Shown here: in pieces, positions 1 to 64,000 of the stretch
Layout of the letters: the number at the start of each line of letters is the position of its first letter
Numbering within the stretch: the first letter of the stretch is position 1
Origin: Patescibacteria group bacterium
GTDB lineage: Bacteria; Patescibacteriota; Patescibacteriia; SG8-24; DYFX01
DNA: 64,000 nucleotides
Assembly: GCA_041659045.1 (NCBI GenBank)
Contig: JBAZZB010000001.1
Location: 454,111-518,110, forward strand
Direction of reading: 5' to 3'
The notes under the pieces: model-generated
What the model was told of the DNA's origin: nothing
Databases searched by the model: none
The model's input: the letters and a program-made list of their open reading frames with translations, nothing else
Made by a program: the position numbers and the translations under genes

Positions 1-1525
1 TCGCTTCCGTGAAGACGGAGGCGAGACCACGTGTGTCGATGGTTTGGGCACCGGGCTGCAAAATTTTTGACGCGACCCACGAGGCTACGACGGCGCCGAC
101 AAGATATTTTCCAAGCGCGCGGAAAATCCCCGAGGCACCGAGGCGGCCGAACTTTCGACGCAAGAAATAGAAAAGCAGCGTGACTTGGACGATCGAGGCA
201 ATGGAGTAGGCGGCCGTGAGCGCGAGCACGCGCACGTCATCGATACTGAACAAAGAGAGCCAGAGCCATGTCGTGGCGCGACCGCTCGTGCCAGAGAGCC
301 AGCCTTTAATGGCAAACGTCGCAACAATATTAGCCATCATCGCCGCAAGCGAGATGACGACGGGGATCCAGGTATTCTTGAGCGCATAGAAAGCGCGCGC
401 CAGAAGCGGTGCTAATCCCTGCAGCGACATCGTCAGAACCGCCAGCGCCAAGGCGGCCGCCGACAAACGCGTATCATTCCAACTGAGCGTTTCCGCACCG
501 ATCAATACGCGAACGATCTGAAGCCGCAAGACGAAGGCGAGCGTCGTAAGCGGCACCAAGAAAAACAGAATCTGTCGAAGCGTCATCGAAAAGGTCGTGC
601 GAAATGCCTCGCGATCATTCCGCGCGGCCGCTTCTGAGAGCGCGGGAAATGCCGCCATGGCGAATGGAATCGCCACGACGCCGACCGGAACCGCCGCGAT
701 GTTCATCGCAAGATTGAAGAGCGCCGGAGCGCCGACGCCGAACGTTGTGCCAATGGCCGTGCCGATAAACTGGCTGATCTGCGAGATGTCGATACCGAAG
801 ATGCGCGGCAAAAATAAGCGCCCCACTTCGCGGACGCCTTCATGTTTCGTATCGAAGACGAAATGCGAGCGCCATCCAAGAGCAATGACGGCCGGGAGCT
901 GTACCAGGAAATGCAGAACGGCGCCCAAAATTGCGCCATAGGCCACGCCGAGCACCCCGAACGGCTTCGACAGTACGACGATGCCGAAGATGATCGAAGC
1001 GTTATAGAGAAGAGGCGCCAGCGATGCTGCCAAGAAGCGCTTATGGGCATTCAGGACGCTTGTGAGCACCGCCGAGAGCGCGAAGACAAACGGCGAGAGC
1101 ATCATGACGCGCGTGAGCGAGATCGTCAGTTCGAGCTTCTCCCCCGTGAAGCCAGGTGCGATGAGCGGCACCAGCTTTGAAGCGCCAATCGACAAGGCAA
1201 GGCAGAGCACACCCATAACGACGCCAACGATCGTCAGAATGCTGTTGGTCATGCGCCACGCATCCTCGCGCTTATCCTTGGCAACGTATTCGGTAAAAAC
1301 GGGAATGAACGCCACGGAGAGCGTTCCGAGAATCAAGAGCGCGAACAGGAAGTTCGGAATTTGAAACGAAGCGTAGTAGGCATCGAGCGCGTCGCTCACG
1401 CCGAAACGGGACACCAAAAGTCGGTCACGGAAGAGTCCGAGAACACGCGAAAGGATCGAACTGACGGCGATTAAAAACGCACCGCCGGCAATCGTTTTGG
1501 ATTCCTGCGTGAACAGTTTGAACAT
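1..1525 (-). CDS. murJ: Lipid II flippase MurJ (MviN), partial; the 3' end runs off the window start
   Basis: Reverse-strand translation from ATG at 1523-1525 gives MFKLFTQESKTIAGGAFLIAVSSILSRVLGLFRDRLL...GVSDALDAYYASFQIPNFLF, a classic MurJ N-terminus. Hand translation down to position 2 gave a polytopic membrane protein with no stop seen. It is absent from the ORF track because it is truncated by the window edge. Confidence 0.8.
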   Translation of the reverse strand, partial: MFKLFTQESKTIAGGAFLIAVSSILSRVLGLFRDRLLVSRFGVSDALDAYYASFQIPNFLFALLILGTLSVAFIPVFTEYVAKDKREDAWRMTNSILTIVGVVMGVLCLALSIGASKLVPLIAPGFTGEKLELTISLTRVMMLSPFVFALSAVLTSVLNAHKRFLAASLAPLLYNASIIFGIVVLSKPFGVLGVAYGAILGAVLHFLVQLPAVIALGWRSHFVFDTKHEGVREVGRLFLPRIFGIDISQISQFIGTAIGTTFGVGAPALFNLAMNIAAVPVGVVAIPFAMAAFPALSEAAARNDREAFRTTFSMTLRQILFFLVPLTTLAFVLRLQIVRVLIGAETLSWNDTRLSAAALALAVLTMSLQGLAPLLARAFYALKNTWIPVVISLAAMMANIVATFAIKGWLSGTSGRATTWLWLSLFSIDDVRVLALTAAYSIASIVQVTLLFYFLRRKFGRLGASGIFRALGKYLVGAVVASWVASKILQPGAQTIDTRGLASVFTEA

Positions 1526-1529
1526 GTTC

Positions 1530-2573
1530 CTATTTCAACGCGTCGACCGTTTCGCGCGCGATCATGCTTTCCTCGTCGGTCGGCACGACCAGCGCTTTCA
1601 GCTTGAACGGTTTCAACCACTTCATGATCATGGCACGGATCTCTTTGGAGCGCTCCCCCACTCCGGCGGTAAAGACCACCGCGTCGCAGCCACCCATGAC
1701 GGTCATATACTGACCGACGTACCGCACGACGTCGTACACGAACATCTCGAGCGCGAGTTTGGAGCGCTTATCGCCTGTTGCAGCTTTCGCCAGTACGTCG
1801 CGCATATCCATCGTGCCGGCGATGCCAAGCATGCCGCTCTTCTTATTCAGAAGATCATCAACCTGGTCCGGGGTCATCTTGAGCTCGCGGATCAACCAGA
1901 GCGGAATCTCCGGATCGATGTCTCCACAACGCGTGGACATGGTCAGGCCTTCGAGCGGCGTGAAACCCATGCTCGTGTCGACCGCTTTGCCGTTCTTCAC
2001 CGCAGTCACCGAAGCACCACTGCCGAGGTGGCACGTGACAAGCTTCAATTTCGCGAGCGGCTTCTTCAGTTTTTTCGCCGCCTCGCCCGCGACGTAGGCG
2101 TGCGAGATGCCGTGAAAACCGTATTTACGTACGCCGTGCTTTTCATAGAGCGTATAGGGCAAGGCGTACATGTAGGCGTAGTCCGGCAGATCGCGGTAGA
2201 ACGCCGTGTCAAAAACGGCGACGTTCGGCACGCCTGGCAGCAGCTTCATGGCCGCTTCGATTCCAAGAACGTTCGGCGGATTGTGCAACGGCGCGAGCTT
2301 GTACAACGCCTTCAGTTTTGAAATGACGCGCGCGTCGAGCGCGGTCGGCGCGAGAAATTCGCTTCCTCCATGCACGACGCGATGTCCGACAGCCGTGACT
2401 TTTTGCGGATCAAAACCTTTTTTCTTGAGATCGGAAAAAGCGCTCGAAAGCGCGCCGGCATAGTCGCCATTCACGCGTTCGATTAAACCGGAGGCCAAGA
2501 CCTTCAGTTTGGGGTTCAGGAGCTTGTATTTGAGCGAGGACGACCCGCAATTGATGACAAGAATCATGGGCAC
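1530..2573 (-). CDS. ackA: Acetate kinase
   Basis: 347 aa. N-terminus MPMILVINCGSSSLKYKL, then HRVVHGG and VGHLGNG-like motifs typical of the acetate/propionate kinase family. Sits directly downstream of pduL and the por genes. Confidence 0.85.
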   Translation of the reverse strand: MPMILVINCGSSSLKYKLLNPKLKVLASGLIERVNGDYAGALSSAFSDLKKKGFDPQKVTAVGHRVVHGGSEFLAPTALDARVISKLKALYKLAPLHNPPNVLGIEAAMKLLPGVPNVAVFDTAFYRDLPDYAYMYALPYTLYEKHGVRKYGFHGISHAYVAGEAAKKLKKPLAKLKLVTCHLGSGASVTAVKNGKAVDTSMGFTPLEGLTMSTRCGDIDPEIPLWLIRELKMTPDQVDDLLNKKSGMLGIAGTMDMRDVLAKAATGDKRSKLALEMFVYDVVRYVGQYMTVMGGCDAVVFTAGVGERSKEIRAMIMKWLKPFKLKALVVPTDEESMIARETVDALK

Positions 2574-2585
2574 ACTTTACACGGC

Positions 2586-3203
2586 TCACGCCGCTTTCGA
2601 CCAGACATCGACGATCTTTCCGATTGCGCCCTGGGCGGAAAGTGAGGCGGCATTCGCCTCGTCTGTATCCAAATGAATATTCATGCGGAAACTCGGATGC
2701 ACGCGTACCGCGACATCGTGCACCGTGATCGGCGTGTCGCCAGGCACGCGCACGGAAAGCACGTCGCCATTCTTAAGCCCGAGCGCTTCCGCTTCTTTAT
2801 CGGAAATATGAAGATGTCGCGCGTCGTTGATGACGCCTTCACTGAGTTCAACCGAGCCCTTGGGTCCGATCAATTCGCACTTTCCCGTTCCAGCCAAGTC
2901 ACCAGACACGCGCACGGGCGTTTCGATCCCAAGCTTGAAGCCGTCGGAAAACGCCAACTCAACTTGCGACTGCTTGCGGCAAGGTCCGAGCACGCGCGCT
3001 TCGGCTTGTCCTTTTGCGCCCTTCACGATGACTTTTTCCTCGTAGGCGTACTGCCCGGTTTGAGACAATTCTTTTAATTGCGTCATCTGATATCCGGCGC
3101 CGAAAAGAATGTCTTGATGCTCTTGCGAAAGGTGCACGTGGCGCGCCGAATATTCGATGCGCACGTCGTGGCCGCTTGCGGGGTGTTCAGCGTGGGTCGT
3201 CAT
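2586..3203 (-). CDS. pduL: PduL/EutD-type phosphate acyltransferase (phosphotransacetylase function)
   Basis: 205 aa with duplicated PduL-like half-domains containing RHVHLS and RHLHIS His motifs. Lies between the por genes and ackA, with stop/start spacing consistent with one operon. Confidence 0.7.
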   Translation of the reverse strand: MTTHAEHPASGHDVRIEYSARHVHLSQEHQDILFGAGYQMTQLKELSQTGQYAYEEKVIVKGAKGQAEARVLGPCRKQSQVELAFSDGFKLGIETPVRVSGDLAGTGKCELIGPKGSVELSEGVINDARHLHISDKEAEALGLKNGDVLSVRVPGDTPITVHDVAVRVHPSFRMNIHLDTDEANAASLSAQGAIGKIVDVWSKAA

Positions 3204-3684
3204 AATGCTTCACGATCGGAGTTTCATCATAGCGGAGGAAGGCGCGCAGGAACCGCGCGATCAATGTCTTTTCTTCTGTCTTTCCGAATTTCTTCAAGCG
3301 AGACTTCGGCGCGTGGAACGTCGTAACGGCGAGTTCGATCACCTTCGCGTTCATGCGCACAATCCAACCGAGAAGCCCCGTCTTCCACATCGGGTTTGAA
3401 AGACGCTTGTTCGTAATCTTAATGGCGCTGTCGGGACACACGCGCTCGCAGGTTTCGCAGCCAATGCACTTGTCGAGATCGATGTAGATGCCCGGCTCGC
3501 CGAGCATGCCCAAATCCTTGTTGTGCCACGAGATGGCGTTTACCGGGCACTTCAAGACACACACACCGCAAGATTTGCAGAGCCCAAGGAACCGCGTGAC
3601 ACGGATTTTTGAGTTCTCTTCAGTTTTCGGACGGAAACGCTGGAGTTCTTCCGGCGTGCCACGGTCCATATCAAGCGAGGGCAT
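3187..3684 (-). CDS. porD: 2-oxoacid:ferredoxin oxidoreductase delta subunit (2x[4Fe-4S] ferredoxin)
   Basis: Two CxxCxxCxxxCP motifs (CKSCGVCVLKCP and CIGCETCERVCP). Overlaps the porG stop. Confidence 0.75.
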   Translation of the reverse strand: MPSLDMDRGTPEELQRFRPKTEENSKIRVTRFLGLCKSCGVCVLKCPVNAISWHNKDLGMLGEPGIYIDLDKCIGCETCERVCPDSAIKITNKRLSNPMWKTGLLGWIVRMNAKVIELAVTTFHAPKSRLKKFGKTEEKTLIARFLRAFLRYDETPIVKHYDDPR

Positions 3685-4219
3685 AGCCTTTGTCGAACGC
3701 TTTACGATTCAATTCCTTGAGCGACGGATCCTTCACATACTTCGAAGCGAAGACGTGATCGAGCGCCGCTTCGAATTTATTCTTGTCGAGTCCGGGAATG
3801 AGTTTCACCATGGCGCCCATGATGATCATGTTGAAGACGCGCGGCTTCTTGAATTCTTCCTTGGCGATCTTGCCCGCGTCGATTTCGCGCGGATGCCAGC
3901 GCTCGAGTTTAGAAAGATCTTTCACGAGGTAGCTGTTCACAATGACTTTCGTGTCGTCTTTCAAAAATCCATGAATGCGGTCAACCGCACGCTGCGAGAG
4001 CACGACCCACAAATCAGCCTTCTCGAATTTCGGATACGCCGGCGCAACGTCGCCGATTTGCGCATACGCCTCGGTTACACCGCCGCGCTTCTCTGTTGAG
4101 AAGTATGGCACGTACACGGCTTTCTTCCCTTGTTCAAACGCCGCAATCGCAATGATCTTGGCGATCGATTGCACGCCCTGCCCCCCTTCGCCGCAGATGA
4201 CGATTTTAAACGTATCCAT
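3671..4219 (-). CDS. porG: 2-oxoacid:ferredoxin oxidoreductase gamma subunit
   Basis: MDTFKIVICGEGGQGVQS is a typical POR gamma N-terminus. Start moved to the internal ATG at 4217-4219, immediately after the porB stop at 4221. Confidence 0.75.
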   Translation of the reverse strand: MDTFKIVICGEGGQGVQSIAKIIAIAAFEQGKKAVYVPYFSTEKRGGVTEAYAQIGDVAPAYPKFEKADLWVVLSQRAVDRIHGFLKDDTKVIVNSYLVKDLSKLERWHPREIDAGKIAKEEFKKPRVFNMIIMGAMVKLIPGLDKNKFEAALDHVFASKYVKDPSLKELNRKAFDKGYALA

Positions 4220-4220
4220 A

Positions 4221-4949
4221 CTAGAAGCGTCCCAGTTTGTAGACCGCCGCCATCTTCTTCTCAAGAATGTCGAACGTTTCGTTGGGCTTGTCGATCGTGC
4301 CCCAGTTGAGCGTGCAGGGCGACAGCACTTCCAAGAACGCGAAGCCCTTATTCTCTTTCACGAAGGCCAGCCCTTCCTTCATATATTTCCGGAGTTCGAG
4401 TTGACGCGTCGTAATACCGCGCGCGACCCATGCCGTCGGATTCAGGTGACGGATAAGGTTCGGTCCTTTGACGTAATGATTGTCGGCGCCGTATGGCGTC
4501 GTGATGGTTTTGGTGCCTGGCAACGTCGTCGGAGCCTCTTGGCCGCCGGTCATGGCGTAGACCGCGTTGTTCACGACAATCACGAAGACGTTGTCATTTC
4601 GAATCGCTGCGTTCAAAAGAGAACCCATGCCGATCGCGTAGGCTCCGCCATCACCGACGTAAGCCACCGGAATCGCTTGCGGATTGCCACGCTTCACGCC
4701 GACCATGACAGGCACGGTGCGTCCGTGGTGCGTTTCGATCGTGTCGATGTTGAAAAAATCAAACGCCAAGAGAGAGCAGCCGATGTCGACTCCGAAGGCC
4801 AGGCGTTTTTGAATACCGAGTTCGTCGACAGCGAAACCAAAGGCCTTTAAAACCTCCGGATGTCCGCAACCAGGACAAAACAGGTGCGGCTTCGATTCGA
4901 CGCGTACACACTTCGGGAACGCGAGCTGGGCGGCAGAAGGATGGCTCAT
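4221..4949 (-). CDS. porB: 2-oxoacid:ferredoxin oxidoreductase beta subunit (TPP-binding)
   Basis: CPGCGH...GDGG...NN TPP-binding signature of POR beta. 4-nt overlap with porA. Confidence 0.8.
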   Translation of the reverse strand: MSHPSAAQLAFPKCVRVESKPHLFCPGCGHPEVLKAFGFAVDELGIQKRLAFGVDIGCSLLAFDFFNIDTIETHHGRTVPVMVGVKRGNPQAIPVAYVGDGGAYAIGMGSLLNAAIRNDNVFVIVVNNAVYAMTGGQEAPTTLPGTKTITTPYGADNHYVKGPNLIRHLNPTAWVARGITTRQLELRKYMKEGLAFVKENKGFAFLEVLSPCTLNWGTIDKPNETFDILEKKMAAVYKLGRF

Positions 4950-6079
4950 ACTTCAGGCATATCCGTAATCAGCCGCATAATTTCCTCGACGGAAATACCG
5001 ATCGAGGGGCGGTGGTATTCGATCATCGGAGCGTCGGTTACGCCGTAGAGCTGCTCTTTGACGAGACGCGAAAGTTGGGCAATTGCCGACTCTGGCACGA
5101 TGATGCGCTTAGCGCCTTTCGCGGCCGCACGCATCGCTTTCGTTGGGAAGGGCCGGAGGGTAATGGGTCGGAACAGGCGCGCCTTGCCTCCCGTCTGATC
5201 GATCGCCTGTTTGGCCGCCGAACCGACGATACCGAAAGCAACGATCAAAATTTCAGCATTCGGATCGCCATACGTTTCATGCTCTTCAATTTCCGGAGCG
5301 ACCTTGTCCCACGCCGCCTTGATTTCAAGATTGACTTGCAGTGTTTCCTCTTCAAGGTTCAAACAGTTTCGGTAACAGGAATATTCAACTCCGTCCTGAT
5401 TGCGAATATGTACTTCTGGCGTCGGCACGACCTCGTTGATTGGCCGGTCGCGTTTTTCTTCAAGCAGATATCTTTCCGTCGGCGTCATTTCAACACCTCT
5501 GCTCGCCGGCTCGTAGATTTCAACTTCTCCCATCATCTTGGCTTGATAGCCATCAGCCAACAAAAAAGTCGGGAAGCGATATTTCCACGCCGTGTTGAAC
5601 GCTTTGATGCCGTAGTCGTACAGCTCTTGAAGATTTCCCGGCGCGTAGACGATGCGGTAGCCGTTACCGTTGCCGCCGAACGCCGTCAGGTTCACTTCGG
5701 ACTGCGAATAGATAACCGTCGACGTCGATGGTCCACCGCGTTGGTTGATATAGGCGACGACCGGCAAACGCATGGCTTCACACATCGAGAAGGCGTCTTG
5801 CATGAGCACGTTGCCAGGACCAGCAGTGGCGGTGAAGGCTTTTTGCCCGGAGAGTACGGCGCCGAGCAACATGAACGACGCGCCGATTTCGTCTTCCGCC
5901 TGCACGAACACCATGCCGTCCTTCTTCCCCTTCTCGCTTCCAGCTTCCTTGGCCCACCACAACAAAATTTCCGATCCCGGTGTGATCGGATAGCCGTACA
6001 TCCCCGTTGCTCCCGCAGCACGAGCCGCAAGCGCCAGGATCTCATTGCCCATCAGGAAGCGTTTTTCTGGCATGTACAA
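4946..6079 (-). CDS. porA: 2-oxoacid:ferredoxin oxidoreductase alpha subunit
   Basis: 377 aa. MPEKRFLMGNEILALAARAAGATGMYGYPITPGSEI is a canonical POR/KOR alpha N-terminus. Confidence 0.8.
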   Translation of the reverse strand: MYMPEKRFLMGNEILALAARAAGATGMYGYPITPGSEILLWWAKEAGSEKGKKDGMVFVQAEDEIGASFMLLGAVLSGQKAFTATAGPGNVLMQDAFSMCEAMRLPVVAYINQRGGPSTSTVIYSQSEVNLTAFGGNGNGYRIVYAPGNLQELYDYGIKAFNTAWKYRFPTFLLADGYQAKMMGEVEIYEPASRGVEMTPTERYLLEEKRDRPINEVVPTPEVHIRNQDGVEYSCYRNCLNLEEETLQVNLEIKAAWDKVAPEIEEHETYGDPNAEILIVAFGIVGSAAKQAIDQTGGKARLFRPITLRPFPTKAMRAAAKGAKRIIVPESAIAQLSRLVKEQLYGVTDAPMIEYHRPSIGISVEEIMRLITDMPEV

Positions 6080-6098
6080 AAAATGATGGTCTATACCA

Positions 6099-6437
6099 TC
6101 ATTCTAATGCCCACGGCGATTTCTTGGGAGTGTACAACCAGAAGAGGTCGTCTCCTTCGACCGCGATTTCGATTTTTTCAAGCTCAGAGCCTTCGGGTGC
6201 TCCCCCGGCATCGGGGACGGCGATGCCGGTTTTACAGTCGAACTGGCCGCCGTGCCAGTCACATTCGAGGACTTCTCCGGTACAACGAAGCTTGCCGCCC
6301 ATATGGGTGCAGAAGTTCACGTAGCCGCGAAGACCGTCGCCCGTGTTGACGACGATCAAGTCTTTTCCGATTGCGCGATAGCTTTTGGCGCGGCCAGCGG
6401 CGATCTCTGAAACTTTTCCAAGCGGAATCTTTTGCAT
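6099..6437 (-). CDS. Rieske [2Fe-2S] domain protein
   Basis: CTHMGG...CDWHGGQF is a Rieske CxH...CxxH motif. Start set at the internal ATG 6435-6437, just after the upstream stop at 6439. Confidence 0.55.
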   Translation of the reverse strand: MQKIPLGKVSEIAAGRAKSYRAIGKDLIVVNTGDGLRGYVNFCTHMGGKLRCTGEVLECDWHGGQFDCKTGIAVPDAGGAPEGSELEKIEIAVEGDDLFWLYTPKKSPWALE

Positions 6438-6438
6438 G

Positions 6439-8121
6439 CTAGCGAATGACGCCTCCCCACTCAACAAGCGTGAAACCATCGCGCTTCGGCGTGCGGATCG
6501 TGAAGCCTTCAACCGAGATCGGTTTTTCGAGCGGCAGGAAGTCCATGAGCACACGGATGACCGTGTCCGGTTTCGGCGTGACGTTGAGAGGTGCTAACGC
6601 GTCCATGGCGCGGTTCCCAAGGAAGGTCACAAAGTAGTACGGCGAGCCTGTCATGCGCGGTTCCCAGAATTCAATGAAGTCGGCACGTTCTTGTGTGTTA
6701 AGACCGAGCGAGGAAAGTTTTTCGATCAGGAATCCGTGGACGTCTTTCTGTGCCACGACAAATCCTTGCTTCGGCGTCTCATACAAGCCACCGCGCCCTT
6801 CCCAGAAAAGATACGGGTACGTTTTGCCATCCTTCAAGTTCGTGAGTTCGCCCTTGGACGTCGCACGGACATTCCAACCGCCATCATAGGCAGGTTCCGT
6901 GACCGTGAATCCTCCTTGCGGATACAACTTCACGCTGACGTCGGTTGTCTCTTCAGGATAGAGGTAGATGACGGGCTTGCCGCATTCGACCGCGGGCAAG
7001 AATGCAGCCTTCTGAAATTTTGCCAGTCGGCCGAAAGCATCGCGCCAGAAAAACAGCGGTTGTGCCTTCACGAAATCTTGGTACAACATTTTATCGTCAC
7101 CACGTCCAAGCGCGTAACTGTTCTCATAGGTATCCCTGAGCAGTGCGTGATCGGCGTTCTTGAGGGTGTACACGTTTTCACCTTGTGCCGTCTTACCAGC
7201 GACGCTCAAATCGCCGAGCGCGATACCCTGGACGACTGACAGGAAGTTGGATGCGCCGCATCCGCCAACATCGGTCGCCCAATACTCTTCCGTATTCTTC
7301 ATGCCGTTGCTCCAAGTAACCTCTGGCACGTGCAGATTCTCGTCATAGAACGGAATGTCGAGCGCATAGGCGCGGACCGTTCCATCCGGAGCTACCGCAT
7401 AGAAACCGTGCTGCGGGCGCTCAACCCCTTCGGCGTCGGTGTACAGCGTGCCGAGAGTCGGATGAACGAATGCGATCTTCTTGCCCTTCAGATCGAAAAA
7501 TGGCGCATCTTTCTGAGGATGCTGCTGGCTGAAAAAAGACAGTTGTTGAATGCGCAGTGTCGCGCCGTCTTGCTCGATCGTTTCGGGGAAGACGAGATCA
7601 GGAATAACGATCGTTGCGTCAAACGAGAATTTTTCGGCATCAAAACGCACCGGACCATATTCGTTCGGTACCATATCCACGGTCGCCGAGTGATTGGCGA
7701 GCATCACCGGCTTGCCTTCTTGAGGAAGCAGCACGTGATAGGTCGTATAATCGCCCATGTTCTGTGGTGTAACGCTCACGAACACCACCTGCGCGCCGGC
7801 ATACGGTCCAGCGACGACCGTGCCCACACTGCGCATCTTGTCTTGCGGCGGGAATTCGGTTTTCCTCTGCTGTGCGATCATTTCATTGTACGCATCTGTG
7901 AAAAGATCGATGCCAGAAATTTCTTTCGGCGCCGACCATTTCACTTCCAGGGTCAACGTTGCGCTTGTCGTCTGTTGAGAATCCGGGGTTGAAATCTCAT
8001 TTACAGGCTCGGCAGGTTCATTCATCGTAACCGGCTTTTGATGCACGAACGCGAAATACGCGACGCTGGTGAGCGCAATGACCGCGAAAGCGACCATCAG
8101 GCGAAAATAGTGTTTGTTCAT
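6439..8121 (-). CDS. Hypothetical membrane-anchored exported protein (560 aa)
   Basis: Long ORF with an N-terminal TM helix (FRLMVAFAVIALTSVAYFAF). No recognisable catalytic motifs. Confidence 0.6.
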   Translation of the reverse strand: MNKHYFRLMVAFAVIALTSVAYFAFVHQKPVTMNEPAEPVNEISTPDSQQTTSATLTLEVKWSAPKEISGIDLFTDAYNEMIAQQRKTEFPPQDKMRSVGTVVAGPYAGAQVVFVSVTPQNMGDYTTYHVLLPQEGKPVMLANHSATVDMVPNEYGPVRFDAEKFSFDATIVIPDLVFPETIEQDGATLRIQQLSFFSQQHPQKDAPFFDLKGKKIAFVHPTLGTLYTDAEGVERPQHGFYAVAPDGTVRAYALDIPFYDENLHVPEVTWSNGMKNTEEYWATDVGGCGASNFLSVVQGIALGDLSVAGKTAQGENVYTLKNADHALLRDTYENSYALGRGDDKMLYQDFVKAQPLFFWRDAFGRLAKFQKAAFLPAVECGKPVIYLYPEETTDVSVKLYPQGGFTVTEPAYDGGWNVRATSKGELTNLKDGKTYPYLFWEGRGGLYETPKQGFVVAQKDVHGFLIEKLSSLGLNTQERADFIEFWEPRMTGSPYYFVTFLGNRAMDALAPLNVTPKPDTVIRVLMDFLPLEKPISVEGFTIRTPKRDGFTLVEWGGVIR

Positions 8122-9977
8122 AGAGATGATTTGAGCGTAAACATTCCAGACTCAACGGACGCTTTCACGTCGTCGGAGACGTTAGAATCCTGTCCGAGCG
8201 TTCGTAGCAGCATACGGCGTTTTTCATACGACATCAAGCGTGGTTGACCATTGCGGATATCGAACGGCATGAGGTGAAAGACCGTTTCTTTACCATCATC
8301 GGCGATACCTACGGCCAAGCCTTCGCTCGTCGCCGCGCTAAAAGACTGATCGAAGATGAAATTTCCGAGCGAATAGAAGATTGCCTTCCCATTATACACC
8401 TCAATCGTTTGAAGGACGTGCGGGTGCGCGCCGATGATGACATCCGCTCCCGCGTCGATGAAGCGATGCGCGAGTTCTGTCTGCGTTCGAGTGGGTCGGC
8501 GTTCATATTCAACGCCCCAATGCGGGTACACAACAACAAAGGCTCCGCCTTTTTTTGCCGTACCAATCGCTTTCACAACATCATCCGCACCTTGCCCGGC
8601 GAACTGATGGAAGCCGATCTGTGCAACGCGACGTCCGCGCACAGAAGTAACGTTCATGATCTCGCTTTGGTTGGAGGGGTCGCCAAAGGTGTTCATTCCA
8701 GCAGCCTGAATCAAGCCTCGAGCCGCGACCAGGGCTTCTCTACCGAAATTATTGGAATGATTATTCGCGAGGCCGAGATGTGTGAATCCTGTGCGCGCGA
8801 GCGTCGCGAGCCACGCCGGTTCAAACGGAAACCGCAGATCATCCGGCTCGACCGGTTTTTGCGCTTCAGAAACATCGCTAAAGACGCCCTCGGCATTGGT
8901 CGTCACAAGATCGCTCCCTTTATAGAGACGGCGCATGCCGTCGAACAAGAACGCCACGCCGTTGCGCTGAATCGTCGCCTCCACACCGCGCGCGAGCATC
9001 ATGTCGCCGAACGCGAGAAGCGTGACGGTAGGATCCACGTCTTTTTTTCCCTTCGCGAAGGAACCGACGATATAGCTTGTAACGCCGGGCTGCGACGGCT
9101 GCTTCGTCAGCTCTGCCGAGTTCGAGTGCGCGAAGAGCGTAAAACGCCGCGCCTTGAGACCCTCGAGATGCCGCATCACCAGACGCAAACCCTGCATCGA
9201 GTCGATGTCGAGCGAACGCGCGCCTTCGTCATCCAGCGAACGAATCACCGTCATGCTTTTACGATCATGGAAGCGCGCCGCGGTGTCGGTCAACTCGTGC
9301 GTGAAATCGAAGGAGCCGACGACCAAAACGCGCGAACCAAAAATATCGCGAATCCCCTCTACCGCTTTTTCGATTTCTTCATCAGTCGCCGTCTCTTTGA
9401 TCATGAGCGGCACAACACGCGCGTTCGGTAACGATTTTTTGATGAACGGCACGATGCCGGAAATACCGTGTTCGCGTGCGAACGGTTCCTCTTCAATCGT
9501 AACCGCTCCCTTCTGAGCCAAGCGTTCGACCGCGTCGCAATCACTCTCAAGTTGGCCGTACGGCGTGCGCCAAGCGGATGGTGTCGCAATGATCGAACCA
9601 CGACCGCTCATAAAATGATTCGGGCTCACAAGCACGACGGTCACTCTTTTCTCGGTCGCTACCGCGCCAAACGCTTCAGCAATATAGGGGGCCGCCAACA
9701 AATGATGAGGCACGATGAGTCCTTTGATGCTGGGGTCCGTCTTACGCGCCGCGGCATTCCGATAGGCTTCATCAAAGATCTCCGGGGTGCTGAAATACGA
9801 ATACTGGATCGTCTCCGGACAGATCAACGCAAGTCGACGTTCTTCGATCAGCTCCGTCCAAATGAAAAAAGCGCCAAGAAGCGCGGCAACAAAAATCGTT
9901 CCGATCAGGGCGTTACGAGCGATCCTTCGCGCGAGCGTTTTTGGCATAACCGAAGGTATACGCAAAACGATCGTCAC
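8118..9977 (-). CDS. Fusion protein: MEMO1-like (AmmeMemoRadiSam system protein B) N-terminal domain plus CapA/PgsA metallophosphatase-like C-terminal domain
   Basis: N-terminal TM. LIVPHH...EHGISGIVPF resembles the MEMO1 family. C-terminal LLAFGDMMLARG...ANNHSNNFG...HWGVEY...GAHPHVLQ resembles the CapA poly-gamma-glutamate/capsule synthesis family. Confidence 0.65.
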   Translation of the reverse strand: MTIVLRIPSVMPKTLARRIARNALIGTIFVAALLGAFFIWTELIEERRLALICPETIQYSYFSTPEIFDEAYRNAAARKTDPSIKGLIVPHHLLAAPYIAEAFGAVATEKRVTVVLVSPNHFMSGRGSIIATPSAWRTPYGQLESDCDAVERLAQKGAVTIEEEPFAREHGISGIVPFIKKSLPNARVVPLMIKETATDEEIEKAVEGIRDIFGSRVLVVGSFDFTHELTDTAARFHDRKSMTVIRSLDDEGARSLDIDSMQGLRLVMRHLEGLKARRFTLFAHSNSAELTKQPSQPGVTSYIVGSFAKGKKDVDPTVTLLAFGDMMLARGVEATIQRNGVAFLFDGMRRLYKGSDLVTTNAEGVFSDVSEAQKPVEPDDLRFPFEPAWLATLARTGFTHLGLANNHSNNFGREALVAARGLIQAAGMNTFGDPSNQSEIMNVTSVRGRRVAQIGFHQFAGQGADDVVKAIGTAKKGGAFVVVYPHWGVEYERRPTRTQTELAHRFIDAGADVIIGAHPHVLQTIEVYNGKAIFYSLGNFIFDQSFSAATSEGLAVGIADDGKETVFHLMPFDIRNGQPRLMSYEKRRMLLRTLGQDSNVSDDVKASVESGMFTLKSSL

Positions 9978-10638
9978 GGATCCGGTTATGCATCAACAGA
10001 TGAAGCTCGGCCAGGAGATATTTACCAAAAATAGAAAAACGACCGTCGCGCTCAAACCGTCGAACGGAAACGCGAATCCGAGAACCGTGCATCACGCGAA
10101 ACGTACCAACTTGCCGCGCGCGCTCGACGTAGTCGTGGTCTTCCGCCAACTTGATCGATTCGTCGAAACCGCCGATGCGTTCGTGTAGGCTCTTGCGAGC
10201 GAAAATACAGAACCCGGGCGCATGCGCCAACATGAATTGCGTCGCCATCATGTGCGCGTTGAACACGTTGTGCGAAACGTGATCAATAAACTTTCCGCTC
10301 ATCGCCTTGACAAGACACGTGCCCGCGTCCAGTTCACGACGTTCGAACTGCTCCATCTTCGCGGCGAGCCATTCAACGTCCGGCAAAACGACGTCGGCGT
10401 CGAGAAACAAAAGCACGTCGCCTTTCGCCGCCTCCGCGCCACGATTACGTCCAGGACCAGGCATGCCGCCCTGAATCACGCGCGCGCCGAACCGCTTCGC
10501 GATCTCGCGGGTACGGTCGGTCGAACTGGCATCCGCAACGATAATTTCATACCCGTCAAAGCCTTGGCTTCGAATGGAAGCCAAAAGGCGCGGCAGGTAC
10601 TCTTCTTCGTTGTAGGTCGGGATGATGATGCTCAGCAT
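9913..10638 (-). CDS. Family 2 glycosyltransferase
   Basis: LSIIIPTYNEEEYLPRLL...DADxxLPxxW...ED motifs of GT2. Start set at MLSIIIP. Confidence 0.75.
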   Translation of the reverse strand: MLSIIIPTYNEEEYLPRLLASIRSQGFDGYEIIVADASSTDRTREIAKRFGARVIQGGMPGPGRNRGAEAAKGDVLLFLDADVVLPDVEWLAAKMEQFERRELDAGTCLVKAMSGKFIDHVSHNVFNAHMMATQFMLAHAPGFCIFARKSLHERIGGFDESIKLAEDHDYVERARQVGTFRVMHGSRIRVSVRRFERDGRFSIFGKYLLAELHLLMHNRIRDDRFAYTFGYAKNARAKDRS

Positions 10639-10695
10639 ATGTAGTTTTTCGGCTGTTTTAAGCCAAAAAACCGTATCAAGAGGCATGATAGCACG

Positions 10696-11856
10696 TCAGG
10701 GCCTTTCTCGGAAGAGGTGTGGGTTTAACCGAATCAGCTGATCGTCCCCTTCTTTGGGAATGCCGTGACCATCCGTATTCGAGGTAAGGAGGTAGAACAT
10801 GCCGTCGGGTCCAACCTCTACCGTCCGGATACGACCAAATTCAGTCTCAAAATGCGCTTGAACGGAAACCGGCGATGCGTCGACCGCAACCTCATACAAC
10901 GCTTCGCCACGCAACGTGCCGAAGAACACGCTTCCATCGAACCAAGCGGCGCCTGATGGCGACCAAAAGCCCTCGCGTCCGGAATCCACGCTTGGAGCGG
11001 TAACGCCATCAGCCGCTTCTCGACCGCGCACGAGCGGCCACCCGTAATTTTTTCCCGCTTCGATAAGATTCACTTCGTCGTGACCAAGACTCAAACTGCG
11101 ACCGCGCTCGGTCGCCCAGAGTCTCCCGTCGTCGTCCCACGCGAAACCTTCGACGTTTCGATGTCCGTATGTCCAGATTGCGTTGCCGAACGGATTCTCT
11201 TTCGGTGTGGAGCCGTCGTCGTTCACGCGCAAAATTTTTCCTCCAAACGAGCGCATGTCTTGCGCCGTCGATTCGTCGCCAGCATCTCCTGTTGAAATGT
11301 AAAGTTTCTGATCGGGGCCGAACCGCATCGCGCCACCATTTCCCCACGCACCAGCAGGAATATTCTGAAGGATCGTCGTTCGATCAAAAAGCGCGTCATG
11401 CTCGAGACGATACCGTTCGACACGATTCTTTAGATCACCGTGCTGATCAAGCGCCGTAAAATACGCGTAGATCCAACCGTTTTGTGAAAACTCCGGGTGC
11501 GCCGCGATTCCAAGAAGTCCGCCTTCAATCATGCGTTGAACACCTGGCACCTCGATCGTGCGCATGGCGCCGTCTGGACCAATGCTCCGTAGCCGCCCAG
11601 CGCGTTCAGAAATCAACAGGCTGCCATCAGGCAAAAAAACAAGTGCCCATGGCGCCTCGAGGCGCGAAGCTACAATCGAGACGTCTTCTGACGCAAAATC
11701 CTGTTTCAAGAATCCCTGCCGCACGATACCGTCCCCCGCCCAGCGCGCTCGACCCAGCGTCCAGATAATGACGTTGCGATACGCGTACGCTGTTCCTACA
11801 ACCGCAAGAACAAAAAAAGCGGCGAGAACGTGGCGCGCGAAAGGCGAAAGCTTCAT
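10696..11856 (-). CDS. PQQ-dependent sugar dehydrogenase (soluble glucose/sorbosone dehydrogenase family), exported
   Basis: Signal/TM N-terminus. PWALVFLPDGSLLISERAGRLR and YGHRN...GWP motifs of the SGDH beta-propeller family. Confidence 0.75.
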   Translation of the reverse strand: MKLSPFARHVLAAFFVLAVVGTAYAYRNVIIWTLGRARWAGDGIVRQGFLKQDFASEDVSIVASRLEAPWALVFLPDGSLLISERAGRLRSIGPDGAMRTIEVPGVQRMIEGGLLGIAAHPEFSQNGWIYAYFTALDQHGDLKNRVERYRLEHDALFDRTTILQNIPAGAWGNGGAMRFGPDQKLYISTGDAGDESTAQDMRSFGGKILRVNDDGSTPKENPFGNAIWTYGHRNVEGFAWDDDGRLWATERGRSLSLGHDEVNLIEAGKNYGWPLVRGREAADGVTAPSVDSGREGFWSPSGAAWFDGSVFFGTLRGEALYEVAVDASPVSVQAHFETEFGRIRTVEVGPDGMFYLLTSNTDGHGIPKEGDDQLIRLNPHLFRERP

Positions 11857-11874
11857 GAGGCAAGTATACCAAAA

Positions 11875-12576
11875 TTAAAAGACCGCGCTCTGGTATGGAA
11901 TACCGGCGCGGTCGAGAAACGTTCGTATCTTGTGAACAGGCACAGCGACGCGAATGAGCGCTTGTCGATTATCGGTCACAGCACCGTCTCTACCAGCACC
12001 CGCGTGCATGACGTGCAGCAAACCGACAAGCCAACCGGTTCTGGCCAGGTATACGCCGGAGCCAGACATACCTTGACCATCCGTGAATTCGATCGCCAGC
12101 TCGTCATCAACATCGCGAAGTTCGTTGCTCCAATGGACACTCTTCACGCGACCGTAGCCAGCCATTTCACCGAGGTCATAGGGGAAGCCGACCGTGTACA
12201 CCGCGTCAAGCGCGTGCACATCCTCGATACGGCCGAGCACGACCGTCGTTTCGAAGCGTCGTTCGACCTTGAGCACAGAAATATCCAGTTCGCGGTCCCA
12301 GGCAACCACCTTGGCGGGATAGTCGATAGCAGGGGCGCCATCGACAGAAATACGCACGAACGGCTCGTTCTCGCCTTGTCCGGCGACGTGGTAGCACGTC
12401 AGTAGGTAGCCGCTGCGGTGCAGTACCACTGCTGTCCCGTGCCCCATCGGACGCAGGTCGACGCGATGCGTCGCCTCCGTATTCCGATCGATCGCGGGAG
12501 TTTCTGGACCCGTTCGAGCCACACACGCACTGAGACACGCGAAGAAGAACACGCAGAGCTGAATCTTTTTCCTCAT
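11875..12576 (-). CDS. Trypsin-like serine protease lipoprotein (S1 family)
   Basis: Lipobox LSAC. TCYHV (His), DISVLKV (Asp) and GMSGSGV (Ser) is a catalytic triad context. Confidence 0.6.
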   Translation of the reverse strand: MRKKIQLCVFFFACLSACVARTGPETPAIDRNTEATHRVDLRPMGHGTAVVLHRSGYLLTCYHVAGQGENEPFVRISVDGAPAIDYPAKVVAWDRELDISVLKVERRFETTVVLGRIEDVHALDAVYTVGFPYDLGEMAGYGRVKSVHWSNELRDVDDELAIEFTDGQGMSGSGVYLARTGWLVGLLHVMHAGAGRDGAVTDNRQALIRVAVPVHKIRTFLDRAGIPYQSAVF

Positions 12577-12664
12577 ACAACCTCCTGTGGAAAAAGGATG
12601 CCTTGCAAATTCAGCATAGCACGCCCCCGCGCAAAGCCCGTAAGTCTGCTATGATGGAAGCACT

Positions 12665-13825
12665 ATGCGACGCATTCTTTTTGCCTTTCTCTTCGCCCTT
12701 ACGCTTTTCTCCGCCGTGCCCGCCCGCGCACAAGACGATGCTTCCAGGCCGTTGTATACGGAGATCGGGAGACACTTCATGATCGGCGCGCGCTTTTATG
12801 GTCAGGCGATCAGTAGCTGGACATGGATGCTTCTCACGCGCCTGGGACTCTCAGGTCGTTTCACGGTCGTGAGCGCGGGTGGCGACTGCACGCAGTTCTC
12901 CCGCTGCGCGCAAGGCTTGGTATGTCTCAACACCTGCAAAGAAAGTTCGTGCGTGCGTTTTGAAAAACATTGCGTCGTCGGACCGAAAATTGTCCCCGTA
13001 CTTGGTGCTTCCTCGATCTGCGGCGCGGAGAATCTGTGCGTCGATGGCACCGACTGCGCTCGCGTCTGCCCGATCGGCGCAAGCTGTAGCGCCACACACC
13101 GCTGCGTCGCGACGCGCCACCCCGAAAGCAGCTGCAAGTTAGATCTCGATTGTTCGACCGTTTGCGGGAATCTCCCAGCACCTGAAATCGGCCCTGGTGG
13201 GTACATTGCTCGTTGCGCGGAAGGTGCCTGCGCCTGCGACCCCATCGAAATTTTTCCGACAGCGACGCGCGTTGACTGCCCAGCAAATACGAACTCTACG
13301 CTCGCGTGCCCCGAGTTTACTTTCCAAGCATGCGCGGCTGGAGAAAATGGCGGAGCATTCGTTACATGCCTCCACGCACCGGAATACGGCGGCACCTGTT
13401 TCCAGAACGAAGAATGCGCGAAAGCTGACTGCCCCGAAGCCTCGGTACCGTTTTGCGATGAAAGCCGTGCCTGCAAATGCCACGTCGCCGAAACGACCGT
13501 TATTGCTTGCGTAAGCGCGACAGAATGCGCCGGCACCGCCTGCGGAGCCAACGAAATCGCCGCCTGCATCACCGGAGCTTGCGCCTGCGCCCCGGCCGGC
13601 GTTACCTCAGCATGTACCGTTGCCTCCGACTGTTCGACAGAGTGCCCGAGCGGCTTCTCTGCCGCCTGCGAGGCCTCTGCATGCGTCTGTCAGCGAACGA
13701 AGGAGAACGTTCCGGTAGCGTGCCAAACCGTGGAACAGTGCGGCTCCGTTTCTTGCCCGAATGACTACCAAAAAACCTGCTTGAACAGCGTTTGCGCCTG
13801 CACAAGAACGACCGTGCCGCGTTGA
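12665..13825 (+). CDS. Secreted cysteine-rich repeat protein (about 60 Cys in 386 aa)
   Basis: Clear signal peptide MRRILFAFLFALTLFSAVPARAQD, followed by dozens of CxxxC/CxC spacings. No homolog recognised from memory. Confidence 0.6.
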   Translation: MRRILFAFLFALTLFSAVPARAQDDASRPLYTEIGRHFMIGARFYGQAISSWTWMLLTRLGLSGRFTVVSAGGDCTQFSRCAQGLVCLNTCKESSCVRFEKHCVVGPKIVPVLGASSICGAENLCVDGTDCARVCPIGASCSATHRCVATRHPESSCKLDLDCSTVCGNLPAPEIGPGGYIARCAEGACACDPIEIFPTATRVDCPANTNSTLACPEFTFQACAAGENGGAFVTCLHAPEYGGTCFQNEECAKADCPEASVPFCDESRACKCHVAETTVIACVSATECAGTACGANEIAACITGACACAPAGVTSACTVASDCSTECPSGFSAACEASACVCQRTKENVPVACQTVEQCGSVSCPNDYQKTCLNSVCACTRTTVPR

Positions 13826-13863
13826 TTGACGAAAACGCCAAAAAAAGGTAGCGTTGGGCGGAT

Positions 13864-15174
13864 ATGAAGTACGGCGAGAAACTCACGCTCCAGGTGGAAT
13901 CCTTCGACGAGCGCGGTCGCGGCATCGGACAATCCGAAGCCAAAAAAACGGCCGCGTCTTTTGTCATTCCAGGCGAGACGGTCGAAGGTATGTTTGTCGG
14001 CCGCAAGCAGGGTGTCGCCAAGATGGGTAATATTCACGTCACGCAAGCCTCTCCAGATCGCGTGAACGTTGAATGCCCGCACGCCGGCGTTTGCGGGGGC
14101 TGCGCCTGGCAACACGTCCGTTACGAGCGCCAAGTCGAAGAGAAGCGTCGTATGGTTGCCGAAGCGTTGGCGCCCGTCGGCGTAGAGCTGGCTGAGGTCG
14201 TCCATGCCGAGGAAAAGTTCCGCCACCGCAACCGCATGGACTTTGTCTTCGGCCCGCATGGCGAACTGGGTTTGAAGGAACCGGGTCGCTGGGACAAGCA
14301 TCTCAACCTCACAACCTGCTTGATGCTCTCGTCGGAAGCGACGGATGTGTTAAACGCTGTCCGCGCCTGGGTCGCCACGACCTCGCACAAACCATGGGAC
14401 AACCGTCGTCACGACGGCTTCTTGCGTTACGTTGTTATTCGCGAAGGCAAGTTCACGAACGAACGCCTCGTGACTCTCGTAACCGCGCGCGGGGAACTCG
14501 AAAAGAAGGAAGAACTCATCAACGCGCTTTCTCCGCTCTGCACATCACTCGTCCATGGCATCAATCCCCTTTTGACAGACCTTTCGATCGCCACGGAACT
14601 CCATCCTCTTAAAGGAGAGGCACTGCTCCGCGAGAAAATCGGCGACATCACCTATCGCATCCACCCGAACGCGTTTTTCCAAACGAACAGCCGTATGGCC
14701 GGCCGCTTGCTCGAGCGCGTACGCGCACTCGTCCTCAGTGGCGCGCATGAACGCTTGCTCGACCTCTACTGCGGCGGCGGATTCTTCTCACTGGCGCTGG
14801 CAAAGGATGTTGAGTCTGCGCTCGGTATCGAGCTTGACCCGCAAGCGATCAAGGAAGCAGAGGCCGCGGCCGAAGAAAACAATGTCAAAAACGTTCGCTA
14901 TCGTGCAGAAGCTGCGGAGCAACTTTCCTGGGAAACCGAGAAGCCTGACGTGGTCATCATCGACCCGCCTAGAAGCGGACTGCATCCCAAAGTTAAAAAA
15001 ACACTGCTCGAAAAACGTCCGCCCCGCATCGTCTACGTCTCCTGCAACTATCGCACGCTCGCCACGGATTTGAGCGAACTCCTCAAAGCGTATAAAGCCG
15101 AGCCCGCCGTCTGCGTCGATCTCTTCCCGCATACGCCCCATATTGAAACAGTGGTACACTTAACCTTGCTATGA
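13864..15174 (+). CDS. rlmD: 23S rRNA (uracil-C5)-methyltransferase RlmD/RumA family
   Basis: TRAM-like N-terminus, CPHAGVCGGCAWQ Fe-S cluster motif, DLYCGGGFFS SAM-binding motif and C-terminal catalytic Cys region. Confidence 0.8.
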   Translation: MKYGEKLTLQVESFDERGRGIGQSEAKKTAASFVIPGETVEGMFVGRKQGVAKMGNIHVTQASPDRVNVECPHAGVCGGCAWQHVRYERQVEEKRRMVAEALAPVGVELAEVVHAEEKFRHRNRMDFVFGPHGELGLKEPGRWDKHLNLTTCLMLSSEATDVLNAVRAWVATTSHKPWDNRRHDGFLRYVVIREGKFTNERLVTLVTARGELEKKEELINALSPLCTSLVHGINPLLTDLSIATELHPLKGEALLREKIGDITYRIHPNAFFQTNSRMAGRLLERVRALVLSGAHERLLDLYCGGGFFSLALAKDVESALGIELDPQAIKEAEAAAEENNVKNVRYRAEAAEQLSWETEKPDVVIIDPPRSGLHPKVKKTLLEKRPPRIVYVSCNYRTLATDLSELLKAYKAEPAVCVDLFPHTPHIETVVHLTLL

Positions 15175-16031
15175 AAGTAGGATTCGTCGCCCTCGTCGGG
15201 CGCTCCAACACCGGAAAATCGACGCTCGTGAACGCGCTTGTCGGAACCAAGGTCGCCATCACGACGCCGAAACCGCAAACCACGCGCCAAGCCATTCAAG
15301 GCGTCCTCCACGGCGAGGAAGGCCAGATTATTTTTGTCGACACGCCAGGCATCTTCCGCAAGCGCCGCGACCTCATGACGTCGCACATGAACCAGGCCGT
15401 CAAAGGTGCTCTGGAGGGCGTTGACGTCGTGCTCTACGTCGTCGACCCAACCCGCGCGATCGGTGAAGAAGAAGAGGATATTTTGAAACTCTTGAAGAAC
15501 GTCGCGGCACCAAGGCTCCTGATCATCAACAAAATCGACGCCTTGAAAACGCCGTATATCGACGACTTCCGAGCGCTGTCGCAGGATTTCGACGGTGTCG
15601 TTGAAATTTCCGCGCTCAGGGGCACTCATCTTAAAGCGCTGCTCAAAGCGATCTACGACCGCTTGCCGGAAGGCGAAGCGATCTATCCCGAACATCAAAT
15701 CACCAACGTCGACAGCAAGACGTGGTACGGCGAGCTGATCCGCGAGAAGCTCTTCATGTCGCTCTACCAGGAAGTGCCGTACACCACGACTGTCGAAGTC
15801 GACGAGATCGAAGCGCGCCCTTCGAAAAACGGCAAAGAAATGATCTACGTCAAAGCACGCATTTTGACGGACAACGACCAGCACAAGCGCATGATCATCG
15901 GAGCGGGCGGCATCATGATCCGCAAAGTCGGCACGATGGTGCGCAAGGAACTTGAACAAATCCACGGCAAACCAGTCTTCTTGGACCTCGAAGTTGTCAC
16001 CGATCCACATTGGCCCGAGCGTCTCCAGTAG
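15171..16031 (+). CDS. era: GTPase Era
   Basis: GRSNTGKSTL (G1), DTPG (G3), NKID (G4) and a C-terminal KH domain. 4-nt overlap with rlmD. Confidence 0.9.
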   Translation: MKVGFVALVGRSNTGKSTLVNALVGTKVAITTPKPQTTRQAIQGVLHGEEGQIIFVDTPGIFRKRRDLMTSHMNQAVKGALEGVDVVLYVVDPTRAIGEEEEDILKLLKNVAAPRLLIINKIDALKTPYIDDFRALSQDFDGVVEISALRGTHLKALLKAIYDRLPEGEAIYPEHQITNVDSKTWYGELIREKLFMSLYQEVPYTTTVEVDEIEARPSKNGKEMIYVKARILTDNDQHKRMIIGAGGIMIRKVGTMVRKELEQIHGKPVFLDLEVVTDPHWPERLQ

Positions 16032-16047
16032 GTTATACTGGGGGTAT

Positions 16048-16752
16048 ATGGAAGAAAAAATTTCCGATGAATTCGGTTGGCGCATCTTCCGCATCATGGC
16101 GGAGTTCGTCGATGGGTTCCAAATTATCCGTGGTCTGAACAAGACGGTTTCTTTTTTCGGTTCGGCTCGCTTTGGTGAGAATGATCACCATTATAAGGAA
16201 GCTCGCGAACTGGCACAGAAACTTGGTAAAGCAGGTTACACCATTGTCACGGGTGGCGGGCCCGGCATCATGGAGGCAGGCAACCGCGGCGCCATGGACG
16301 TCGGCGCACAATCTGTCGGCTTGAACATTGAATTACCGAAAGAACAGCACCTGAACCCCTATACGACGCGTTCGCAGGGTTTTCATTATTTCTTCACCCG
16401 TAAGGTGATGCTTTCGTACGCAGCACAGGCGTATGTCTATTTCCCTGGAGGATTCGGAACCCTCGACGAGCTTTTGGAGCTTGTCGTGCTCATTCAAACA
16501 AAAAAAATCGATCCGCTTCCGGTCGTTCTCGTTGGTAAGGACTTTTGGAGTCCTTTCATGAAGTGGATCGAGGAGCACGTCTATAAAAACCACCAGGCGA
16601 TCGACAAAGAAGACATGTCGATCTACCACCTCGCCCACGATGTCGATGACGCGTTTTCGATTATTGAAAGAACACTCCTGTGCCCTCCGAACGCGAGCAA
16701 ATGCTGGTATGGATACCAGCCACACCACGTCAGGGGCGCGAAACAGAAGTGA
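16048..16752 (+). CDS. LOG family protein (TIGR00730 Rossmann-fold nucleotide-binding; cytokinin riboside 5'-monophosphate phosphoribohydrolase-like)
   Basis: GGGPGIMEAGNRGA and PGGFGTLDEL motifs. Start set at ATG 16048 (MEEKISDEF). Unusual C-terminal tail. Confidence 0.7.
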   Translation: MEEKISDEFGWRIFRIMAEFVDGFQIIRGLNKTVSFFGSARFGENDHHYKEARELAQKLGKAGYTIVTGGGPGIMEAGNRGAMDVGAQSVGLNIELPKEQHLNPYTTRSQGFHYFFTRKVMLSYAAQAYVYFPGGFGTLDELLELVVLIQTKKIDPLPVVLVGKDFWSPFMKWIEEHVYKNHQAIDKEDMSIYHLAHDVDDAFSIIERTLLCPPNASKCWYGYQPHHVRGAKQK

Positions 16753-17557
16753 TCTCGTACCCGATCTCGTTCCAGCGCACGGATGCCGGCTCAAGCGCCT
16801 TGAGTGCAGGTTGGGCGGCTGGGTGCACGACAACCTTCAAGATCAACGGGTGCTCCGGATTGTCGAGTACGAACAGGTCGGCAAACCAGCTCGTGGCACG
16901 GACAACGCGCACGAACGTTAAACGACCATCCACAAGAAGCGGGAACGTATCGGACGTTCCCGTTTTTTGCAGTTGAAACGGCGAAGCGATCGCGCTTGAA
17001 GTTGAAGAGCCCGCATACGTCACCGCGAGAGCATTGAATGTCTGGAAAGCACGAGAAACGGCGGAGAGCGTTTGCTCTGCCAAGCCGAGTCGCCATTCGA
17101 CCTTGCCGTTATCATGGAGTGAAGCGAATGCCGAACGCGTCATCCACAACCCTCCGTTGTGACGCGCTTCGCCTGTACCCACCGGCCAAAAGGCTGGCAA
17201 GAGCATCGCTTGCGCGTCCTCGAAAAAGACGAGCGCGAGCGTGCCAGTCGCGGAGGCGGTTTTCCATTCCAACGCAGCGAACGTCTCTGGCGCCGCCTCG
17301 CGTACCGTCACGTGAAGCGCACGGCTTTCATCGCCAAAGACCTCATCAACGGCACCTGTCACACCCAAGGTTGAAGGTCGAACCGTTAGCGTGAGACCGG
17401 ATTCGAAATGAATCGAGCGCGCGGCCGCGCTTGCGTCACTGGACGGGGCACCAAACCACGGCAGTCTGGCAAGCGCCGTCTGAAGTTTTTCGATAGGCTC
17501 ACAGCCCGCGCCAAGCAGCACAAGCGCAGCTGATGCAAAAAACAAAGAGGCTTTCAT
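16730..17557 (-). CDS. Hypothetical lipoprotein
   Basis: Lipobox LLGAGC after a signal peptide. No other recognisable motifs. Confidence 0.5.
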   Translation of the reverse strand: MKASLFFASAALVLLGAGCEPIEKLQTALARLPWFGAPSSDASAAARSIHFESGLTLTVRPSTLGVTGAVDEVFGDESRALHVTVREAAPETFAALEWKTASATGTLALVFFEDAQAMLLPAFWPVGTGEARHNGGLWMTRSAFASLHDNGKVEWRLGLAEQTLSAVSRAFQTFNALAVTYAGSSTSSAIASPFQLQKTGTSDTFPLLVDGRLTFVRVVRATSWFADLFVLDNPEHPLILKVVVHPAAQPALKALEPASVRWNEIGYEITSVSRP

Positions 17558-17574
17558 GCTCGTATCGTATCACA

Positions 17575-18468
17575 TCATGCCAAGACCCAACGGTCTCGCG
17601 ACTTTTTGATAAGACCGTCTTTTTCCAATCCTTCCAACACGCGCTGAAGCCAAGGAAGATCCTTTTTTTCAAACCCCACGCGCACCCGTCGACCCAACGC
17701 CTCCAGATGAACATGAGAAACAGATCGTGCACGAAGCTCCTCGATCACGCGGCCGCGGTAGATCCTGTTTGGAATTCCGAGCGCGTCGGTTTTTTCGACT
17801 CGCGACGCTTTCTGCTTCGGCAGGGATTTCATTTTCAAAATCCTAGGATAGGATTTGCAGAGCTTCTTAAGCGGGCAAACCTCGCATGACGGACTCCTCG
17901 CTTTGCAAAGCGTGGCACCAATATCCATCAATCCCTGATTCACGTCATACGAAAGTCGTTCAGGCAGCGAGCGTTCCCAGGCAAGCCAGCTGCGCTCATC
18001 AAACATTTTCGGATCCGCTTTTGGACCCTTATACACGCGGTTGAGTACGCGCCGAAGGTTTGTGTCGGGTGCCAGAGCGCGTTTACGAAAAACAAAGGCA
18101 CGGATCGCTCGCGCGGTATACGGCCCAATCCCTTTCAAGGAAACGAGCGCTTCGGTTTCGGATGGAAGCATGCCGTCGTAACGCGTCACAACTTCCATCG
18201 CGAGATGCCTGAGGCGCACGGCGCGCATATTGTATCCAAGCCCTTTCCAGGCGCGCACAACATCAGCCTGTGATGCTTCGGCAAGTGCGTTCCAGCTGGG
18301 AAAAACAGAAACAAAGCGCGTAAAAAGAGGAACAACGCGATCAACCTGCGTCTGCTGCAGCATGAATTCAGACACAACGACGCGGTAGGGATCCACCGTA
18401 TTCCGCCACGGAAGATTCCGTCCGTGCGCGCGATACCACCGCGCGATCACGCCCCACAAACTCTTCAT
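17575..18468 (-). CDS. mutY: A/G-specific adenine glycosylase family (HhH-GPD with 4Fe-4S), MutY-like
   Basis: LPWR...DPYRVVVSEFMLQQTQV, an HhH-GPD motif and the Cx6Cx2Cx5C cluster CKARSPSCEVCPLKKLC. Start chosen at MKSLWGV, right after the upstream stop. Confidence 0.7.
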   Translation of the reverse strand: MKSLWGVIARWYRAHGRNLPWRNTVDPYRVVVSEFMLQQTQVDRVVPLFTRFVSVFPSWNALAEASQADVVRAWKGLGYNMRAVRLRHLAMEVVTRYDGMLPSETEALVSLKGIGPYTARAIRAFVFRKRALAPDTNLRRVLNRVYKGPKADPKMFDERSWLAWERSLPERLSYDVNQGLMDIGATLCKARSPSCEVCPLKKLCKSYPRILKMKSLPKQKASRVEKTDALGIPNRIYRGRVIEELRARSVSHVHLEALGRRVRVGFEKKDLPWLQRVLEGLEKDGLIKKSRDRWVLA

Positions 18469-19163
18469 GCGCGCAGTGATGCCAATTCTTGCTCGGTCAA
18501 AGGACGCCAATCCCCTTCTTCCAAATCATCGAGCTCAACACCACCGACGCGCGTGCGAACCAATTTCAAAACGCCATAACCCAGCGCTTCGCACATGCGG
18601 CGAATTTGGCGATTCTTTCCTTCCGTCAGAACGATACGGAAGCGCGCGTTATCGACCTGCTCCACTTTTGCGCGGCGTGTTTTAAGACCGAGAATCCGGA
18701 CACCCTCGCTCATTTTCTGCAAAAATTCTGCCGTAACGGCTTTGTTCACACCGACATCATATTCTTTTTCTGTGCCGGAGTCCGGTCGCATTAAGCGGTC
18801 GGCAAGCGCGGTATCGTCCGTCAACAACAAAAGACCGCTCGAGGCAACGTCGAGTCGTCCAACAGGAAAGAGGCGCGCGTTCGGCAAGGGTTTTTCGGAT
18901 TGATGGAGCACTTCCATCACGTTATCGGGTGAGTTTGCGTCCGTTGTAACGATAACGCCGACCGGTTTGTGAAAAGCGATCGCCGTTGAGCGCGTCAACG
19001 GGACGATTTTGCGACCACTGACTTCGACGCGGTCGCCTTCGGAAACCTGATCGCCCAGACCCGCCACACGCCCGTTAATCTTCACTTTTCCAGCCTCAAT
19101 CAGGCGATCTGCCTCACGGCGCGACGCAACTCCGGCTCCATTCAAGTATTTATTGATGCGCAT
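18465..19163 (-). CDS. Pseudouridine synthase (RsuA/RluB family) with S4 domain
   Basis: MRINKYLNGAGVASRREADRLI (S4 domain), GRLD catalytic motif and NRQIRRM motif. Confidence 0.8.
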   Translation of the reverse strand: MRINKYLNGAGVASRREADRLIEAGKVKINGRVAGLGDQVSEGDRVEVSGRKIVPLTRSTAIAFHKPVGVIVTTDANSPDNVMEVLHQSEKPLPNARLFPVGRLDVASSGLLLLTDDTALADRLMRPDSGTEKEYDVGVNKAVTAEFLQKMSEGVRILGLKTRRAKVEQVDNARFRIVLTEGKNRQIRRMCEALGYGVLKLVRTRVGGVELDDLEEGDWRPLTEQELASLRA

Positions 19164-19217
19164 GCTCGGAGTGTAGCACACCGCCCAAAAAGGAAAACCC
19201 GCCGTTACGGCAGGTAC

Positions 19218-20669
19218 CTATTCGACACGTCGCGAGATGTCGTCGATGGCTTTGAGTACGCGCTTCTCGGTTTCACGCACCGAGGCACCACTCTGCAAAT
19301 CATGGAAGGCATCACTCACGTTCCGTCGGCTGGAACGAATGGCCTTTTGCACTTTCAAGCGAAGTCTTCTGACAGAACCGAGGAGATAGAGGATAACCAG
19401 AGACAGTACGGTCGTAGCGACACCGGCGGCAAACGGCACCCAGAAGCCTTGGGGCGCGGTTCGCTCCGTACGCTGCTCGACAACCTTCGGTGCTTCCATC
19501 ACGACCATTGGCGTAACTTTCGGCATCGCAGGCGCCTCAGTCACCGTAAACGGAACCATCGCCTCGCGAGAATGGCCAGCCCGATCAAAAGCTCTGACGG
19601 ACAGCGTGTGCGTGCCTGCCGAAAGTTGCGACACCTCATAGGTTGACGTCGCGGTGCCAAACCATTCAACGGACTGCCCTCCGTCAATGCGCACCTCGTA
19701 TCGGGCAATACCAGAGCCACGATCCGTCGCATCAAACAGGAAACGCGCGGCGTCCGACGGTTGAGCTCTCTGAATTTCGTGAATTTCGAAATGTTCCGGA
19801 TCTTCCGTATCGATCTGAACGCGATAATGCGTTGTCGCACCCCACTCCCCACCTTTTCTAAATTGCGCGTGGAAATACCACACACCGTCCTCCAAATCCT
19901 TCACCGTTCTTGAAGCAATGGCTGGCGTGTAACTTACTGTCGGTGAGGCATTTGGAATAACCCCGACGAGCAAACGCACAGCATCAACGCCGGTCGGCAC
20001 CGACCAGGCAAAAGCCGCATCTCGTGACGCATACCACGCATCAGAATCAGGATGCGTACTGGAAACAATTCTTGGCGCCGGCACACTGTTACCCGTCGGC
20101 ACTTCTGGCGCAGTTGTGCCCACGAGCGTAAAACTCGCGCCGAGGAGTCCGGAGGCAACTTCCGTTCCTTGGCCGTCATTGGCCAATACGGACCCTGTCG
20201 AGAAAGACGCTTTCGCCGTACCTTCAGACTTCACGCGAAAGGAAACGGATAAAAGTTTCCCGCTGGACCCTTGAAAGCCAGGATTCAACACAATACCCTC
20301 GAAACCAATCGTTCCGGCCGTGTTTGAAAAGCTTGGATCTTGAATCCAAAGCCCAAAAACAGAACCACTTTTTGAAAGCGATACGACTTCAAGTTTGTCC
20401 GGTGGAAAGATGATACCTCCTGATGCGGCGTTGACCGCGCGATCCGTGCTCGAGACGTAGACGTTTACTGTAAAGGCGCTGCCGACAGCGTGAGAGCCAG
20501 ACGACGGCGAAAGGTACAGAGACGCCGCCTCGGCAGAGGCTGGCACCGCAACAAAAAACAAAATCGCCACCGCGATAGCTCGCGTTTTTTGAAAAAATGA
20601 GCGATACGTTTTGCCGTGGTTTACGACAAACGTATCAAAAAAACGTCGTCTCAAGTTCATTGCGTTCAA
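19218..20669 (-). CDS. Cohesin-like domain cell-surface protein with C-terminal TM anchor
   Basis: Signal peptide, cohesin-like beta-sandwich segment (LYLSPSSGSHAVGSAFTVNVYVSS...GIIFPPDKLEVVSL), Ig-like middle and a C-terminal hydrophobic helix plus basic tail. Paralog of the next gene. Confidence 0.55.
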   Translation of the reverse strand: MNAMNLRRRFFDTFVVNHGKTYRSFFQKTRAIAVAILFFVAVPASAEAASLYLSPSSGSHAVGSAFTVNVYVSSTDRAVNAASGGIIFPPDKLEVVSLSKSGSVFGLWIQDPSFSNTAGTIGFEGIVLNPGFQGSSGKLLSVSFRVKSEGTAKASFSTGSVLANDGQGTEVASGLLGASFTLVGTTAPEVPTGNSVPAPRIVSSTHPDSDAWYASRDAAFAWSVPTGVDAVRLLVGVIPNASPTVSYTPAIASRTVKDLEDGVWYFHAQFRKGGEWGATTHYRVQIDTEDPEHFEIHEIQRAQPSDAARFLFDATDRGSGIARYEVRIDGGQSVEWFGTATSTYEVSQLSAGTHTLSVRAFDRAGHSREAMVPFTVTEAPAMPKVTPMVVMEAPKVVEQRTERTAPQGFWVPFAAGVATTVLSLVILYLLGSVRRLRLKVQKAIRSSRRNVSDAFHDLQSGASVRETEKRVLKAIDDISRRVE

Positions 20670-20676
20670 CAGGTTC

Positions 20677-21558
20677 TTACGAACCTTGTTTCCTCCGGGA
20701 AAGCACGCGAGAGAGAGTTCGACCGAGCAAGAACCCTATCAACACCATCATAGCAAGCGTCGCGTATTTTTGGTATGACGACTGCTTCTTTGCCGCGAAC
20801 ACCGTTGCAACGCGCGCATGCCCTTTCTTATCGACGGCCTTAACAGAAATATCCTCGTTCACGTTTTGGTTTTGCAAAAGATACGGACTTTCGGCTGTCA
20901 CGTACGCTCCTCCACCTTCGCGCACTTCATAATGATCAATTCCGGAGGCCTTGTCTTGCGTCGCGAAAACTAGGAAGTACTTGCCCTCAAACATGTTCGG
21001 ATCGCGAGACACGACCGGAACAAACGTTTCAGGCGCGTCAAGATCGGCTTTCTCGTACGTGACATCGCCTTCACCCACAACCTGCTCCGCGACCTCAAGA
21101 ATCAGCGGCCGCGCGTTCGCGCTTGCCTGCGTTCCTTTTCCGTCGTGAAGCAAGATTTGCTCTTCTTGCACCTGGAAAAACGCCACACCAGCACGTAGAG
21201 GACGCACGACAACGGAAAAAAGAAAACTTTTTTCCCCAACGTGACCTCCAGGAATAATGCCGGAGAATGCAATTTTTCCGGTACCAGCCTGAGGTCGTTG
21301 TATCCAAAATGTTACTGTTGAATTGCCGTCTCGTATAGCCTCAACATCAAAAGACTCCGCTGGAAAAACAAGCGTTCCCTCAACAGCGTTCACGTCTTCG
21401 TTTTCCGTATCAAGAAACACGTCAACGACATACGAACTTCCGACATGAAATGGCGCGGTTTCAGTTTCTGCAAAAATACTCGCCGCAGAAACCGCGCCCG
21501 CGCGCATAAGGAACATCGTCGCAAGCAATGTCAGTGAAATTTTTTTGAAAAGCTGCAT
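20677..21558 (-). CDS. Cohesin-like domain cell-surface protein with C-terminal TM anchor (paralog)
   Basis: Signal peptide, then the same cohesin-like pattern (HVGSSYVVDVFLDTENEDVNAVEGTLVFPAESFDVEAI) and a C-terminal TM plus basic tail. Confidence 0.55.
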   Translation of the reverse strand: MQLFKKISLTLLATMFLMRAGAVSAASIFAETETAPFHVGSSYVVDVFLDTENEDVNAVEGTLVFPAESFDVEAIRDGNSTVTFWIQRPQAGTGKIAFSGIIPGGHVGEKSFLFSVVVRPLRAGVAFFQVQEEQILLHDGKGTQASANARPLILEVAEQVVGEGDVTYEKADLDAPETFVPVVSRDPNMFEGKYFLVFATQDKASGIDHYEVREGGGAYVTAESPYLLQNQNVNEDISVKAVDKKGHARVATVFAAKKQSSYQKYATLAMMVLIGFLLGRTLSRVLSRRKQGS

Positions 21559-21566
21559 ACGACAGA

Positions 21567-22619
21567 TTAGCCAGACCAGTGATACGCCATAATACTAAAG
21601 TCGACAAGGTTCACTTTCCCGTCGCCATTCAATTGTTCTTTCTCAACCACTCGGAATTCAGCAGAAAGCTCGCGCTGATACCAATACGCAACGATCGAGA
21701 AGTCGACAAGGTTCACCTTCCCATCGCCGTTTACGTCGCCCTTCACACCAACAACATCAGGCAGCGCCGTCACGTTCTTCGTTCCAACGACGAATCCTAC
21801 AGTTTTTCCGAACGGGCTCGCCTCCTCCTCCAACGCCGACTTTGCTTGCGTACTATGTGATCCGGCTTCAAGCACGGCCGTATTGAGCGTGTACAAATAC
21901 GCGCCCGTGGCATCGGCATTCACGCTGTAAAAAAGTTCGTTCTCGGAATTCACCGCAAGTGTCACTTCACTATTCGGCGCAGTCCGCCCAAAAATAGCAA
22001 TGTTGTCTCCGCGTTTTACCTCGCTTTTATCTGCAGAGATCGTCGGTGCGATAAAAATTCCACTTACTCTCGTTGTGGCGCCATTCGTAATGTAAACCGG
22101 GAAACTAAACAATGCAGAATGCAGGCCGGTCGCATCTTCACCATAAATACCGAAGGCATAATTCCCCGTCGCCAAACCCGTCAGGCTCACCTCAAAACGG
22201 GCGTCTGGACCAGCAATGGTTGAAACGGCAACCTGACCATCCTTTAAGACAACAACCTTGCTCAACGGATATGCCCTGCCTGAAAAGGTTACCTGCGTAA
22301 CGACGGGAACCGTCGTAGCTCCTCCCCCACCCCCACCTGTTGCACCACCGCCCACGCTCCCGCTTGATGTCGTGCAAAGCGATGTATCAAACGAACAAGA
22401 GGGATCGCATGATAGCGTACCTCCGCCGAATCCCTGCGACTGGCACGATTGTCCGTTGAGATCAGTGACGTCGCACTCTTCATCCCACTCGGTAATCGTA
22501 TTCCCGCAGACGGAAATACGGATTCTCGCTGAGATGGTCGAGGCAGAGGTAACTACCGGAAAAACCACCAGCCACACAGCAAAAATAAGCGCGGAAAATC
22601 TCGCCAAGACACGGCTCAT
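21567..22619 (-). CDS. Dockerin-containing secreted protein
   Basis: C-terminal duplicated type-I dockerin calcium-binding segments GDVNGDGKVNLVDFSIVAYWYQ and LNGDGKVNLVDFSIMAYHW. The N-terminal region has a signal peptide, a Cys-rich segment, a poly-Gly linker and Ig-like beta domains. Confidence 0.7.
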   Translation of the reverse strand: MSRVLARFSALIFAVWLVVFPVVTSASTISARIRISVCGNTITEWDEECDVTDLNGQSCQSQGFGGGTLSCDPSCSFDTSLCTTSSGSVGGGATGGGGGGATTVPVVTQVTFSGRAYPLSKVVVLKDGQVAVSTIAGPDARFEVSLTGLATGNYAFGIYGEDATGLHSALFSFPVYITNGATTRVSGIFIAPTISADKSEVKRGDNIAIFGRTAPNSEVTLAVNSENELFYSVNADATGAYLYTLNTAVLEAGSHSTQAKSALEEEASPFGKTVGFVVGTKNVTALPDVVGVKGDVNGDGKVNLVDFSIVAYWYQRELSAEFRVVEKEQLNGDGKVNLVDFSIMAYHWSG

Positions 22620-23239
22620 GATTTCCTCGAAATTGCGAATTCCAATTTGAAGAATTTCTTAAACGCCGCCGCGAGGAGCACGAACCCAATGAATCCGAAT
22701 ACGATGTACGTCCAAGGCCTATAGCGCGCGATCAAGCTTGTGATGCGATAAAATACCGCCTGAAAGATATTTGAGGGCGCAACCGTGAAGTAGAATTTCG
22801 AAGCAGCAGCAACACCGATACTGGCACCGCCCGTCGTGCGAGCTTTCCTCAAAGGGCGCGCTTCAAGAAACGCATAATACTCGCCCGGTTTGGCGTTCAA
22901 AGGCACGCGGAGCGTCATGGTGACCGGCTGAACCTTTCCAGGCTCAAGACTGAACGTCCGCGGCGTAAACGTCACCCAATCGCGACCCGGACGAAGCTGA
23001 GGAACGTTTTCCTGATACTCGATAAAAGCTTCGTACTCCGTAAGTTCATCACCCGTGTTGATTACGGGCAGAGTCGGAAGATCGTAAATCGTTCCAGGCT
23101 TGAGGGGTTCTTCTAGGATGACTTTTCCGAGCCCCACGCCGACTCCAACATTCGCAAAAACAGCGAGTGGGAACGCGAGCGCGGCTACGACCGCCAAGGC
23201 AGCTTTTCGGACAAAAATTTTCCGCATACCAACCTTCAC
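22616..23239 (-). CDS. Hypothetical surface protein with signal peptide and C-terminal TM anchor
   Basis: Signal peptide AALAVVAALAFPLAVFA, a beta-rich middle and a C-terminal helix FGFIGFVLLAAAF plus KKFFK tail. 4-nt overlap with the dockerin gene. Confidence 0.5.
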   Translation of the reverse strand: MKVGMRKIFVRKAALAVVAALAFPLAVFANVGVGVGLGKVILEEPLKPGTIYDLPTLPVINTGDELTEYEAFIEYQENVPQLRPGRDWVTFTPRTFSLEPGKVQPVTMTLRVPLNAKPGEYYAFLEARPLRKARTTGGASIGVAAASKFYFTVAPSNIFQAVFYRITSLIARYRPWTYIVFGFIGFVLLAAAFKKFFKLEFAISRKS

Positions 23240-23254
23240 GGTGAAGTACTCGAA

Positions 23255-23773
23255 TCAGGATGCTGTCGCGGTAACAACAACGTCGACACTTTGCTGTGTG
23301 TAATCTGCAGTTGCCGTTGGAGTCGTAAGAGTCAGGTCGAAACGTGTCGCCGCACCTACGGCCACGTCCGCAACCAAAGCGGTATTCCCCGTGGTCAAAG
23401 CCGTGTAGTTTGTCGGGTTGGATTCACAGGCCGTGAGGCAGAAGGAATGCCTGTACGTTTCTGAACTCGAAGTCGCCCCCAGCGTCCAGCTAGCGGAATC
23501 CGTGCCGGAAATGAAAAAATCTTCGACAACGTTGCCGGTGTTCGTCGCGCTTTGCGTGTCCCACATACCCACTGAAGTCGAGCGTGCAGTGCTCAGACTC
23601 AACGATCCATAGGCAATGCTAGCGTCAGCAGCTGTCAGCGCCACGTTCGTAACCGTGACAGTCGCTGCTACTGTTGCCGCCTGAACCGTCATCGTTGAAA
23701 ACGCCATCAACGAGGAGAACAAAAAGACCGCTGCCATCCAACTCCATCCCACTCTTGTTAGAGTCAAACGCAT
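23255..23773 (-). CDS. Small secreted protein, paralog of the C-terminal module of the giant glycine-rich protein (WxL-like)
   Basis: Start set at MRLTLTRVGWSWMAAVFLFSSLMAFS (signal peptide). The rest aligns nearly residue-for-residue with the last roughly 170 aa of the 1425-aa protein (GMWDTQSATNTGNV..DF.I.GT..A.WTLGAT). The similarity is also visible at nucleotide level. Confidence 0.6.
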   Translation of the reverse strand: MRLTLTRVGWSWMAAVFLFSSLMAFSTMTVQAATVAATVTVTNVALTAADASIAYGSLSLSTARSTSVGMWDTQSATNTGNVVEDFFISGTDSASWTLGATSSSETYRHSFCLTACESNPTNYTALTTGNTALVADVAVGAATRFDLTLTTPTATADYTQQSVDVVVTATAS

Positions 23774-23867
23774 ACGTCTAAGAAAAACATTCGGCCATTT
23801 ATAACTTGCCTCTATGATACCACGATCTTCAAGCGACCGATTGCGAAGATATCCCCAGTTTTCAGCC

Positions 23868-26800
23868 CTAATGCTGTGTCGCAGTGATGACGACGTCGAC
23901 GCTTTGTTGCGTATTGTATGAGGTCGATGTCGGCGTCGAAATATTGAGATCAAAGAGCTGCGCGGCGTCTACGGCGACGTTCGTTACCATCGACGTCTCC
24001 CCCGTCGTCAACGCCGTATAGTTGGTCGGTGCGGTCGTACAGCTCGCCGTGCAGAACGCATGCGCATACTGCTCGCTGCTTGGTGTCGCGCCGAGCGTCC
24101 AGTTAGCCGTGTTCGTTCCGCGAATGGTGAAATCCTCAGCAACGTTTCCGGTATTTGTCGCGCTTTGCGTGTCCCACATACCCGTTGATGTCGAGCGTGT
24201 CTCGCTGGTACCCATGATTCCATAAGCGACCGTGCCATCTCCAACAGTCACCGCGACAATCGTCGCCGGATTGATGGTGATCTGTCCTGATGAGTAGGCG
24301 CTTACGGGAGAGTTTTCACCATCATCGACGACACCGTACACGTAATAGCTTCCTGTCGTGACCCCTGTCGTGTCCCAAGCGCACGTCACACCTGTTCCTT
24401 CAGCGGCGGTGGCACACGGGCCGCTGATCACCGTACCGTCGAGACCGGAGTTATTGGTATCGTAATAGAAAGCCGCCGTCACAACATCATCGGAGTCAGC
24501 CAGGGTATACGTCACGTTGTAGGAATCTCCGACGGTAACGGTGTCGCTTGTGCCATCCGGTTGTGAAACCGAAATCGTTGGCGCAGCGTTGCCTGAAGCG
24601 ACATACGAAAGTTTCACTTTTCCATCAGCGCCGGCACCACCGATCGTACATGTCGATGTCGATGCGGATTCTCCGCCTCCACCTCCACCTCCACCGCTTC
24701 CGCTCGCTGGTGCGTTTCCGTTCGTGGCAATAGCGGACGCGCCATCTCCGCCAATACCTCCGCCCGAGGGGGCCGCCGCTGCCGTTGCTGTCGTCCAGGT
24801 CGTCGCGCCACTCGTACCATTCGCCGCAATGCCGGCGCTTGAACCGCCAGGTCCGCCGTAACCATTCGTGTTGTTGTAACCAACCCCTCCGTCACCGCCG
24901 GATGCGATGTAACTTGGCTCACTCACGCCTCCACTCGACGCACCGCCGCTTCCACCGGCCGGCGGCGTACCCGTTGAGTTTGCGCCGCCCGCGCCGCCTT
25001 TTGCCATCACGGTTGAGGCATCGACAAAATAGCTGTCCTCCCCAGATAATCCAGAAAGACAGGTGCCGCCGAGCCCGCCTCCTCCCGCCACGACGGTGTA
25101 GGTATTTCCAGCAGTGACTGCAACGGTGTTTTTGGAATATCCGCCGCCACCTCCACCACCACCTCCGTCGGAAATAATGCGCTGCTGTCCGCCACCACCA
25201 CCACCGCCGCCCCACACTTCAACATCAACAGACGTCACACCTGTGGGCGCCGTCCATGTGTAGACATAGGTGATTCGTACACGACCAACATAACCGTCTC
25301 CGCCTTTAACAGTGGCGCCTTCGGCCGCGCCGCCGCCGCCGCCGCCAGGACCAATATCCGGAGCCAAACCGTCCGTCGTTCCTGACGTAGCTGTGCCATA
25401 CCCTCCAGGACCACCACCAACGACAGCTACCGCACCAGTCGGTGCCGTGCTCGCATTCGTACCGGCACTCCCCGTACCTGCCGCACTGCCTCCACCTCCA
25501 CCAGCACCCGTCGCGCTGTTCGTACCAGCTCTACCGTTGCCGCCAGTGTAGGTCGTGTCGCCAACACTGGAACCGCCGGCGCCACCTGCGCCACCTGATC
25601 CTCCAGTGCCAGAGCCTCCGCTTCCCACATTTGGATTGCCGCCACTTCCGCCTTTTGCCATTACTGTCGAGGCGTCAATAAAATAGCTGTCTCCGCCAGC
25701 ATTACCGGCGCTTGAGGCGACGCCTGTTCCACCAGCACCAACAACAACGGTGTAGTCATTTCCAGGTGTGACGGAAATATTGGATTTCTTTGCGTAAGCA
25801 CCGCCTCCGCCGCCTCCGCCGCCATCATTCGCGGAGTCATTGTTACCGCCGCCGGCTCCGCCACCACCCCACGCCTCGACGTTCACGGCCGTGACGCCTG
25901 CAGGAGCCGTCCATGTTGCGGAACTCGTATAAACAACCGAACCCGTCGCATACGTATCAACCGTATCCGAAGAATCCGCAATATATGTGATAGCGACTTT
26001 TCCATCAGCGCCTTGACCTCCAATCGAACACGTTGTTGTTGAAAGCGCATCGGCTGCGCCGCCACCGCCGCCGCCAGAACCAAAATTACTCAAAGGCGGA
26101 TCCCCCGGCACACCGTCTGCGTCGCCGCCGTCACCGCCAATACCGCCCCCGTGCGGCGGTTTTGAAGCGTCGTCAATTGCCCATGTTGTGGGTCCATTCG
26201 TACCGTTTGCTGCCACGCCCGCGCTTGAGCCGCCAGGGCCGCCTCTGCCATCAGTAGCATTACTGCCCTTACCTCCGTTACCGCCGGAAAATTTTGTATC
26301 ACCAACGCCGGAAGCTGCCGCGCCACCAGCACCACCAGAACCTGGTGTGCCCGTAGAGTTCGGGCCGCCACTACCACCCTTCGCCATCACGGTCGATGTA
26401 TCGATAAAATAACTGTCGTCTCCAGCTACGCCAGTGATACATGTGCCTCCAAGACCACCAGCACCAACACCGACCGCATACGTGTTACCTGGAGTGACTG
26501 AAATGCTAGTTTTTTTGGAATATCCTCCGCCGCCGCCTCCACCTCCGCCGTCGGAAACAATGCGCTGTTGTCCACCGCCACCTCCGCCTCCGCCCCACAC
26601 TTCAACATCAACAGACGTCACGCCCGTCGGTGCCGTCCAGGTATAGATATAGGTAATGCGTACGCGACCAGGCGCACCGTCGCCACCTTGAGCAGTTGCT
26701 CCTTCGCCACTACCTCCGCCTCCGCCGCCAGGACCAATGTCAGGGGCAAGGCCGTTTCCGGCAACCGTAAATCCGTAGCCACCAGGACCACCACCAACCA

Positions 26801-28145
26801 CCGCAGTCGCGCCGGTCACTGTCGCAGCCGTGCCGTTGTTGCCGGCACTTGTCGTTCCCGCACCGCCACCACCTCCTCCTCCAATACCTGTCGTACTGTT
26901 TCTTCCCGCGCCACCAGTACCGCCCGAATACGTAACATCACCAACACTCGAACCACTGGCTCCTCCTGTTCCAGCAGTGCCGGCATCTCCAGTAGACGCT
27001 CCGCCCCCACCGCCACCCTTCGCCATGACCGTCGAAGAATCGATAAAATAGCTGTCGCCACCGGCGTTCCCGGCGCTTGAAGCCACGCCCGTACCTCCCG
27101 CGCCAACGACAACGGTATAGCCGTTTCCCGGTGTAACGGAGATATTCGATTTCTTCGCATACGCACCACCGCCGCCGCCACCACCACTGTCCGCGGAGGC
27201 TTGTGTGTTACCGCCACCTGCGCCACCAGCGCCCCACGCCTCGACGTTCACGGCCGTAACGCCGGTCGGAGCCGTCCATGTCGTCGAACTCGTATAGACA
27301 ACGGAGCCCGTCGTATATCTTTCTTCATAACCGCCCGTAGGTCGAAAACGAACCGCTCCAAGATCTACAGCGAAATCATCTGTTCCGTTTTTTGTTGCCG
27401 TACCGGCCGTGCCATCAGCATTCTCGACACCTTGCGTGTAATAGCTTCCCGGCGAGTTCAGCACGACGACCTCCGAATGTACTTCGATAATACTTGTTGC
27501 TTCGTACATCTGCACCTGCGTCGTCACGCGCGGAATACCTTCCTCGCAGCACTGTGCGAGATCCAAAAAATCCACGACAAAGACGCGATTTGGCGTTGAG
27601 CCAAACGTCTGATACCGAATCTGCGAACCGTTTGAGGAACTCGCGTACAAGTCGGCCCACACGGCGGCGATCAGCGCATTTGGCGTGGCTGCGTCTGGAA
27701 TCACTTGCGTGTTCGTGGAGCTGCCAGGGGTGTCGCCCGTAAAACTGACAAAGCCGTTGGAACTGATCCAGACCGAATCGTAATCGGTACCGTAAAAGGT
27801 AAATGTGAACGGCAGCGTAATCTCGCTGGAAAATTCGTTATCAAATGTTCCAGACGTATCAAACGCCGCAGTCGCTCCCCCATCAAGCGTGTAGGGATCG
27901 TAGGCGATGGTTGATGATTGATAGAAAATCTCAGCCGAGGCTTTCGCTTCGCGTACGTTTGGAAAAAACGGATTGTGACCGAGCCGCGGCCAATCAGAAA
28001 AAATCCAGCTGGTCATGATTGTCAAAACCAGCAGGAAGCGTGACACCTTGGCGGCCTTCTTACATCCAGACCAAAAAACACGCCTACACCAAGCAGCGCG
28101 GCGCGCGACAGAATCCATGTCGATGCGGATGGTCAACGTGCGCAT
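23868..28145 (-). CDS. Giant (1425 aa) glycine-rich repeat cell-surface protein
   Basis: N-terminal TM/signal and a beta domain with PFTFTFYGTDYDSVWISSNGFVSF. Then four repeats of TWTAPxGVTxVxVExWG(G)n...VTPGNxYxVxVGAGG...SYFIDxSTVMAKGG(G)n, organised as two near-identical roughly 467-aa super-repeats. Then an Ig-like domain and a C-terminal module with an NWTL motif. The exact start is uncertain. Confidence 0.75.
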   Translation of the reverse strand: MRTLTIRIDMDSVARRAAWCRRVFWSGCKKAAKVSRFLLVLTIMTSWIFSDWPRLGHNPFFPNVREAKASAEIFYQSSTIAYDPYTLDGGATAAFDTSGTFDNEFSSEITLPFTFTFYGTDYDSVWISSNGFVSFTGDTPGSSTNTQVIPDAATPNALIAAVWADLYASSSNGSQIRYQTFGSTPNRVFVVDFLDLAQCCEEGIPRVTTQVQMYEATSIIEVHSEVVVLNSPGSYYTQGVENADGTAGTATKNGTDDFAVDLGAVRFRPTGGYEERYTTGSVVYTSSTTWTAPTGVTAVNVEAWGAGGAGGGNTQASADSGGGGGGGAYAKKSNISVTPGNGYTVVVGAGGTGVASSAGNAGGDSYFIDSSTVMAKGGGGGGASTGDAGTAGTGGASGSSVGDVTYSGGTGGAGRNSTTGIGGGGGGGAGTTSAGNNGTAATVTGATAVVGGGPGGYGFTVAGNGLAPDIGPGGGGGGSGEGATAQGGDGAPGRVRITYIYTWTAPTGVTSVDVEVWGGGGGGGGQQRIVSDGGGGGGGGGYSKKTSISVTPGNTYAVGVGAGGLGGTCITGVAGDDSYFIDTSTVMAKGGSGGPNSTGTPGSGGAGGAAASGVGDTKFSGGNGGKGSNATDGRGGPGGSSAGVAANGTNGPTTWAIDDASKPPHGGGIGGDGGDADGVPGDPPLSNFGSGGGGGGAADALSTTTCSIGGQGADGKVAITYIADSSDTVDTYATGSVVYTSSATWTAPAGVTAVNVEAWGGGGAGGGNNDSANDGGGGGGGGAYAKKSNISVTPGNDYTVVVGAGGTGVASSAGNAGGDSYFIDASTVMAKGGSGGNPNVGSGGSGTGGSGGAGGAGGSSVGDTTYTGGNGRAGTNSATGAGGGGGSAAGTGSAGTNASTAPTGAVAVVGGGPGGYGTATSGTTDGLAPDIGPGGGGGGAAEGATVKGGDGYVGRVRITYVYTWTAPTGVTSVDVEVWGGGGGGGGQQRIISDGGGGGGGGGYSKNTVAVTAGNTYTVVAGGGGLGGTCLSGLSGEDSYFVDASTVMAKGGAGGANSTGTPPAGGSGGASSGGVSEPSYIASGGDGGVGYNNTNGYGGPGGSSAGIAANGTSGATTWTTATAAAAPSGGGIGGDGASAIATNGNAPASGSGGGGGGGGESASTSTCTIGGAGADGKVKLSYVASGNAAPTISVSQPDGTSDTVTVGDSYNVTYTLADSDDVVTAAFYYDTNNSGLDGTVISGPCATAAEGTGVTCAWDTTGVTTGSYYVYGVVDDGENSPVSAYSSGQITINPATIVAVTVGDGTVAYGIMGTSETRSTSTGMWDTQSATNTGNVAEDFTIRGTNTANWTLGATPSSEQYAHAFCTASCTTAPTNYTALTTGETSMVTNVAVDAAQLFDLNISTPTSTSYNTQQSVDVVITATQH

Positions 28146-28217
28146 AGGGTCCGATGCGCTTTCGCGGATAACGACCCAAGTATAACACGACCACGGACTC
28201 TCGTACTGTCCCCAAGG

Positions 28218-28817
28218 TTACTGACGAACGTAAGGTGCCAGCTCAGCCGTCACGATAAAACGCTTAAAGGCCGTACCGAGCGGATAGGAAGTTTGCAGCG
28301 TCAAAGTTTTCTTCACGCCATCGCCTTGGGACAACACGCTGAGGTCCTTCGGGGAAACAACTTTCGTGCCCGTTACGACGTACAAAAACGGCGTACCGGA
28401 AGCATTCGTCACCTCGATTTCTTCACCAACGCGAATCGACATGAGCTTCGCGAACACATCTTTGTATGAACCCGGACTCCACACGTAATCGCTGGAGTGA
28501 CCAAAAAAGTAGGCGTTGCCAACTTGTCCCGGCATCGCCGTTCCCGGAAAATGCACGACACCTTTTTCGAGCGCTTGCTGAAAAGATTTCTCGTTACGCG
28601 CCGCTGGCTCGATGACAGGCGCATCGATTCCGAGTCCAGGGATCGCCAAACGCACCGCCAACGTTGAAGAAGACGAGGCGGCAACCGTTTCAATCATAAG
28701 CGTGGCGGAGTCGGGACGATCTCCGTCAACGCGTGCGCGAATCGATGGCCAAGCCATGATAAACACGGACGCGACAAGCGCGATGAAAGGCAGAAGTATA
28801 TGGGCGTGGCGGCGCAT
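28218..28817 (-). CDS. Sortase-fold protein with Ser in place of the catalytic Cys
   Basis: N-terminal TM. LAIPGLGIDAPVIE, HFPGTAMPGQVGNAYFFGHSS (the His motif) and KRFIVTAEL (Arg motif) align with SrtA. The TLxTC motif reads LTLQTSYP, with codon TCC at 28287-28289. The protein contains no Cys at all. Confidence 0.65.
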   Translation of the reverse strand: MRRHAHILLPFIALVASVFIMAWPSIRARVDGDRPDSATLMIETVAASSSSTLAVRLAIPGLGIDAPVIEPAARNEKSFQQALEKGVVHFPGTAMPGQVGNAYFFGHSSDYVWSPGSYKDVFAKLMSIRVGEEIEVTNASGTPFLYVVTGTKVVSPKDLSVLSQGDGVKKTLTLQTSYPLGTAFKRFIVTAELAPYVRQ

Positions 28818-28858
28818 AAGACGTAAACACGCCGGCAGGTGCCGGCGTGCCTATGATA

Positions 28859-29581
28859 TCAAGAACGTTTACGGAGCGACAGGACGACACCGAACGTCAT
28901 CACGACAAGTGCCATCGGAAGCGAAGCGCCTCCGGTGCGCGGAAGCTCGTCAACCGTGTTCGTGTCTCCACCAGGAGGCGTGGTACCGCCGTCCGGAGGC
29001 GTGAGCGGATTGCAGCCGGGGCTAAGCGGATCGCACGTCGCGACATCAGGAGGCGTGATCGGAGCACAATCGGGGCTTCCAACCGGGCAGCTCGGCGGCG
29101 CCGGAGGTTCACAGCTCGTCATGTTGCAGCCACCAGGCGGCGGGGTCGTCGGACCGTCGCAGCCCTGCGAGCATTCCGGAGTTGCAATCGCAACGTCGTC
29201 ATACGTAACAACGCAGGTTGCGGAACCGTTTTCAGCCAAGGTGCCGGAGCAGCCCGGACCGTAAAAACGAGCGTAGTACGGCTGGTGCGATCCCTGAACA
29301 GCGTAGTTGCCCGGGGATACGGCCATCGTGATACCCGGTGCGCCAAAACCAGCCCACGTCGAGAGGGTGGTCATGCCGTCGCCGTAGGTCATAAGAAAGT
29401 TTGCCGGCAAGGCAATACCTCCGTCATCATTGATGACGTTCGTCACAACGTTGATCGTGGCTTGGCTGTTGCCGCCACCGCCCGGACCGGGGCCGGTCGG
29501 GTTATACGAGGCCGCCTGAACGCGGGCAGCGCTCGTAAGAAGCGCCGTCGCAAAGACAAGCGCGAGAAGTGTTTTTCGCAT
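28859..29581 (-). CDS. Secreted Pro/Gly/Cys-rich protein with C-terminal LPRTG sorting signal
   Basis: Signal peptide MRKTLLALVFATALLTSAARVQA. C-terminus ELPRTGGASLPMALVVMTFGVVLSLRKRS, which is LPXTG plus a hydrophobic stretch plus a basic tail. Confidence 0.65.
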   Translation of the reverse strand: MRKTLLALVFATALLTSAARVQAASYNPTGPGPGGGGNSQATINVVTNVINDDGGIALPANFLMTYGDGMTTLSTWAGFGAPGITMAVSPGNYAVQGSHQPYYARFYGPGCSGTLAENGSATCVVTYDDVAIATPECSQGCDGPTTPPPGGCNMTSCEPPAPPSCPVGSPDCAPITPPDVATCDPLSPGCNPLTPPDGGTTPPGGDTNTVDELPRTGGASLPMALVVMTFGVVLSLRKRS

Positions 29582-29657
29582 AGTTGCGTAAAGAATATGC
29601 GAGGAGGATAGCTAAAAACGGCGCGCACGTCAAGGCAGCTATCACCACCTCTTCTTA

Positions 29658-29686
29658 TTGACAGCCTCCGCCCAAAACGATACGAT
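29658..29686 (+). promoter_or_regulatory. Sigma70-type promoter for tRNA-Gln (TTGACA-17 nt-TACGAT)
   Basis: TTGACA at 29658-29663, a 17-nt spacer and TACGAT at 29681-29686, about 10 nt upstream of the tRNA 5' end. Confidence 0.55.
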
Positions 29687-29696
29687 GTCGGCGCAT

Positions 29697-29770
29697 TCGG
29701 GGATCGTCTAATGGTAGGACAACAGACTCTGAATCTGTTTATCTTGGTTCGAATCCAGGTCCCCGAGCCA
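29697..29770 (+). tRNA. tRNA-Gln (anticodon CTG)
   Basis: Hand-folded cloverleaf: acceptor TCGGGGA/TCCCCGA, D-arm GTCT/GGAC, anticodon arm ACAGA/TCTGT with loop CTCTGAA, T-arm CTTGG/CCAGG with loop TTCGAAT, discriminator G and an encoded CCA. Confidence 0.85.
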
Positions 29771-29871
29771 TGGAAAAACACCGGCAAGACCGGTGTTTTT
29801 TCGTATGATAGTGATGTCTTCGTCCGATATGGTATAAGTGGTGTGCGAACACTCTTGATTTAATCCGCCCT

Positions 29872-30324
29872 ATGGAACCAAAAAATCCCGAATCAATGCC
29901 GACACAGCCGGAAGTGGCCAAGGTAGAGGCCGAGGGATCGGCTCCGTTGTCGCCTGAAGAAGAGGATCAAGCGGCGTACTGGCTCGAAATGATGGCGGCA
30001 GAGAGTGCGGAGAAGAAGCGTACGGAAAAAATCCCTGAACCGACGGAAGGTGAAAAAGCCGTGTCGGAGTTGAATGAGATTTTTGACGTATGGCTGGCGC
30101 CGGAGAAACTTGAGGCGCTTCACGCTTTGAGTACTGAAGCTGAAGCCGTGGAGAACCCTCTGCGTGCTGAAGCAAAATTGGCATTGGGCGAGATTCTGAA
30201 AAGAATCAATCTTGCAAAAAAATCGCTTCCTGGCAGCGAGACTGACCCTCTCATGGCAAAGTACAAGCTCGTTTCGAGAGCTGTCGGCGTCATCAATCGC
30301 GGATTGGTTGATCACACGAGATAA
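29872..30324 (+). CDS. Hypothetical acidic protein
   Basis: 150-aa ORF followed by a rho-independent terminator. No recognisable motifs. Confidence 0.45.
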   Translation: MEPKNPESMPTQPEVAKVEAEGSAPLSPEEEDQAAYWLEMMAAESAEKKRTEKIPEPTEGEKAVSELNEIFDVWLAPEKLEALHALSTEAEAVENPLRAEAKLALGEILKRINLAKKSLPGSETDPLMAKYKLVSRAVGVINRGLVDHTR

Positions 30325-30326
30325 TC

Positions 30327-30360
30327 AAAGAAGACCCAGTCTCTCGGCTGGGTCTTCTTT
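30327..30360 (+). terminator. Rho-independent terminator
   Basis: AAGAAGACCCAGtctctcggCTGGGTCTTCTTTT is a perfect stem followed by a T-tract. Confidence 0.6.
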
Positions 30361-30398
30361 TACTTGAACGGTCAACGACGATGCGTGCGCGGTGGTCT

Positions 30399-30827
30399 TT
30401 AGACCTTATCCTGTTCCGGCAGCTTCTTGTTGGCCTCCGCCGTCGAGACAGGCTTACTCATCACGACCGCCTTCACAATCAACCAACCGAAAAGCGCATA
30501 GACCGCCATGGCCAAAAGTGTCGATCCTTCAAAGACCACACCCTCAGCTTGGGTCGATTTGAAGACCGAGTAGAACGGTGCTCCGAACACGCCCGTCACG
30601 CCGTAGACGAATTTCGAGAATCCCGCCGCAGGATTCGCTCCCAGCATTTTCAGAAAAAGACGCAAAAGTAGGAAGACCTCCGCGATTCCCACGAGGTACC
30701 AAATAACCTGCGTGATGCGATACAAGGGCTTGATGCGCTGCGTCGGCATGTTCTCCTGCTTGAGCGTCGAGTCGACGGTCGGCATCGGCGTCTTCGGCAC
30801 CGGTTGTTGCGAGGGCTGCGCATCCAT
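30399..30827 (-). CDS. YggT-family integral membrane protein
   Basis: YLVGIAEVFLLLRLFLKMLGANP and a second repeat FVYGVTGVFGAPF are characteristic of YggT/Ycf19. Confidence 0.55.
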   Translation of the reverse strand: MDAQPSQQPVPKTPMPTVDSTLKQENMPTQRIKPLYRITQVIWYLVGIAEVFLLLRLFLKMLGANPAAGFSKFVYGVTGVFGAPFYSVFKSTQAEGVVFEGSTLLAMAVYALFGWLIVKAVVMSKPVSTAEANKKLPEQDKV

Positions 30828-30979
30828 ACGAATGAAGGTAATGGGGTAAATCACTTCCAGTATAACATCATTAAGGTACTTTTACGTTCCATGTTCCGTT
30901 TCGATCCCGTTTTCGTAGTAAGATAGTAGGAGCATTACTCGTCTGTCTTTTTGGAATCTAATCCTTGTAACGCCTTTTT

Positions 30980-31747
30980 ATGAAACGATCCGTGATCGTT
31001 ATGTCCCTTCTGCTCCTCGTCGGAGCAGGATGCGGCTACAAAACCCCTTCACCGGAACCCTCGCCCGCGCGCCCTACGGAAGAAGTTTCCGGCTCAATCG
31101 ACGGCACATGGAAATTGAAGCGCTTTAAAGCTTCCGGCAAAGAAACCCAGGATGTTTCCAAGATCGGCTCGACGCTGACGATCGAAGCCGGTACCCGCCT
31201 CTCTGCCAGGATCTGCAACAGCATGAGCGGCGAATACAACATCGAAAGCGGCACGCTGAAAGTGTCGATACTCCTGAGCACCAAGATGTTCTGCACGGGT
31301 CTTCCGGGTGAGATCGAAACGGCCTTCAGCCAAGGCTTGTCGACCGGCCTCAAGATCGATCTTTCCAGCGAAGTACTCGTCCTCCGCGCCGGTGCGGGCG
31401 CCGAGTTCACCTACGAAAGATCCGAAGACCCGCGCGTAGGAACACCGGCCGATGAGGAAACTGCAGCCGAGGACCGGGTCGTCAGCGGCACCGTTGTCTC
31501 TATTGATACCGACCAGGTGCCGGTGGACGGCCCCGCTGTCGTGAATCTTCGTACTTCGAGCGGTGCCATGGCGAAGATTCTGGTTCCCTCGTTTGGCCTC
31601 GGTCTTTGCAAGGCGAAAGCCTCCATCGCCGACGTCTATACGCTGAAGGCCGGTGACCGTGTCGAAGCAAACGGTTCGCTTGGCGTGGACGGCGCGATCA
31701 TCCCCTGTCAGTCGGAGGCGCATTATCTGCGCGTCACTACAAAGTAA
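30980..31747 (+). CDS. META/HslJ-like domain lipoprotein
   Basis: Lipobox LLVGAGC. DGTWKLKRF...LTIEAGTRLSARICNSMSGEYNIESGTLKVS resembles the META (DUF306) domain. Confidence 0.55.
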   Translation: MKRSVIVMSLLLLVGAGCGYKTPSPEPSPARPTEEVSGSIDGTWKLKRFKASGKETQDVSKIGSTLTIEAGTRLSARICNSMSGEYNIESGTLKVSILLSTKMFCTGLPGEIETAFSQGLSTGLKIDLSSEVLVLRAGAGAEFTYERSEDPRVGTPADEETAAEDRVVSGTVVSIDTDQVPVDGPAVVNLRTSSGAMAKILVPSFGLGLCKAKASIADVYTLKAGDRVEANGSLGVDGAIIPCQSEAHYLRVTTK

Positions 31748-31756
31748 ACAGATCAA

Positions 31757-31795
31757 AAAAGACCCGGCCTCAATACCGGGTCTTTTTGTTTTTCG
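31757..31795 (+). terminator. Rho-independent terminator
   Basis: GACCCGGcctcaataCCGGGTC followed by TTTTTGTTTTT. Confidence 0.6.
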
Positions 31796-31830
31796 ATGAT
31801 CGCGCTATGCTCGCGGCGAGGAGGTGCAGC

Positions 31831-32151
31831 GTGCGAACACTTTGGAGCGTCCCAGCGAAGACTGAGCTCATCGAGGATCCGCTCGCCTCGCCATTCGGAC
31901 CCGTGCGGAAAACCAAGCAGAGAATCCTGCGCGCCTATCGACGTCACGCCATGAAAACGCACGATTGCGATCGTTGTTGCGGAGTGATCGAGGCGGGAGA
32001 GATGTACGAAGGCGTCGTCGAGATCACTTCAGAGGGAAGACTCCGCGTCTCCAAGCAACATGTCGAGCCGTCCTGCGATTGGCCGACGGAACCGAACGAC
32101 GAAGACAGGGAAACTCACCACGCGCAAAACCCACTCGCCCGCGCCGCCTGA
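31831..32151 (+). CDS. Hypothetical small protein with CxxC-C...C cluster (possible zinc ribbon)
   Basis: GTG start 6 nt after GAGGAGG. Contains HDCDRCCG...C. The ORF-track ATG at 31786 lies inside the upstream terminator and is therefore unlikely. Confidence 0.35.
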   Translation: MRTLWSVPAKTELIEDPLASPFGPVRKTKQRILRAYRRHAMKTHDCDRCCGVIEAGEMYEGVVEITSEGRLRVSKQHVEPSCDWPTEPNDEDRETHHAQNPLARAA

Positions 32152-32180
32152 CGCGAGAACATGTTTCTCAGCGTCTTTTT

Positions 32181-32624
32181 TTACGACAAGCGCTCTAGTG
32201 CTAACTCGATTGTTTCGACTTGCACGATCCCATAGCGTTCGCACACAATATCCACGTTCCCCTTTCTCCAAAAACCCTCGGGGCAAACGACGACGAGTTT
32301 CCCACTCCGCGCGAAGAGACCGAGTTCCAACAAACTGATCGGTGACTTCGTCTGCGGATCAAAATACATGAGAATCTTGTCGGCGCGTTCGAGCGCGGAA
32401 AGCTCCCACTCGACCTGTTTTTTGAACTCTTCATTGTTGATGTTCTGTTCCCATGACGAATCCCAAGAACCGCGGCGCGGGTTCAGAATGACCCAGTCGG
32501 TTTCTGCCAAACGGCCCACGACGTCTTGTTGCCATTCGTGCGCTCGGTTCATCTCAATACTGCCGGCCAAAAAAAGTTTTCTGCCTTCGTTTGGAATTGG
32601 TTGTGGCGCTTGAATTTCTTGCAT
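32181..32624 (-). CDS. Nucleoside 2-deoxyribosyltransferase-like protein
   Basis: KLFLAGSIEMNRA...ILNPRR...ISLLELGLFARSGKLVVVCPEGFWRKGNVD matches the NDT/RCL-like fold. Start at MQEIQ (ATG 32622-32624). Confidence 0.5.
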   Translation of the reverse strand: MQEIQAPQPIPNEGRKLFLAGSIEMNRAHEWQQDVVGRLAETDWVILNPRRGSWDSSWEQNINNEEFKKQVEWELSALERADKILMYFDPQTKSPISLLELGLFARSGKLVVVCPEGFWRKGNVDIVCERYGIVQVETIELALERLS

Positions 32625-32657
32625 GGATTTTTTTTCTCGCAGTGCTATAATTCGCAC

Positions 32658-33437
32658 ATGATTATCGACGCGCACACCCACATCGGTTTCGGAAAAGCGA
32701 TCACGAAGTCGGCAAAGCAACTCTTGGCCGAACTTGACCGTGGGAAGGTCGACAAAGCAATGGTCTTTGCCGGCGCCATCAACGAGTGTACCAACGAAGC
32801 CTTACTCAAGGAAATCGCTTTGCACAAGAAACGCTTGTTCGGCGTTGGTTCGGTCTCTCCGAATGGCCCGAAGTCGTATCGACCGTCGCTCGCTTCGATG
32901 GAGCGGTGGCTTAAAAGCGGCGAGTTGCGCGCGATCAAATTCTATCTCGGCTACGAGCCGTTCTATCCGAACGACAACCGCCTGCGTCCATATCTGCGAC
33001 TCCTCCAAAAATACGACCGTCCGGCAATCTTCCACAGTGGTGACGTCTACAACGTCGTAAAAGGCGCGAAATTGAAATACGCGCATGCGCTCCATGTCGA
33101 CGACTTGGCTTCGGAGATGCCGCATCTCAAAATCATTATCGCCCATCTTGGCAGTCCATGGATCATTGATGCCGCACAGGTGTGCTACAAGAACGAGAAC
33201 ATCTACGCGGATTGTTCCGGATTTGTGTACGGCGATTTCTCACCCGTAAAGCGCAAGGAATTTATCAATGTTTGGAAGGAATTTGAACGCGTCACTGAAT
33301 CGAACGGGCGTATCCTCTTCGGCAGCGACTGGCCGATTAGCGATGTCCGACCATACGTCGACGTCGTTCGAAAGCTGGCTGGTCGCCACGCCGCACGGGT
33401 ATTCCATAAAAATGCCGAGACACTGTTCGGCGTTTAA
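32658..33437 (+). CDS. Amidohydrolase-family (TIM-barrel metal-dependent hydrolase) protein
   Basis: MIIDAHTHIGF N-terminal HxH metal motif, then HSGD and a later IAHLGSPW His. Start set at ATG 32658. Confidence 0.65.
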   Translation: MIIDAHTHIGFGKAITKSAKQLLAELDRGKVDKAMVFAGAINECTNEALLKEIALHKKRLFGVGSVSPNGPKSYRPSLASMERWLKSGELRAIKFYLGYEPFYPNDNRLRPYLRLLQKYDRPAIFHSGDVYNVVKGAKLKYAHALHVDDLASEMPHLKIIIAHLGSPWIIDAAQVCYKNENIYADCSGFVYGDFSPVKRKEFINVWKEFERVTESNGRILFGSDWPISDVRPYVDVVRKLAGRHAARVFHKNAETLFGV

Positions 33438-33575
33438 GCTCAGGCATTGACGTTTCCGAAGTTAGGTGCTATCGTAGAACCTTAATCAGGAGCCCCGCAT
33501 ACGCGGGGCTGGACTCGATCCCGTAGCGGCAGTTGTCGTGACCTAGGGGCCTCGGGTCAATGACACACCCCCTAC

Positions 33576-35069
33576 ATGTCCCAACCGCTTCCGTCCGGCG
33601 ACGGCTTGGCCTTTCACGGCCTCGGCATCGCCCCTAAATTGTTGGAAATCCTGGGTAAGCACAACTACTCTGTGCCGACCCCGATCCAACACAAGTCCAT
33701 CCCCGTCTCCATTGAAGGGAAGGACATGATCGGTATCGCTCAAACCGGTACCGGCAAAACGCTGGCTTTCGGCGTTCCTATGCTTCAGCGCCTCGCGATC
33801 CATAAGGGTCGCGGTCTGGCACTTTTACCGACCCGCGAGCTCGCGCTCCAGGTCGACGAAACGCTGCACAAGCTCGGTAAAGATATGGGTATTCGCACGG
33901 CGGTCTTGATCGGCGGCGCTTCGATGCGCCAGCAAATCGACAACCTCCGCCGCAATCCTCACGTCATCGTGGCCACGCCTGGCCGTTTGATCGATCACCT
34001 TCAGCAAAAAACCGTCGACCTCTCGGACATCAAAATCCTCGTTCTCGACGAAGCTGATCGCATGCTCGACATGGGATTCCTCCCGCAGATCAACCGCATT
34101 CTTCGCACCGTGCCGAAGGATCGCCAGACAATGCTCTTCTCCGCCACCATGCCGGAAGACATTGTTTCGATCGCCGCCAACCACATGAAGACCCCGGTGC
34201 GCATCGAAATCGCTCGCCAAGGTTCGCTTGCCGACACCGTCGCACAGGAAATGTACGTCGTGCGCAAGGATCAAAAACTCCGCTTGCTCGACAAGGTGCT
34301 CGACGAATATAAGGGCTCTGTTCTTGTTTTCGCCCGCACCAAATTTTCCGCCAAAAAAATCGCTCGCGCCGTTCGCGGCATGGGCCATGGCGCCGACGAG
34401 ATCCATTCCAACCGCAGTCTCAACCAGCGCAAAGCCGCGCTTGAAGGTTTCAAAACCGGCAAGCACCGCGTTCTTGTCGCCACCGACATTGCCGCTCGCG
34501 GCATTGACGTGACCGGCATCGAAGTCGTTATTAACTTCGACGTTCCGGAAAACGCGGACGATTACGTTCACCGCATCGGCCGCACCGGCCGCGCGGGACG
34601 TCTCGGCAAAGCCATCACCTTTGCCCAGCCCGACCAAGGCAGCGAAGTCCGCGACATCGAGCGCCTGACGCGCAAGATGCTCCCGATCACGCCACTGCCC
34701 AAGGAACTCCCGCCCGAGCGCCCGATGCACCAGGAGGCCGAACGTCCGGACCTCGGCGTCTGGCAACCGCGCCCTCAGGGCGGTCGCGGCGGCTATCAGA
34801 GCCGTCCGCACTCCGGTGGCAGCCAAGGCAGCAGCCGTGGCGGCTACCAGGGCCGCTCCAGCAGCCAGGGCGGTTACGCTCCGCGCCAAGGCGGCTCCTC
34901 CGGTTACGCCGGCAGCCGCAGCCAGGGCACGAGCACTCCTTCGTCCCACCAGGGGCAGAGCCAAGGTGCTTCACAAGGCAGCTCACAGAGCCGCCCATCG
35001 AGCGGCTTCGGCGGCAAAAAGGGTGGCAAGCGCCGCATGCCCCCGAAAAAGTTCTACTACGCGGAATAA
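33576..35069 (+). CDS. DEAD-box ATP-dependent RNA helicase with C-terminal RGG/Gly-Ser-rich tail
   Basis: Q-motif, AQTGTGKT (motif I), PTRELA, DEAD, SAT and HRIGRTGR motifs. A long low-complexity basic tail follows. Confidence 0.9.
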   Translation: MSQPLPSGDGLAFHGLGIAPKLLEILGKHNYSVPTPIQHKSIPVSIEGKDMIGIAQTGTGKTLAFGVPMLQRLAIHKGRGLALLPTRELALQVDETLHKLGKDMGIRTAVLIGGASMRQQIDNLRRNPHVIVATPGRLIDHLQQKTVDLSDIKILVLDEADRMLDMGFLPQINRILRTVPKDRQTMLFSATMPEDIVSIAANHMKTPVRIEIARQGSLADTVAQEMYVVRKDQKLRLLDKVLDEYKGSVLVFARTKFSAKKIARAVRGMGHGADEIHSNRSLNQRKAALEGFKTGKHRVLVATDIAARGIDVTGIEVVINFDVPENADDYVHRIGRTGRAGRLGKAITFAQPDQGSEVRDIERLTRKMLPITPLPKELPPERPMHQEAERPDLGVWQPRPQGGRGGYQSRPHSGGSQGSSRGGYQGRSSSQGGYAPRQGGSSGYAGSRSQGTSTPSSHQGQSQGASQGSSQSRPSSGFGGKKGGKRRMPPKKFYYAE

Positions 35070-35105
35070 AAAGAAATCCCTCTCTGGTAAAGAGAGGGAT
35101 TTTTC

Positions 35106-35411
35106 TTATTCAACGCTTTCGAGCACAATTCTCTTTTCAAAAATCCCTCGTTCAATCCCCTTTTCCACGCGTACCGCTTCGACCTCCTTCTCGTCAAATC
35201 CGTGGTGAGCGCAAATCGCTTTTACGACCTCGAGAATATCTGCCAGCTCTTCCGCATTACGGTCACGAGCGAATTCTTCGACTTCTTCGCGGAGTTTGTC
35301 GACGAGGCGTTCGCCGTATTCCTCAACGGAAACCTCGCGAAATGTTGCGGTCTGTCCTTTGGCCTTGATGATTTCCGGAATCCTGTCCCGTACGAGCTTG
35401 TCGTGTTTCAT
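35106..35411 (-). CDS. MazG-like nucleotide pyrophosphohydrolase (small all-alpha NTP-PPase)
   Basis: KLVRDRIPEII...EEVEEF...ELADILEV is an EExxE/D motif pattern of MazG/phosphoribosyl-ATP pyrophosphohydrolase-like proteins. Confidence 0.55.
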   Translation of the reverse strand: MKHDKLVRDRIPEIIKAKGQTATFREVSVEEYGERLVDKLREEVEEFARDRNAEELADILEVVKAICAHHGFDEKEVEAVRVEKGIERGIFEKRIVLESVE

Positions 35412-35418
35412 AGAAAGA

Positions 35419-36975
35419 TTAGCTTGCCGCAACCGTGCCGCCAAATTCTTTGACTAAATCCGCAAAGCCGTCCGGAAGATTCGCCGATGCTTCAACCTGA
35501 ATATGCGGTGAAGGTTCGACGAGTCCATCGGTGCGCTGCGCCACTAGAATCGCTTTAACGCGCATCGCAGCACCAAGCACTTCACCGAGCGCGGCTTCAA
35601 ATGAATCGCGATGCCGTTTATCGTTTAAGCGATCGCGATACATCGTGTATTGGAAGCCGACGGTCAGAAGCCCGCCATCACAATCCAAAAGCTCGGCCGC
35701 GCCGAGCATATACGGAAGTCCATGGTTCCGCTTTTGTGCGGCTGCCAAAATCTCCGTCCATTTTTCTTTCACGTGGGCAAGCGCCACGCCGTCACCGGAC
35801 GGAAGCGTTTCGACACGCTCCGTGTTCAAAGGTTCTGGTGCGGAGGCTTCTGGTGCCGCCGTAGGCTTTGAGGCTTCTACCTTCGGCACACTACTCGTGG
35901 GCGGAGCGGGAGGCGGCGGATCGCGCCGTGGTGGTTCGGCCGCACGCACCGGCTCGGCGCACCACTCTGCTAGCAGAAGTTCGAAACCGAGCTCGGGCGG
36001 GTCCAGACGTTTCATTTCGCCGTGGGCGCGCACAAGACGTTCAAGCAAAGCCGATGCGTTTGCCAAACCGTTTCCAGCGTCCTTCATAGAAGTCAGCGCG
36101 GCTTCGCGACCGCGCTCGACCAATTCCGCAACAATACGAATCGGGTCCGCTCCGGATGCGAGCAATGTTTCCCATACCGCCAGCGTTTTTGAAGCGTCGC
36201 GCAAGACAAGCGCCTCCATAAGTCCGTTGACGGCTTCGGAAGAAACGATCGGCAACACGAGCGCGGCCGTTTCCGCCGTAATCTTTTTCTCGCCAAGCGA
36301 AAAAATCTGGCTGAGCAAACTCTCGGCGTCACGCAAACACCCTTCGCTGAGTCGTGCAACGGCCGCGAGCACGCTCGCCTCAACCGTAAAACCCTCCTTC
36401 TTCGCCAGACCCTCCAATCGCTCGATTAACTCCGCTGTGGGAATTTTTCGAAAATCAAATCGTTGGCAGCGCGAAATAACCGTGGCCGGCAGCTTATGAA
36501 GCTCTGTTGTCGCCAAGATGAACACGACACGCGCAGGCGGCTCTTCCAGCGTCTTCAAGAGCGCGTTAAAAGCCGACGTCGAGAGCATGTGCACTTCGTC
36601 GATAATGAAAACCTTGTAGGCGAGTTTCGACGGCGCGAAACGCGCGTTTTCGATCACCTGTTCGCGCACGTTGTCGACGCCGGTATGAGAGGCGGCATCG
36701 ATTTCAACAACATCAAGCGCGCGCCCTTCGGCGATTTCCGTGCAGGCGTCGCAACTTCCACATGGCTCACCGGCTTTCGAACGTTCGCGGCAATTGAGCG
36801 CCTTGGCAAAAATACGCGCCAAACTTGTCTTGCCGACTCCGCGTGGGCCGGAAAACAAATAGCTGTGCGCGACACGATCGGTCGCGACCTCATTCGCCAG
36901 CGCCGCTTTGACGTGCTCCTGCCCGGCAACCTCGGCAAACGTCTTGGGCCTGTATTTTCTGTACAGTACGGTCAT
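35419..36975 (-). CDS. dnaX: DNA polymerase III subunit gamma/tau
   Basis: YRPKTFAEVAGQEHV...GPRGVGKTS...C-x-C zinc module...DEVHMLS are canonical DnaX motifs. Confidence 0.9.
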   Translation of the reverse strand: MTVLYRKYRPKTFAEVAGQEHVKAALANEVATDRVAHSYLFSGPRGVGKTSLARIFAKALNCRERSKAGEPCGSCDACTEIAEGRALDVVEIDAASHTGVDNVREQVIENARFAPSKLAYKVFIIDEVHMLSTSAFNALLKTLEEPPARVVFILATTELHKLPATVISRCQRFDFRKIPTAELIERLEGLAKKEGFTVEASVLAAVARLSEGCLRDAESLLSQIFSLGEKKITAETAALVLPIVSSEAVNGLMEALVLRDASKTLAVWETLLASGADPIRIVAELVERGREAALTSMKDAGNGLANASALLERLVRAHGEMKRLDPPELGFELLLAEWCAEPVRAAEPPRRDPPPPAPPTSSVPKVEASKPTAAPEASAPEPLNTERVETLPSGDGVALAHVKEKWTEILAAAQKRNHGLPYMLGAAELLDCDGGLLTVGFQYTMYRDRLNDKRHRDSFEAALGEVLGAAMRVKAILVAQRTDGLVEPSPHIQVEASANLPDGFADLVKEFGGTVAAS

Positions 36976-36993
36976 GACAGGCCGATGAGTTTC

Positions 36994-37704
36994 TTAGAGC
37001 TGCGGCTTCTTGCGGATGATGTTTTCAACGGCAGCCCATTTGGACGGCGCGTTCTTCGGCACGAGGATAACGGCTTCGTCGCCTGCGTCGGCCTTGTAAT
37101 ACGTGACGGACGCCTTAATTACTTTCCAGGAGCGACCACCCGCAACAACCAAGAACTGACTCGTTTCTTGATCGAAGGCGAGAGAACCGATCAAGCGCTG
37201 TCGCTCGATCGGGCCGATTTGTTTGTAAATGAAGTTTCCGCGCCCACCGATCGTGAGCTTCAACATGTCGCCCTCAACAAGCTTCGACTTCGAAGCGTAG
37301 TTCGGAGGCACGGCGTAGCTTTTACCGTCGTCTCCGACCATTTCCTGGCCGTCAAAGACGCCCTCAACGACGCGATCGCCGGAGGAAAAAGCGTCGGTGG
37401 AATTTTGAGAGGGCGGAACGAGCGGGATGGCGGTAACGTTCCACGTTTGGGCTTCTTGCACGAGCCCCACCTGAGCACCTCTTGTTTCAGGGGCTGTGTC
37501 GTCAAGTAATTTTAGGGCGTTGTCGATCGAGTCGCGTACGTTCTTCAGGATCGCGCGAAGCGTCGCTGCTTTTGTCGGCGCAACGTCCGCGTGAACGACC
37601 GCTTCAACAAGCGCGTCCAAACGGTCCGGCATTTCTTTCGTCGCAACAGCTTCAGAGGACAACGGGCGCGCTTCTTGATCGATTTCTTCAGTGAGCCATT
37701 CCAT
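36994..37704 (-). CDS. Hypothetical protein
   Basis: 236-aa ORF between the ATPase gene and dnaX. No recognisable motifs. Confidence 0.45.
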   Translation of the reverse strand: MEWLTEEIDQEARPLSSEAVATKEMPDRLDALVEAVVHADVAPTKAATLRAILKNVRDSIDNALKLLDDTAPETRGAQVGLVQEAQTWNVTAIPLVPPSQNSTDAFSSGDRVVEGVFDGQEMVGDDGKSYAVPPNYASKSKLVEGDMLKLTIGGRGNFIYKQIGPIERQRLIGSLAFDQETSQFLVVAGGRSWKVIKASVTYYKADAGDEAVILVPKNAPSKWAAVENIIRKKPQL

Positions 37705-37781
37705 AGTGAGCTTTTGTTTGATTCTTCCTGTTCTCTATAGCATACGGCACGGACGCGCGCTATCGGGACGCATGTGGATAG

Positions 37782-40235
37782 TTAGATAAACCTCAAGCGT
37801 TCGCGAATTTCCGCCTCGACAATCTCACGGTCGCGTCCGTATTTGAGACGCGAGAGCTGCTTGATGGCGGCTGTGATCTTCGTATCGCCTTTTGACAGGC
37901 CAGCCATTGCCATGTTGAAGGGGCGACTTGCCGTGTTGTCGATCAGAATTTTCGCATTGGCCGTATACGCTTCAACGTTCACGAGATCGAACGGTGTGAA
38001 GACCGGTGCAAATTCCTTGCCCAAAAATTCTGCGTCCTCAGTGCCGATACGGAAGGCGACCATCGTACCGACGTTACCAAAGATGGCGTCGCGAATCGTG
38101 GTGTCGCCTTTGGCCGAAATCTGCCCGATATATTGGTGCGCGATAATCAGATCAAGGCCGTACTTACGAGCCTCCGAGAGAATCGTCGCAATCGAGTCGG
38201 TAATAAAGTTCTGGAACTCGTCGATGTAGAGGTAGAAGTCTTTGCGATCCTTGGCGTCCATGTCCGTGCGCGAGAGTGCCGCCATCAAGATCTTGCCGAC
38301 CAAGACCATACCGATCAGGTACGCGTTGATGTCGCCGAGTTTGCCCTTGGAAAGATCGAGCAAGAGAATCTTGCCTTCATCCATCGCTTGGCGAACGTTG
38401 AACGCGCTCTTCTGCTGGCCGATGATCGGGCGAACAATGTCGTTGGTGATGAACGGTGTGAGCTTCGAAGTGATGTACGGCACCATGTTGGCGAGCGACG
38501 CTTCACCGCCGGCCTTCGACGCTTCCTTCAACCAGAAATCTTTCACGACTTGCGTCTTGCATTTCGACAACTTGTAAGCGCGGAAGCGTTCGTCGGAGAG
38601 CACACGCGGAATTTCCATCAAGGTCGAACCGGAAGCCGGATCGTCCATGACAAGAATCATGGCGTTGCGCATATACTGCTCGAACATCGGCCCACCCGTC
38701 GATTTAAGATCGTAGAGCTTGTCGAAAATCTTCAGCATCTCGTTGATGACGAAGGTTTTCTGTTCCGGATATTTTTCGTCGTACTCCAGCAAATTGAGAC
38801 CCATCGGCCGCTCGGTATCGGCCGGCGAGAAATAGATCACATCATCAGCGCGATTCTTCGGCACAAACGACAACGCATCCTGCGCAAAATCTCCGTGCGG
38901 ATCGATCACGCAAACACCTTTGCCAGCTTCAATGTCCTGCTTGACCATCGCCTTCATCATCTCGCTCTTACCAGAACCAGACTTACCGATGATGTACATG
39001 TGGCGACGGCGATCCCCCTGCTTGATGCGTACCGGATGCTCTTGGCCGCGGTACTTCACAACACCCAGAAGAATCCCCTCTTTCGGCAGGTTGGACGGTG
39101 GCGGTGCCTTGCGAGCCGTCAGCCAGCGAATGTTGGGTGTTTCGGTCGAGCTGAGCGGCAGATGCCAGAGACTCGCAAGCTCGTCAGGCGTCAGCACCAT
39201 GCGTCGCTTGTCGTGAAAGATACGCAAAATGAAGTCGCTGACGATGCGGCTTTTTCCTTCGCTGACGCGCTTAAACGCGTTACCGTACTGCGGACTCGAA
39301 AACTGGTTGAACGCACCAATCAAGTTTCCAAGCACGAGTTCGGCGCGTCCTGGCGTCGGCGATGAGGCAACCAAATTCACGTTGGTGTCGAGTCCGAGCT
39401 GGCCGACTTTTTCTTCGATCGACTTCACCATCTGCTCCTCAAGCGGCGACAAACGATATTCTTTGGCTTTTTCACCCGTCTTTTCCTCCTGCGTACCGTG
39501 CTTGATGAGACCTGATCCCTTACGCGCCTGGTCGTACGAGCGGCCTTGCTGCATAAGCGAAGCGATCTTCACCCCCTTCTCACGCCACGTTTTTTTCGCC
39601 GAACGCACAAGAATTTGGATTGCAGCACCATCACCAGTTTCGACTTTCGCGAGCGCATTCGTCAGCGCGTTCAGCGGATCGGTTTCAAGTTTTTTGTAGG
39701 TATGAAGTGGGAAGAAGTTTTCGCGCCCAAACACGAGGTGCGCGCTTGCGATTGTCCCCTTCGGTTGAAACACATTATAGTCGGAAACTTCCTCGATTTG
39801 CGCCAAAGGGTATTGCGCGTGGACTTGCTGTTCGACAAATTCACGAAAACGCTTTGGTGCCGAAATGTAAAACGAAACAAGACCACCTGTCGCCACGATT
39901 TCAAAAGCAATGACATCTCCGCGTCCTGCGAGCCACGCGCGGAGACCCCGCTCTGCCTTCAGGCCGCCAACACTTTTGAAAACACCTTCCGCCACAGCGA
40001 TGATGCCCTGAATTTCCTGGAGCGATTTGTCGTGCTGGCCGCCGTCTTTTTCACCGGATTCTTTCGGCACGGTTATGAGCATGACGACGTTGTCGAAACC
40101 ACGCGCGATTTCAGCTCTGGCCGTCAGGATGCGGCGCACGATTCTGAGCACGATCAAAAACACGAACAGCCCGACCACAAAAGGAACGGCGGGCATGACA
40201 AGCGATACAAGATCGGGAAACTGAAACGGGTTCAT
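37782..40235 (-). CDS. Type IV secretion coupling-protein-like P-loop ATPase (VirD4/TraG/TrwB-like), membrane anchored
   Basis: N-terminal TM helix, Walker A IIGKSGSGKS and motifs VIDPHGDF and YIDEFQNF, typical of T4SS coupling proteins and CPR-type DNA-translocating ATPases. Confidence 0.65.
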   Translation of the reverse strand: MNPFQFPDLVSLVMPAVPFVVGLFVFLIVLRIVRRILTARAEIARGFDNVVMLITVPKESGEKDGGQHDKSLQEIQGIIAVAEGVFKSVGGLKAERGLRAWLAGRGDVIAFEIVATGGLVSFYISAPKRFREFVEQQVHAQYPLAQIEEVSDYNVFQPKGTIASAHLVFGRENFFPLHTYKKLETDPLNALTNALAKVETGDGAAIQILVRSAKKTWREKGVKIASLMQQGRSYDQARKGSGLIKHGTQEEKTGEKAKEYRLSPLEEQMVKSIEEKVGQLGLDTNVNLVASSPTPGRAELVLGNLIGAFNQFSSPQYGNAFKRVSEGKSRIVSDFILRIFHDKRRMVLTPDELASLWHLPLSSTETPNIRWLTARKAPPPSNLPKEGILLGVVKYRGQEHPVRIKQGDRRRHMYIIGKSGSGKSEMMKAMVKQDIEAGKGVCVIDPHGDFAQDALSFVPKNRADDVIYFSPADTERPMGLNLLEYDEKYPEQKTFVINEMLKIFDKLYDLKSTGGPMFEQYMRNAMILVMDDPASGSTLMEIPRVLSDERFRAYKLSKCKTQVVKDFWLKEASKAGGEASLANMVPYITSKLTPFITNDIVRPIIGQQKSAFNVRQAMDEGKILLLDLSKGKLGDINAYLIGMVLVGKILMAALSRTDMDAKDRKDFYLYIDEFQNFITDSIATILSEARKYGLDLIIAHQYIGQISAKGDTTIRDAIFGNVGTMVAFRIGTEDAEFLGKEFAPVFTPFDLVNVEAYTANAKILIDNTASRPFNMAMAGLSKGDTKITAAIKQLSRLKYGRDREIVEAEIRERLRFI

Positions 40236-40684
40236 AGTTTCAAGATCTTATCGGTTTTGATCTTGGCTTCTTGCGTCAGAAAAAAATGATTGACGCCCGG
40301 GATCAACTTCAGCCAGGTGGCGATAAGTTTGAGCACCACACGGGCGTTCACCTTGGCGGTACGCACCATCGTGACGATGAGTGTCGTAATACGTTCGCCC
40401 TCCTTACGAAACTTGGCCTGCAGCTCCGGTGTCATCTTATGAAAGGCATCACCGAGGTCTTCTTCGAGAATACTTTCGACCGCGCGCACGGCGGGATCTT
40501 TCGGAACAGCTACCACCGGCGCCGCGACCGTCGGTACGTCTGGCATGACAGGAACTGGCTCCGGAGGTTGCTCAACAACTGGTGTTGGAGACTCAAACGA
40601 AGCCCCTGTCTCAGGAACTTCGTTGCGTTGCTCCGGAGTGGCCGGAACCTCTTCAAAACCGGGCGTTGTCCCTCCTGGCGGCAT
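40232..40684 (-). CDS. Hypothetical Pro-rich small protein translationally coupled to the ATPase
   Basis: Its stop overlaps the ATPase start (ATGA). Pro/Glu-rich N-terminal half and a helical C-terminal half. Confidence 0.4.
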   Translation of the reverse strand: MPPGGTTPGFEEVPATPEQRNEVPETGASFESPTPVVEQPPEPVPVMPDVPTVAAPVVAVPKDPAVRAVESILEEDLGDAFHKMTPELQAKFRKEGERITTLIVTMVRTAKVNARVVLKLIATWLKLIPGVNHFFLTQEAKIKTDKILKL

Positions 40685-40762
40685 AGGCGTTGACTTCTCA
40701 AGTATAGCATACCTATACTGGCTCTGGTGCGTCGCAAAAACCCTTTACCGGGAACGGAGCGC

Positions 40763-41356
40763 ATGTCTTTGTCAAAAGCGAGCGGAGATATCCCAGATCT
40801 CAAGAAACAGCGTTCACGGAAGAACGCGATTCCAAAGGCCCTGGAGAAGCCTCGTCGCCAGCCACGATCCGTCGAGCTGCCAGCCGTTGTTGTTCGCGTG
40901 AAGCAGTTCGCCGAAGCTGTCGCGCTGATCAACATCCCCCGATCCGACACCGGGGCGGATCTCGTCCTCTACATGATCGGCGCGCACCCAGATGTCGCCG
41001 CGCTGACGACCGATGGCGCCTACGTGAACTTCGGCGACATCGTGAGTATCGAGAAGCCGAGCTGCGAAGCTATCCTGATCGAGGAAGCCAAGAAAGCGGC
41101 TCCGAAACCACCAGGTACGAACGCCTGGATCCCCGTCCGACACGCCGCGCGTATGAAGCGCGAGACGGACGGCACGATCACGGATATTTTGATCCAAATC
41201 TGCAACATCCCTGACTCCGAAGGCGGTCGCGAGCTGCTCCAGGAAATCTTCAGGGAGTACAGCTCGCGAGACGTGTACGAGTACACGCTCTACACTTCGG
41301 AACGGGACGTCGTTCCGGTGTGGTCGTTGGCTGACGCCAATGGTCACAAGCGCTAG
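40763..41356 (+). CDS. Hypothetical protein
   Basis: ORF with a plausible TATACT -10 box upstream. Start chosen at MSLSK. No recognisable motifs. Confidence 0.4.
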   Translation: MSLSKASGDIPDLKKQRSRKNAIPKALEKPRRQPRSVELPAVVVRVKQFAEAVALINIPRSDTGADLVLYMIGAHPDVAALTTDGAYVNFGDIVSIEKPSCEAILIEEAKKAAPKPPGTNAWIPVRHAARMKRETDGTITDILIQICNIPDSEGGRELLQEIFREYSSRDVYEYTLYTSERDVVPVWSLADANGHKR

Positions 41357-41389
41357 CCGTTTCCCGACATTCTGTCGGGATTTTCTTTT

Positions 41390-42763
41390 CTACGCTTTCT
41401 TCAATTTCTGACCTTGTGGGGTATCTTCGACGATCCAGCCCTTCGTAGCGATTTCATCACGAAGGCGGTCTGAGGCTGCCCAATCTTTGTTGGTACGTGC
41501 GTTGATGCGGTCATCTGCTAACGTTTGCACGTCTTCCGGAACTTCCGTCACCCTCATTTCAAAAAGTTTGAGTCCAAAGACAGTGTCAAAAGCGCGCATG
41601 AACGATGCCCCTTCTTTTTGATCAACGTTGCCCTTGTTGGCTTCGGTCATAAAGGCGTGAACAAGAGCCAGAACCGCAGAAACGTTCATATCATCGTCCA
41701 TTGCCTCCTCAAGACGCGTTTCGTACGTTCCTTTCACCCGTTCGGAATCAACAAAAAGTTCCGCTACAGAGCGCATCTGCGCGAGCGTGCGTTCCGCCGC
41801 TTTCAAACCGTCCATCGTGAAGTTGAATTGCGTACGGTAGTGGGAAGACAGGAGCAAGAATCGTACGGCTTCCGCCGAAAAGCCTTTAGCCGTCAGATCG
41901 GCGAGTGTATACGTATTCCCCTTCGATTTCGACATCTTTTCGCCTTCAACCAACAAGAACGACACGTGCAGCCAGTGCTTTGAGAACGGAGCGTGGTTGG
42001 CGCTTTCCGATTGGGCAATTTCGCACTCGTTGTGCGGGAATTTCAAATCTTCGCCACCAACATGGAGGCTCAGCGTATCGCCCAAATACTCCTTCGCCAT
42101 CGCTGAGCACTCAAGGTGCCAGCCGGGGTAGCCTTGGATGCCACGCGGGCCTTTCCATTGCATGACATGGTTCGGATTCTGAATCCACAGTGCGAAGTCA
42201 GCCGGATGTTTTTTGTCGTCTTTCACTTCGACGCGCGCGCCAGCAACAAGATCTTCGACGGAGTTGCCAGAAAGTTTTCCGTAGTTCTTGAACGAAGCGA
42301 CGTCAAAATACACGTCTCCTTTTTCCGTGATGTAGGCGTGCTCTTCATCGAGAAGTTTTTCGACCAAGGCCACCATCTGCGGAATGTGTTCCGTGGCGCG
42401 CGGATGCTTCCACGCGCGTTTGAAGCCAAGGGCGTCCATGTCACGGAAAAACACTTCTTCATAGAAGCGCGCGATTTCTTCCGGTGTCTTGCCTTCTTTG
42501 GCCGCGGCGGCCGTCATCTTATCTTCGCCGGTGTCGGCATCGTTCAGCATGTGGCCGACGTCAGTGATATTCATCACGAGTCTCACTTCGCGTCCTCGAT
42601 ATTCCAAATAACGACGGAGGAGATCGGTCGTCAAAAACGTGCGGAGGTTTCCAATCGAAGCGTAGTGATAGACCGTCGGCCCGCAGGCGTAGATCGTCAC
42701 GGGCTCGGTTCCTTGCCCCGGGAATTCCTTCAATTGCTTGGTCAGCGAGTCGTACAACTGCAT
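41390..42763 (-). CDS. cysS: Cysteine--tRNA ligase
   Basis: CGPTVYHYASIGN (HIGH-type motif), KMSKSKGN and zinc-binding Cys residues. Confidence 0.9.
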   Translation of the reverse strand: MQLYDSLTKQLKEFPGQGTEPVTIYACGPTVYHYASIGNLRTFLTTDLLRRYLEYRGREVRLVMNITDVGHMLNDADTGEDKMTAAAAKEGKTPEEIARFYEEVFFRDMDALGFKRAWKHPRATEHIPQMVALVEKLLDEEHAYITEKGDVYFDVASFKNYGKLSGNSVEDLVAGARVEVKDDKKHPADFALWIQNPNHVMQWKGPRGIQGYPGWHLECSAMAKEYLGDTLSLHVGGEDLKFPHNECEIAQSESANHAPFSKHWLHVSFLLVEGEKMSKSKGNTYTLADLTAKGFSAEAVRFLLLSSHYRTQFNFTMDGLKAAERTLAQMRSVAELFVDSERVKGTYETRLEEAMDDDMNVSAVLALVHAFMTEANKGNVDQKEGASFMRAFDTVFGLKLFEMRVTEVPEDVQTLADDRINARTNKDWAASDRLRDEIATKGWIVEDTPQGQKLKKA

Positions 42764-42807
42764 AGTTGTGCTATACTATCATCAACTTAGTCCTATCACA
42801 ATTCCGT

Positions 42808-43362
42808 ATGGACATGAAGAAAGCGGCGCTTGCCGTCGTCGGCCTAGCCGTTGGTTTCGTGGCCGGGTACGGGACGGGTCGCGTCTCGACAGGCACGCCG
42901 ATCAATCCCCTTTCCGGAACGAAAGGGAGCTACGAAGAAGGGTACGCCGCTGCCGTAAAAGTGGCGACGGAATCAGGAGTTTTTCCTCCCCTTCCGACAG
43001 AGCTTTCCGTCTTGAGCGGCAAAATCGTTTCTGCCGACAAGACCTCGATCGTGTTTGATGCTGATCTTATCGCACAGAACCCGCTCCTGAAACTTGAAGG
43101 CCCGACGCGACGCACGATCCTTCTCGGCACGGATACCAAGATCGTCCGCATCGAAGAGAAGAATTCAGAGGAACTCGCCGCGGCTCAAGACGCGTTTGCG
43201 AAAGCAATGGCTACGGGCGAACCCGTGCCGCCGCCATCCCCTGTCAAACAGGTTCCGTACACGGAGCCGCTCAAAGCTGGTGACATGATCATGGTCGAGG
43301 CTGCCACCAACATCCTGCAGTCCACATCGTTCAGCGCTACGCTCATCACCGTTCTGCCGTAA
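42808..43362 (+). CDS. Hypothetical membrane-anchored protein
   Basis: MDMKKAALAVVGLAVGFVAGYG is an N-terminal TM helix. Followed by a terminator. Confidence 0.45.
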   Translation: MDMKKAALAVVGLAVGFVAGYGTGRVSTGTPINPLSGTKGSYEEGYAAAVKVATESGVFPPLPTELSVLSGKIVSADKTSIVFDADLIAQNPLLKLEGPTRRTILLGTDTKIVRIEEKNSEELAAAQDAFAKAMATGEPVPPPSPVKQVPYTEPLKAGDMIMVEAATNILQSTSFSATLITVLP

Positions 43363-43365
43363 CGA

Positions 43366-43394
43366 AAAACCCCGGAAATATTCCGGGGTTTTTT
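43366..43394 (+). terminator. Rho-independent terminator
   Basis: AAAAACCCCGGAAatattCCGGGGTTTTTT. Confidence 0.6.
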
Positions 43395-43444
43395 AAAATC
43401 AAAAAAACAAGGTGGTGAGCCTTGTCGTCCTTGAGCTCGGTCGC

Positions 43445-43963
43445 CTAGGGCGTGCCGAACTCGTGGACATCGGAGCAGATGTGCCCCGGTACCGGGTACT
43501 CGAGGGCGTTCTTGACGAGCTGGCCGGTGACGCGCGTGGCGCCGTCGTTACTGGTCTCGAACCGGCCGAACAGTTCCACGTAGAAGCGACCGTTGGCGTC
43601 GGTGGCATCCTTCCAGACGCGGAAGCTGCCGTCGTCGCGCACGCCCGACTTCTCGAACACGTAGGTGTGCGTGCCGCGGAAGTCGACGTAGACCGCCGTG
43701 AACGTGTACAGGCGCAGGGGCGCGGAAGCCTCCCGCACGACGTCGATGTGGACCTCGGAGCCACTGCTGGTGACGACCTGCCCGGAACCATCCTGGCAGC
43801 TCTGGGTGAAGCGCCAGGCCTCGGCTGCGTAGCTGCCGACCGGATCGGAATCACCCGTCCAGACCTCCTGATCCGTCGGCGTCGCGCCACCGGACTCCTG
43901 GTTGGTGCCGAAGCACGCGCCGATGAGCAGACACACCGAGAGACAAAGAGCGAACTTGAACAT
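43445..43963 (-). CDS. Hypothetical lipoprotein encoded on a local high-GC island
   Basis: MFKFALCLSVCLLIGACFG contains a lipobox. GC content and GC3 are markedly higher than the surroundings. Terminators flank it on both sides. Confidence 0.5.
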   Translation of the reverse strand: MFKFALCLSVCLLIGACFGTNQESGGATPTDQEVWTGDSDPVGSYAAEAWRFTQSCQDGSGQVVTSSGSEVHIDVVREASAPLRLYTFTAVYVDFRGTHTYVFEKSGVRDDGSFRVWKDATDANGRFYVELFGRFETSNDGATRVTGQLVKNALEYPVPGHICSDVHEFGTP

Positions 43964-44026
43964 GGGATCCTCCTCTTGTGGTGCGAAGAATCTACCATAA
44001 AAAACCGTTTCTGTCAAGATGTGAAC

Positions 44027-44062
44027 AACAAAAAAACACCCCGGAAAACCGGGGTGTTTTTT
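44027..44062. terminator. Bidirectional rho-independent terminator
   Basis: AAAAAACACCCCGGaaaaCCGGGGTGTTTTTTT is a palindrome flanked by A and T tracts. Confidence 0.6.
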
Positions 44063-44065
44063 TGA

Positions 44066-47000
44066 TCATTTTTTGATCAGGTCTTTGAGTTCCTGAAGTT
44101 CCTGACGGAGCTCATCGATCTCTTTCTCCTGCTCGCGCAACTCGCTATCAAGCTCCTTGATGGCGTTGATGCTGATGTAGGTGAAATCGCTCGGATCAAC
44201 CATGTAGATAGCCGTCTTACTGGTATCCGTAGGATTCAGCTTGCGATAATCGGTCCTAACCATGGACGGCGCGATTTTTTGCAACTCCTGCGCGATCACA
44301 CCGACACCCTTATGACCCGCGGGCATTTCACCCAAGCCATTATAGGTGTAGTTCACCGGATTAACCTCGCGAATAACCGAGAGGCCACTGGTGTATGGCG
44401 TAACATCTTTTTTCACGCGACGATCAGACGTCGCCGTCCAGCTGCCGCCACCAGGTTTTGCCGCGCCACCCGAACTGACGTACACACCCCAAGACGTACT
44501 GCCTCCAGAAGCGTGCGCATACACGGCCGTGTTCAACGCCGTGCCGCTCATGGCGTAAAATACGCCGCCGTAGTTTGTAGAGTTAGAGGAGCTCGTCGAT
44601 AAGCCATAGACGCCGTAGTTACCGTACGCAAGATAGACGTTTGATCCTTCAGACTGGTGCGTGAAGTGAGCGCCCGCAATACCTGCAACAGTACTACCTT
44701 CAACACCGTAGGAGTTTGTTCCTTGTCCGTAGATACCTGTCGTACTACCCGTTCCGTACACACCATAGATCGTACCTGTCGATTGAATACCCCAGCCACC
44801 AATCGGCGAAGCGCCGTTGACGCCAAGACTGTTGGTGATTGTCACGCGACCCTGCGCGTAGAGAGCCGTATCAAACGACTGGAAGGCCTGTGCATAGACA
44901 GCTGTGCTACCCGCCGTATTTGCGCCGAAGTAACCACCATACGAGCTACCGGAAGCATTCACACCGATTGAACCGCCGCTTCCCGCAAGCGCCGTACCAC
45001 CAGCGTTCACGACTGCAGCCACGCCAGCGACGGTACCGCGTACCGAAAGCGCCGTATCAAACGAGGAAAAGCCGAGACCTGTGTTGCTAATACCAACATA
45101 GTTGTTGATTTGGCGACCGCGCGCGGCGACAGTATCAAGCGTGTCCACTTCAGCGCCACAATCAACCCATACGCTGTTTTCAAAGCAGCGAAGCTTGTTG
45201 TTGACCGAGTTGTAGTACAGCATGCCGTTCACGCCAGCCGGGTTCGAGCCCATGCTGCCGAGAACGAGTTCGCCACTCACCGTCGTACGGTCAGTCGTCG
45301 CGTTACCAAGCGTCGAGTTGTCAGCAACCCAGAACGTTCCGCCGACCGTCAACGTCGAACCGGGACCGGCGATACCAACGCCTACGCGGTTGTTGGCCGC
45401 ATCGATATACAGGGTGTTCGCGTCAAAGTTCAGGCTGTTCGGCGTCGTGATCGCCGTTCCGGTAATCGTCAGTGTGTCGGCAGCCGCGTTTCCAATCGTC
45501 GTGTTGCCGTTAATCGCGAGGTTCTGCGCAGCAATGACCGTCACACCGTCATCGGTCAATGTCGAGTTTCCGATTGATGAGGCGGTTGTAAACTTCGGAA
45601 TCGCGTTGACAGTACCGCTACCAGTCAGACCAGAAGGAATGCAGTCCCTCCAAGCACCGTTTTCATAGCAGCGGAACTTGTTTGTCGTCGTATTGTAGAA
45701 CATGCGTCCGTTCGTACCTCCAATATCGACTGCGGACAAACCAAGAATCAGCGAAGTACCGTTGCCAATTGTGGCTCCACCAGAGAACGAGGCCGTACCA
45801 GCGACGTGCAACGACGTGAAGTCGCCACCCCAACCCGTGCTCGAACTTCCATAGACACCGGTACCATTGCTGGTGGAGTGTCCGTACACGCCGTAGACGG
45901 GGGAAATACCGTACACGCCCGTGCTCACGCCACTACCCATGATACCCGTCGAACCAGGACCCGAAGCAATGGATGTTATCGCTGTATTGCCGTTGCCGGA
46001 ATTATTAACGGTGATCGTAGGCACCGAAACAGAGTTCGCAGTAAGGACACCGTATACGCGCATGGCGTAGGCCGGGTCCGGGGCGCCGCCAACACCAATC
46101 GTGGCGCCGTCATCCCAAATATTGGAGTTACCAACCGTGTTTCCGTCGGAAGTGAACTTAACAAGTCGGTTGAGCTCACCCACGCCAGCGACGCTTGGCG
46201 GGCAGTTCGTACCGTTCGCGACACAAACCAACTGACCACCTACGGACATCGTACCGGCCGCAACGACGTTACCGTCAGCATCGACGCTGAAGCGGTCAAC
46301 CGACTCAGCCTGCAAAAGGAGAATCTTTCCCGCGGCGAATTGGTCGACGTTACCGTAGATCAGGTTTTCTGCCGGGTTGGTCAGACGGACATCCGGACTA
46401 CCGAACATCGCCATTCCAGCGACATCCACCGTCCCCGCCTCGTCAACGGACAAAACGGTTTCGTTAAGGCCGTTTATCCAGTAGTAGGCGTTTGAGGAGT
46501 TGTCGTTGGTGTCGATGCGGTAGTAGACGGATCCGTCTGTGTAGAGATTGAACGCGTTCTCGCCCGTACCGTAGAGCTCGATACCGCCCACTTGGTTCGC
46601 GAGCGTCATTACGGTTCCACCAAGCGTGTTGTTGAAGGCCGTGGTCGTACTGAACGTCTTGGCTCCGGTAAACGTTTGCGTGTTGTTCAAAAGCGCGACG
46701 TTTGAAGAAAGACGCGCGTCATTCAATGTACCAGTCGTAATGCTGTTCGCGTTGATGTTGCCGACCACAACGCCGTCGATTCCGCCCTGCACGTGGAGCC
46801 TGCCGGGAATGACAATACTGTTCGTAGAAGAAACCGTCATCGAGCTGATGCCGTTCGTGACAAGGTTCATCGTATCGGCCGCACTGCGGTAGATACCCGT
46901 GTTGCTGTCACCGTTGAAGGTAAGCGCCGGGATTGCCGCCGAACCAACCGGAATGAACATCGAACCCGTTTGCAAACCCGCACCGCCGTTGTTGACGATG

Positions 47001-47500
47001 AATCGTTGCACACCACCAGTTGTGATACCAACGTTGTCAGTACCGACCCAATACATACCCGTATTGCTGTCGCCATTGAACGTGTACGACGGAACGGCAG
47101 CAGAGCCGACGGAACCCGAGAGAACACCTTGCGTCGTCAGGTCGCCGGACAGGCCGATCCGGAAACGATCAGCAGCACCCAGTTGGAGCAACAACAAACT
47201 GCCCGCGCTGGAAGTCGCGCCGACATTGCCGTACAGCAAATTCTGACCGGCCGAGTTCAAGACCGGTGTGCTGGCGCCTGCCTGGAAGGTTGCGCCGACT
47301 TTCGCGTCGCCCGTGACGTTGATGCTCGCGTTCTGTGCCGGGCTCGCGATCGGGATGTTCTGAATGACGGCCGGACTGCAGTTTGGAGGCGTACAGGTCG
47401 GGGCGGCGAATTGCGCGTGAGCGGCGCGCGCGCCAAAAGCCAAAGCGACAAAGGCTACGAGCGAAACGAAAATCTTGCGGTCGGTCGTGGCGATGCGCAT
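44066..47500 (-). CDS. Secreted tail-fibre-like protein with C-terminal intramolecular chaperone (peptidase S74) domain and terminal coiled coil
   Basis: Signal peptide at MRIATTDRKIFVSLVAFVALAFGARAAHA (start ATG 47498-47500). Long Gly/Ser/Thr/Asn-rich beta-rich body. A twice-repeated NxxxNKxRC(Y/F)ENxxWxDC motif. C-terminal SDRRVKKDV...GVGVIAQELQKIAPSMV matches the autoproteolytic chaperone domain of phage tail spikes/endosialidases. Ends with a heptad-like REQEKEIDELRQELQELKDLIKK. Confidence 0.7.
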   Translation of the reverse strand: MRIATTDRKIFVSLVAFVALAFGARAAHAQFAAPTCTPPNCSPAVIQNIPIASPAQNASINVTGDAKVGATFQAGASTPVLNSAGQNLLYGNVGATSSAGSLLLLQLGAADRFRIGLSGDLTTQGVLSGSVGSAAVPSYTFNGDSNTGMYWVGTDNVGITTGGVQRFIVNNGGAGLQTGSMFIPVGSAAIPALTFNGDSNTGIYRSAADTMNLVTNGISSMTVSSTNSIVIPGRLHVQGGIDGVVVGNINANSITTGTLNDARLSSNVALLNNTQTFTGAKTFSTTTAFNNTLGGTVMTLANQVGGIELYGTGENAFNLYTDGSVYYRIDTNDNSSNAYYWINGLNETVLSVDEAGTVDVAGMAMFGSPDVRLTNPAENLIYGNVDQFAAGKILLLQAESVDRFSVDADGNVVAAGTMSVGGQLVCVANGTNCPPSVAGVGELNRLVKFTSDGNTVGNSNIWDDGATIGVGGAPDPAYAMRVYGVLTANSVSVPTITVNNSGNGNTAITSIASGPGSTGIMGSGVSTGVYGISPVYGVYGHSTSNGTGVYGSSSTGWGGDFTSLHVAGTASFSGGATIGNGTSLILGLSAVDIGGTNGRMFYNTTTNKFRCYENGAWRDCIPSGLTGSGTVNAIPKFTTASSIGNSTLTDDGVTVIAAQNLAINGNTTIGNAAADTLTITGTAITTPNSLNFDANTLYIDAANNRVGVGIAGPGSTLTVGGTFWVADNSTLGNATTDRTTVSGELVLGSMGSNPAGVNGMLYYNSVNNKLRCFENSVWVDCGAEVDTLDTVAARGRQINNYVGISNTGLGFSSFDTALSVRGTVAGVAAVVNAGGTALAGSGGSIGVNASGSSYGGYFGANTAGSTAVYAQAFQSFDTALYAQGRVTITNSLGVNGASPIGGWGIQSTGTIYGVYGTGSTTGIYGQGTNSYGVEGSTVAGIAGAHFTHQSEGSNVYLAYGNYGVYGLSTSSSNSTNYGGVFYAMSGTALNTAVYAHASGGSTSWGVYVSSGGAAKPGGGSWTATSDRRVKKDVTPYTSGLSVIREVNPVNYTYNGLGEMPAGHKGVGVIAQELQKIAPSMVRTDYRKLNPTDTSKTAIYMVDPSDFTYISINAIKELDSELREQEKEIDELRQELQELKDLIKK

Positions 47501-47561
47501 AAGGCGTAATGGTTGATGAGACCAGTATACCTTTTCCGCTTGCATTCCCCATTGGGGATAA

Positions 47562-48623
47562 CTACTCACCCTCTTCGCGAAGCTCTTCGAGCAGTTGTTT
47601 GGCCTTTTTGGAAAGATGTTTGGGCGTGCGAATACGTACACGGACGAAATGGTCGCCGCGCCCGGATGCCTGAAGTTTATTGATGCCGCGATTCTTCAAA
47701 CGAATCTCCTCACCCGCCTGAACGCCACTTGGGATTTTGATCGTGATCTCTCCGTCGAGCGTTTCGATTTCTTTTTCGGCGCCGAGCGCGGCGTCGGCAA
47801 AACCGATTTCGAGATTCGAGTAGACATCGAAACCGTCGCGTTCGAAGCGCGTGTCGGGCTGAATACGGATATGCAAATACAAATCGCCGTTTTGCGCTCC
47901 GTGCGGACCCGCCTCGCCACCACCTTGCACGCGAATCGTTTCTCCATGATCGATGCCGGCCGGAATTTTGACCGTCATCGACGTCTTCTCGCGCTTCACG
48001 CCCGCACCACTGCACTCCTTGCACTCTTTCTCGGGAACATTGCCGGAGCCACGGCATGCACCACACGTCGCGACGGCTTCAAAGCTGCCGAGAATCGTGC
48101 GCTGCATCTGGCGCACGCGGCCTTGGCCGCCGCACGTTTTGCAGGTGATCATTTTCGAACCTGGCGGAATGCCGGTGCCGGAACAGGCGCCGCACGCGAC
48201 AGGTTTGTAAAGTTCAAGCGTTTTTTCTGTACCGAATGCCGCGTCGCTAAATGAAATCGTTACGTTCACTTCGATATCGCCGCCGCGCGCTTGGCGCCGT
48301 CCACCACGCTGACCGCCGAAGCCAAACATGTCGCCGAACATCTCTCCCAAATCCCCCATGTCAAAATTCGCCCCTTGGCCTCCAAAGCCCTGGCCGCCGA
48401 AACCACCGAAGCCCGGACCGGCGGAACCGAACTGGTCGTACTGGGCGCGTTTCTTGGAATCTCCGAGTACCTGATAGGCCTCGTTGATCTCTTTAAACTT
48501 AGCTTCGTCTCCGCCCTCCTTGTCGGGGTGATGTTTGTGCGCCAAAACACGGAAGGCCTTTTTGATCTCCTCTTCGGAGGCCCCCTTGCTTATTCCTAGG
48601 ATTTGGTAATAGTCTTTAGACAT
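47562..48623 (-). CDS. dnaJ: Molecular chaperone DnaJ
   Basis: J-domain with HPD (KHHPDK), G/F-rich region and four CxxCxGxG zinc-finger repeats. Confidence 0.9.
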   Translation of the reverse strand: MSKDYYQILGISKGASEEEIKKAFRVLAHKHHPDKEGGDEAKFKEINEAYQVLGDSKKRAQYDQFGSAGPGFGGFGGQGFGGQGANFDMGDLGEMFGDMFGFGGQRGGRRQARGGDIEVNVTISFSDAAFGTEKTLELYKPVACGACSGTGIPPGSKMITCKTCGGQGRVRQMQRTILGSFEAVATCGACRGSGNVPEKECKECSGAGVKREKTSMTVKIPAGIDHGETIRVQGGGEAGPHGAQNGDLYLHIRIQPDTRFERDGFDVYSNLEIGFADAALGAEKEIETLDGEITIKIPSGVQAGEEIRLKNRGINKLQASGRGDHFVRVRIRTPKHLSKKAKQLLEELREEGE

Positions 48624-48651
48624 CGAAGGTCATTATACAGGAGGGTCGGTC

Positions 48652-49344
48652 ATGGCCGAATTCGCGTGTCCGTATGTCCTATGCCCGAGGTGCCTACCTC
48701 TGCGCGACTGGGCGACGGACCCCGTGGTTCGAACCCAGGGCCGCGTCAACCGAGAGCGCTACCAAACGAACGATCCGCGTACGCACCGCTGCACCGCCGC
48801 CGAGCGCGAAGGTGTCAATCGGCCGTGCCGGAAGGCGATCAATCCGATGCTCTGCCTGTGCCGAGGGCACGGCGAAGCGCTCGGTCTTTGCCAGCACTGC
48901 ATGAAACGACTGGACGGAGGCGAGGACATGACGATCACTCCCGATGAGGCCACTGAAACGATCATCGATGCCTTCACGGTTCTGGTGAAGACATATGGCC
49001 TGACGGTTTCTGTCGGCTTACTGGAAGAGCGTCTGCCGGAATTGCCGCCCGAAATGCAGCAGTTCCATGCGGATGCGGCATCCTCCCTGGACGATGACGG
49101 GAAGCGACGGACGTTCCTGGAGCGCATCGACGGCCGGCAGAAGCGACCTATCTGGAGCGCCGGCCTCGGATCCAATACGCGCAACCGTCGGTTCTGCGAA
49201 AGCTGCACTTCACCACGCTACACGGGCGCCATTTTCGCTCCGGCCACCTGCGGCCACTGGACCGCCGGCAGTCAGATGGCCGCCTGCATCATCTGCAGCG
49301 CGGAACACTCCGCCTGCGAACGTTGCGGGACCTCCCTCGAGTAG
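48652..49344 (+). CDS. Hypothetical Cys-rich protein encoded antisense between dnaK and dnaJ
   Basis: Good SD (AGGAGG 7 nt upstream of ATG). Multiple CxxC pairs (CPYVLCPRC, CLCRGH...CQHC, CESC, CIICSAEHSACERC). Locally elevated GC. Confidence 0.45.
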   Translation: MAEFACPYVLCPRCLPLRDWATDPVVRTQGRVNRERYQTNDPRTHRCTAAEREGVNRPCRKAINPMLCLCRGHGEALGLCQHCMKRLDGGEDMTITPDEATETIIDAFTVLVKTYGLTVSVGLLEERLPELPPEMQQFHADAASSLDDDGKRRTFLERIDGRQKRPIWSAGLGSNTRNRRFCESCTSPRYTGAIFAPATCGHWTAGSQMAACIICSAEHSACERCGTSLE

Positions 49345-49354
49345 GTCCCGTTTT

Positions 49355-51238
<1,884 letters not shown>

Positions 51239-51250
51239 AGATGTTTCGTA

Positions 51251-51341
51251 AGACCCCTCCGCCCTGCGGGCACCTCCCCTTTCAGGGGAGGGATTCTGGG
51301 CTTGGCTCCCCTCTCTGAAAGAGAGGGGATGGGGGTGAGTC
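51251..51341. repeat. Copy 1 of a roughly 92-nt hairpin-rich intergenic repeat (between hsp20 stop and dnaK start)
   Basis: AGACCCCTCCGCCCTGCGGGCACCTCCCCTTTCAGGGGAGG...CCCCTCTCTGAAAGAGAGGGG...GGGGGTGAGTC. About 85% identical to the copy at 53186-53278. Contains three perfect hairpins. Confidence 0.7.
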
Positions 51342-51348
51342 TAAAAAG

Positions 51349-51753
51349 TTATTTCCCCTTCACTTCAATCTTAATTTCTTTCTTCTCCCCTTCTTCAGCT
51401 TTCGGAATCGTGATGCGAAGTAATCCGTGCTCCGACGTCGCTTCGGCCTTCTCGCCGATGACCGGCGCGGGCAGGGCGATCTTGCGCTGGAAGGCACCGT
51501 AGCGGACTTCCTTATAGAGGTAATCCTTCTCGTCGACTTCCTTGCGGTGCTCTGTTTTGCCGCGGAGCGTCAGCACGCCGCCTTCGACCGTGACTTCGAC
51601 GTCTTTCGGATCAACGCCCGCGAGCGCCGTCTCGACGACGACATCGTTGCCGTTCTCATACACGTCGACGGCAGGGATGAAGCCTTTGGAGAGGTCCATG
51701 AGACCTCGATCCAAATCTTCGAGCGGGTTCTGGTTTTTTGGGAGGAGGGACAT
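51349..51753 (-). CDS. Hsp20/alpha-crystallin family small heat-shock protein
   Basis: Alpha-crystallin domain (PAVDVYENGNDVVVETALAGV...GVLTL). Start at MSLLPKN (ATG 51751-51753). Confidence 0.8.
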   Translation of the reverse strand: MSLLPKNQNPLEDLDRGLMDLSKGFIPAVDVYENGNDVVVETALAGVDPKDVEVTVEGGVLTLRGKTEHRKEVDEKDYLYKEVRYGAFQRKIALPAPVIGEKAEATSEHGLLRITIPKAEEGEKKEIKIEVKGK

Positions 51754-51754
51754 A

Positions 51755-52366
51755 TTATACTTTTGAAACTTTCCAAACACTCCAAACAGAGTATGCAAGA
51801 CTAAGAACTGCACATACGCTCAGCAATGTAACAATTGTTCCAGAGCTGAAATGGTTAAAAAGTGTTCCCCTATAATGTGGGAGAAGAAGTATCGATGTTG
51901 AAATTGGTACTGTGACAATAACAAGATTACGAATTAGATATCCAAAAACCTTCTCTCTCCTGTCGTAAAAACTTTGCATGAGGTTTTTGTGATGCTCTAA
52001 AAAAGTATAGATCCTGTCTTTTTTAGACAGGTCCGATCGCCATTGGCCACTAACGTTAGCCAGCAACGTCAACAAGGCACTTTGATATGACGGTCTGGGG
52101 ACACTTTCTACAAATTCATGGTTGATTTTGAAGAGAGCAGACTTGATTTTTTCTAACACTTCTCGCGTCGACATCTTCTCAAGCAACTCTTCTTCCCCTG
52201 GATCAAGCAACATTAAAAAGCCTTTTGCTTTATCATAGCTCTGGGTAATCTTTTCGTTCAGAAATGAAATTCTGAAGATAACAAAAGTGGCAAACATAGC
52301 AATCAGTGCGGCTAGTGTCTGCGCGATTGTGCTAAGCGAGTAGTACCAAAAATTCTCCATAATCAC
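51755..52366 (-). CDS. Hypothetical membrane protein encoded on an AT-rich insert inside the heat-shock operon
   Basis: 203-aa ORF with N- and C-terminal TM helices. Local GC is roughly 40% versus about 60% for flanking genes. Confidence 0.5.
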   Translation of the reverse strand: MIMENFWYYSLSTIAQTLAALIAMFATFVIFRISFLNEKITQSYDKAKGFLMLLDPGEEELLEKMSTREVLEKIKSALFKINHEFVESVPRPSYQSALLTLLANVSGQWRSDLSKKDRIYTFLEHHKNLMQSFYDRREKVFGYLIRNLVIVTVPISTSILLLPHYRGTLFNHFSSGTIVTLLSVCAVLSLAYSVWSVWKVSKV

Positions 52367-52677
52367 TTCGCCAACGCCTTGAAGCTAGCGCCGACCGTAT
52401 CAAACTTCACCAGCTTGTTCTGGGTCTGGACGCTCAACTTGATGCTGTTGAGTCCCGCTTTGTGTTTCGGGAGGTCGGCCAGGCGGATTTTTTGATCGCG
52501 CATTTCGGTGCCTTTGTCACCGACGACGCGGGTCGGGACGGTCACGAGCGAGTCGCCGTTCAAACGGAAGAACATCAGGAACTTCGGCCATTCCTTGAAG
52601 GAAAAGCTGTGCTTCTCGTATTCGTCATCCCATTCGAGTTCGCTTTTGAGCAACATATTTTTGCGGTTATTTTGCAA
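52363..52677 (-). CDS. Hypothetical small protein
   Basis: 104-aa ORF with 4-nt overlaps to neighbours on both sides. No motifs recognised. Confidence 0.4.
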   Translation of the reverse strand: MQNNRKNMLLKSELEWDDEYEKHSFSFKEWPKFLMFFRLNGDSLVTVPTRVVGDKGTEMRDQKIRLADLPKHKAGLNSIKLSVQTQNKLVKFDTVGASFKALAK

Positions 52678-53173
52678 CGATGACTTTCGCAGGGCGGACC
52701 GTTTTACCGTTGATCTCGTAACCGGCTTGGACTTCTTTTAGGATGGTGCCGTGCGTTTTGTCGCTTTCTTCTTCAGCAACCGCTTCATGCTTCGTGGCGT
52801 CGAACGTTTCGCCCGTCGTTTTGATTGCTGTGAGGCCGAGGTCACGGAGCGCTTCTTCGAGCTGCTTTTGGATGAAGCCGACGCCGACCGCCCAGTTCAC
52901 GACTGTCTTGTCGTCCGACTTCGGCATGTGTGACATTGCGGTGTTGAAGTTGTCGAAGACGGGCAGGAAGCGTTCGACGACGCGGAGTGTCGCGTACTGC
53001 CCCATCTCGGCGCGTTCGCGCGCGACGTCTTTCTTCAGGTTCTGGTAGTCGGCGAGAGCGCGCTTCCAGTTGAGTTCCATTTCCGAGTAGAGCTGCTCAG
53101 CAGATTTTTCGGAGTTCTGGGCCCCGGCCTCCGCCGGGGTGGTTTCGGATTCGTTTTTCTTTTCTTCTTCCAT
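52667..53173 (-). CDS. grpE: Nucleotide exchange factor GrpE
   Basis: Coiled-coil N-terminus, then LRVVERFLPVFDNF and the C-terminal beta domain typical of GrpE. Confidence 0.85.
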   Translation of the reverse strand: MEEEKKNESETTPAEAGAQNSEKSAEQLYSEMELNWKRALADYQNLKKDVARERAEMGQYATLRVVERFLPVFDNFNTAMSHMPKSDDKTVVNWAVGVGFIQKQLEEALRDLGLTAIKTTGETFDATKHEAVAEEESDKTHGTILKEVQAGYEINGKTVRPAKVIVAK

Positions 53174-53185
53174 AGGTGTTGTTCA

Positions 53186-53278
53186 AGACCCCTCCGCCCT
53201 GCGGGCACCTCCCCTTTCAGGGGAGGGTTTCGCGCGCGGTTCCCCCTCTCTGAAAGAGAGGGGGCTAGGGGGTGAGTC
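53186..53278. repeat. Copy 2 of the hairpin-rich intergenic repeat (between hrcA stop and grpE start)
   Basis: Same element as 51251-51341. Occupies the entire hrcA-grpE intergenic space. Confidence 0.7.
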
Positions 53279-53281
53279 TAT

Positions 53282-53971
53282 TCAAGCTTTAAGCGTTTCA
53301 ACCGCTGTTTCAAGAAGGGCGAGGTCGGTGTCGTAGTCCATGCGCATCGGGCCGAGGAGGCCGAGGAGGCCGATCGGCGAACGTACGACGAGGAGTCCGC
53401 ATTCGGCACCGAAGGGATTTTCCGAACCGATCAGGATGCGCGCGTCCGAGCCGACTTCGGGAAACATTTTTTCCATCGTCTCGTCGAGATGATCGAGTAC
53501 TCGCGACATCGAGGCGACGAGCGAGAGCTGTTTGAACTCTGGCTTGGCGAACAAGTTGGAGAGGCCGGTGTAGTAGACATCGCGCGGAGTGAAGGCGGCG
53601 AGGGCGGATTCGTTTGCGAGTTCGGCGAGGGCTTTGGCGACGCGTCGCAACTTGTCGCTTTCTTCTTCTGCGGCCTTCGCGGCTTCGGCGAGCGCGGTCG
53701 CGGCGGCTGCTCCCGGTTTTTTCTTTTCGAGGAAACGATCGACGTAGTAGCGATACCCTTTCTCGCTCGGCGCGCGACCCGCTGACGTGTGTGGCTGAAG
53801 CAGGAAGCCTTGTTCTTCGAGCACGGAAAGTTCGTTTCGAATCGTCGCTGAGGAGACGTCCAAGCCAGATTCATCGGCCAGCCACGCCGAACCAACCGGC
53901 TCAGCGCTTTGAATAAAGCGCCGTACGGTAAGTTTCAGCAGGATTTCTTGCCGAGAATCAAGCTGCTCCAT
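53282..53971 (-). CDS. hrcA: Heat-inducible transcription repressor HrcA
   Basis: N-terminal winged-helix (SAEPVGSAWLADESGLDVSSATIRNELSVLEEQGFL). Sits immediately downstream of a CIRCE element. Confidence 0.8.
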   Translation of the reverse strand: MEQLDSRQEILLKLTVRRFIQSAEPVGSAWLADESGLDVSSATIRNELSVLEEQGFLLQPHTSAGRAPSEKGYRYYVDRFLEKKKPGAAAATALAEAAKAAEEESDKLRRVAKALAELANESALAAFTPRDVYYTGLSNLFAKPEFKQLSLVASMSRVLDHLDETMEKMFPEVGSDARILIGSENPFGAECGLLVVRSPIGLLGLLGPMRMDYDTDLALLETAVETLKA

Positions 53972-53979
53972 AGGGTTTC

Positions 53980-54005
53980 TAGCACTCAGATTATACGAGT
54001 GCTAA
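53980..54005. promoter_or_regulatory. CIRCE operator (HrcA binding site)
   Basis: TAGCACTC-agattatac-GAGTGCTAA is a perfect 8/9-bp inverted repeat with a 9-nt spacer. It ends 9 nt upstream of the hrcA start codon. Confidence 0.85.
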
Positions 54006-54055
54006 CGAACCGTCAAGCAGACTCTGCACCCTTGACAAAACACGAAAAAACCGCG

Positions 54056-54535
54056 ATGGTTCCGGCGGAGGTCAACGTGCGCCCATACCTGATCGAGCTC
54101 GTTCTCTACACGGCACTGGCCTTCTCGGCCGAAGACATCTTCATCGGACTCGGCAACGTCGTCCGCAGCCTCTGGCGAAAGGAGAAGGTCGACTGGAAGC
54201 TGCCTTGCTGCACCAACCTGTGGAGTTTCCCGGTGTACGCCGTCTCGGCGACTCTGGCGTTCAACATCATGGACGTGGTGTCGCCGAACTTCTACGAAAA
54301 CGCCTGGTGGCAGCGAGGAGTGTTCTACGCCTTCTGTACCTATCTCTTCGAATTCTCGTGGGGTTTCATCCTCGAAGAGACGGTCGGCGAATGCCCGTGG
54401 CGCTACCGCAAGTCGTCGTGGCGGATCTGGCGATACATCAAGCCGGAATACGTCGGCCTCTGGTTCCTCTTCGGCTTCGCGCTTGAATGGATTCACCTCG
54501 AAGCGCTTCCCGTCGCCGTGGCCGCCTTCTCTTGA
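54056..54535 (+). CDS. DUF1113-like (putative ABC-transporter type IV) membrane protein
   Basis: FEFSWGFILEETVGECPWRY...SSWRIWRYIKPEY aromatic-rich multi-TM pattern. Start set at MVPAEVN (ATG 54056), so it does not overlap hrcA. Confidence 0.55.
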   Translation: MVPAEVNVRPYLIELVLYTALAFSAEDIFIGLGNVVRSLWRKEKVDWKLPCCTNLWSFPVYAVSATLAFNIMDVVSPNFYENAWWQRGVFYAFCTYLFEFSWGFILEETVGECPWRYRKSSWRIWRYIKPEYVGLWFLFGFALEWIHLEALPVAVAAFS

Positions 54536-54539
54536 CATG

Positions 54540-55295
54540 ACGGTCGTGATCTGCTAGAACGTAGCCATCGCGGAGTACGGAACAGGTGCGCGGCACCCGC
54601 TGAAGCGCACGGCCGAAAAGGGACGAGGTGGTCCCGCTATGAACCACTGAGGCTGTCCGTACTCCGCTTCGTTTCGATGAAAGGTCACCCTGTCCAGGGC
54701 AGTGACCAGGCGACTGTTCAGTCGATGTCTGTCAGGCAGAGAAGCGTGAGGCCTGTGAGGCCTCAACCCCCGCGCAATCTCACCTGGCCACCGTCGACGG
54801 CGTACGCAAGCGTGCCCTCCCTGCAATGGCATTCTGCCGCAGCATGGTCGAGAACCGCTTCCGTCCAGGCCAACGCGACGATCGTCGCATGGTCTTCGAC
54901 GCCAAGAACAGGGGCCTTTGGCCCATCTCCGGCGGACTTCCTTGTGGAGTCCGTTTTAATTTTTCTCCTTGCCTATCCGAAGCTCCTGCTTTAGGATGAC
55001 CACGCCTAAGGCTCGCCCGCGTGCGGGAGCAACGAGCTTGGCGGCTCCCGGCAGATGACGGATGCTCATACGGGCACGTCCAGCGGCACGGGGCCTACAA
55101 AGCAACGGTTCATCGAAGCTGGAACCAGGCGACGATCCGGCAACTGACTTCGGTCGGTTGGCACACGCACCGCCCTCCTTGCGGCTTGTAGAGAAAGGGA
55201 GACAGCGCTGCTTCCGGTCTCGTCGAAAGACGGGAACCTCGGTGCAGGATCGGCATTTCTCAGGCGGACTCTTTACGGGTCCGCTTTTTCTTTTG
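54540..55295 (+). ncRNA. Candidate structured non-coding RNA or long 3' UTR (unclassified)
   Basis: About 750 nt with no convincing ORF in any frame. Multiple stable hairpins (for example GGTCACCCTGtccAGGGCAGTGACC at about 54688-54713). Ends in a plus-strand intrinsic terminator GCGGACtctttacGGGTCCGCTTTTT (about 55265-55295). Confidence 0.25.
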
Positions 55296-55313
55296 TGTTA
55301 AACTGGAACGACT

Positions 55314-56327
55314 ATGAAAACACTCGACGACACAATTGGTCGCAATCCGCTCATGATCGGCGTGATCGTCGGATTCGGCGGCGCTGCACTCTGCCTCGTC
55401 ATCTTCCTCATCTTCACGGGACGCTCTCTCTATATGATCAGTGGAGAGAAGGCGAGCGGACAGATCACCGGCATCGCGGAGCGCGGCAGTCGCAAATCTT
55501 CGGAGACCTTTGCGCCTGTGGTCACGTTCACGACTCCGGATGGACGGACTCACAAGTTCACGTCCGCACTCAGCACGGGAGCGATTCCCAAAATCGGCCA
55601 GCGTGTTGAGGTGCTCTATAATCCTAAAAGCCCCGGAAGCGCCGAAATCAACTCCTTCTCGGCGTTATGGCTCGGCTCGATCGCGTGTTTCATCGGACTC
55701 CTGGTCTTTTTGATGATCGGCTTCGCGGGCCGTCACGCCGTGCGGAAGCGGGAACGTTTCCTGCGCAACGGAGCGCGCGTTGACGCAACGATCGTCGAAG
55801 CCAGCGCTGTCAAAAACGCTTGGCAGCCGACGCTCACGCCGCAAACGATCCAATCAAAATTCGGCTGGAACATCAGCGCCACGGCGATCGATCCGATCTC
55901 GGGCGCTGCGCGCACCTATACGGGAAAGTTGGCCGGTTCAAAACCGTCTGCGATCAATCCCCTTCGCCTCGGAGCAAAAACCGTGCCGGTGTACGTCGAT
56001 CGTACCGATCCGGCGCAGTACTACATGGACGTCAATCAGCTGACGCCGTTAAACTTGTTTCCTGAAAAGTTCGCCGGCAAGACAATGTTTCAGCAAATAG
56101 GCGTCATGAACGAGCTCCGAAAGGAAGCCGAGCGCGGAAGCGAAAGTTTCGTCAACCCGTCACCGAACGCGTTCATGCCCGACGCTGACAAGTTGTTTAA
56201 AAAGGTATCGCCTGACCTCGCAAAATTCGTAGCGGAAGCCAAAGCCGCTGGTCAAGACACGGAAACGATCCGCAAAGCGCTCCTCACTGCCGGTTGGGGC
56301 TCGGCTGATATCGACAAGGCACTGTAA
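55314..56327 (+). CDS. DUF3592-like membrane protein with C-terminal soluble domain
   Basis: Two TM helices flank a beta-domain (GEKASGQITGIAERGS...TFTTPDGRTHKF), as in DUF3592. Followed by a terminator. Confidence 0.55.
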   Translation: MKTLDDTIGRNPLMIGVIVGFGGAALCLVIFLIFTGRSLYMISGEKASGQITGIAERGSRKSSETFAPVVTFTTPDGRTHKFTSALSTGAIPKIGQRVEVLYNPKSPGSAEINSFSALWLGSIACFIGLLVFLMIGFAGRHAVRKRERFLRNGARVDATIVEASAVKNAWQPTLTPQTIQSKFGWNISATAIDPISGAARTYTGKLAGSKPSAINPLRLGAKTVPVYVDRTDPAQYYMDVNQLTPLNLFPEKFAGKTMFQQIGVMNELRKEAERGSESFVNPSPNAFMPDADKLFKKVSPDLAKFVAEAKAAGQDTETIRKALLTAGWGSADIDKAL

Positions 56328-56329
56328 AG

Positions 56330-56356
56330 AAAAAGCCCTGAGTGTCAGGGCTTGCG
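56330..56356. terminator. Bidirectional rho-independent terminator
   Basis: AAAAAGCCCTGAgtgTCAGGGCTTG. Confidence 0.5.
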
Positions 56357-56734
56357 TTTGCGCCGTAGCGGCGGCTTCCGCTTCGGCGTGCTGGGTTTGA
56401 CGACCTTGGTCGGCGAGATCTTGCGCTTGGCCTTGAGAGCCGCGGGGGCTCGCGTCGGCACGGGTGAACGTCGGACAGACGGCAGGATCGGCGTCACGAA
56501 TCCCTTGTTCAGACCCGCAAGTACGCGATTTCGGCGCTCTTGGTCGCGAGCTTCGCCTTGCTCGAAGAATTCCGCGATTGCGGGGTCGTCGGATTGCACG
56601 ACACGAAACGACTCGGGGTGCTCAAGATCCATGATGACGATCTTGGCATCACTCGCCGCCGCTTGATCAACCGCCGCGCCAAGCGACAGTGCGAGGAGCG
56701 AAAGATTGAGACTGCGTGAACGAGGTGCGCTCAT
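56345..56734 (-). CDS. Hypothetical secreted protein with Lys/Pro/Arg-rich C-terminal tail
   Basis: Signal peptide MSAPRSRSLNLSLLALSLGAAVDQAAA. Highly basic C-terminus. Confidence 0.4.
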   Translation of the reverse strand: MSAPRSRSLNLSLLALSLGAAVDQAAASDAKIVIMDLEHPESFRVVQSDDPAIAEFFEQGEARDQERRNRVLAGLNKGFVTPILPSVRRSPVPTRAPAALKAKRKISPTKVVKPSTPKRKPPLRRKRKP

Positions 56735-56916
56735 TTCTTCCTCCAGAGTCCGCCCAGCCAGAAGCCGAGCCAGGACGTATCGAAACGTTTACACGCTTTT
56801 TCCACAACAGCGATCAGATCAATCGCTCGAATGAGCACGTTTTTTTCTTCGGGACCGCCGGCGCCCATGTGATTCCTCCTGTGAACAGGGTTGCACGAAA
56901 AAGCTCGCGTGTCAAT

Positions 56917-59649
56917 CTAGAGCCAGTGCTTCGGGATGACGCCGCCTCGAATCAGCACTTTCCAACCCTCGACAAACCAGAGCACGGAAGAGCTGACGAG
57001 AATCGCGAGCGCCCATTCTTTCCAACCAACGCTCGCAAGACCGAAAACGTTTTGCAACGCCGGCACGTAGATAATGAGGGCGGCGTGCGCGATCGAAATT
57101 GAAACGCCGACGGGTACCCAACGATTGGCGCTGAAGCCGAGCTTGAAAACGGAAGTTGTCGCAGAACGTAGACTAAAGACGTTCCAAAGCTGAAAGAAGG
57201 TCATGGCGAGGAACGCGACAGTACGCGCATAGTTTTCGCCATCACGAACGTCTGCCCAACGGAACAGAAGAAGCGTACCAGCCGCCATGAGCACAGCGGT
57301 AAACACTGTCAGAATAAAGACGCTGCGAGAGAGCATGCGCGCGTTCTTACGACGCGGAGGATGCGATAATTCATCGCCGTGACGTCGTTCAGCGGCGAGC
57401 GCAACGCCGGTAAACCCGTCCGTCACCAAGTTCAACCAGAGAATCTGCGCGGGCAGAAGCGGGATCGGCAACGACAGAACAAGCGCGGCAAGAATCGTCA
57501 CAACCTCGCCGACGTTGGTCATGACAAGATACGCGACCGTTTGTTTGACGTTGCGATAGACGATGCGACCCTCTTCGACGGCCGCCACGATCGAAACAAA
57601 GTTGTCGTCGGAGAGCACCATCTCGGCGACCTCTTTAGTGACGTCGGTTCCGGTGATGCCCATGGCGATACCGATGTCCGCGCGCTTGAGCGCTGGCGCG
57701 TCGTTAATGCCATCGCCCGTCATGGCCACGGTATGACCGAGTGTTTGAAGCGCACTCACGATGCGCAGTTTTGTTTGCGGAGAAACGCGCGCGAACACGG
57801 CGGCGCGAGAGAGAATGCCGCGCAAGGCGTCGTCGGACAACGAGGCAACTTCATCATCGATAAATACTTTACCCGTGAGATCCTCGTCGCGATCCAAAAT
57901 ACCAACCTCACGCGCGATGGCCACGGCCGTATCGCGATGATCGCCCGTGTTCATGATGACGCGGATACCGGCGCGACGGCACTCGAGAATCGCCTCGCGC
58001 ACATCCTTGCGTGGCGGGTCGATCATGCCGACAAGACCGAGAATCGTCAGGCCGTGGAGATCTTTTTCATGTAGCTCGGCGTGCGCCATGTCGACGTGCT
58101 TGTAGGCGACCGCCAACACACGGAGCGCGCCATCAGCCATGTTCCGCGTCGCAGCTTCCAGGCGAGCGCGCATCTCGGCCGTCATGGGATGCGCCGCGCC
58201 TTTTTCGGTGGCGGCATCGGCCATGGCGAGAATCGATTCAACGGCGCCGACGATCATAATTTCGCGCGTCGGCTTGTCGCCAGGCGCGACGTACTCGTGC
58301 AAAATCGCTCGATATTTGCGATCGGAGGTAAATGGAATCTCGTCGACCGTTTTCTCGGCGCGGAGCAAATCATTTTTTTCGTATCCGCCCTTACCTGCCA
58401 TCACGACGAGCGCGGCTTCAGTCGGATCCCCTGAGGCGATCCAGCGTCCATCCTGTTTTTCAACCGCCGCGCTATTGCAGAGCGCGGCCACGCGCAAAAG
58501 ATGCAAAAACGAAGGGTGCTCAGCCGGCGAAGCTTTTTTTCCTTGAATCAGAAACTCCCCTTCTGGCGCCCAACCCTCACCCGTCACTTCGATTTCGTGC
58601 GTCAGCGTGAACGCTTTGCGCACCGTCATCTGGTTTTCCGTCAGCGTTCCTGTTTTGTCGGTGCAGATAACGTCGACCGTGCCGAGCGTTTCGACAGCTG
58701 GTAAACGGCGAGTGATCGCGTTGCGACGTGCCATGCGCTGCACGCCGATCGCGAGCACGACGGCGAGCACCGCCGGCAAGCCTTCAGGAATACTCGAAAC
58801 CGCCATGGCGATCGCGACAAGAAACATGTCGAGTGGTTCAAGACCCTGCCGCACGCCCACAAAGAAAATAATGCCCGCGCAAGCGATCGCGGCAATCGCT
58901 AAACCTCCACCGAGCCGATCGACGCGGCGCTCAAGAGGAGTTTTTTCGCGTTTGATGACGGAAAGAGATTGCGCGATTTGACCAAAGGCCGTGGCGCGTC
59001 CCGTGGCAATAACGACACCGGCGCCTTCGCCAGACGTCACGAGCGTGCCCATGAACGCGATACATGCACGATCACCGACCGAGGCGCTCTCCGCGACTGG
59101 TTGCAGTTTTTTTGAAGATGGCAGCGACTCCCCCGTGAGCGCGGCTTCGTCAATTTCAAGATCGCGAGAACGCACGAGACGCAGATCCGCGGAAATGCGA
59201 TCCCCTTGCGAGATGAGCACGACGTCGCCGGGTACCAGCTTGGAAGACTCAAGCCGAACGGTATGATCGTTTCGTTTCACCGTGACGGTCGGAACAACCA
59301 TCGCCTTGAGTTTCGAAAGCGCCGCTTCGGCTTTGCGTTCCTGCGCGTAGCCGATCAGCGCATTGGCAAGCACGATGATGCCAATCGCCGCGGCGTCAAG
59401 CGCGTGACCCGCGAAAAACGAAATGGCGGCAGCCACGAAAAGCACGTACACGAGCGCGTTCTTGAATTGCTTCAGAAACAAAAAGAACTTCGACGTCGAA
59501 GGTTCGGCGGGAAGTTCGTTCGGACCATAGGTTTCAAGCCGTGATACCGCCTCGCTGTCAGACAGGCCTTCCACCGACGTGGCAAGCGCGGTCAGCGTTT
59601 CATCGACGCCGAGCGCGTGCCAGGCGCGGTCATTGTTTTTCTTCATCAT
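56917..59649 (-). CDS. P-type cation-transporting ATPase (P2-type, Ca2+/Mg2+-like)
   Basis: DKTGTLT phosphorylation motif, TGES-like actuator motif and TGDGINDAPALKRADIGIAMG hinge motif. Ten predicted TM segments. Start set at ATG 59647-59649. Confidence 0.9.
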   Translation of the reverse strand: MMKKNNDRAWHALGVDETLTALATSVEGLSDSEAVSRLETYGPNELPAEPSTSKFFLFLKQFKNALVYVLFVAAAISFFAGHALDAAAIGIIVLANALIGYAQERKAEAALSKLKAMVVPTVTVKRNDHTVRLESSKLVPGDVVLISQGDRISADLRLVRSRDLEIDEAALTGESLPSSKKLQPVAESASVGDRACIAFMGTLVTSGEGAGVVIATGRATAFGQIAQSLSVIKREKTPLERRVDRLGGGLAIAAIACAGIIFFVGVRQGLEPLDMFLVAIAMAVSSIPEGLPAVLAVVLAIGVQRMARRNAITRRLPAVETLGTVDVICTDKTGTLTENQMTVRKAFTLTHEIEVTGEGWAPEGEFLIQGKKASPAEHPSFLHLLRVAALCNSAAVEKQDGRWIASGDPTEAALVVMAGKGGYEKNDLLRAEKTVDEIPFTSDRKYRAILHEYVAPGDKPTREIMIVGAVESILAMADAATEKGAAHPMTAEMRARLEAATRNMADGALRVLAVAYKHVDMAHAELHEKDLHGLTILGLVGMIDPPRKDVREAILECRRAGIRVIMNTGDHRDTAVAIAREVGILDRDEDLTGKVFIDDEVASLSDDALRGILSRAAVFARVSPQTKLRIVSALQTLGHTVAMTGDGINDAPALKRADIGIAMGITGTDVTKEVAEMVLSDDNFVSIVAAVEEGRIVYRNVKQTVAYLVMTNVGEVVTILAALVLSLPIPLLPAQILWLNLVTDGFTGVALAAERRHGDELSHPPRRKNARMLSRSVFILTVFTAVLMAAGTLLLFRWADVRDGENYARTVAFLAMTFFQLWNVFSLRSATTSVFKLGFSANRWVPVGVSISIAHAALIIYVPALQNVFGLASVGWKEWALAILVSSSVLWFVEGWKVLIRGGVIPKHWL

Positions 59650-60211
59650 GGGTCTCGCGGATTTCAGAGAGCAGCACATTCTCAACGCGGATGCCGCGCG
59701 GGAAAAAGATGCGCTCGAGCTCCTGCTTGGTTTCAATTTCGATCTGGTCGCGTTTGGCGGAGATGGCGTCGGCGAAGGTGAAGCGCGCCGCGATCATGCG
59801 CATGCGGCTGCGGATCGTCGGACGAACGATCTTCTGCACGAAGTCGTCACCGATCGTCTGCCAGATCGTCGGGATCTGCTCGATGTCGAGGCGCAAGAGC
59901 ACCGTACCTTCGACGGAAACGCGCTTGCCGTCGGCGGTTTGCGCCAAGACCGGTTCATCACCGAGCGCCTTGGCGTGCGTCGGATCAAACTCTTTGGAAA
60001 TCGAATACTCGAGCGTCTGCGTGTTAAACAGCTTGGCCTTCTGCCAAAACGGGATCTTCAAATGCAGTCCCGGCATCATCACTTTTTTCAAAACGCCGCG
60101 GCCCAAATCATAGACGCAGGCGACATAGCCGGGCGGCACGTGAATGAAGAGCCCTTTGAGGACATCTTCCACCACGAACGAATACATCATTTGGTCGAGT
60201 CGGTCGGCCAT
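59630..60211 (-). CDS. SPFH/band-7 (stomatin/prohibitin-like) domain protein
   Basis: VSVEGTVLLRLDIEQIPTIWQTIGDDFVQKIVRPTIRSRMRMIAARFTFADAISAKRDQIE matches the SPFH core. Overlaps the ATPase start. Confidence 0.6.
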   Translation of the reverse strand: MADRLDQMMYSFVVEDVLKGLFIHVPPGYVACVYDLGRGVLKKVMMPGLHLKIPFWQKAKLFNTQTLEYSISKEFDPTHAKALGDEPVLAQTADGKRVSVEGTVLLRLDIEQIPTIWQTIGDDFVQKIVRPTIRSRMRMIAARFTFADAISAKRDQIEIETKQELERIFFPRGIRVENVLLSEIRETHDEEKQ

Positions 60212-60849
60212 AGCGAGCGTCGAAGGTTAGAAACGGTCAGGGAAAACACCATCGATGTCAGGACAAACAGGCTCTTGGCCATCGGCAAGATCGACAATAC
60301 CACGACGGTAAAGACCGGGAAAGCGTAGCGATAGATGGCGTCTTTCTTCTGCAGAAGGTGCGCGACCTTGCGCTGCTGCAGCGAAATCTCGATAAAGAGG
60401 AGAAGACCGACGGCTGAAGCCCAATACAAGTTGCGCTCGCCGAGCTCCGTGCCGAAAAACGTCGTGTTGATCGGTTGAGCGAAGCTGCCGTAGATGCCGC
60501 GCTGAAAAACTTGATAGAGCACGATCATGACGATGAGCTGCACGAACAGGATCATCGCCTTGGCCCAATGGCTCACCTTGTGCTCCTTGAGAAAGGCGCG
60601 GATATGCTCCCCCGCCAACACCTCGTCGTACTTGAAACGCTCCTGAATTTCGGCGACCTGAGATTCAAGATGCTCGTAACGCGCCGCGTCGCGTTCTGCT
60701 TTGATCGTGAGCGGGATCAAAGCGAGACGCAAAAGAAAGGTCATCTCGATAACCGCCACGCCAAGGTTGCCGAAGGCGACGGTTTCGTAGAAAAAGATGA
60801 GGAGATCGAGAAGCGGCGCGACCAGCAAATTCCGCCACAAGTCAATCAT
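60187..60849 (-). CDS. yidC: Membrane protein insertase YidC/Oxa1 family (short form)
   Basis: GNLGVAVIEMTFLLRLALIPLTIKAERDAARYEHLESQVAEIQERFKYD and following TM segments match the YidC2/SpoIIIJ-type core. Confidence 0.6.
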   Translation of the reverse strand: MIDLWRNLLVAPLLDLLIFFYETVAFGNLGVAVIEMTFLLRLALIPLTIKAERDAARYEHLESQVAEIQERFKYDEVLAGEHIRAFLKEHKVSHWAKAMILFVQLIVMIVLYQVFQRGIYGSFAQPINTTFFGTELGERNLYWASAVGLLLFIEISLQQRKVAHLLQKKDAIYRYAFPVFTVVVLSILPMAKSLFVLTSMVFSLTVSNLRRSLWPTDSTK

Positions 60850-60856
60850 AGACGTC

Positions 60857-61849
60857 TTATCGTAATGACGGCAGTATAACAGTTTCGACGTCTCGAAGCG
60901 ACGTCGCCTGGTTCAAGCGAACGCGAATTTCTTTACTGTTCGGTTCGCCTTTGAAATACCAGGCAAAATGCTTGCGCATGAGCGTAACGCCGCGCTCTTC
61001 ACCGTAGCGCGCGATCATGAGCTTTGTGTGATCAAGCACCGTGCGCACGCGCGTTTCTTCGTCGATGATCGTTGTAATTTTTCCGTCTTTCAAAAGCTCT
61101 TCGATCTGTTTCAAGATCCAGGGATTGCCGAGCGCGCCGCGGGCGATCAACGTGCCGTCAGCACCGGATTGCTCCATCGCCGGCACGGCCGCTTCGGGCG
61201 TATGCACGTCGCCGTTCACGAGCACGGGAATCGAAACACGCTTCTTCACTTCACCGACCATCTTCCAATCGGCGACGCCAGAATAGCCTTGCGCCTTGGT
61301 GCGTCCGTGGACGGTCAGCAAATCGGCACCCGCTTGTTCCAAAATTGGCGCGAAGTCGAGGCACTCTCGCGGATCGCTCCACCCAAGGCGTATTTTTACC
61401 GAAAGCGGCACGGTGATGACGGCTTTCATTTTTCGAATGATCTCGGCGGCGCGCTCCGGCTCTTTCATAAGCGCAGCACCGTTGAAGTTCGAGGTGATCT
61501 TGTAGACGGGGCAACCCATGTTGATGTCGATGCCGTCCGGATGAAACCGCTCTTCAACAATGCGCGCGGCTTCGGCCATGGTGTCCGGGTCTGCGCCAAA
61601 AATTTGCTGGATGATTGGGCGCTCCGCTTCTTCAAACTTGCACATGTCGAGCGTCTTTTCGTTCAGGCGCACGATTGCTTCCGCCGAAACCATTTCGCGA
61701 AACACAATCTTGGCTCCGAAGCGCTTGGCGATCAAGCAGAATTCGGAGTCGGTCATATCGGCCATCGGCGACAGCGCGATGATTGGTTTTTCGATGGTTT
61801 TCCAAGAAAACATAAAAGCTACGCTAGGAATGTCCCAGCGTAGCTCCAA
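60857..61849 (-). CDS. dusB: tRNA-dihydrouridine synthase
   Basis: ALSPMADMTDSEF...IDINMGCPV...KIR TIM-barrel FMN motifs of the Dus family. Confidence 0.85.
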   Translation of the reverse strand: MELRWDIPSVAFMFSWKTIEKPIIALSPMADMTDSEFCLIAKRFGAKIVFREMVSAEAIVRLNEKTLDMCKFEEAERPIIQQIFGADPDTMAEAARIVEERFHPDGIDINMGCPVYKITSNFNGAALMKEPERAAEIIRKMKAVITVPLSVKIRLGWSDPRECLDFAPILEQAGADLLTVHGRTKAQGYSGVADWKMVGEVKKRVSIPVLVNGDVHTPEAAVPAMEQSGADGTLIARGALGNPWILKQIEELLKDGKITTIIDEETRVRTVLDHTKLMIARYGEERGVTLMRKHFAWYFKGEPNSKEIRVRLNQATSLRDVETVILPSLR

Positions 61850-61867
61850 TTTAGCTTTGCGTCAACG

Positions 61868-62344
61868 TTAGGCTTTGGGCACTGTCGGCATGGCGGCGTC
61901 GTGCTCGTTCGCGCTTTTTTTCATGAGCAGCGCGTCAACGCTGTACGCGCCGGCGCCGGAGAAAAAGAGGTTGAGAGAAGCGGCCAGAAGCAACACTTCG
62001 AGTTCAACTTTTGCCCAAGAAGAGAGACCCTTCGCGGCCAAAATCGCCACGACCATGGTCGACGCGTGCAGAAGCGCGATCGGGCGCACGGCCAAACCCA
62101 GGATCAAAAGAATACCTCCGAAGAATTCGACACCGCCAATGAACGGCGCCATGAGCCCCGGCATCGGTACGCCGATCTTGTCGAAGAAACCGGTCGTCAT
62201 GGCCAATCCTCCGAAGAGCTTCATCTTTCCGTGGAAGACAAAGATGGCGCCGACGGCAACGCGAAGGACGAGCTTGGCCACGTCGGCATTGCACGGCTTG
62301 CGCAGGCACGCCATGAGCGGATGATGCATGAGCTTGTGAAACAT
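61868..62344 (-). CDS. DoxX-family membrane protein
   Basis: Four TM helices with the AVGAIFVFHGKMKLFGG pattern. Start set at MFHKLMHH (ATG 62342-62344). Confidence 0.55.
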   Translation of the reverse strand: MFHKLMHHPLMACLRKPCNADVAKLVLRVAVGAIFVFHGKMKLFGGLAMTTGFFDKIGVPMPGLMAPFIGGVEFFGGILLILGLAVRPIALLHASTMVVAILAAKGLSSWAKVELEVLLLAASLNLFFSGAGAYSVDALLMKKSANEHDAAMPTVPKA

Positions 62345-62387
62345 AAAAACGGTTGGAATTAATTGCAGGTTCAACATAGCATACTAC

Positions 62388-62416
62388 TAGACAGTCTTCC
62401 ACTTGCATGCTATCTT
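62388..62416 (+). promoter_or_regulatory. Sigma70-type promoter for tRNA-Glu (TAGACA-17 nt-TATCTT)
   Basis: TAGACA at 62388-62393, a 17-nt spacer and TATCTT at 62411-62416, about 11 nt upstream of the tRNA. Confidence 0.45.
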
Positions 62417-62427
62417 CGTAAGCGCCT

Positions 62428-62506
62428 GGCGCGTTCGTCTAGCCCGGTCCAGGACGTCGCCTTCTCACGGCGAAAATCAGGGGTTCAAATCCCCTACGCG
62501 CTACCA
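62428..62506 (+). tRNA. tRNA-Glu (anticodon CTC)
   Basis: Hand-folded: acceptor GGCGCGT/ACGCGCT (G1-U72), D-arm GTCT/GGAC with loop AGCCCGGTCCA, anticodon arm TCGCC/GGCGA with loop TTCTCAC, T-arm AGGGG/CCCCT with loop TTCAAAT and an encoded CCA. Followed by a terminator hairpin. Confidence 0.8.
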
Positions 62507-62600
62507 GAAAGATCCCGCTCCCTTTTGGGAGGGGGCTTTTTCTTTGTATGTGCGTTGACAGAACGATGAAATTCAGCTAAGCCTTGGTGCGGAGGTTCGA

Positions 62601-63266
62601 GTGAGAAAAGACGATTTTTCCTTGGCGCGATCCGAACTCCTCGTGCTGACGAACACGGTGCCGGAGGGCGCCGAACTCTACGGCATCCTGTTTTACGGAA
62701 GAGCGCAGACGGACGTGGTACCTCTGTACCCTTTCGTGGCTGCGTGTTTCGAGAAATACCGTTGCCCGATTCTCATCAACGGTTCGGACGGCAGGAGACA
62801 TGACGGAACCGTTCCTCGGGAATCATGGCCGGGCGGCGAAGAGTACCGAGCACAGCTCGTCGCGCGCGGTGTACCTTCAAGCGCCATTCTGGAGGCCGAG
62901 CCCGCGCACAACACGAGCACCGAAACGGAAAGCTTTCTGAAGCTGTTGGGAGGTGACGCACGTACGTGTGCCGGCAAGAACCTCGCCATCGTGGCGCATC
63001 CGCATCAGCTTCTGCGCATCATGGCGACGCTCATTCAGAAGCTCGGCACGCACGCCGACTCCTGGCCGAGAATCTACTCGCTGTATCCGTCGAAAACGCG
63101 GTGGTTCGAAACCGTGGCCGGTTCCCAAGGAGAAAACGGCGACATCGCCAGAATCGATCACGCGGATCTCGAAGTCCGGCGCGTGCTCAACTACCAACGC
63201 AGGGATTGCGCCGACTACTGGCAACTCGAGGCCTACTTCCGCTGGCTGGAGACCGAAACATCTTAG
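62601..63266 (+). CDS. Hypothetical protein
   Basis: 221-aa ORF in a GC-rich stretch. No confident family assignment. Confidence 0.4.
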   Translation: MRKDDFSLARSELLVLTNTVPEGAELYGILFYGRAQTDVVPLYPFVAACFEKYRCPILINGSDGRRHDGTVPRESWPGGEEYRAQLVARGVPSSAILEAEPAHNTSTETESFLKLLGGDARTCAGKNLAIVAHPHQLLRIMATLIQKLGTHADSWPRIYSLYPSKTRWFETVAGSQGENGDIARIDHADLEVRRVLNYQRRDCADYWQLEAYFRWLETETS

Positions 63267-63323
63267 CCTCACCCTTGCGGTGAGGTCTTTTTTTTGGTAA
63301 GTGAATGATAGGAGAAATCGATC

Positions 63324-64000
63324 ATGTCCTTTCCAAGAAATTTCGTCCTTGTGCGTCACGGTGAGTCCGAAGGCAACGCGGCCATGCGCATGGCCGAGCG
63401 CGGCGACCCCGACGCCCTGAGAAAGGCGTTCGAGGGTCGGCATACGAGCCAGTTCCGCCTGACCGATCTCGGCGTGGAGCAAGCTGCTGCGGCCGGTGCC
63501 TGGTTGCGCCAGGAGTTCTTCGAGAATGGCGGCGGTTTTGACCGCTGCTATACCTCGCAGTACGTGCGAGCGATGGAAACGGCGGCGCTGCTCGAATTGC
63601 CGAACGCGGAATGGTACCGGAATTTCTATCTGGCAGAACGCGACTCCGGGGGTATCGAACAACGGCCAGAACACGCGCGCGACGAAGAATTCCGTACGAT
63701 GCTCGGCATGCGCACCATCGAACCGTTCTTCTGGCGACCCAGCAACGGCGAGTCAATTGCCCAGATGTGCCTGCGACTCGATCGCGTGCAGGACACGTTG
63801 CATCGCGAATGCAGCGATGGAAACGTGGTCGCGGTTTGCCATGGCGAGGTCATGTGGGGATTCCGCGTGCTCGTCGAACGACTGGCACAAGAAACCTTTC
63901 GTGATCTCTATCTCTCGAAGGATCCGGCGAACCGAATCCACAACTGTCAGATTTTGCACTACACACGCGCCGATCCCGATGATCCGCTCGCACCCTCGAC
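63324..64000 (+). CDS. Histidine phosphatase superfamily (phosphoglycerate-mutase-like) protein, partial; runs off window end
   Basis: ATG at 63324 with a GGAG RBS. N-terminus FVLVRHGESEGN is the RHG catalytic motif. Hand translation stays open to the window end. Confidence 0.6.
   Translation, partial: MSFPRNFVLVRHGESEGNAAMRMAERGDPDALRKAFEGRHTSQFRLTDLGVEQAAAAGAWLRQEFFENGGGFDRCYTSQYVRAMETAALLELPNAEWYRNFYLAERDSGGIEQRPEHARDEEFRTMLGMRTIEPFFWRPSNGESIAQMCLRLDRVQDTLHRECSDGNVVAVCHGEVMWGFRVLVERLAQETFRDLYLSKDPANRIHNCQILHYTRADPDDPLAPS

Follow-up and report, generated by a model that had tools for sequence, protein, structure and literature searches.

A conserved six-gene CPR operon for a possible strand-complementation surface complex, next to a separate Ser-sortase/LPRTG pair

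Within the 64,000-nucleotide stretch of Patescibacteria DNA analysed here (the window), eight consecutive genes on the minus strand (w8 to w1, positions 19218-29581) are two independent units that are neighbours by happenstance. Unit 1 (w6 to w1, 19218-28145) is this genome's version of an operon that is conserved among the ultra-small bacteria of Patescibacteria/CPR, and on balance we lean towards the reading that it encodes an usher-less, sortase-independent, non-covalent and membrane-anchored strand-complementation fibre or display complex, which would carry variable cargo and be linked to the membrane through a cohesin-dockerin pair. The genes w8 and w7 are a separate conserved pair outside the conserved operon. 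As the original prediction had it, all eight ORFs are present and co-directional, with tiny or negative intergenic gaps, and the ORFs and their domains confirm that all eight products are exported or anchored.

The gene order of Unit 1, which runs from a large and a small module-bearing protein (big M, w6; small M, w5) through C (w4) and D (w3) to one or two E proteins (w2 and w1), is found with gaps of ~0-100 bp in most of 85 loci from ~80 CPR species. Its recurrence in ~80 other genomes puts this arrangement far beyond chance, and its carriers include lineages labelled Parcubacteria/Paceibacterota, Magasanikbacteria, Uhrbacteria, WWE3, and WS6, as well as the cultivated Ca. Microsyncoccus archaeolyticus (L012). 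Among the loci compared, the cohesin (E) and dockerin (D) genes are always adjacent within the operon. The cohesin-dockerin link is not essential to the core, since in ~8 loci D and E are missing and the fourth gene is CARDB-like. Directly 3' of the w1 stop codon lies a terminator-like hairpin (19197..19215, minus strand; 8-bp stem with 6 GC pairs, then a T-run), which, judged by its sequence, is likely the end of the transcription unit; it is the top-scoring such site in the region, where the total number of sites does not exceed shuffle expectation.

The module shared by the first two genes is best seen in small M, w5 (23255..23773, minus strand), a candidate repeating or adaptor subunit in which the signal peptide is followed by a conserved N-terminal strand of 12 residues and then by an Ig-like β-sandwich of ~130 residues. 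Its probable start is the ATG at 23773 (172 aa) rather than the start of the 232-aa ORF, with the NCBI start placed 12 codons later, at 23737. The mature N-terminal extension, ATVAATVTVTNV (23642..23677, minus strand), begins directly after the signal-peptidase site and is a candidate donor strand with alternating hydrophobic and polar residues; the consensus of the family is TATVAATVTVQN. Big M, w6 (23868..28145, minus strand), is a cargo protein of 1425 aa. It opens with a signal/TM segment, continues with a variable region holding four Gly_rich_2 domains (E 8e-56), and has at its extreme C-terminus a module (~aa 1285-1425; 23871..24293, minus strand) that is 58% identical to w5 over 153 residues (E 4e-50). 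In large proteins the module is always C-terminal, ending 0-3 residues from the end, while the cargo regions differ widely between loci (subtilases in 8 of 59, lectin-like, RIP, and Gly-rich domains). The whole module family comprises 1763 cluster representatives at 50% identity. An earlier-noticed SWTL/NWTL motif common to the C-terminal parts of w5 and w6 is real, with W96 and L98 invariant in 73 family members, and the module also has a CxxxC pair and conserved surface motifs.

What separates small from large M is the N-terminal extension, whose mean identity to the consensus is 8.1/12 in the former versus 1.6/12 in the latter; 58 of 62 large M proteins score ≤4/12, and w6 has no N-terminal donor-like strand. 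The extension (0.83) and the C-terminal strand (0.85) are the two most conserved segments, as against 0.72 for the domain. In the AF2 monomer of w5, the domain is predicted confidently (pLDDT 85) and the extension appears as coil (pLDDT ~60). A Foldseek search with this model gave as top PDB matches mostly donor-strand pilins, all of them weak (probability 0.7-0.94), and these included CfaB, PapA, FimA, PapE, CsuA/B, a TasA-like TLP, the Saci_0406 thread, and Pyrobaculum ABP. With chaperone-usher pili (Fim, Pap, Csu, CFA/I), whose pilins are the best of these matches, Unit 1 shares a pilin-like Ig module that ends at a free C-terminus and has an N-terminal extension of alternating hydrophobic pattern, a tip protein in two parts without that extension, and a PapD-like partner. 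However, the likeness is at a weak fold level, and here the host is monoderm, no usher is involved, and the PapD-like protein is single-domain and membrane-anchored.

This partner is w4 (22616..23239, minus strand; 207 aa), in which a signal peptide and a conserved IGVGVGxGK strand precede one Ig domain of PapD/ASH/WxLIP-like type, followed by an amphipathic helix and, at the C-terminus, a TM helix. It has more than 562 homologues, some annotated as PapD chaperones by JGI, and is a candidate membrane-tethered chaperone or anchor.

The remaining three genes encode the dockerin and cohesin-like proteins, assignments from the original prediction that hold at the family level. In w3 (21567..22619, minus strand; 350 aa), a signal peptide and an N-terminal strand lead into a domain with six Cys residues, then Ig domains (Big_6/Big_7), and finally a C-terminal type-I dockerin of two repeats (aa 293-344; nt 21588-21743, minus strand; Dockerin_1, 29.1 bits against a cutoff of 22.9), a profile that matches 44 of 60 D family members (best 6.5e-11). 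The mature N-terminus of the D family, tVxATvKISV, has the V-x-A-T-V core of the small M strand, though it could be merely the first strand of the protein's own Cys-rich domain. Both E proteins combine cohesin-like and Ig-like domains with a C-terminal TM anchor: w2 (20677..21558, minus strand; 293 aa) behind a signal peptide, and w1 (19218..20669, minus strand; 483 aa) behind a signal/TM segment and with a cytoplasmic tail after the TM helix. The Pfam Cohesin match of w1 is weak (E 2e-4; 22.0 bits, under the gathering cutoff of 24.1), and w2, its paralogue (BLASTP E 5e-16), has no Pfam match of its own, its assignment resting on the family, where 34 of 60 members match Cohesin (best 2.5e-12). 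As in non-cellulosomal cohesin-dockerin pairs, the genes for a type-I dockerin protein and for membrane-anchored cohesin-domain proteins are neighbours. In contrast to those pairs, glycoside hydrolases and a scaffoldin are lacking here, the dockerin protein carries a six-Cys domain in its N-terminal part, and the pair lies within a conserved operon for strand-bearing Ig modules.

Taken together in our favoured reading, Ig-like modules would join by β-strand complementation into a surface fibre or display complex. The large protein w6, with its variable cargo, would sit distally because its C-terminal module has no donor strand, and w5, having both donor strand and module, would plug into it and might chain head to tail. 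With its similar N-terminal strand, w3 would cap the proximal end, and its dockerin would dock onto the membrane-anchored cohesin protein(s) w1/w2; w4, whose one PapD/WxLIP-like Ig domain is borne on a TM helix, would serve either as a membrane-tethered chaperone or as a second anchor. Neither usher nor sortase would take part in this assembly. Strand exchange, polarity, polymer length, and cohesin-dockerin binding are all properties that we infer for Unit 1.

A rather unlikely alternative is a static complex of the WxL/Csc type, in which w4 would hold the module proteins non-covalently at the cell surface, much as WxLIP holds WxL proteins, with no polymerisation and the cohesin-dockerin pair as an extra tether. 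WxL clusters of Bacilli (PMC9772566, PMC10599100) encode a small WxL protein, a large one, WxLIP (DUF916, DUF3324, and a TM helix), and often an LPXTG protein, and Unit 1 follows the same logic with its small module-only protein, large protein with variable N-terminal domains and a C-terminal module, and TM-anchored Ig protein. The conserved W-x-L motif of the module and the diverse cargo, enzymes included, fit such a display as well, and AF2 models of WxL systems also place a DUF916 strand beside the WxL N-terminus. Yet profile searches for WxL (PF13731), DUF916, and DUF3324 found no match in the window proteins or in 136 family members (73 + 63 relatives), an outcome named beforehand as a refutation, and the w4 profile has no sequence match to 9i1y. 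There is one W-x-L motif rather than two, and it lacks the Asp/Arg/GTxAG sequence context. Moreover, w4 has a single Ig domain instead of two, and the small and large proteins share one type of module here, in contrast to WxL systems, where the small and large domains are distinct. Other departures are the added cohesin-dockerin pair, the CPR rather than Firmicutes host, and the position of the adjacent LPXTG protein outside the conserved cluster. The restriction of the donor-like strand to the small subunit and D is also left unexplained. Of the likeness to csc/WxL clusters that had been suggested, the organisation as a module trio stands and the WxL identity is not supported.

Also comparable are the Pam pili described in Ca. 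Mycosynbacter amalyticus in a 2026 preprint (bioRxiv 10.64898/2026.03.03.709456), CPR pili that assemble by donor-strand exchange; their PapD-like chaperones are TM-anchored, the tip has no strand, and the TM anchor bears one. We consider it quite improbable, however, that Unit 1 is a divergent member of that same machine. Both are specific to CPR, the one superphylum, and Sec-exported; on our reading of Unit 1, both have Ig-like subunits linked by a donated β-strand, a tip lacking the donor strand, PapD-like proteins on a C-terminal TM helix, and a terminator or anchor with an N-terminal strand; and neither has an usher or a sortase. On the other hand, Pam pilins have two domains (39-55 kDa) and an internal linker strand, as opposed to the single ~130-residue domain (~14 kDa) and N-terminal strand of w5, and PamC and PamD have two β domains against the one Ig domain of w4. 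Anchoring in Pam falls to PamR, a single TM protein, whereas here a dockerin protein and membrane cohesin proteins apparently share this task, both kinds being absent from the pam operon and unmentioned in that paper. Here the cargo of the putatively distal protein is very large and varied. The range of lineages is also wider or different, with Pam reported mainly from Saccharimonadia and Microgenomatia and this operon also in further CPR lineages (Uhrbacteria, WS6, etc.). In this comparison of features, Unit 1 seems analogous to Pam pili but built from different parts.

Alternatively, the C-terminal module may bind the cell wall or S-layer, as SLH does or WxL as a peptidoglycan binder, with the small protein a spacer or competitor and no strand exchange, though we find this decidedly doubtful. 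Its invariable place at the C-terminus of secreted enzymes and adhesin-like proteins of many kinds would suit such a role, as would the conserved surface motifs and CxxxC pair. Against this, the module matches no known wall-binding family, and the dichotomy of strand-plus and strand-minus modules, the obligatory PapD-like partner, and the pilin enrichment among the fold matches would all go unexplained.

As for the second unit, w7 (28218..28817, minus strand) is indeed a sortase homologue (Pfam Sortase, 86.4 bits), and w8 (28859..29581, minus strand), a small secreted protein with a weak SpaA_2 match, has the predicted substrate-like end (DELPRTGG, a hydrophobic stretch, and RKRS) and no lysine in its mature part. 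In an alignment with the class C sortase 8t28, TLQTS of w7 stands opposite TLVTC, so that the catalytic Cys position is Ser; w7 keeps His and Arg and contains no cysteine at all. Ser fills this column in 120 of the 120 best homologues with a residue there, and His and Arg are conserved. Sortase fold, active-site His and Arg, and an adjacent substrate with LPRTG, hydrophobic stretch, and basic tail are thus shared with class D/E-like LPXTG anchoring, from which w7 differs in its Ser nucleophile position and lack of cysteine. We infer a catalytically competent Ser-sortase, which presumably attaches w8, its putative LPRTG substrate, to the cell wall independently of Unit 1.

That all eight genes form one integrated scaffold, with the sortase-anchored LPRTG protein, cohesin-dockerin pair, and WxL-like modules acting together, is very hard to credit and largely refuted by synteny, even with all genes co-directional at small gaps, a promoter-like site upstream of w8 (29605..29633, minus strand; TTGACG, 17-nt spacer, TATCCT; ~25 nt upstream of its start and a consensus match only), the hairpin after w1, and a sortase adjoining the operon, though divergently oriented, at one other locus (L061). 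Only six genes are syntenic across CPR, and the sortase and LPRTG genes occur as a pair without the operon, so the block, proposed earlier as a unit, is not one. In fact, a sortase is present in 2 of the 85 operon loci and a w8 homologue in 1, with w8 absent from the other 84. In the closest relative (L006), the operon has no w8 or w7 upstream, and tRNA-Gln lies directly upstream of the giant gene. Conversely, in the close relatives L085 and L086, a w8 homologue with the same kind of C-terminus lies directly upstream of the sortase, and the pair abuts rluB with no operon between. Moreover, none of the operon proteins w1-w6 has an LPXTG signal. In this genome, both units may nevertheless be co-transcribed.

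The earlier view that the architecture had not been described appears correct for the six-gene operon, within the searchable literature. Many of its cargo domains are enzymes, subtilases among them, which suits simple display on the surface no less than it suits a long pilus.

Eight consecutive genes were listed by ORF calling on the minus strand of the window between 19218 and 29581, with intergenic gaps of -4 to about 95 bp, and these we number from w8 down to w1 in the order of transcription. The first, w8, has a weak SpaA_2 match and a C-terminus made up of DELPRTGG, a hydrophobic stretch and RKRS, and is followed by w7 (28218-28817, minus strand), a match to the Pfam Sortase profile at 86.4 bits. 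Next is the giant w6 (1425 aa), with four Gly_rich_2 domains (8e-56), and then w5, which has its likely start at the ATG at 23773 (172 aa) and gave no match in the profile search, though mature w5 is 58% identical to the final roughly 140 residues of w6 (E 4e-50). For w4 (207 aa; its database-annotated start differs from the one used here), there are only sub-threshold Ig-like matches, while w3 (350 aa) carries Dockerin_1 (29.1 bits, cutoff 22.9) and Big_6. The last two genes are paralogues, with w2 (293 aa) lacking any Pfam match of its own and w1 (483 aa) showing Ig-like domains and a Cohesin match (E 2e-4) that, at 22.0 bits, falls under the gathering cutoff of 24.1; BLASTP aligns the pair across the N-terminal domain (5e-16) and across an Ig-like domain (6e-8). 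Housekeeping genes flank the block. To one side lie rluB-like, mutY-like and era genes, and the opposite flank has tRNA-Gln, a nucleoside deoxyribosyltransferase-like gene, an amidohydrolase and a DEAD helicase. Together, the ORF listing, the profile matches, the module shared by w5 and w6, and the housekeeping flanks confirm the block of exported or anchored proteins described in the original prediction.

That prediction had also treated the eight genes as a single cluster, and this does not hold. In the closest relative (locus L006), whose operon proteins are 87-90% identical to those of the window, the upstream boundary is marked by the same tRNA-Gln(CTG) (window 29697-29770, plus strand; L006 845-918), which precedes the giant gene by 167 bp there and is upstream of w8 in the window, such that the alignment leaves the window with roughly 1.4 kb (w8 and w7) extra. 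Conversely, two other relatives (L085 and L086) have a w8 homolog (...EELPRTGG...RKRS) and a sortase 83% and 75% identical to w7, with rluB directly next and then mutY, a LOG-family gene (Lysine_decarbox/LDcluster4) and era; this is the backbone order of the window, but the genes of the six-gene operon are absent between sortase and rluB. In a more distant relative (L088), a DUF11/CLIPPER protein ending in DELPRTG is found beside the same kind of sortase. These comparisons thus identify the LPRTG protein and the sortase as a conserved two-gene unit of its own, separate from the operon w6-w1. Moreover, among 85 operon loci, a sortase occurs in just two, the window and, in divergent orientation, L061, and a w8 homolog in the window alone. 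The two units may nonetheless be co-transcribed in the window, where, as consensus matches only, a promoter-like site precedes w8 and the best terminator-like hairpin comes directly 3' of the w1 stop. Close to these boundaries, we also noticed an ORF fragment just past the tRNA-Gln of L006 (100-660) with the reverse-transcriptase motifs GNLTSQ and YADD typical of diversity-generating retroelements (DGRs); neither the window nor any of the remaining loci, when searched, has such a reverse transcriptase. In the window, a 275-aa protein with a signal-peptide/lipoprotein-like N-terminus and no Pfam match (16730-17557, minus strand) sits between mutY and the LOG-family gene (15952-16752, named from L085 and L086), and a gene alike in size is located just before the LOG-family gene in L085 (281 aa) and L086 (276 aa).

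By exact or near-exact database matches, the window belongs to a Patescibacteria (CPR) MAG. To the w5 family, a word-indexed search assigned 86 homologs, and an exhaustive profile search 1763 representatives of 50% clusters (929 at E <= 1e-10), while the w4 family numbers more than 562 homologs at about 45-55% identity. None of the proteins in either family carries a precomputed Pfam domain, and all of the matches with source-given names are from CPR. Scanning the GTDB species-representative genomes with the w4 profile gave 133 relatives, from which 79 loci were kept, and their record titles include Parcubacteria/Paceibacterota, Microgenomates lineages, WWE3, WS6, Magasanikbacteria, Uhrbacteria and Komeilibacteria. 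Among the carriers is Ca. Microsyncoccus archaeolyticus, a cultivated archaeal parasite, and the mBio paper on this organism does not mention the operon. About 15 loci with the full CPR operon (e.g., L014, L020, L021, L043 and L060) come from MAGs with titles naming uncultured Gammaproteobacteria, Pseudomonadales or Bdellovibrionales; mislabelling of these bins is probable, though on their account the restriction of the operon to CPR is not strictly proven.

ORFs were called in 85 loci and searched with family HMMs, and we denote the large and small module proteins (w6 and w5) bigM and smallM, the w4 family C, the dockerin proteins (w3) D, and the cohesin-like proteins (w2 and w1) E. The commonest gene orders were bigM-smallM-C-D-E (21 loci) and bigM-smallM-C-D-E-E (17 loci), the latter being the exact pattern of the window, with gaps mostly of 0-100 bp and truncated versions at contig ends. 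About eight loci (including L010, L015, L018, L027, L034 and L042) instead show smallM-bigM-C followed by a different fourth gene, with D and E absent, which makes M-M-C the invariant core. The product of this fourth gene (about 170-200 aa) has a signal peptide, the motif VTINPLEVDV, a CARDB-like Ig domain and the C-terminal sequence FDFFQGLF. In one locus (L082, 1655-14356), the first four genes (M706-M171-C204-D) are tandemly duplicated ahead of a complete operon. Literature searches on cohesin-dockerin, donor strands and chaperone-usher systems in Patescibacteria or Parcubacteria returned no description of the operon. The six-gene operon is a widespread, unannotated surface system of CPR.

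In its mature form, w5 consists of one beta-sandwich (about 130 residues) together with an N-terminal strand, the consensus of which, TATVAATVTVQN, spans the 12 residues directly after the signal-peptidase site, and in this extension small-hydrophobic and polar side chains alternate over five beta-strand turns. By mean top-residue frequency, these 12 residues (0.83) and the C-terminal strand (0.85) are the most conserved parts of w5, as compared with 0.72 for the domain. While the AF2 domain models of w5 (pLDDT 85) and w4 (pLDDT 82) are confident, the 12 residues appear as low-confidence coil in the w5 monomer. Here, we noticed that the extension is present in small M proteins, with a mean of 8.1 of 12 positions identical to the consensus and the VxATVT core kept even in those below 8/12, and absent from large M proteins, with a mean of 1.6 of 12 and 58 of 62 at 4/12 or less. 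The module itself ends 0-3 residues from the C-terminus in all proteins. D proteins start, after the signal peptide, with tVxATvKISV-CGN, and thus with the same V-x-A-T-V core as small M. The N-terminus of w4 is a conserved IGVGVGxGK, unstructured in the model; a further idea, that w4 is a membrane-anchored paralogue of the module, was rejected, as hhalign of the module and w4 profiles shows no relationship.

Searches of the PDB by sequence with the w5 and w4 family profiles gave nothing meaningful, and Foldseek with w5 returned no significant match there (all E >= 0.02). Headed by chaperone-usher pilins, the top of this list nevertheless consists mostly of donor-strand-exchange subunits, namely CfaB, PapA, FimA, PapE, CsuA/B, the TasA-like TLP, and those of the Sulfolobus thread and the Pyrobaculum bundling pilus. 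A match to 'Enas' (endospore appendage) in 2 of 73 module proteins (E 0.043) is weak and was taken as noise.

As for the dockerin proposed earlier in w3, its above-cutoff profile match is borne out by the family, in which 44 of 60 D members match Dockerin_1 (best 6.5e-11). For cohesin, the family matches too, with 34 of 60 E members hitting Cohesin (best 2.5e-12) and both w1 and w2 aligning with them; taken singly, w1 stays below the cutoff and w2 gives no match. A further feature of D proteins is a weakly DUF4215-like domain at the N-terminus, in which six cysteines are invariant. Because the D and E genes are always adjacent in the operon, it is natural to regard them as a cognate pair, in which the D dockerin would bind the E cohesin. 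How E is anchored differs between lineages, with C-terminal TM segments in the window and N-terminal TM helices in operons of the Microgenomates/WS6/WWE3 type; in the single E of L001, L003 and L005, these helices surround a CxxC...CxxC zinc-ribbon-like segment (e.g., L001 11691-12755). Among the stop-to-stop ORF translations of the E set, one matches 23S_rRNA_IVP/bAvd-like (E 1.9e-37), and a neighboring or fused gene is the probable source.

From the observed gene content and its conservation, the kinds of domain, and which proteins do and do not carry the strand, we infer roles, polarity and docking for a system working by strand complementation. In this scheme, bigM, as acceptor only, would occupy the distal end, and smallM, as both donor and acceptor, would chain onto it, while D, with a donor strand and a dockerin, would form the proximal cap and dock onto the membrane cohesin E. 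The w4 protein could act as a PapD-like chaperone tethered to the membrane or as a further anchor, and in the variant without D and E, the CARDB-like fourth gene may serve as anchor. The proposal gives every conserved gene a role. We consider this mechanism plausible, with the balance tipping slightly in its favor, and the operon is best described as a strand-complementation fiber or display system in a new form. More tentatively, and at somewhat under an even chance, it would represent an undescribed CPR-wide donor-strand fiber distinct from Pam pili, usher-less and sortase-independent, with interchangeable cargo (among it giant Gly-rich proteins) at the tip and a strand-bearing dockerin adaptor moored in membrane cohesins; if so, this would be the first cohesin-dockerin pair used as a pilus anchor.

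The cargo of the large M proteins is very diverse, including subtilases (Peptidase_S8, 8 of 59), DUF7483, Gly_rich_2, and ConA-like lectin and RIP domains, and would suit a short display stalk just as well. These cargo regions are possible host-directed effectors. The RIP (ribosome-inactivating-protein) domains are found in the cargo of two loci. In w6, the Gly_rich_2 units form an internal four-fold repeat (24970-27302), whose DNA repeats are 64-81% identical with a super-period of roughly 1383 nt, which suggests a recent expansion by duplication; Tandem Repeats Finder reported nothing on w6, as the repeats are too long and divergent.

The strand-complementation scheme mirrors the logic reported for the Pam pili of CPR (sequences WP_2607632xx; models 25PZ/25QA), which assemble by donor-strand exchange, with PamT as a strand-less tip, PamC and PamD as TM-anchored PapD/FimC-like chaperones of two beta domains each, and PamR, which bears an N-terminal strand and a TM helix, as the terminator (bioRxiv 10.64898/2026.03.03.709456). 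In contrast, Pam pilins have two domains (a nine-strand NTD, a linker strand and a truncated Ig CTD) where w5 has one, the TM-anchored, PapD-like w4 has one domain where the Pam chaperones have two, and the Pam paper makes no mention of a cohesin-dockerin anchor such as the one proposed here (bioRxiv 10.64898/2026.03.03.709456). PDB sequence and fold searches returned no Pam entry. In the classical chaperone-usher pathway, the PapD-type chaperone is soluble, periplasmic and two-domain, whereas w4 is TM-anchored with a single Ig domain. PapD_N matches in the w4 family are weak (17 of 63, best E 0.004), and no usher-like gene was found in the operon of the window or of the 85 loci, where M, C, D and E cover all of the conserved genes.

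The resemblance to the csc/WxL clusters of Firmicutes that was noted originally survives as an analogy of layout, in that a small module-only protein, a large protein with a C-terminal module and a TM-anchored Ig protein occur together, though not as family membership. No window protein matches WxL (PF13731), DUF916 or DUF3324 at E <= 1. WxL is absent from the 25 most-matched of the 37 families found in 73 w5-family members, and all three are absent from the families listed for the 73 module-family and 63 w4-family members scanned singly. WxL domains are defined by a pair of W-x-L motifs carried on neighboring strands, the first of them preceded by a conserved Asp (W1-8), Arg (W1-6) and GTxAG, and their small and large domains are structurally different (PMC9772566). 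In the w5 module, there is one invariant W96-T-L98, with Ile at W-8 and Gly at W-6 and no second W-x-L motif near the C-terminus, and one and the same domain serves as small and large module. Similarly, w4 has one Ig domain, as opposed to the two-domain partner WxLIP (DUF916, DUF3324 and a C-terminal TM helix; PMC9772566, PMC10599100), and its profile finds no sequence match in the E. faecium WxLIP of solved structure; nor is a solved WxL domain among the PDB fold matches of w5. Lacking profile matches, and with a single W-T-L, same-type modules and a one-Ig w4, WxL membership is unsupported. Lastly, w8 as a sortase-polymerised pilin was rejected, because the mature protein contains no lysine. 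Gram-positive sortase pili use a pilin with a lysine nucleophile or pilin motif and a class C sortase, and w7 scores under all of the class-specific sortase cutoffs.

Within the two-gene unit, w7 was correctly called a sortase homolog by profile and fold, but it stays below all of the class-specific cutoffs and departs from the canonical His-Cys-Arg triad. It contains no cysteine, and although the fold, His and Arg are present, its TLQTS aligns opposite the TLVTC of a class C sortase structure (canonically TLxTC), which puts Ser in the position of the catalytic Cys. The same column is Ser in all 120 of the 120 best homologs with a residue there, and His and Arg are conserved. The accompanying w8 is the LPRTG substrate proposed before, with an LPXTG-type motif, hydrophobic segment and basic tail next to the sortase, and such a (D/E)ELPRTG protein adjoins the Ser-sortase repeatedly (window, L085, L086 and L088). 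Given this conserved pairing, the Ser-sortases are likely to be active, with serine as the nucleophile, and not pseudoenzymes. Literature searches on sortases and the catalytic cysteine turned up no description of a Ser-sortase.

CPR/Patescibacteria represent a large share of bacterial diversity and live attached to host cells, and to our knowledge, most of their surface machinery is unannotated. Two of the core operon proteins have no Pfam family, yet the operon is found in many CPR lineages, and its variable cargo of proteases, lectin-like domains and RIP toxin domains provides good candidates for host recognition and attack. As a second point of interest, apart from the operon, Ser-for-Cys sortases conserved with LPRTG substrates call into question whether every sortase must be a cysteine transpeptidase. 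Should strand complementation prove true, the operon would be a second pilus-like system of CPR after the Pam pili, and a more widespread one, in which cohesin-dockerin takes on the new function of a membrane anchor, and CPR tip effectors would become findable as module-ending proteins without the strand.

Follow-up and report, generated by a model that had tools for sequence, protein, structure and literature searches.

The window, by which we mean the whole 64-kb stretch of DNA that was analysed, is part of a 646-kb contig of a Patescibacteria MAG, from an ultra-small bacterium of the candidate phyla radiation (CPR). It carries three abutting open reading frames on the minus strand, which we call Doc, CohB and CohA in the order of transcription (Table 1). 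Doc is a dockerin protein and the other two are cohesin-fold paralogs; in the direction of transcription both cohesin genes lie downstream of the dockerin gene, not upstream as a sequence-only reading of the same DNA had placed them. The junctions p207/Doc, Doc/CohB and CohB/CohA measure -4, 8 and 7 nt, and the stop codon of p207 overlaps the start codon of Doc as ATGA. The operon probably ends at the hairpin that follows CohA, which is notable by its position only: the total number of terminator-like sites across the region is not above that in shuffled sequences. We found no paper that describes the Doc-CohB-CohA operon.

Table 1. Features of the gene run, with positions in the 64-kb window
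Feature	Position	Strand	Description
Terminator-like hairpin	19197..19215	-	8-bp stem, 6 G-C pairs, T-rich tail; directly 3' of CohA stop codon
CohA	19218..20669	-	483 aa, type I membrane protein: signal peptide, cohesin, FN3-like, Ig-like, linker, TM, tail
CohB	20677..21558	-	293 aa, type I membrane protein: signal peptide, cohesin, disordered linker, Ig-like, TM, tail
Doc	21567..22619	-	350 aa, secreted: signal peptide, Cys-rich module, Gly-rich linker, two Ig-like domains, C-terminal dockerin
Dockerin module of Doc	21570..21743	-	residues 293-350, two EF-hand-like loops, at protein end
p207	22616..23239	-	signal peptide, one beta-sandwich domain, C-terminal TM helix
p232	23255..23953	-	small secreted protein, about one beta-rich domain of ~150 aa
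1425-aa protein	23868..28145	-	four Gly_rich_2 repeats (PF21722, E 8e-56), C-terminal p232-type domain
Sortase	28218..28817	-	Pfam Sortase, 1.7e-24
240-aa protein	28859..29581	-	signal peptide, Pro/Cys-rich stalk, LPRTG + hydrophobic helix + RKRS

In Doc, a signal peptide (residues 1-27, with the hydrophobic segment at 4-22) precedes the Cys-rich module (37-82) and an Ig-like region of two domains (about 105-282) that matches Big_6 (27.4 bits) and Big_7 of Pfam. The protein has no C-terminal TM helix, and such a helix occurs in 1 of its 76 relatives. Residues 293-344 match Pfam Dockerin_1 (PF00404) with 29.1 bits against a gathering cutoff of 22.9, and all 18 phmmer matches of Doc in the PDB are dockerins (best 2y3n_B, 1.2e-5). 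NCBI labels the protein identical to Doc (P0391) 'dockerin type I repeat-containing protein [Patescibacteria group bacterium]'. The two dockerin repeats, DVNGDGKVNLVDFSIVAYWY and QLNGDGKVNLVDFSIMAYHW, have 12 consecutive residues in common. A DFSI.AY.W helix comes after each of their loops, DVNGDGKVNLVD and QLNGDGKVNLVD. In this, Doc follows the type I plan of cellulosomal dockerins: a segment of about 22 residues is duplicated in tandem, and each copy has a 12-residue Ca2+ loop (pattern used: D-x-N/D-x-D-x-x-x-N/D-x-x-D) ahead of a helix. The bit score and the two loop-helix segments bear out the duplicated repeats that the sequence-only reading had seen at the end of this protein.

The loop-helix pattern is kept in 76 orthologs. 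When their C-termini are aligned the consensus is DLNxDGRVNLVDFSIAAYWYKR...DLNGDGKVDLVDFSIMAYYWTG, always at the extreme C-terminus, and both helices are near-invariant. Position 1 of loop 2 is Gln rather than Asp in the Doc of the window, and it is also non-Asp in the half of the orthologs that have a long linker. Judging from this residue, the second Ca2+ site of the dockerin may be weakened.

CohB and CohA are paralogs by BLASTP (E 5e-16) and by hhalign (probability 99.95%, E 1.5e-38). In CohB, the cohesin domain (residues 25-160; 21079-21486) is joined by a short disordered linker to an Ig-like domain (172-255), which is followed by a predicted TM helix at about 261-286 (hydrophobic 268-286) and a basic tail of 7 residues. 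In CohA, the cohesin domain (residues 48-185; 20115-20528) is followed by an FN3-like domain (about 195-290), an Ig-like domain (291-378) and a disordered linker, and the predicted TM helix at about 410-432 (hydrophobic 413-431) leads into a predicted helical cytoplasmic tail of about 50 residues (433-483). The start codon of CohA is uncertain: it could be TTG 20669, ATG 20660, or that of the 450-aa version in a public assembly (P0121). A C-terminal TM helix is present in all 83 relatives of CohB and in 88 of 99 relatives of CohA, for which the median tail length is 79 aa. One Ig-like domain and a C-terminal TM helix with a basic tail had been described for each of the two proteins. This describes CohB well, but CohA has two Ig/FN3-like domains and its tail is helical and much longer.

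The profile evidence for cohesins is thin in the window and better in the families. CohA matches Pfam Cohesin (PF00963) with E 2e-4 and 22.0 bits, under the gathering cutoff of 24.1, and CohB has no Pfam match at E<=1, Cohesin included. Among the relatives, PF00963 is found at E<=0.01 in 24 of 47 CohA and 6 of 44 CohB proteins (best 1e-7). Other profile matches of CohA are to Big_7 in Pfam and to an OmpL47-type barrel in NCBIfam (1.6e-7). The AlphaFold (AF2) models have a pLDDT of 86.3 for CohB and 83.9 for CohA, and of more than 90 across the cohesin domain, which forms a complete nine-strand beta-sandwich (jelly-roll) in both. Foldseek searches of the PDB with these models return nearly only cohesins as top matches (E 1e-11 to 1e-6), which superpose with a target-normalised TM of 0.66-0.80 and an rmsd of 2.4-3.7 Å. 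For CohB, nearly all of the best 40 matches are cohesins, and 2vo8 reaches a target-normalised TM of 0.80; CohA matches 2w1n at 1.3e-11 and cohesins at a target-normalised TM of 0.69-0.78. Hence, the models confirm the cohesin identity of both paralogs at the level of the fold, while at the profile level it fails or nearly fails. The sequence-only reading would have given up the cohesin assignment if neither paralog had a significant profile match. Such a match is indeed missing for CohB and borderline for CohA, but the fold- and family-level evidence overrules this. Its main observation, a dockerin next to two cohesin-fold paralogs with C-terminal TM anchors, therefore stands on the Pfam dockerin, the fold matches and the TM helices.

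Conservation within the cohesins is unevenly distributed. In CohB, 16 positions that are at least 90% identical lie on strands 3, 5, 6 and 8 versus 2 on strands 1, 2, 4, 7 and 9, where the 8-3-6-5 sheet is assigned by strand order in the DSSP string and not by 3D superposition. Across the CohA and CohB families, 23 columns have the same residue. Among them are the motifs NAxxG (strand 3), FxGI (strand 6) and LxNDGxGT (end of strand 8) and a W on strand 5.

Hundreds of related genomes also have the trio in this order; we compared the window with 83 loci from different species, within a wider set of at least 313 species genomes. Doc, CohB and CohA follow each other on a single strand in 75 of the 83 loci, and the remaining 8 end at a contig edge just before CohB; the order is intact in all 75 loci that are testable. 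CohA is present in one to four copies per locus. The median identity among relatives is 56% for the Ig region of Doc, 60% for the dockerin and 39-60% for the trio proteins overall, and the variable parts are the N-terminus of Doc and the large upstream proteins. An HMM built for the Doc dockerin and run over the window and the 83 loci matches nothing but Doc orthologs, one per locus. In a search of 1.84 billion representative proteins, every match of at least 50% identity among the 150 listed carries one dockerin only, placed at the C-terminus or a few residues before it. These proteins look like orthologs of Doc, and the full-length ones are 260-680 aa long. The sequence-only reading had proposed adhesion, or host or episymbiont attachment, as the more likely function. 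The strong conservation of the trio across Parcubacteria suggests a core component of the envelope rather than a fast-evolving, host-specific adhesin.

Genes for WxLIP-like, membrane-anchored proteins and for large, variable surface proteins often accompany the trio. In a family of 23 members to which p207 belongs, 5 match Pfam WxLIP_PGBD (PF06030; best 1.8e-6) and 1 matches PapD_N, and the family profile matches EfmWxLIP1 in the PDB (9i25, 9i1y) along some 220 residues (E 4e-4). At the sequence level the family is similar to WxLIP, the WxL-interacting protein of Firmicutes (DUF916/DUF3324), although p207 of the window is itself short and has no PF06030 match. Family members are encoded upstream of Doc, in the same orientation, in 34 of 54 testable loci (~60%). 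The domain of p232 carries one conserved W-T-L motif and belongs to no known family, with no Pfam WxL and no PDB match; the C-terminal domain of the 1425-aa protein is 55-57% identical to it. Further upstream, the 240-aa LPRTG protein is, judging by its motif, the probable substrate of the adjoining sortase. The surroundings of the trio in the other 83 loci yielded no sortase.

The best structural matches of CohA and CohB are the cohesin-FN3 modules of Clostridium perfringens (2w1n, 2vo8, 2jh2) and the cohesin of Archaeoglobus fulgidus (2xdh). As in the non-cellulosomal modules of C. perfringens, the cohesin is followed by an FN3- or Ig-like module, and as in other non-cellulosomal pairs the use of cohesin and dockerin would lie outside cellulose degradation. 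The C. perfringens modules belong to glycoside hydrolases and toxins that are large and secreted, and to our knowledge many non-cellulosomal cohesin and dockerin modules have no demonstrated partner. The trio is unlike those of C. perfringens and A. fulgidus in that its cohesins are carried by two small membrane proteins, paralogs that each have a C-terminal TM anchor, its sole dockerin partner is an enzyme-free Ig-domain protein from the same operon, and it is conserved over a whole CPR lineage. The trio also shares its polarity with anchoring scaffoldins (OlpA, OlpC and SdbA of C. thermocellum; ScaE of R. flavefaciens), where the cohesin is bound to the cell and the dockerin protein is secreted, and the cohesins of OlpA and OlpC (3ul4, 4dh2) are among its structural matches. 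The arrangement is therefore not the 'inverse' of a cellulosome, as had been proposed. What differs is the anchor alone: the anchoring scaffoldins of cellulosomes are attached via SLH modules or a sortase signal, and the trio via a TM helix. In contrast to cellulosomes as a whole, the trio has no enzymes, no carbohydrate-binding domain and no multi-cohesin scaffoldin, and it has one dockerin for two or more cohesin genes.

We know of no WxL cluster that contains a cohesin or a dockerin. The WxL clusters of Firmicutes combine a small WxL protein, a large WxL protein, a WxLIP and an LPxTG protein, and two papers that describe them mention neither cohesins nor dockerins (PMC10599100, PMC9772566). 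The likeness is limited to the upstream genes: Pfam and the PDB both give WxLIP matches for the p207 family, which also has the same C-terminal TM anchor, p232 is a lone domain that also ends a large protein, and an LPXTG protein is nearby. A WxLIP consists of DUF916 (PGBD), DUF3324 (HBD) and a C-terminal TM helix, whereas p207 of the window has one Ig-like domain, not two. Unlike the WxL domain with its dual Trp-x-Leu motif, the p232 domain has a single W-x-L. Pam pili are a CPR-specific surface system with Ig-fold helpers that carry C-terminal TM helices, and their pilins are reported chiefly from Saccharimonadia and Microgenomatia (Troman et al. 2026, bioRxiv 10.64898/2026.03.03.709456). 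One locus (L076) links them to the trio: the C-terminal end of a 976-aa protein upstream of it matches NCBIfam CPR_Pam_pilin_C (156 bits, cutoff 55). The trio cohesins are complete nine-strand sandwiches, unlike the truncated, donor-strand-accepting Ig domains of Pam.

One could argue that a larger filament or adhesin, encoded just upstream and working by strand complementation as in WxL clusters or Pam pili, has the trio as its base or anchor in the membrane; we regard this as possible but somewhat unlikely. CohA and CohB might then act like the membrane-anchored terminator PamR, with Doc linking the filament or giant adhesin to them, a suggestion we hold just as tentatively. The overlap of p207 with Doc, the frequency of the p207 family upstream of Doc, and its likeness to WxLIP and to two-Ig proteins of the PapD type that have a TM helix at the C-terminus all favour such a base. 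So do the WxL-cluster pattern of the upstream genes, the Pam_pilin_C protein of L076 and the helper design of the Pam pilus, whose chaperones are PapD-like and carry a TM helix at the C-terminus, and whose anchor is an FnIII protein that is itself TM-anchored (bioRxiv 10.64898/2026.03.03.709456). Against it, no p207 relative is detectable in 20 of 54 loci and no p232-type domain in 22 of 39, so that the link is either frequent without being obligatory, or the relatives are too divergent for detection. Moreover, no window protein matches the Pam models of NCBIfam (NF058579/NF058581) at E<=1, hhalign finds no similarity between the profiles of the window-type p232 domain and the Pam_pilin_C group (probability 0.3%), the p232 domain has no match to Pfam WxL, and the Pam paper names no cohesin, dockerin or Paceibacteria (bioRxiv 10.64898/2026.03.03.709456).

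It is quite improbable that there is no binding between the cohesin-like and the dockerin-like modules and that the three genes are neighbours only as envelope genes. There is similarly little chance that the dockerin is a module for binding Ca2+, glycan or peptidoglycan and that the cohesin folds are structural or have another ligand. The weak cohesin profile matches would fit these ideas, as would the essential dockerin-domain envelope protein of the saccharibacterium Southlakia, which has no adjoining cohesin gene (PMC10633639). However, order and adjacency are invariant in all testable loci of deeply diverged lineages in which the proteins have such low median identities. The dockerin subtype is confined to the Doc ortholog group (in the window, the 83 loci and the matches of at least 50% identity among the 150 listed), and conservation is centred on the canonical cohesin binding sheet in a form common to both paralogs. 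That the trio is a minimal cellulosome or another carbohydrate-degrading assembly is scarcely credible. It is suggested by the pairing of cohesin and dockerin as such and by a precedent from Olkiluoto groundwater, where cohesin and dockerin proteins of Ca. Shapirobacterales, another CPR lineage, expressed in the metaproteome were interpreted as a cellulosome (bioRxiv 10.1101/2021.08.21.457207). But neither Pfam nor NCBIfam detects a glycoside hydrolase or carbohydrate-binding domain in the six proteins of the gene run, and the only dockerin of each locus sits on an Ig-domain protein. A cellulosome scaffoldin has several cohesins and a carbohydrate-binding module; CohA and CohB have one cohesin each and match no such module. 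Several dockerin-bearing glycoside hydrolases would also be expected, and the 64-kb window has one dockerin open reading frame. The view of the sequence-only reading that the system is not cellulolytic agrees with these results.

We favour, with moderate confidence, the reading that the trio forms a dedicated complex of the cell envelope, in which cohesin and dockerin pair outside any cellulosome and which is conserved in the Parcubacteria (Minisyncoccia/Paceibacteria and allied CPR lineages). One dockerin per locus and the absence of a glycoside hydrolase domain from the trio point to a dedicated complex and not to a scaffold for cargo. A membrane-proximal docking platform, as proposed before, is a reasonable description. 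The window and the 83 loci give no support to a platform for many dockerin cargoes, since each operon has one dockerin gene and the close relatives of this dockerin (at least 50% identity) sit on Doc-like proteins.

In such a complex, all three proteins would be exported by Sec. CohB and CohA would be held in the cytoplasmic membrane by their C-terminal helix (N-out/C-in), each presenting one outward cohesin, CohB on a short stalk of one Ig-like domain and CohA on a longer one of the FN3-like domain, the Ig-like domain and the flexible linker. The helical tail of CohA would project into the cytoplasm. Cleavage of the signal peptide would free Doc from the membrane, and its dockerin, with Ca2+ in both EF-hand-like loops, would bind the strand 8-3-6-5 face of a cohesin. 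This would tether the Ig-like domains and the variable Cys-rich N-terminus of Doc non-covalently at the cell surface. The data show the domain identities, the predicted topology, the paralogy, the operon structure and the conservation, and we infer the physical interaction of Doc with the cohesins, its Ca2+ dependence, its stoichiometry and its biological role. Because the dockerin consists of two almost identical halves that are conserved to the same degree, Doc could have a dual binding mode, docking on either cohesin in both orientations, or it could connect CohA with CohB.

Most likely, we infer, the trio is a structural or anchoring part of a surface apparatus. A more far-reaching possibility, which we think unlikely, is that it forms the conserved membrane socket of a surface apparatus specific to Parcubacteria. 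A ternary clamp of CohA, Doc and CohB would then anchor variable giant proteins or Pam/WxL-like filaments, and the conserved cytoplasmic helix of CohA would couple it to the cell interior. The symmetric dockerin would in that case clamp two membrane cohesins set at different heights. If this were true, the trio would be the first cohesin-dockerin module to serve as a core anchor of an envelope or organelle across much of the candidate phyla radiation.

Our results show that the three genes of the trio form a tight operon. They encode Doc, a secreted dockerin protein, and CohB and CohA, two membrane-anchored paralogs with an N-terminal cohesin-like domain. The stop codon of p207, a WxLIP-like gene directly upstream, overlaps the start codon of Doc in an ATGA; 8 nt separate the Doc stop from the ATG of CohB, and 7 nt the CohB stop from the TTG of CohA. 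The CohA stop is followed by a hairpin (8-bp stem, T-rich tail), and the next gene downstream encodes an unrelated pseudouridine synthase. In our ORF reading the trio makes up the last three of eight minus-strand genes that run uninterrupted from 29581 to 19218 of the window. The five genes upstream of it on this strand encode, from first to last, an LPRTG protein, a sortase, a 1425-aa protein, a small secreted protein (p232) and p207. The sortase and the LPRTG protein stand at the head of this run of surface-protein genes (window 28218-29581, minus strand). The latter, encoded just before the sortase, has 240 aa, a Pro/Cys-rich stalk and a signal made of LPRTG, a TM segment and RKRS; it is unrelated to p232. 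A sortase near the trio is not conserved in other loci.

Position, strand and product length of the three genes of the trio (window coordinates)
Gene	Position	Strand	Product
Doc	22619..21567	-	350 aa
CohB	21558..20677	-	293 aa
CohA	20669..19218	-	483 aa

The sequence-only reading saw a duplicated dockerin at the C-terminus of Doc, and this is borne out by Pfam Dockerin_1 (29.1 bits against a cutoff of 22.9) and by a phmmer search of PDB sequences, in which all 18 matches are dockerins (best 2y3n_B, 1.2e-5). Both loop-helix repeats contain the same 12 consecutive residues (GDGKVNLVDFSI). The N-terminus of Doc carries a signal-like hydrophobic segment, with no further TM segment in the protein; behind it come a module with six cysteines, a linker rich in Gly and Ig-like domains (Pfam Big_6, 27.4 bits; Big_7). 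In 76 of 76 Doc orthologs the dockerin is the C-terminal end; the consensus reads DLNxDGRVNLVDFSIAAYWYKR, a linker and DLNGDGKVDLVDFSIMAYYWTG, and then the protein stops. There are two linker subtypes among the 76 (module at window 21570-21743, minus strand), a short one, 'SPPA', and a long one, 'LSAEFxxxE', to which the window protein belongs. In the long subtype the first position of loop 2 is taken by residues other than Asp (Q, K, E and H among them), hence the second site of these dockerins may bind Ca2+ differently.

CohA and CohB are paralogs (BLASTP E 5e-16; hhalign probability 99.95%, E 1.5e-38), and what sets CohA apart from CohB is in effect an FN3-like domain inserted into it and a long tail in the cytoplasm. 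The claim that both are cohesin-like is marginal when the window copies are compared with profiles, but holds at the level of fold and family. CohA matches Pfam Cohesin at E 2e-4 and 22.0 bits, below the cutoff of 24.1, CohB has no Pfam match, and phmmer of both against PDB sequences found no cohesin and nothing useful. Profile searches against the PDB were weak, leading from CohB to cohesins at E 0.05-0.26 and from CohA to a Bap Ig domain. We aligned 44 relatives of the CohB type and 47 of the CohA type and predicted structures for the two window proteins. In the CohB model (pLDDT 86.3) a leader helix precedes a nine-strand sandwich (residues 26-157), which some 10 disordered residues link to a small beta domain (182-253); a TM helix (261-292) follows. 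The CohA model (pLDDT 83.9) has its sandwich at 49-183, two more beta domains that extend to 376, disorder at 385-408 and then a single long helix of which the TM segment is a part. Cohesins dominate the Foldseek matches of both models in the PDB (target-normalised TM 0.66-0.80, rmsd 2.4-3.7 A). The best match of both is the cohesin-FN3 double module 2w1n of C. perfringens (1.2e-11 and 1.3e-11), followed by 2vo8, 2xdh, 1g1k, 3ul4, 4dh2, 6kg* entries, 5nrm and others. Among the relatives, Pfam Cohesin is matched at E<=0.01 by 24 of 47 of the CohA type and 6 of 44 of the CohB type, and some are already named 'cohesin domain-containing protein' at NCBI. On the strength of these structural matches, family matches and names we accept CohA and CohB as predicted cohesins by fold and homology, with the window copies missing the curated Pfam threshold.

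Both paralogs had also been read as carrying C-terminal membrane anchors, and their relatives agree. A C-terminal TM helix is predicted in 83 of 83 CohB relatives (median tail 7 aa) and in 88 of 99 CohA relatives (median tail 79 aa), and in 1 of 76 Doc relatives. The TM helix and basic tail of CohA, CohB and p207 cannot be taken for a sorting signal, since these proteins are without an LPXTG motif. Residues 433-483 of CohA (window 19221-19373, minus strand) form a conserved, highly charged, helical cytoplasmic tail of 51 aa. The consensus of CohA-type tails is rich in E/K heptad-like repeats and matches no known family, only, weakly, apolipoprotein-type amphipathic helices in PDB profile searches.

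How widespread is the trio? With one genome scanned per GTDB species, CohB relatives turned up at no fewer than 313 loci, a lower bound because the scan rests on two peptide patterns. Essentially all of 80 of these at least 313 loci come from Patescibacteria of the Parcubacteria/Minisyncoccia radiation (Falkow-, Nomura-, Wolfe-, Colwell-, Staskawicz-, Komeili-, Lipton-, Zambryski- and Doudnabacteria), including Ca. Microsyncoccus archaeolyticus PMX.50, a parasite of archaea that is in culture and has the trio (locus L048). A few of the 80 lie on contigs labelled Nitrospira, Gammaproteobacteria or Deferribacteres; all are short MAG contigs, and we consider the labels doubtful. When the window proteins were compared by phmmer with six-frame ORFs of 83 loci, Doc, CohB and one to four CohA-type copies, in this order, abutted or overlapped on one strand in 75. 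At the other eight CohB starts within 270 nt of a contig end, so that Doc cannot be assessed there. Two loci (L011, L070) have no CohA match despite room downstream of CohB. Three or four tandem CohA-type genes follow CohB, with a single Doc, in L002/L014 (10885-15616) and L019 (10687-14643); L002/L014 also have, between Doc and CohB, an inserted gene for a 1308-aa NosD/beta-helix protein that lacks a dockerin.

Compared with the window proteins, the orthologs have their highest median identity in the dockerin (60%), followed by the Ig region of Doc (56%), the CohA cohesin (55%), the membrane-proximal domain of CohB (54%) and the CohB cohesin (39%). The N-terminal 100 residues of Doc are alignable in only 31 of the 76 orthologs. 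In CohB 4, 2, 8 and 2 positions on strands 3, 5, 6 and 8 are at least 90% identical, against 2 altogether on strands 1, 2, 4, 7 and 9, the strands being numbered by their order in the DSSP string and not by superposition. In type I complexes the cohesin sheet 8-3-6-5 is the dockerin-binding face. With this numbering, conservation sits on the expected face.

A platform for many dockerin-bearing cargo proteins, as had been suggested, does not emerge from our searches. No further dockerin was found in any ORF of the window and the 83 loci, either with an HMM of the Doc dockerin, even at E<=10, or with a regex search, and cohesin HMMs matched nothing in the window apart from CohA and CohB. The 70-residue dockerin module gave 2526 phmmer matches at E<=1e-3 among 1.84 billion representative proteins. 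Within the 150 listed, those of at least 50% identity all have a single dockerin no more than a few residues from the C-terminus, and the full-length ones (260-680 aa) look like Doc orthologs; the others are multi-repeat proteins of about 30-40% identity. Hence, among the matches listed, we see no cargo family with a Doc-type dockerin. Doc, CohA and CohB look like a dedicated complex, and we think that they probably form a cognate, membrane-anchored cohesin-dockerin pair.

One could also argue that the trio is the anchor of a WxL/Pam-like system. WxL clusters combine two WxL proteins, one small and one large with the WxL domain at its C-terminus, a WxLIP with a TM helix and often an LPxTG protein (PMC10599100, PMC9772566). 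The region upstream of Doc (window 22616-28145, minus strand) parallels the Firmicute clusters in layout. The 1425-aa giant protein has four Gly_rich_2 repeats and ends in the same domain (55-57% identity) that, behind a signal peptide, makes up p232, about 150 aa with a conserved W-T-L motif. The p207 family has an Ig-fold and a C-terminal TM helix; 5 of its 23 members match Pfam WxLIP_PGBD (best 1.8e-6), one matches PapD_N, and its profile aligns with the E. faecium WxLIP1 structure over about 220 residues (E 4e-4). The resemblance of p207 to WxLIP thus appears at the family level only. But p232 differs from the Firmicute proteins: it has a single W-x-L motif and no match to a WxL profile, Pfam or the PDB. 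The p207 family is found upstream of Doc in 34 of 54 testable loci (adjacent in 23 of 54) and the p232-type domain in 17 of 39, hence the surrounding cluster is a frequent but not universally detectable neighbour, and the trio is the constant part. Pam pili, recently reported from Saccharimonadia and Microgenomatia, are donor-strand pili of CPR; their PapD-like chaperones and their FnIII anchor all have C-terminal TM helices (bioRxiv 10.64898/2026.03.03.709456). An NCBIfam scan of a mixed alignment of p232-type and L076-type proteins (L076 is a related locus with a large protein) matched 'CPR_Pam_pilin_C' and 'PamT'. These matches stem solely from the L076-type protein (156 bits), and no window protein matches a Pam model. 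We dropped the reading of p232 as a Pam pilin or PamT domain because hhalign gives the two groups a probability of 0.3%. Overall, we regard a WxL/Pam-like anchor as rather unlikely.

Another argument would be that the modules are cohesin-like and dockerin-like without binding each other, and CohB has indeed no match in Pfam. However, 23 columns have the same residue in both paralog families, among them N-A-x-x-G on strand 3, W on strand 5, F-x-G-I on strand 6 and L-x-N-D-G-x-G-T at the end of strand 8, a pattern that would fit two paralogs recognising the same ligand. We consider the absence of binding improbable. In a Microgenomates MAG, cohesin and dockerin proteins found to be expressed have been interpreted as a cellulosome (bioRxiv 10.1101/2021.08.21.457207). 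The trio, with its single enzyme-free partner, is not a cellulosome, and we give that interpretation hardly any credence here.

In the cognate complex that we favour, Doc would be secreted and then captured, its dockerin binding CohA, CohB or both in a Ca2+-dependent manner. The two paralogs would hold their cohesins at different distances from the membrane, and the symmetric, fully conserved dockerin could allow dual-mode binding or bridge both cohesins. The conserved amphipathic helix of CohA in the cytoplasm might serve oligomerisation or an intracellular contact. So understood, the trio would work like an anchoring scaffoldin-dockerin pair, or like the non-cellulosomal cohesin systems of C. 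perfringens and archaea. It differs from all of these in its TM anchor, its two single-cohesin paralogs, its single enzyme-free partner and its conservation across a CPR lineage. Because the whole Ig-dockerin body of Doc is conserved, the alignments argue for a core envelope or anchoring role rather than a host-specific adhesin. Host contact would more plausibly fall to the variable N-terminus of Doc and to the giant proteins encoded nearby.

Several observations concern the surroundings of the trio. The giant gene (window 24000-28000) has 60% GC and the strongest negative GC skew of the window (-0.18), and many spurious ORFs overlie its four long repeats in other frames. In L076 a protein ending in CPR_Pam_pilin_C (3057-5984, plus strand; 156 bits) lies just upstream of a WxLIP-like gene and the trio, and L047 has an 87%-identical relative (3051-5897; both about 950-980 aa). 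Hence, Pam-type pilin domains may also occur in Parcubacteria, adjoining the cohesin-dockerin trio. Elsewhere in the window are an 817-aa VirD4/TraG-like type IV secretion coupling protein (37782-40235, minus strand; Pfam TrwB_AAD_bind, TraG-D_C, T4SS-DNA_transf), a 619-aa fusion of a Memo-like domain with PGA_cap (8118-9977, minus strand; CapA-type poly-gamma-glutamate capsule synthesis) and a 1191-aa protein with a C-terminal Peptidase_S74 (44066-47641, minus strand; E 6e-13). Peptidase_S74 is an intramolecular chaperone of endosialidase and tail-fibre proteins. A 'tail fibre-like protein' is reported to be a conserved neighbour of pam operons (bioRxiv 10.64898/2026.03.03.709456).

Our literature search found no paper on cohesins or dockerins in Parcubacteria, Paceibacteria or Minisyncoccus, nor on the trio operon, and the Microsyncoccus and Minisyncoccus papers and supplements mention neither domain. 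The domains themselves already have names in databases. Two published statements come nearest: one is the cellulosome reading of the Microgenomates MAG, the other concerns SEML1_0315, an envelope protein with a dockerin domain that is essential in the Saccharibacterium Southlakia (PMC10633639); SEML1_0315 has 927 aa and no cohesin neighbour and is therefore not an ortholog of Doc in the trio operon. The trio cautions against taking cohesin and dockerin matches in CPR genomes as a sign of cellulose degradation, a reading that has been made (bioRxiv 10.1101/2021.08.21.457207). For cellulosome research, the trio would add to the known cohesin-dockerin pairs one that is minimal, has no enzymes and is anchored in the membrane.

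Few bacteria are as abundant, or as poorly understood, as Parcubacteria; the handful that have been cultured are parasites of methanogenic archaea. To our knowledge, very few envelope systems are conserved across them. The trio, in constant order in at least 75 species-level genomes, provides a specific predicted interaction between proteins for which small recombinant modules would suffice as a test. It offers a handle, through tagging, antibodies or landmarks for cryo-ET, on how Parcubacteria build their surface, and perhaps also on how they hold the large variable proteins that they use on their hosts.

Follow-up and report, generated by a model that had tools for sequence, protein, structure and literature searches.

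Most bacteria of the Candidate Phyla Radiation (CPR) are episymbionts that have not been cultured and need to hold on to a host cell, and there is little explanation so far for the giant proteins on their surface. The locus described here raises the question of how one such protein is mounted on its cell, and of what a second, free copy of its C-terminal module is doing beside it. Within the window, by which is meant the whole stretch of 64,000 nucleotides of DNA that was analysed, a 1425-aa protein ends in a module which the small gene directly downstream encodes on its own, behind a signal peptide. The answer to which the evidence points, and which is held with moderate confidence, is that the locus encodes an usher-less donor-strand-exchange surface fibre or adhesin complex of a monoderm CPR bacterium, in which the giant protein would be the tip, the small protein the subunit and a 207-aa neighbour the chaperone or anchor.

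The giant protein and its small paralogue

The two genes and their parts are as follows.

23868-28145, minus strand: giant surface protein of 1425 aa, proposed tip adhesin (ORF; Gly_rich_2; family HMM)
27918-28007, minus strand: leader motif WIFSDWPRLGHNPFFPNVREAKA of the giant, after a hydrophobic helix (motif shared in long forms)
23871-24257, minus strand: C-terminal module of the giant, aa 1297-1425, pilin-like, without N-terminal donor strand, starting VAVTVGDG (alignment to the small protein)
23255-23773, minus strand: small secreted protein of 172 aa, proposed fibre subunit (family alignment A1, AF2, Foldseek)
23678-23773, minus strand: signal peptide, aa 1-32, with the AxA-type site VQA/A and predicted cleavage (AF2 helix 8-22; site position conserved in A1)
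23645-23677, minus strand: N-terminal extension ATVAATVTVTN, aa 33-43, proposed donor strand (conservation, contrast of short and long forms, AF2)
23258-23644, minus strand: pilin-like beta domain, aa 44-172, with NxGNxxE, WTL, FC...C, PTNYTALTT and the C-terminal strand QQSVDVVVTA (A1, AF2, Foldseek)

Both ORFs were confirmed on the minus strand, where a preliminary description made from the sequence had placed them, the small one starting with an ATG at 23773. The NCBI gene call for the small protein is 160 aa long and starts at Met13. The giant begins with an N-terminal transmembrane (TM) helix or leader and an N-terminal domain; four Gly_rich_2 stretches and an Ig-like stalk then lead to the C-terminal module, a putative acceptor. 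Gly_rich_2 (E=8e-56, 4 stretches) is its sole Pfam match at E<=0.1, and the family HMM recognises the module with E=7e-59 in a match that ends at the last residue. The leader motif, of the form W[IL]F[ST]GWPxIWxNPxxPP...EAxA, recurs elsewhere in the CPR, in 16 of the 60 long forms compared, and may be a specialised signal or processing site.

The preliminary description held the small protein to match the tail of the giant nearly residue for residue and to be a recent duplicate of it. The similarity is real and far beyond chance, with 58% identity over 153 aa (BLASTP, E=7e-51) and 64% amino-acid identity in a 125-aa core, the matching region being the last ~130-150 aa of the 1425-aa protein. 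Every motif that had been named, GMWDTQSATNTGNV, WTLGAT, YTALTTG and QQSVDVV, is found in both copies, as is a single (S/N)WTL motif in each (SWTL and NWTL). The wording was nevertheless too strong, as the codon-aligned nucleotide identity is 66% (69, 83 and 46% at codon positions 1, 2 and 3), 44 of the 88 identical residues use the same codon and the longest exact nucleotide match is 27 nt, across GMWDTQSAT. The plus-strand antisense ORFs at 23418-23612 and 24022-24225, said to encode near-identical peptides, are present; the peptides agree at 68% of positions over 53 aa, a similarity that simply mirrors that of the sense strand. Alignment at DNA and protein level thus bears out paralogy and not recency.

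That the pair could be an assembly artefact, as the preliminary description had allowed, is ruled out because it recurs in independent assemblies; the exact small protein is present in NCBI, JGI and Logan assemblies (P0001), and an independent Minisyncoccota MAG (L005) has the same arrangement of a 1435-aa protein and a small gene. The codon-position identities are joined by family-wide identity patterns in arguing against recent duplication. Nearest neighbours lie mostly within the same form, for 55 of 62 long and 74 of 79 short forms, and the split is therefore ancient; mean identity is 51% between short forms and 40% between long forms. Judged from these comparisons, the giant tail and the small protein are old paralogues and the standalone form belongs to a CPR-wide family.

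A conserved cassette

The module family comprises 1658 clusters at 50% identity across the CPR (E<=1e-3), and the 80 genome loci that were compared come, by their record titles, from Micro- and Parcubacteria-type lineages, WWE3 and WS6. There are only two architectures, a standalone protein of ~160-190 aa and large proteins of 266-1581 aa with the module at the very C-terminus, where it ends 0-5 aa from the last residue in 59 of 60 long forms. The other genes of the same-strand run in the window are these.

28859-29581, minus strand: 240-aa LPRTG-motif surface protein at the head of the run (C-terminal ELPRTGG, hydrophobic tail, RKRS; weak SpaA_2 match)
28218-28817, minus strand: sortase homologue encoded immediately upstream of the giant, its catalytic Cys replaced by Ser (Pfam Sortase 1.7e-24)
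22616-23239, minus strand: 207-aa protein composed of signal peptide, a single PapD-like Ig domain and C-terminal helices, among them a TM helix, proposed membrane-anchored chaperone or anchor (homologues, AF2, Foldseek, HHalign)
21567-22619, minus strand: secreted protein of 350 aa, rich in Cys (RISVCGN..EECD), with a dockerin at its C-terminus and bacterial Ig domains, a conserved cassette member (Pfam Dockerin_1 1e-6, Big_6)
20677-21558, minus strand: 293-aa cohesin-like/Ig surface protein with a C-terminal TM helix, paralogue of the 483-aa protein (BLASTP 7.6e-15; weak NCBIfam OmpL47-type match)
19218-20669, minus strand: cohesin-like protein of 483 aa that has Ig domains and ends in a TM helix, a conserved cassette member (Pfam Cohesin 2e-4, Big_7)

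Comparison of the loci indicates that a cassette of just five families is conserved across the CPR, namely a variable large protein (291-1592 aa) with the C-terminal module, the small standalone protein, a ~205-aa protein with signal peptide, Ig-like domain and TM helix, a Cys-rich dockerin-like protein and cohesin-like proteins. A long form lies upstream of the small gene on the same strand at 48 of 68 loci, with 12 of 68 having none within 3 kb, and the chaperone-like gene follows directly downstream, within 150 bp, at 68 of 76. Dockerin-like and cohesin-like genes are found downstream at 61 and 57 of 69 loci respectively. Each locus has one standalone gene only and each cassette typically one long form, directly adjoining, the giant being the single long form in the 64-kb window. 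No usher family was matched among the eight cassette proteins, and a literature search found no description of this specific cassette.

The sortase homologue is not part of this conserved set, as a sortase occurs near the cassette at only one other locus (L007). Its TLQTS aligns to TLVTC of the class C sortase 8t28, the serine codon being TCC at 28287-28289. The 240-aa LPRTG protein, by its C-terminal signal, is likely to be a sortase substrate. Attachment of the giant itself by a sortase was considered and rejected, since the giant ends in the module and not in LPXTG and the sortase is not conserved in the cassette.

A strand found on the standalone form

The two copies are not equivalent, because a conserved N-terminal strand is found only on the standalone copy. 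Of 85 short forms, 80 have a near-invariant strand with the consensus ATVAATVTVQN directly behind the signal peptide, as opposed to 2 of 62 long forms; the other 60 of the 62 lack it, and long forms have no conserved strand ahead of the module. No other segment of the short forms is as well conserved (0.83, compared with a domain mean of 0.65), and conservation at the same positions in the long forms is 0.33. This is the division seen in chaperone-usher pili, in which subunits carry an N-terminal extension that is absent from the pilin domain of the tip.

In the AF2 monomer of the small protein (pLDDT 79) the strand is unstructured, residues 33-39 having pLDDT <50 and the block 31-40 a value of 42, as is expected for a strand donated to another subunit; an unstructured N-terminus in such a model is not specific to strand donation. 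W96 and L98 are invariant in the family alignment. Of the 50 best Foldseek matches to the PDB, 30 are donor-strand pilins or pilin domains of tip adhesins, albeit weak ones (E 0.02-0.3, TM 0.3-0.5) in a list that also holds unrelated beta-sandwiches. They include PapE minus its N-terminal extension (1n12, prob 0.98), FimA, FimG, PapA, CsuA/B and CfaB, as well as the pilin domain of PapG and an archaeal bundling pilus.

Searches by sequence gave a different picture. The small ORF has no Pfam match at E<=0.1, no Pfam pilin family was matched by 41 family members at E<=10, and when the profile of the small family was compared with those of 11 E. coli fimbrial subunits, the signal peptides alone aligned. 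Homology to gamma-fimbrial pilins therefore has no support from sequence. PDB sequence searches with the small protein, its family profile A1 and the profile of the 207-aa family, A2, returned chance-level matches only, and all links to solved structures are therefore at the level of fold.

A chaperone-like neighbour

Canonical fimbrial chaperones need two Ig domains and have the conserved residues Arg8 and Lys112, of which Arg8 clamps the C-terminal carboxylate of the pilin. The 207-aa protein has 562 homologues, three of them named 'P pilus assembly chaperone PapD' by JGI, and 11 of 35 family members gave weak, sub-threshold matches to Pfam PapD_N. Its AF2 model (pLDDT 85.5) is similar in Foldseek to CfaA, FaeE, DraB, CupB2, CsuC, FimC, PapD and Caf1M, with E from 4e-5 to 6e-4. 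In this model the second Ig domain is absent and TM helices take its place.

HHalign of the family against the E. coli chaperones FimC, SfmC, YadV and YraI gave E=1.7e-4 with a probability of only 49%, and in that alignment the signal-peptide cleavage sites coincide and the invariant Lys39 falls on the invariant Arg8 of the chaperones. A further lysine, Lys148 in the last strand, is near-invariant. Clamping of a C-terminal carboxylate by Arg8 fits a module that ends within five residues of the C-terminus in almost all long forms. A role as a PamR-like terminal anchor that donates its own N-terminal strand was considered, but the chaperone reading is preferred because HHalign pairs the N-terminal VGVGVGLGK with the part of the fimbrial chaperones that comprises their A1 strand and Arg8; the protein may have an additional anchoring role.

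The proposed fibre

Taken together these parts suggest a fibre with the small protein as its polymerising or adaptor subunit. Once the signal peptide is cut, the mature N-terminus of the small protein would be a beta-strand of ~11 residues, ATVAATVTVTN, and the pilin-like Ig domain behind it would have an unfilled groove. The giant would form the distal tip, its variable N-terminal domains (glycine-rich, tail-fibre-like) doing the binding, whilst its extreme C-terminus would be the same pilin-like domain without the donor strand, so that it could receive a strand from the next subunit but not give one. The 207-aa protein would be a homologue of PapD-type chaperones with a single domain, anchored in the membrane through its C-terminal helix. 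It would cap the groove of newly secreted subunits, with IGVAAASKFYFTV and/or VGVGVGLGK as candidate strands for this, and probably also holds the base of the fibre on the cell, as the cassette has no usher and no other anchor. The dockerin-like and cohesin-like proteins encoded downstream may form a cell-surface scaffold. What the data show is the paralogy, the conservation of the cassette, the presence or absence of the strand and the similarity in fold of the 207-aa protein to chaperones; strand insertion, polymerisation, the length of the polymer and the order of assembly are inferred.

The suggestion that the shared module serves in anchoring or oligomerisation survives in part, as it is best read as an assembly or oligomerisation module. 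As for the free copy, which had been proposed to cap, compete with or template the assembly of a fibre, its most likely part is in the assembly or attachment of the giant-bearing fibre.

Alternative explanations

The module could instead be a non-covalent wall-binding or docking domain and the 207-aa protein a WxLIP-like membrane tether that inserts a strand into it, so that one small and one large protein form a non-polymeric complex and there is no fibre. The gene clusters for WxL proteins in Firmicutes consist of a small WxL protein, a large WxL protein and WxLIP (DUF916-DUF3324-TM); exactly a small WxL, a large C-terminal-WxL and an Ig-like TM protein are found in 98 of 179 of them, the WxL proteins being described as peptidoglycan binders and the Ig-like TM partner predicted to insert a strand into the module (PMC10599100). 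The cassette shares this cluster logic and has its one standalone gene per locus, each copy has its single W-T-L motif, and the 207-aa model matches the solved WxLIP structures 9i1y and 9i25_C with E~5e-4. The resemblance to WxL domains put forward in the preliminary description thus fits the organisation of the clusters, but it does not extend to membership by sequence. Pfam WxL (PF13731) was matched by neither of the two window proteins at E<=0.1 nor any of 41 family members at E<=10, NCBIfam gave nothing, DUF916 and DUF3324 were not matched by 35 members of the 207-aa family at E<=1, and there is one W-x-L motif where two are defining. Fimbrial chaperones also rank above WxLIP among the matches of the 207-aa model, and a complex of this kind leaves unexplained why the N-terminal strand, conserved above all else, should be confined to the standalone form. 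This reading is unlikely, though it overlaps with the fibre, since a 'fibre' of one subunit is the limit case of the latter.

A weaker case can be made for a C-terminal sorting domain, comparable to that of T9SS, in which the module is a tag for secretion or surface attachment read by the 207-aa protein and the small protein is minimal cargo or a regulator of the pathway. The position of the module at the extreme C-terminus of very diverse large proteins would suit such a tag, as would a dedicated membrane protein encoded next door. A sorting pathway would however be expected to have many cargos scattered in the genome, whereas each cassette typically has one adjoining long form, and the window no second one; conservation is higher among standalone forms than among the tagged proteins (51% vs 40%), the former having their own specific strand, and the fold matches are to pilins and not to sorting domains, all of which makes this quite improbable.

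If the giant's module had been duplicated recently, in this lineage only, to give a free competitor or cap, that would account for two copies that are unusually alike (64%, compared with a mean of 48% for cognate pairs) and are mutual closest relatives, their own L005 orthologues aside, but it is largely refuted by the 46% identity at third codon positions, by the same pair with the same cross-similarities already in L005, by a standalone form that is ancestral and CPR-wide and by the systematic difference in the N-terminal strand, and it is given hardly any credence. The likeness suggests some homogenisation or secondary replacement between the copies.

Implications

If the fibre is real, a five-gene cassette would explain how many giant and highly variable surface proteins of CPR bacteria are mounted, as the tips of a strand-swapping fibre built by a minimal membrane-anchored chaperone. 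It would also give a sequence rule by which a tip, with a C-terminal module lacking the ATVAATVTVQN strand, can be told from a subunit, which has it. The principle of the Pam pilus would be extended to a second, more widespread family, and the WxL clusters of lactobacilli, enterococci and Listeria, which are themselves poorly understood, might be suggested to work in a related way.

A bolder proposal, and a doubtful one, is that this is a distinct CPR-wide usher-less pilus in which a one-domain, membrane-anchored PapD-type chaperone is at once chaperone, assembly platform and anchor, with interchangeable giant tips, and that it is evolutionarily continuous with both the Firmicute WxL clusters and Gram-negative chaperone-usher pili. 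Were that so, chaperone-assisted strand exchange would be older than the usher and a general way for monoderm cells to display adhesins.

Comparison with known systems

Donor-strand-type fibres of cells without an outer membrane include TasA fibres, archaeal bundling pili and the Bacillus endospore appendages (Enas), which are not known to have a PapD-like chaperone. 7ueg and TLP-1a are among the Foldseek matches of the small protein, ranked below chaperone-usher pilins. Two family members had weak Pfam Enas matches, and Peptidase_M73/TasA gave no HMM match among 41 family members at E<=10.

The WxL clusters share the three-part logic of the cassette and place the module at the C-terminus of large host-binding proteins. 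They differ by the HMM matches and the second W-x-L motif that the cassette does not have, by the two Ig domains of WxLIP compared with one in the 207-aa protein, and in that WxL proteins are described as wall binders and not as strand-swapping subunits.

Closer in host and in logic are the Pam pili of the CPR bacterium Ca. Mycosynbacter amalyticus, filaments held together by donor-strand exchange that have PapD-like chaperones anchored in the membrane and a tip subunit lacking the strand but do without an usher, conservation being highest in the donated strand and the site that binds it (bioRxiv 10.64898/2026.03.03.709456; PDB 25PZ, 25QA). The cassette likewise belongs to CPR bacteria, would use donor-strand exchange, has no trans-envelope machine and combines a membrane-anchored PapD-like protein, the putative chaperone, with a strand-less putative tip subunit in one operon; its proposed donor strand, too, is its most conserved segment. 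The pilins are unlike, as PamA and PamB are two-domain proteins of 39-55 kDa whose inter-domain linker is the donor strand, whereas the small protein consists of one domain of ~14 kDa, its strand lying at the N-terminus; there are two beta domains in PamC and PamD and one in the 207-aa protein (bioRxiv 10.64898/2026.03.03.709456). No PamR-like anchor was recognised in the cassette. Pam pilins are reported mainly from Saccharimonadia and Microgenomatia (bioRxiv 10.64898/2026.03.03.709456), and the cassette is found in lineages titled Microgenomates-, Parcubacteria-, WWE3- and WS6-type.

The chaperone-usher pili (Pap, Fim, Csu, CFA/I) differ from the cassette in having an usher and an outer membrane, and a chaperone of two Ig domains where the chaperone-like protein of the cassette has one and is membrane-anchored. 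The cassette has no detectable sequence similarity to their pilins, its proposed tips reach ~1600 aa, and dockerin-like and cohesin-like partners are conserved in it. On the proposed reading both systems nevertheless have, in one operon, a single-domain subunit with a conserved N-terminal extension, a tip adhesin made of one or more binding domains and a C-terminal pilin domain without that extension, and a protein similar to PapD, which in the cassette aligns a basic residue with Arg8, and it is the chaperone-usher pili that provide the best structural matches for both the small and the 207-aa protein.

The small protein and the C-terminal module of the giant

The small secreted protein of the window and the module that ends the giant protein are old paralogues, and their genes lie 94 bp apart, followed by the gene for a PapD-like protein.

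23868-28145, minus strand: giant protein, 1425 aa
23255-23773, minus strand: small protein, 172 aa from the ATG at 23773
22616-23239, minus strand: 207-aa PapD-like neighbour of the small gene

The small protein is 58% identical to giant residues 1279-1423 (BLASTP, 153 aa, E=7e-51), with a nucleotide identity of 66% over 143 aligned codons (69%, 83% and 46% at codon positions 1, 2 and 3), the same codon at 44 of the 88 identical residues and a longest exact nucleotide match of 27 nt. The preliminary description had seen a match nearly residue for residue, which is overstated, although the paralogy is real and all four motifs it quoted are found in the pair, with one (S/N)WTL per copy. The plus-strand antisense ORFs that it took to encode near-identical peptides do exist, but are 68% identical over 53 aa, a likeness that merely mirrors the similarity of the sense strand. 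The start of the small gene has been placed differently, with a mechanical ORF list giving 23255-23953 (minus strand) from a TTG at 23953 that overlaps the 3' end of the giant gene and NCBI calling 160 aa from Met13; the N-terminus of the 172-aa form is kept in close homologues (MRL.L..VGWSWMAAVFLF), and the mature protein is identical whichever of these starts is used.

The small protein matches no Pfam or NCBIfam family. It has 86 close homologues, nearly all of 143-203 aa, from Patescibacteria and without a Pfam domain, and its exact sequence is present in a 646-kb NCBI MAG contig. A profile built from 41 family members matches 1658 clusters at E<=1e-3 and 893 at 1e-10 in a representative library at 50% identity. 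Among the best 150 of these 1658 matches there are two architectures only: short forms of ~160-190 aa, in which the match begins at the profile start, and ~65 long forms (266-1581 aa), all of which end in the module and match from profile positions ~24-38. A scan of GTDB species genomes gave 80 loci, in Levy-, Woese-, Roizman-, Davies-, Collier- and Shapirobacteria, Paceibacterota/Parcubacteria groups, WWE3, WS6/Dojkabacteria and others. Many TPA MAG records titled 'uncultured Gammaproteobacteria', 'Pseudomonadales' or 'Clostridia' (L006, L008, L010, L012, L033-L035, L048, L051, L052, L058, L059, L068-L070, L083) carry a cassette of the type found in the Candidate Phyla Radiation (CPR), these titles probably being wrong taxonomic labels rather than cassettes outside the CPR. 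Two odd standalone forms, a 350-aa ORF whose N-terminus is the strand-bearing module, with 214 extra residues behind it (L083, 1687-2739), and a small gene in two ORFs (L082, 1398-1965), may result from frameshifts or assembly errors, or may be true variants.

The proposal that the small gene is a recent duplicate of the giant's tail is not supported, as the split between short and long forms is old and family-wide. Mean module identity is 51% between short forms, 40% between long forms and 42% across the two, and the nearest neighbour is of the same form for 55 of 62 long and 74 of 79 short modules, thus the split is older than the diversification of these lineages. The codon-position identities also speak against a recent event. 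Cognate short and long pairs are 48% identical, slightly above the cross-form average, which suggests that their sequences may have co-evolved. The window pair is unusually alike at 64%, but its cross-similarities hold also with a related Minisyncoccota MAG (L005), therefore any homogenisation is older than the divergence of the two. The constant partner, if anything, is the standalone protein, and variation lies with the large ones.

A proposed donor strand of the short forms

What separates the two forms is a strand. Directly after the signal peptide the short forms carry a near-invariant ATVAATVTVQN consensus (ATVAATVTVTN, aa 33-43, in the window), with the domain proper starting after it at (I/V)SVSVSDG, whereas the long-form module starts straight at (V/I)SVSVSDG, preceded by a short variable linker. 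Scored at ten profile positions, the strand is found in 80/85 short ORFs, the exceptions being fragments or truncated long forms, and in 2/62 long ORFs. It is the best-conserved part of the short forms: the mean top-residue frequency is 0.83 there, compared with 0.65 across the domain, and long forms reach 0.33 at these positions. Conservation is high in the C-terminal strand SVDVTVQAV too (0.73 short, 0.63 long), and 0-5 residues separate the end of the module from the C-terminus in 59 of 60 long forms.

The AlphaFold2 model of the small protein, made with the family alignment, is a beta-sandwich (mean pLDDT 79) in which residues 33-39 of the N-terminal segment have pLDDT <50 and no assigned strand. 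PDB sequence searches with the protein and the family profile were negative, and Foldseek gave weak PDB matches only (best E=0.022, TM 0.3-0.5), 30 of the top 50 being donor-strand fibre subunits. These include PapE without its N-terminal extension and with a PapK peptide bound (1n12, probability 0.98), FimA, FimG, PapA, CsuA/B, CfaB, CS17, an archaeal bundling pilus and TLP-1a, together with the pilin domains of PapG, CsuE and CupB6. When the family was aligned with 11 E. coli fimbrial subunits (HHalign) only the signal peptides aligned, so the relation to pilins suggested by the model would be a weak one, at the level of the fold.

The 207-aa neighbour

The 207-aa family has 562 matches, three of which are named 'P pilus assembly chaperone PapD' by JGI. 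Its alignment has an invariant mature N-terminus GVG..GK with a near-invariant Val35 inside (consensus VGVGVGxGK), as well as NTGDE, PGDYFAYLEA and SIGVAAAxKLYFTVAPAN; sub-threshold matches to Pfam PapD_N occur in 11 of 35 members, and none of the 35 matches DUF916 or DUF3324. In the AlphaFold2 model (pLDDT 85.5) a signal peptide precedes a single Ig-like domain, which is followed by two C-terminal helices. Foldseek gave this model 75 PDB matches at E<=1e-3, mostly of the PapD-like superfamily, with the fimbrial chaperones CfaA (3.8e-5), FaeE, DraB, CupB2, CsuC, FimC, PapD and Caf1M as well as MSP/ASH domains. The Enterococcus faecium WxLIP is matched too, alone (9i1y) and in complex with a long WxL protein (9i25_C).

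Against FimC/SfmC/YadV/YraI the family aligns over 123 columns (HHalign, E=1.7e-4, probability 49%), with coinciding signal-peptide cleavage sites and the invariant Lys39 aligned to an Arg that is invariant in the chaperones (Arg8 of mature FimC, R44 in pre-FimC). A near-invariant Lys148 lies in the last strand (KLYFTVAP, RIKLFYRP in chaperones). PapD and FimC use Arg8 and Lys112 to clamp the C-terminal carboxylate of the subunit they bind, and the position of the module at the extreme C-terminus would fit a clamp of this kind.

A conserved cassette

The gene order of the window, a large protein with the C-terminal module, the small protein, a ~205-aa protein, a Cys-rich/dockerin-like protein and a cohesin-like membrane protein, is shared by WS6 and WWE3 genomes. 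No account of this very cassette was found in literature searches.

Neighbours of the small gene (counts cover 79 non-redundant loci)
Long form, upstream, same strand, <=1.5 kb: 48/68 loci (+8 within 3 kb)
207-aa-type gene, <=150 bp downstream: 68/76 loci (+7 within 3 kb)
Dockerin-like gene, downstream: 61/69 loci
Cohesin-like gene, downstream: 57/69 loci

Genes of the last two kinds lie at 19218-22619 (minus strand) in the window, 11146-12755 in L001 and 10718-12428 in L003, and encode a secreted Cys-rich protein (RISVCGDG..EECD) with a dockerin-like C-terminus and cohesin-like membrane proteins respectively. Their recurrence points to a cohesin-dockerin pair linked to the fibre, and one may reasonably guess at a cohesin-dockerin scaffold on the cell surface.

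Just upstream of the giant gene is a sortase homologue (28218-28817, minus strand) with Ser (TCC, 28287-28289) for the catalytic Cys of TLxTC, its TLQTS aligning to TLVTC of the class C sortase 8t28; a homologue in locus L007 has LQTC. The enzyme could be inactive or a variant with a Ser nucleophile, or a single base could be a sequencing error. The gene for an LPRTG protein (28859-29581) adjoins it. An N-terminal leader is common to 16/60 long forms (among them those of L007, L024, L025, L034, L046, L048, L057, L061 and L073): behind a hydrophobic helix comes W[IL]F[ST]GWPxIWxNPxxPPxIxEAxA, which in the giant lies at aa 47-76 (27918-28007, minus strand) and has the look of a signal-anchor or processing motif made for the purpose.

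The remaining window is ordinary chromosome, with DnaK, CysS, DnaX, a DEAD-box helicase and a P-type ATPase. Amid housekeeping genes is an 817-aa TraG/VirD4/HerA-like coupling ATPase (37782-40235, minus strand; TrwB_AAD_bind, TraG-D_C), and at 44066-47641 (minus strand) there is a second large surface-type protein of 1191 aa with a Peptidase_S74 domain, an intramolecular chaperone of the endosialidase/tail-fibre type, making this another phage-tail-fibre-like protein in a CPR chromosome.

Proposed mechanism and comparison with known systems

On balance, the most likely product of the CPR-wide cassette is a strand-swapping fibre or adhesin complex, which would be put together by donor-strand complementation without an usher. 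The small protein would be the subunit, with both donor strand and acceptor groove, and may either polymerise at length or join tip and anchor as a single adaptor. The giant, which has four Gly_rich_2 stretches (Pfam) in a glycine-rich, tail-fibre-like body, would be the distal tip with an acceptor groove only, laid out as body, Ig-like stalk and module. The 207-aa protein would be a membrane-anchored, single-domain PapD-type chaperone that probably also holds the proximal end of the fibre on the cell. The earlier idea of an assembly module is thus retained, whilst those of a recent duplicate and of a WxL domain by sequence are not.

The same logic of subunit, tip and chaperone is found in chaperone-usher pili, but the cassette has no usher, its chaperone is one-domain and membrane-anchored, and there is no shared sequence similarity to pilins. 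In the Pam pili of CPR, which are donor-strand filaments resolved by cryo-EM, the PapD-like chaperones are anchored in the membrane, the tip (PamT) has no strand and there is no trans-envelope machine (bioRxiv 10.64898/2026.03.03.709456). As described there, each Pam pilin has two domains whose linker is the donor strand, and Pam chaperones are two-domain, unlike the proteins of the cassette. In the WxL clusters of Firmicutes, a small WxL protein and a large one that carries its WxL domain at the C-terminus are found with an Ig-like TM protein, WxLIP, for which insertion of a strand into WxL is predicted (PMC10599100). The defining sequence features of WxL are absent from the cassette, and 41 family members matched no WxL, Fimbrial, TasA or similar model at E<=10; the logic of the clusters is nevertheless strikingly like that of the cassette, and the suggestion of a WxL-like module was therefore a good lead.
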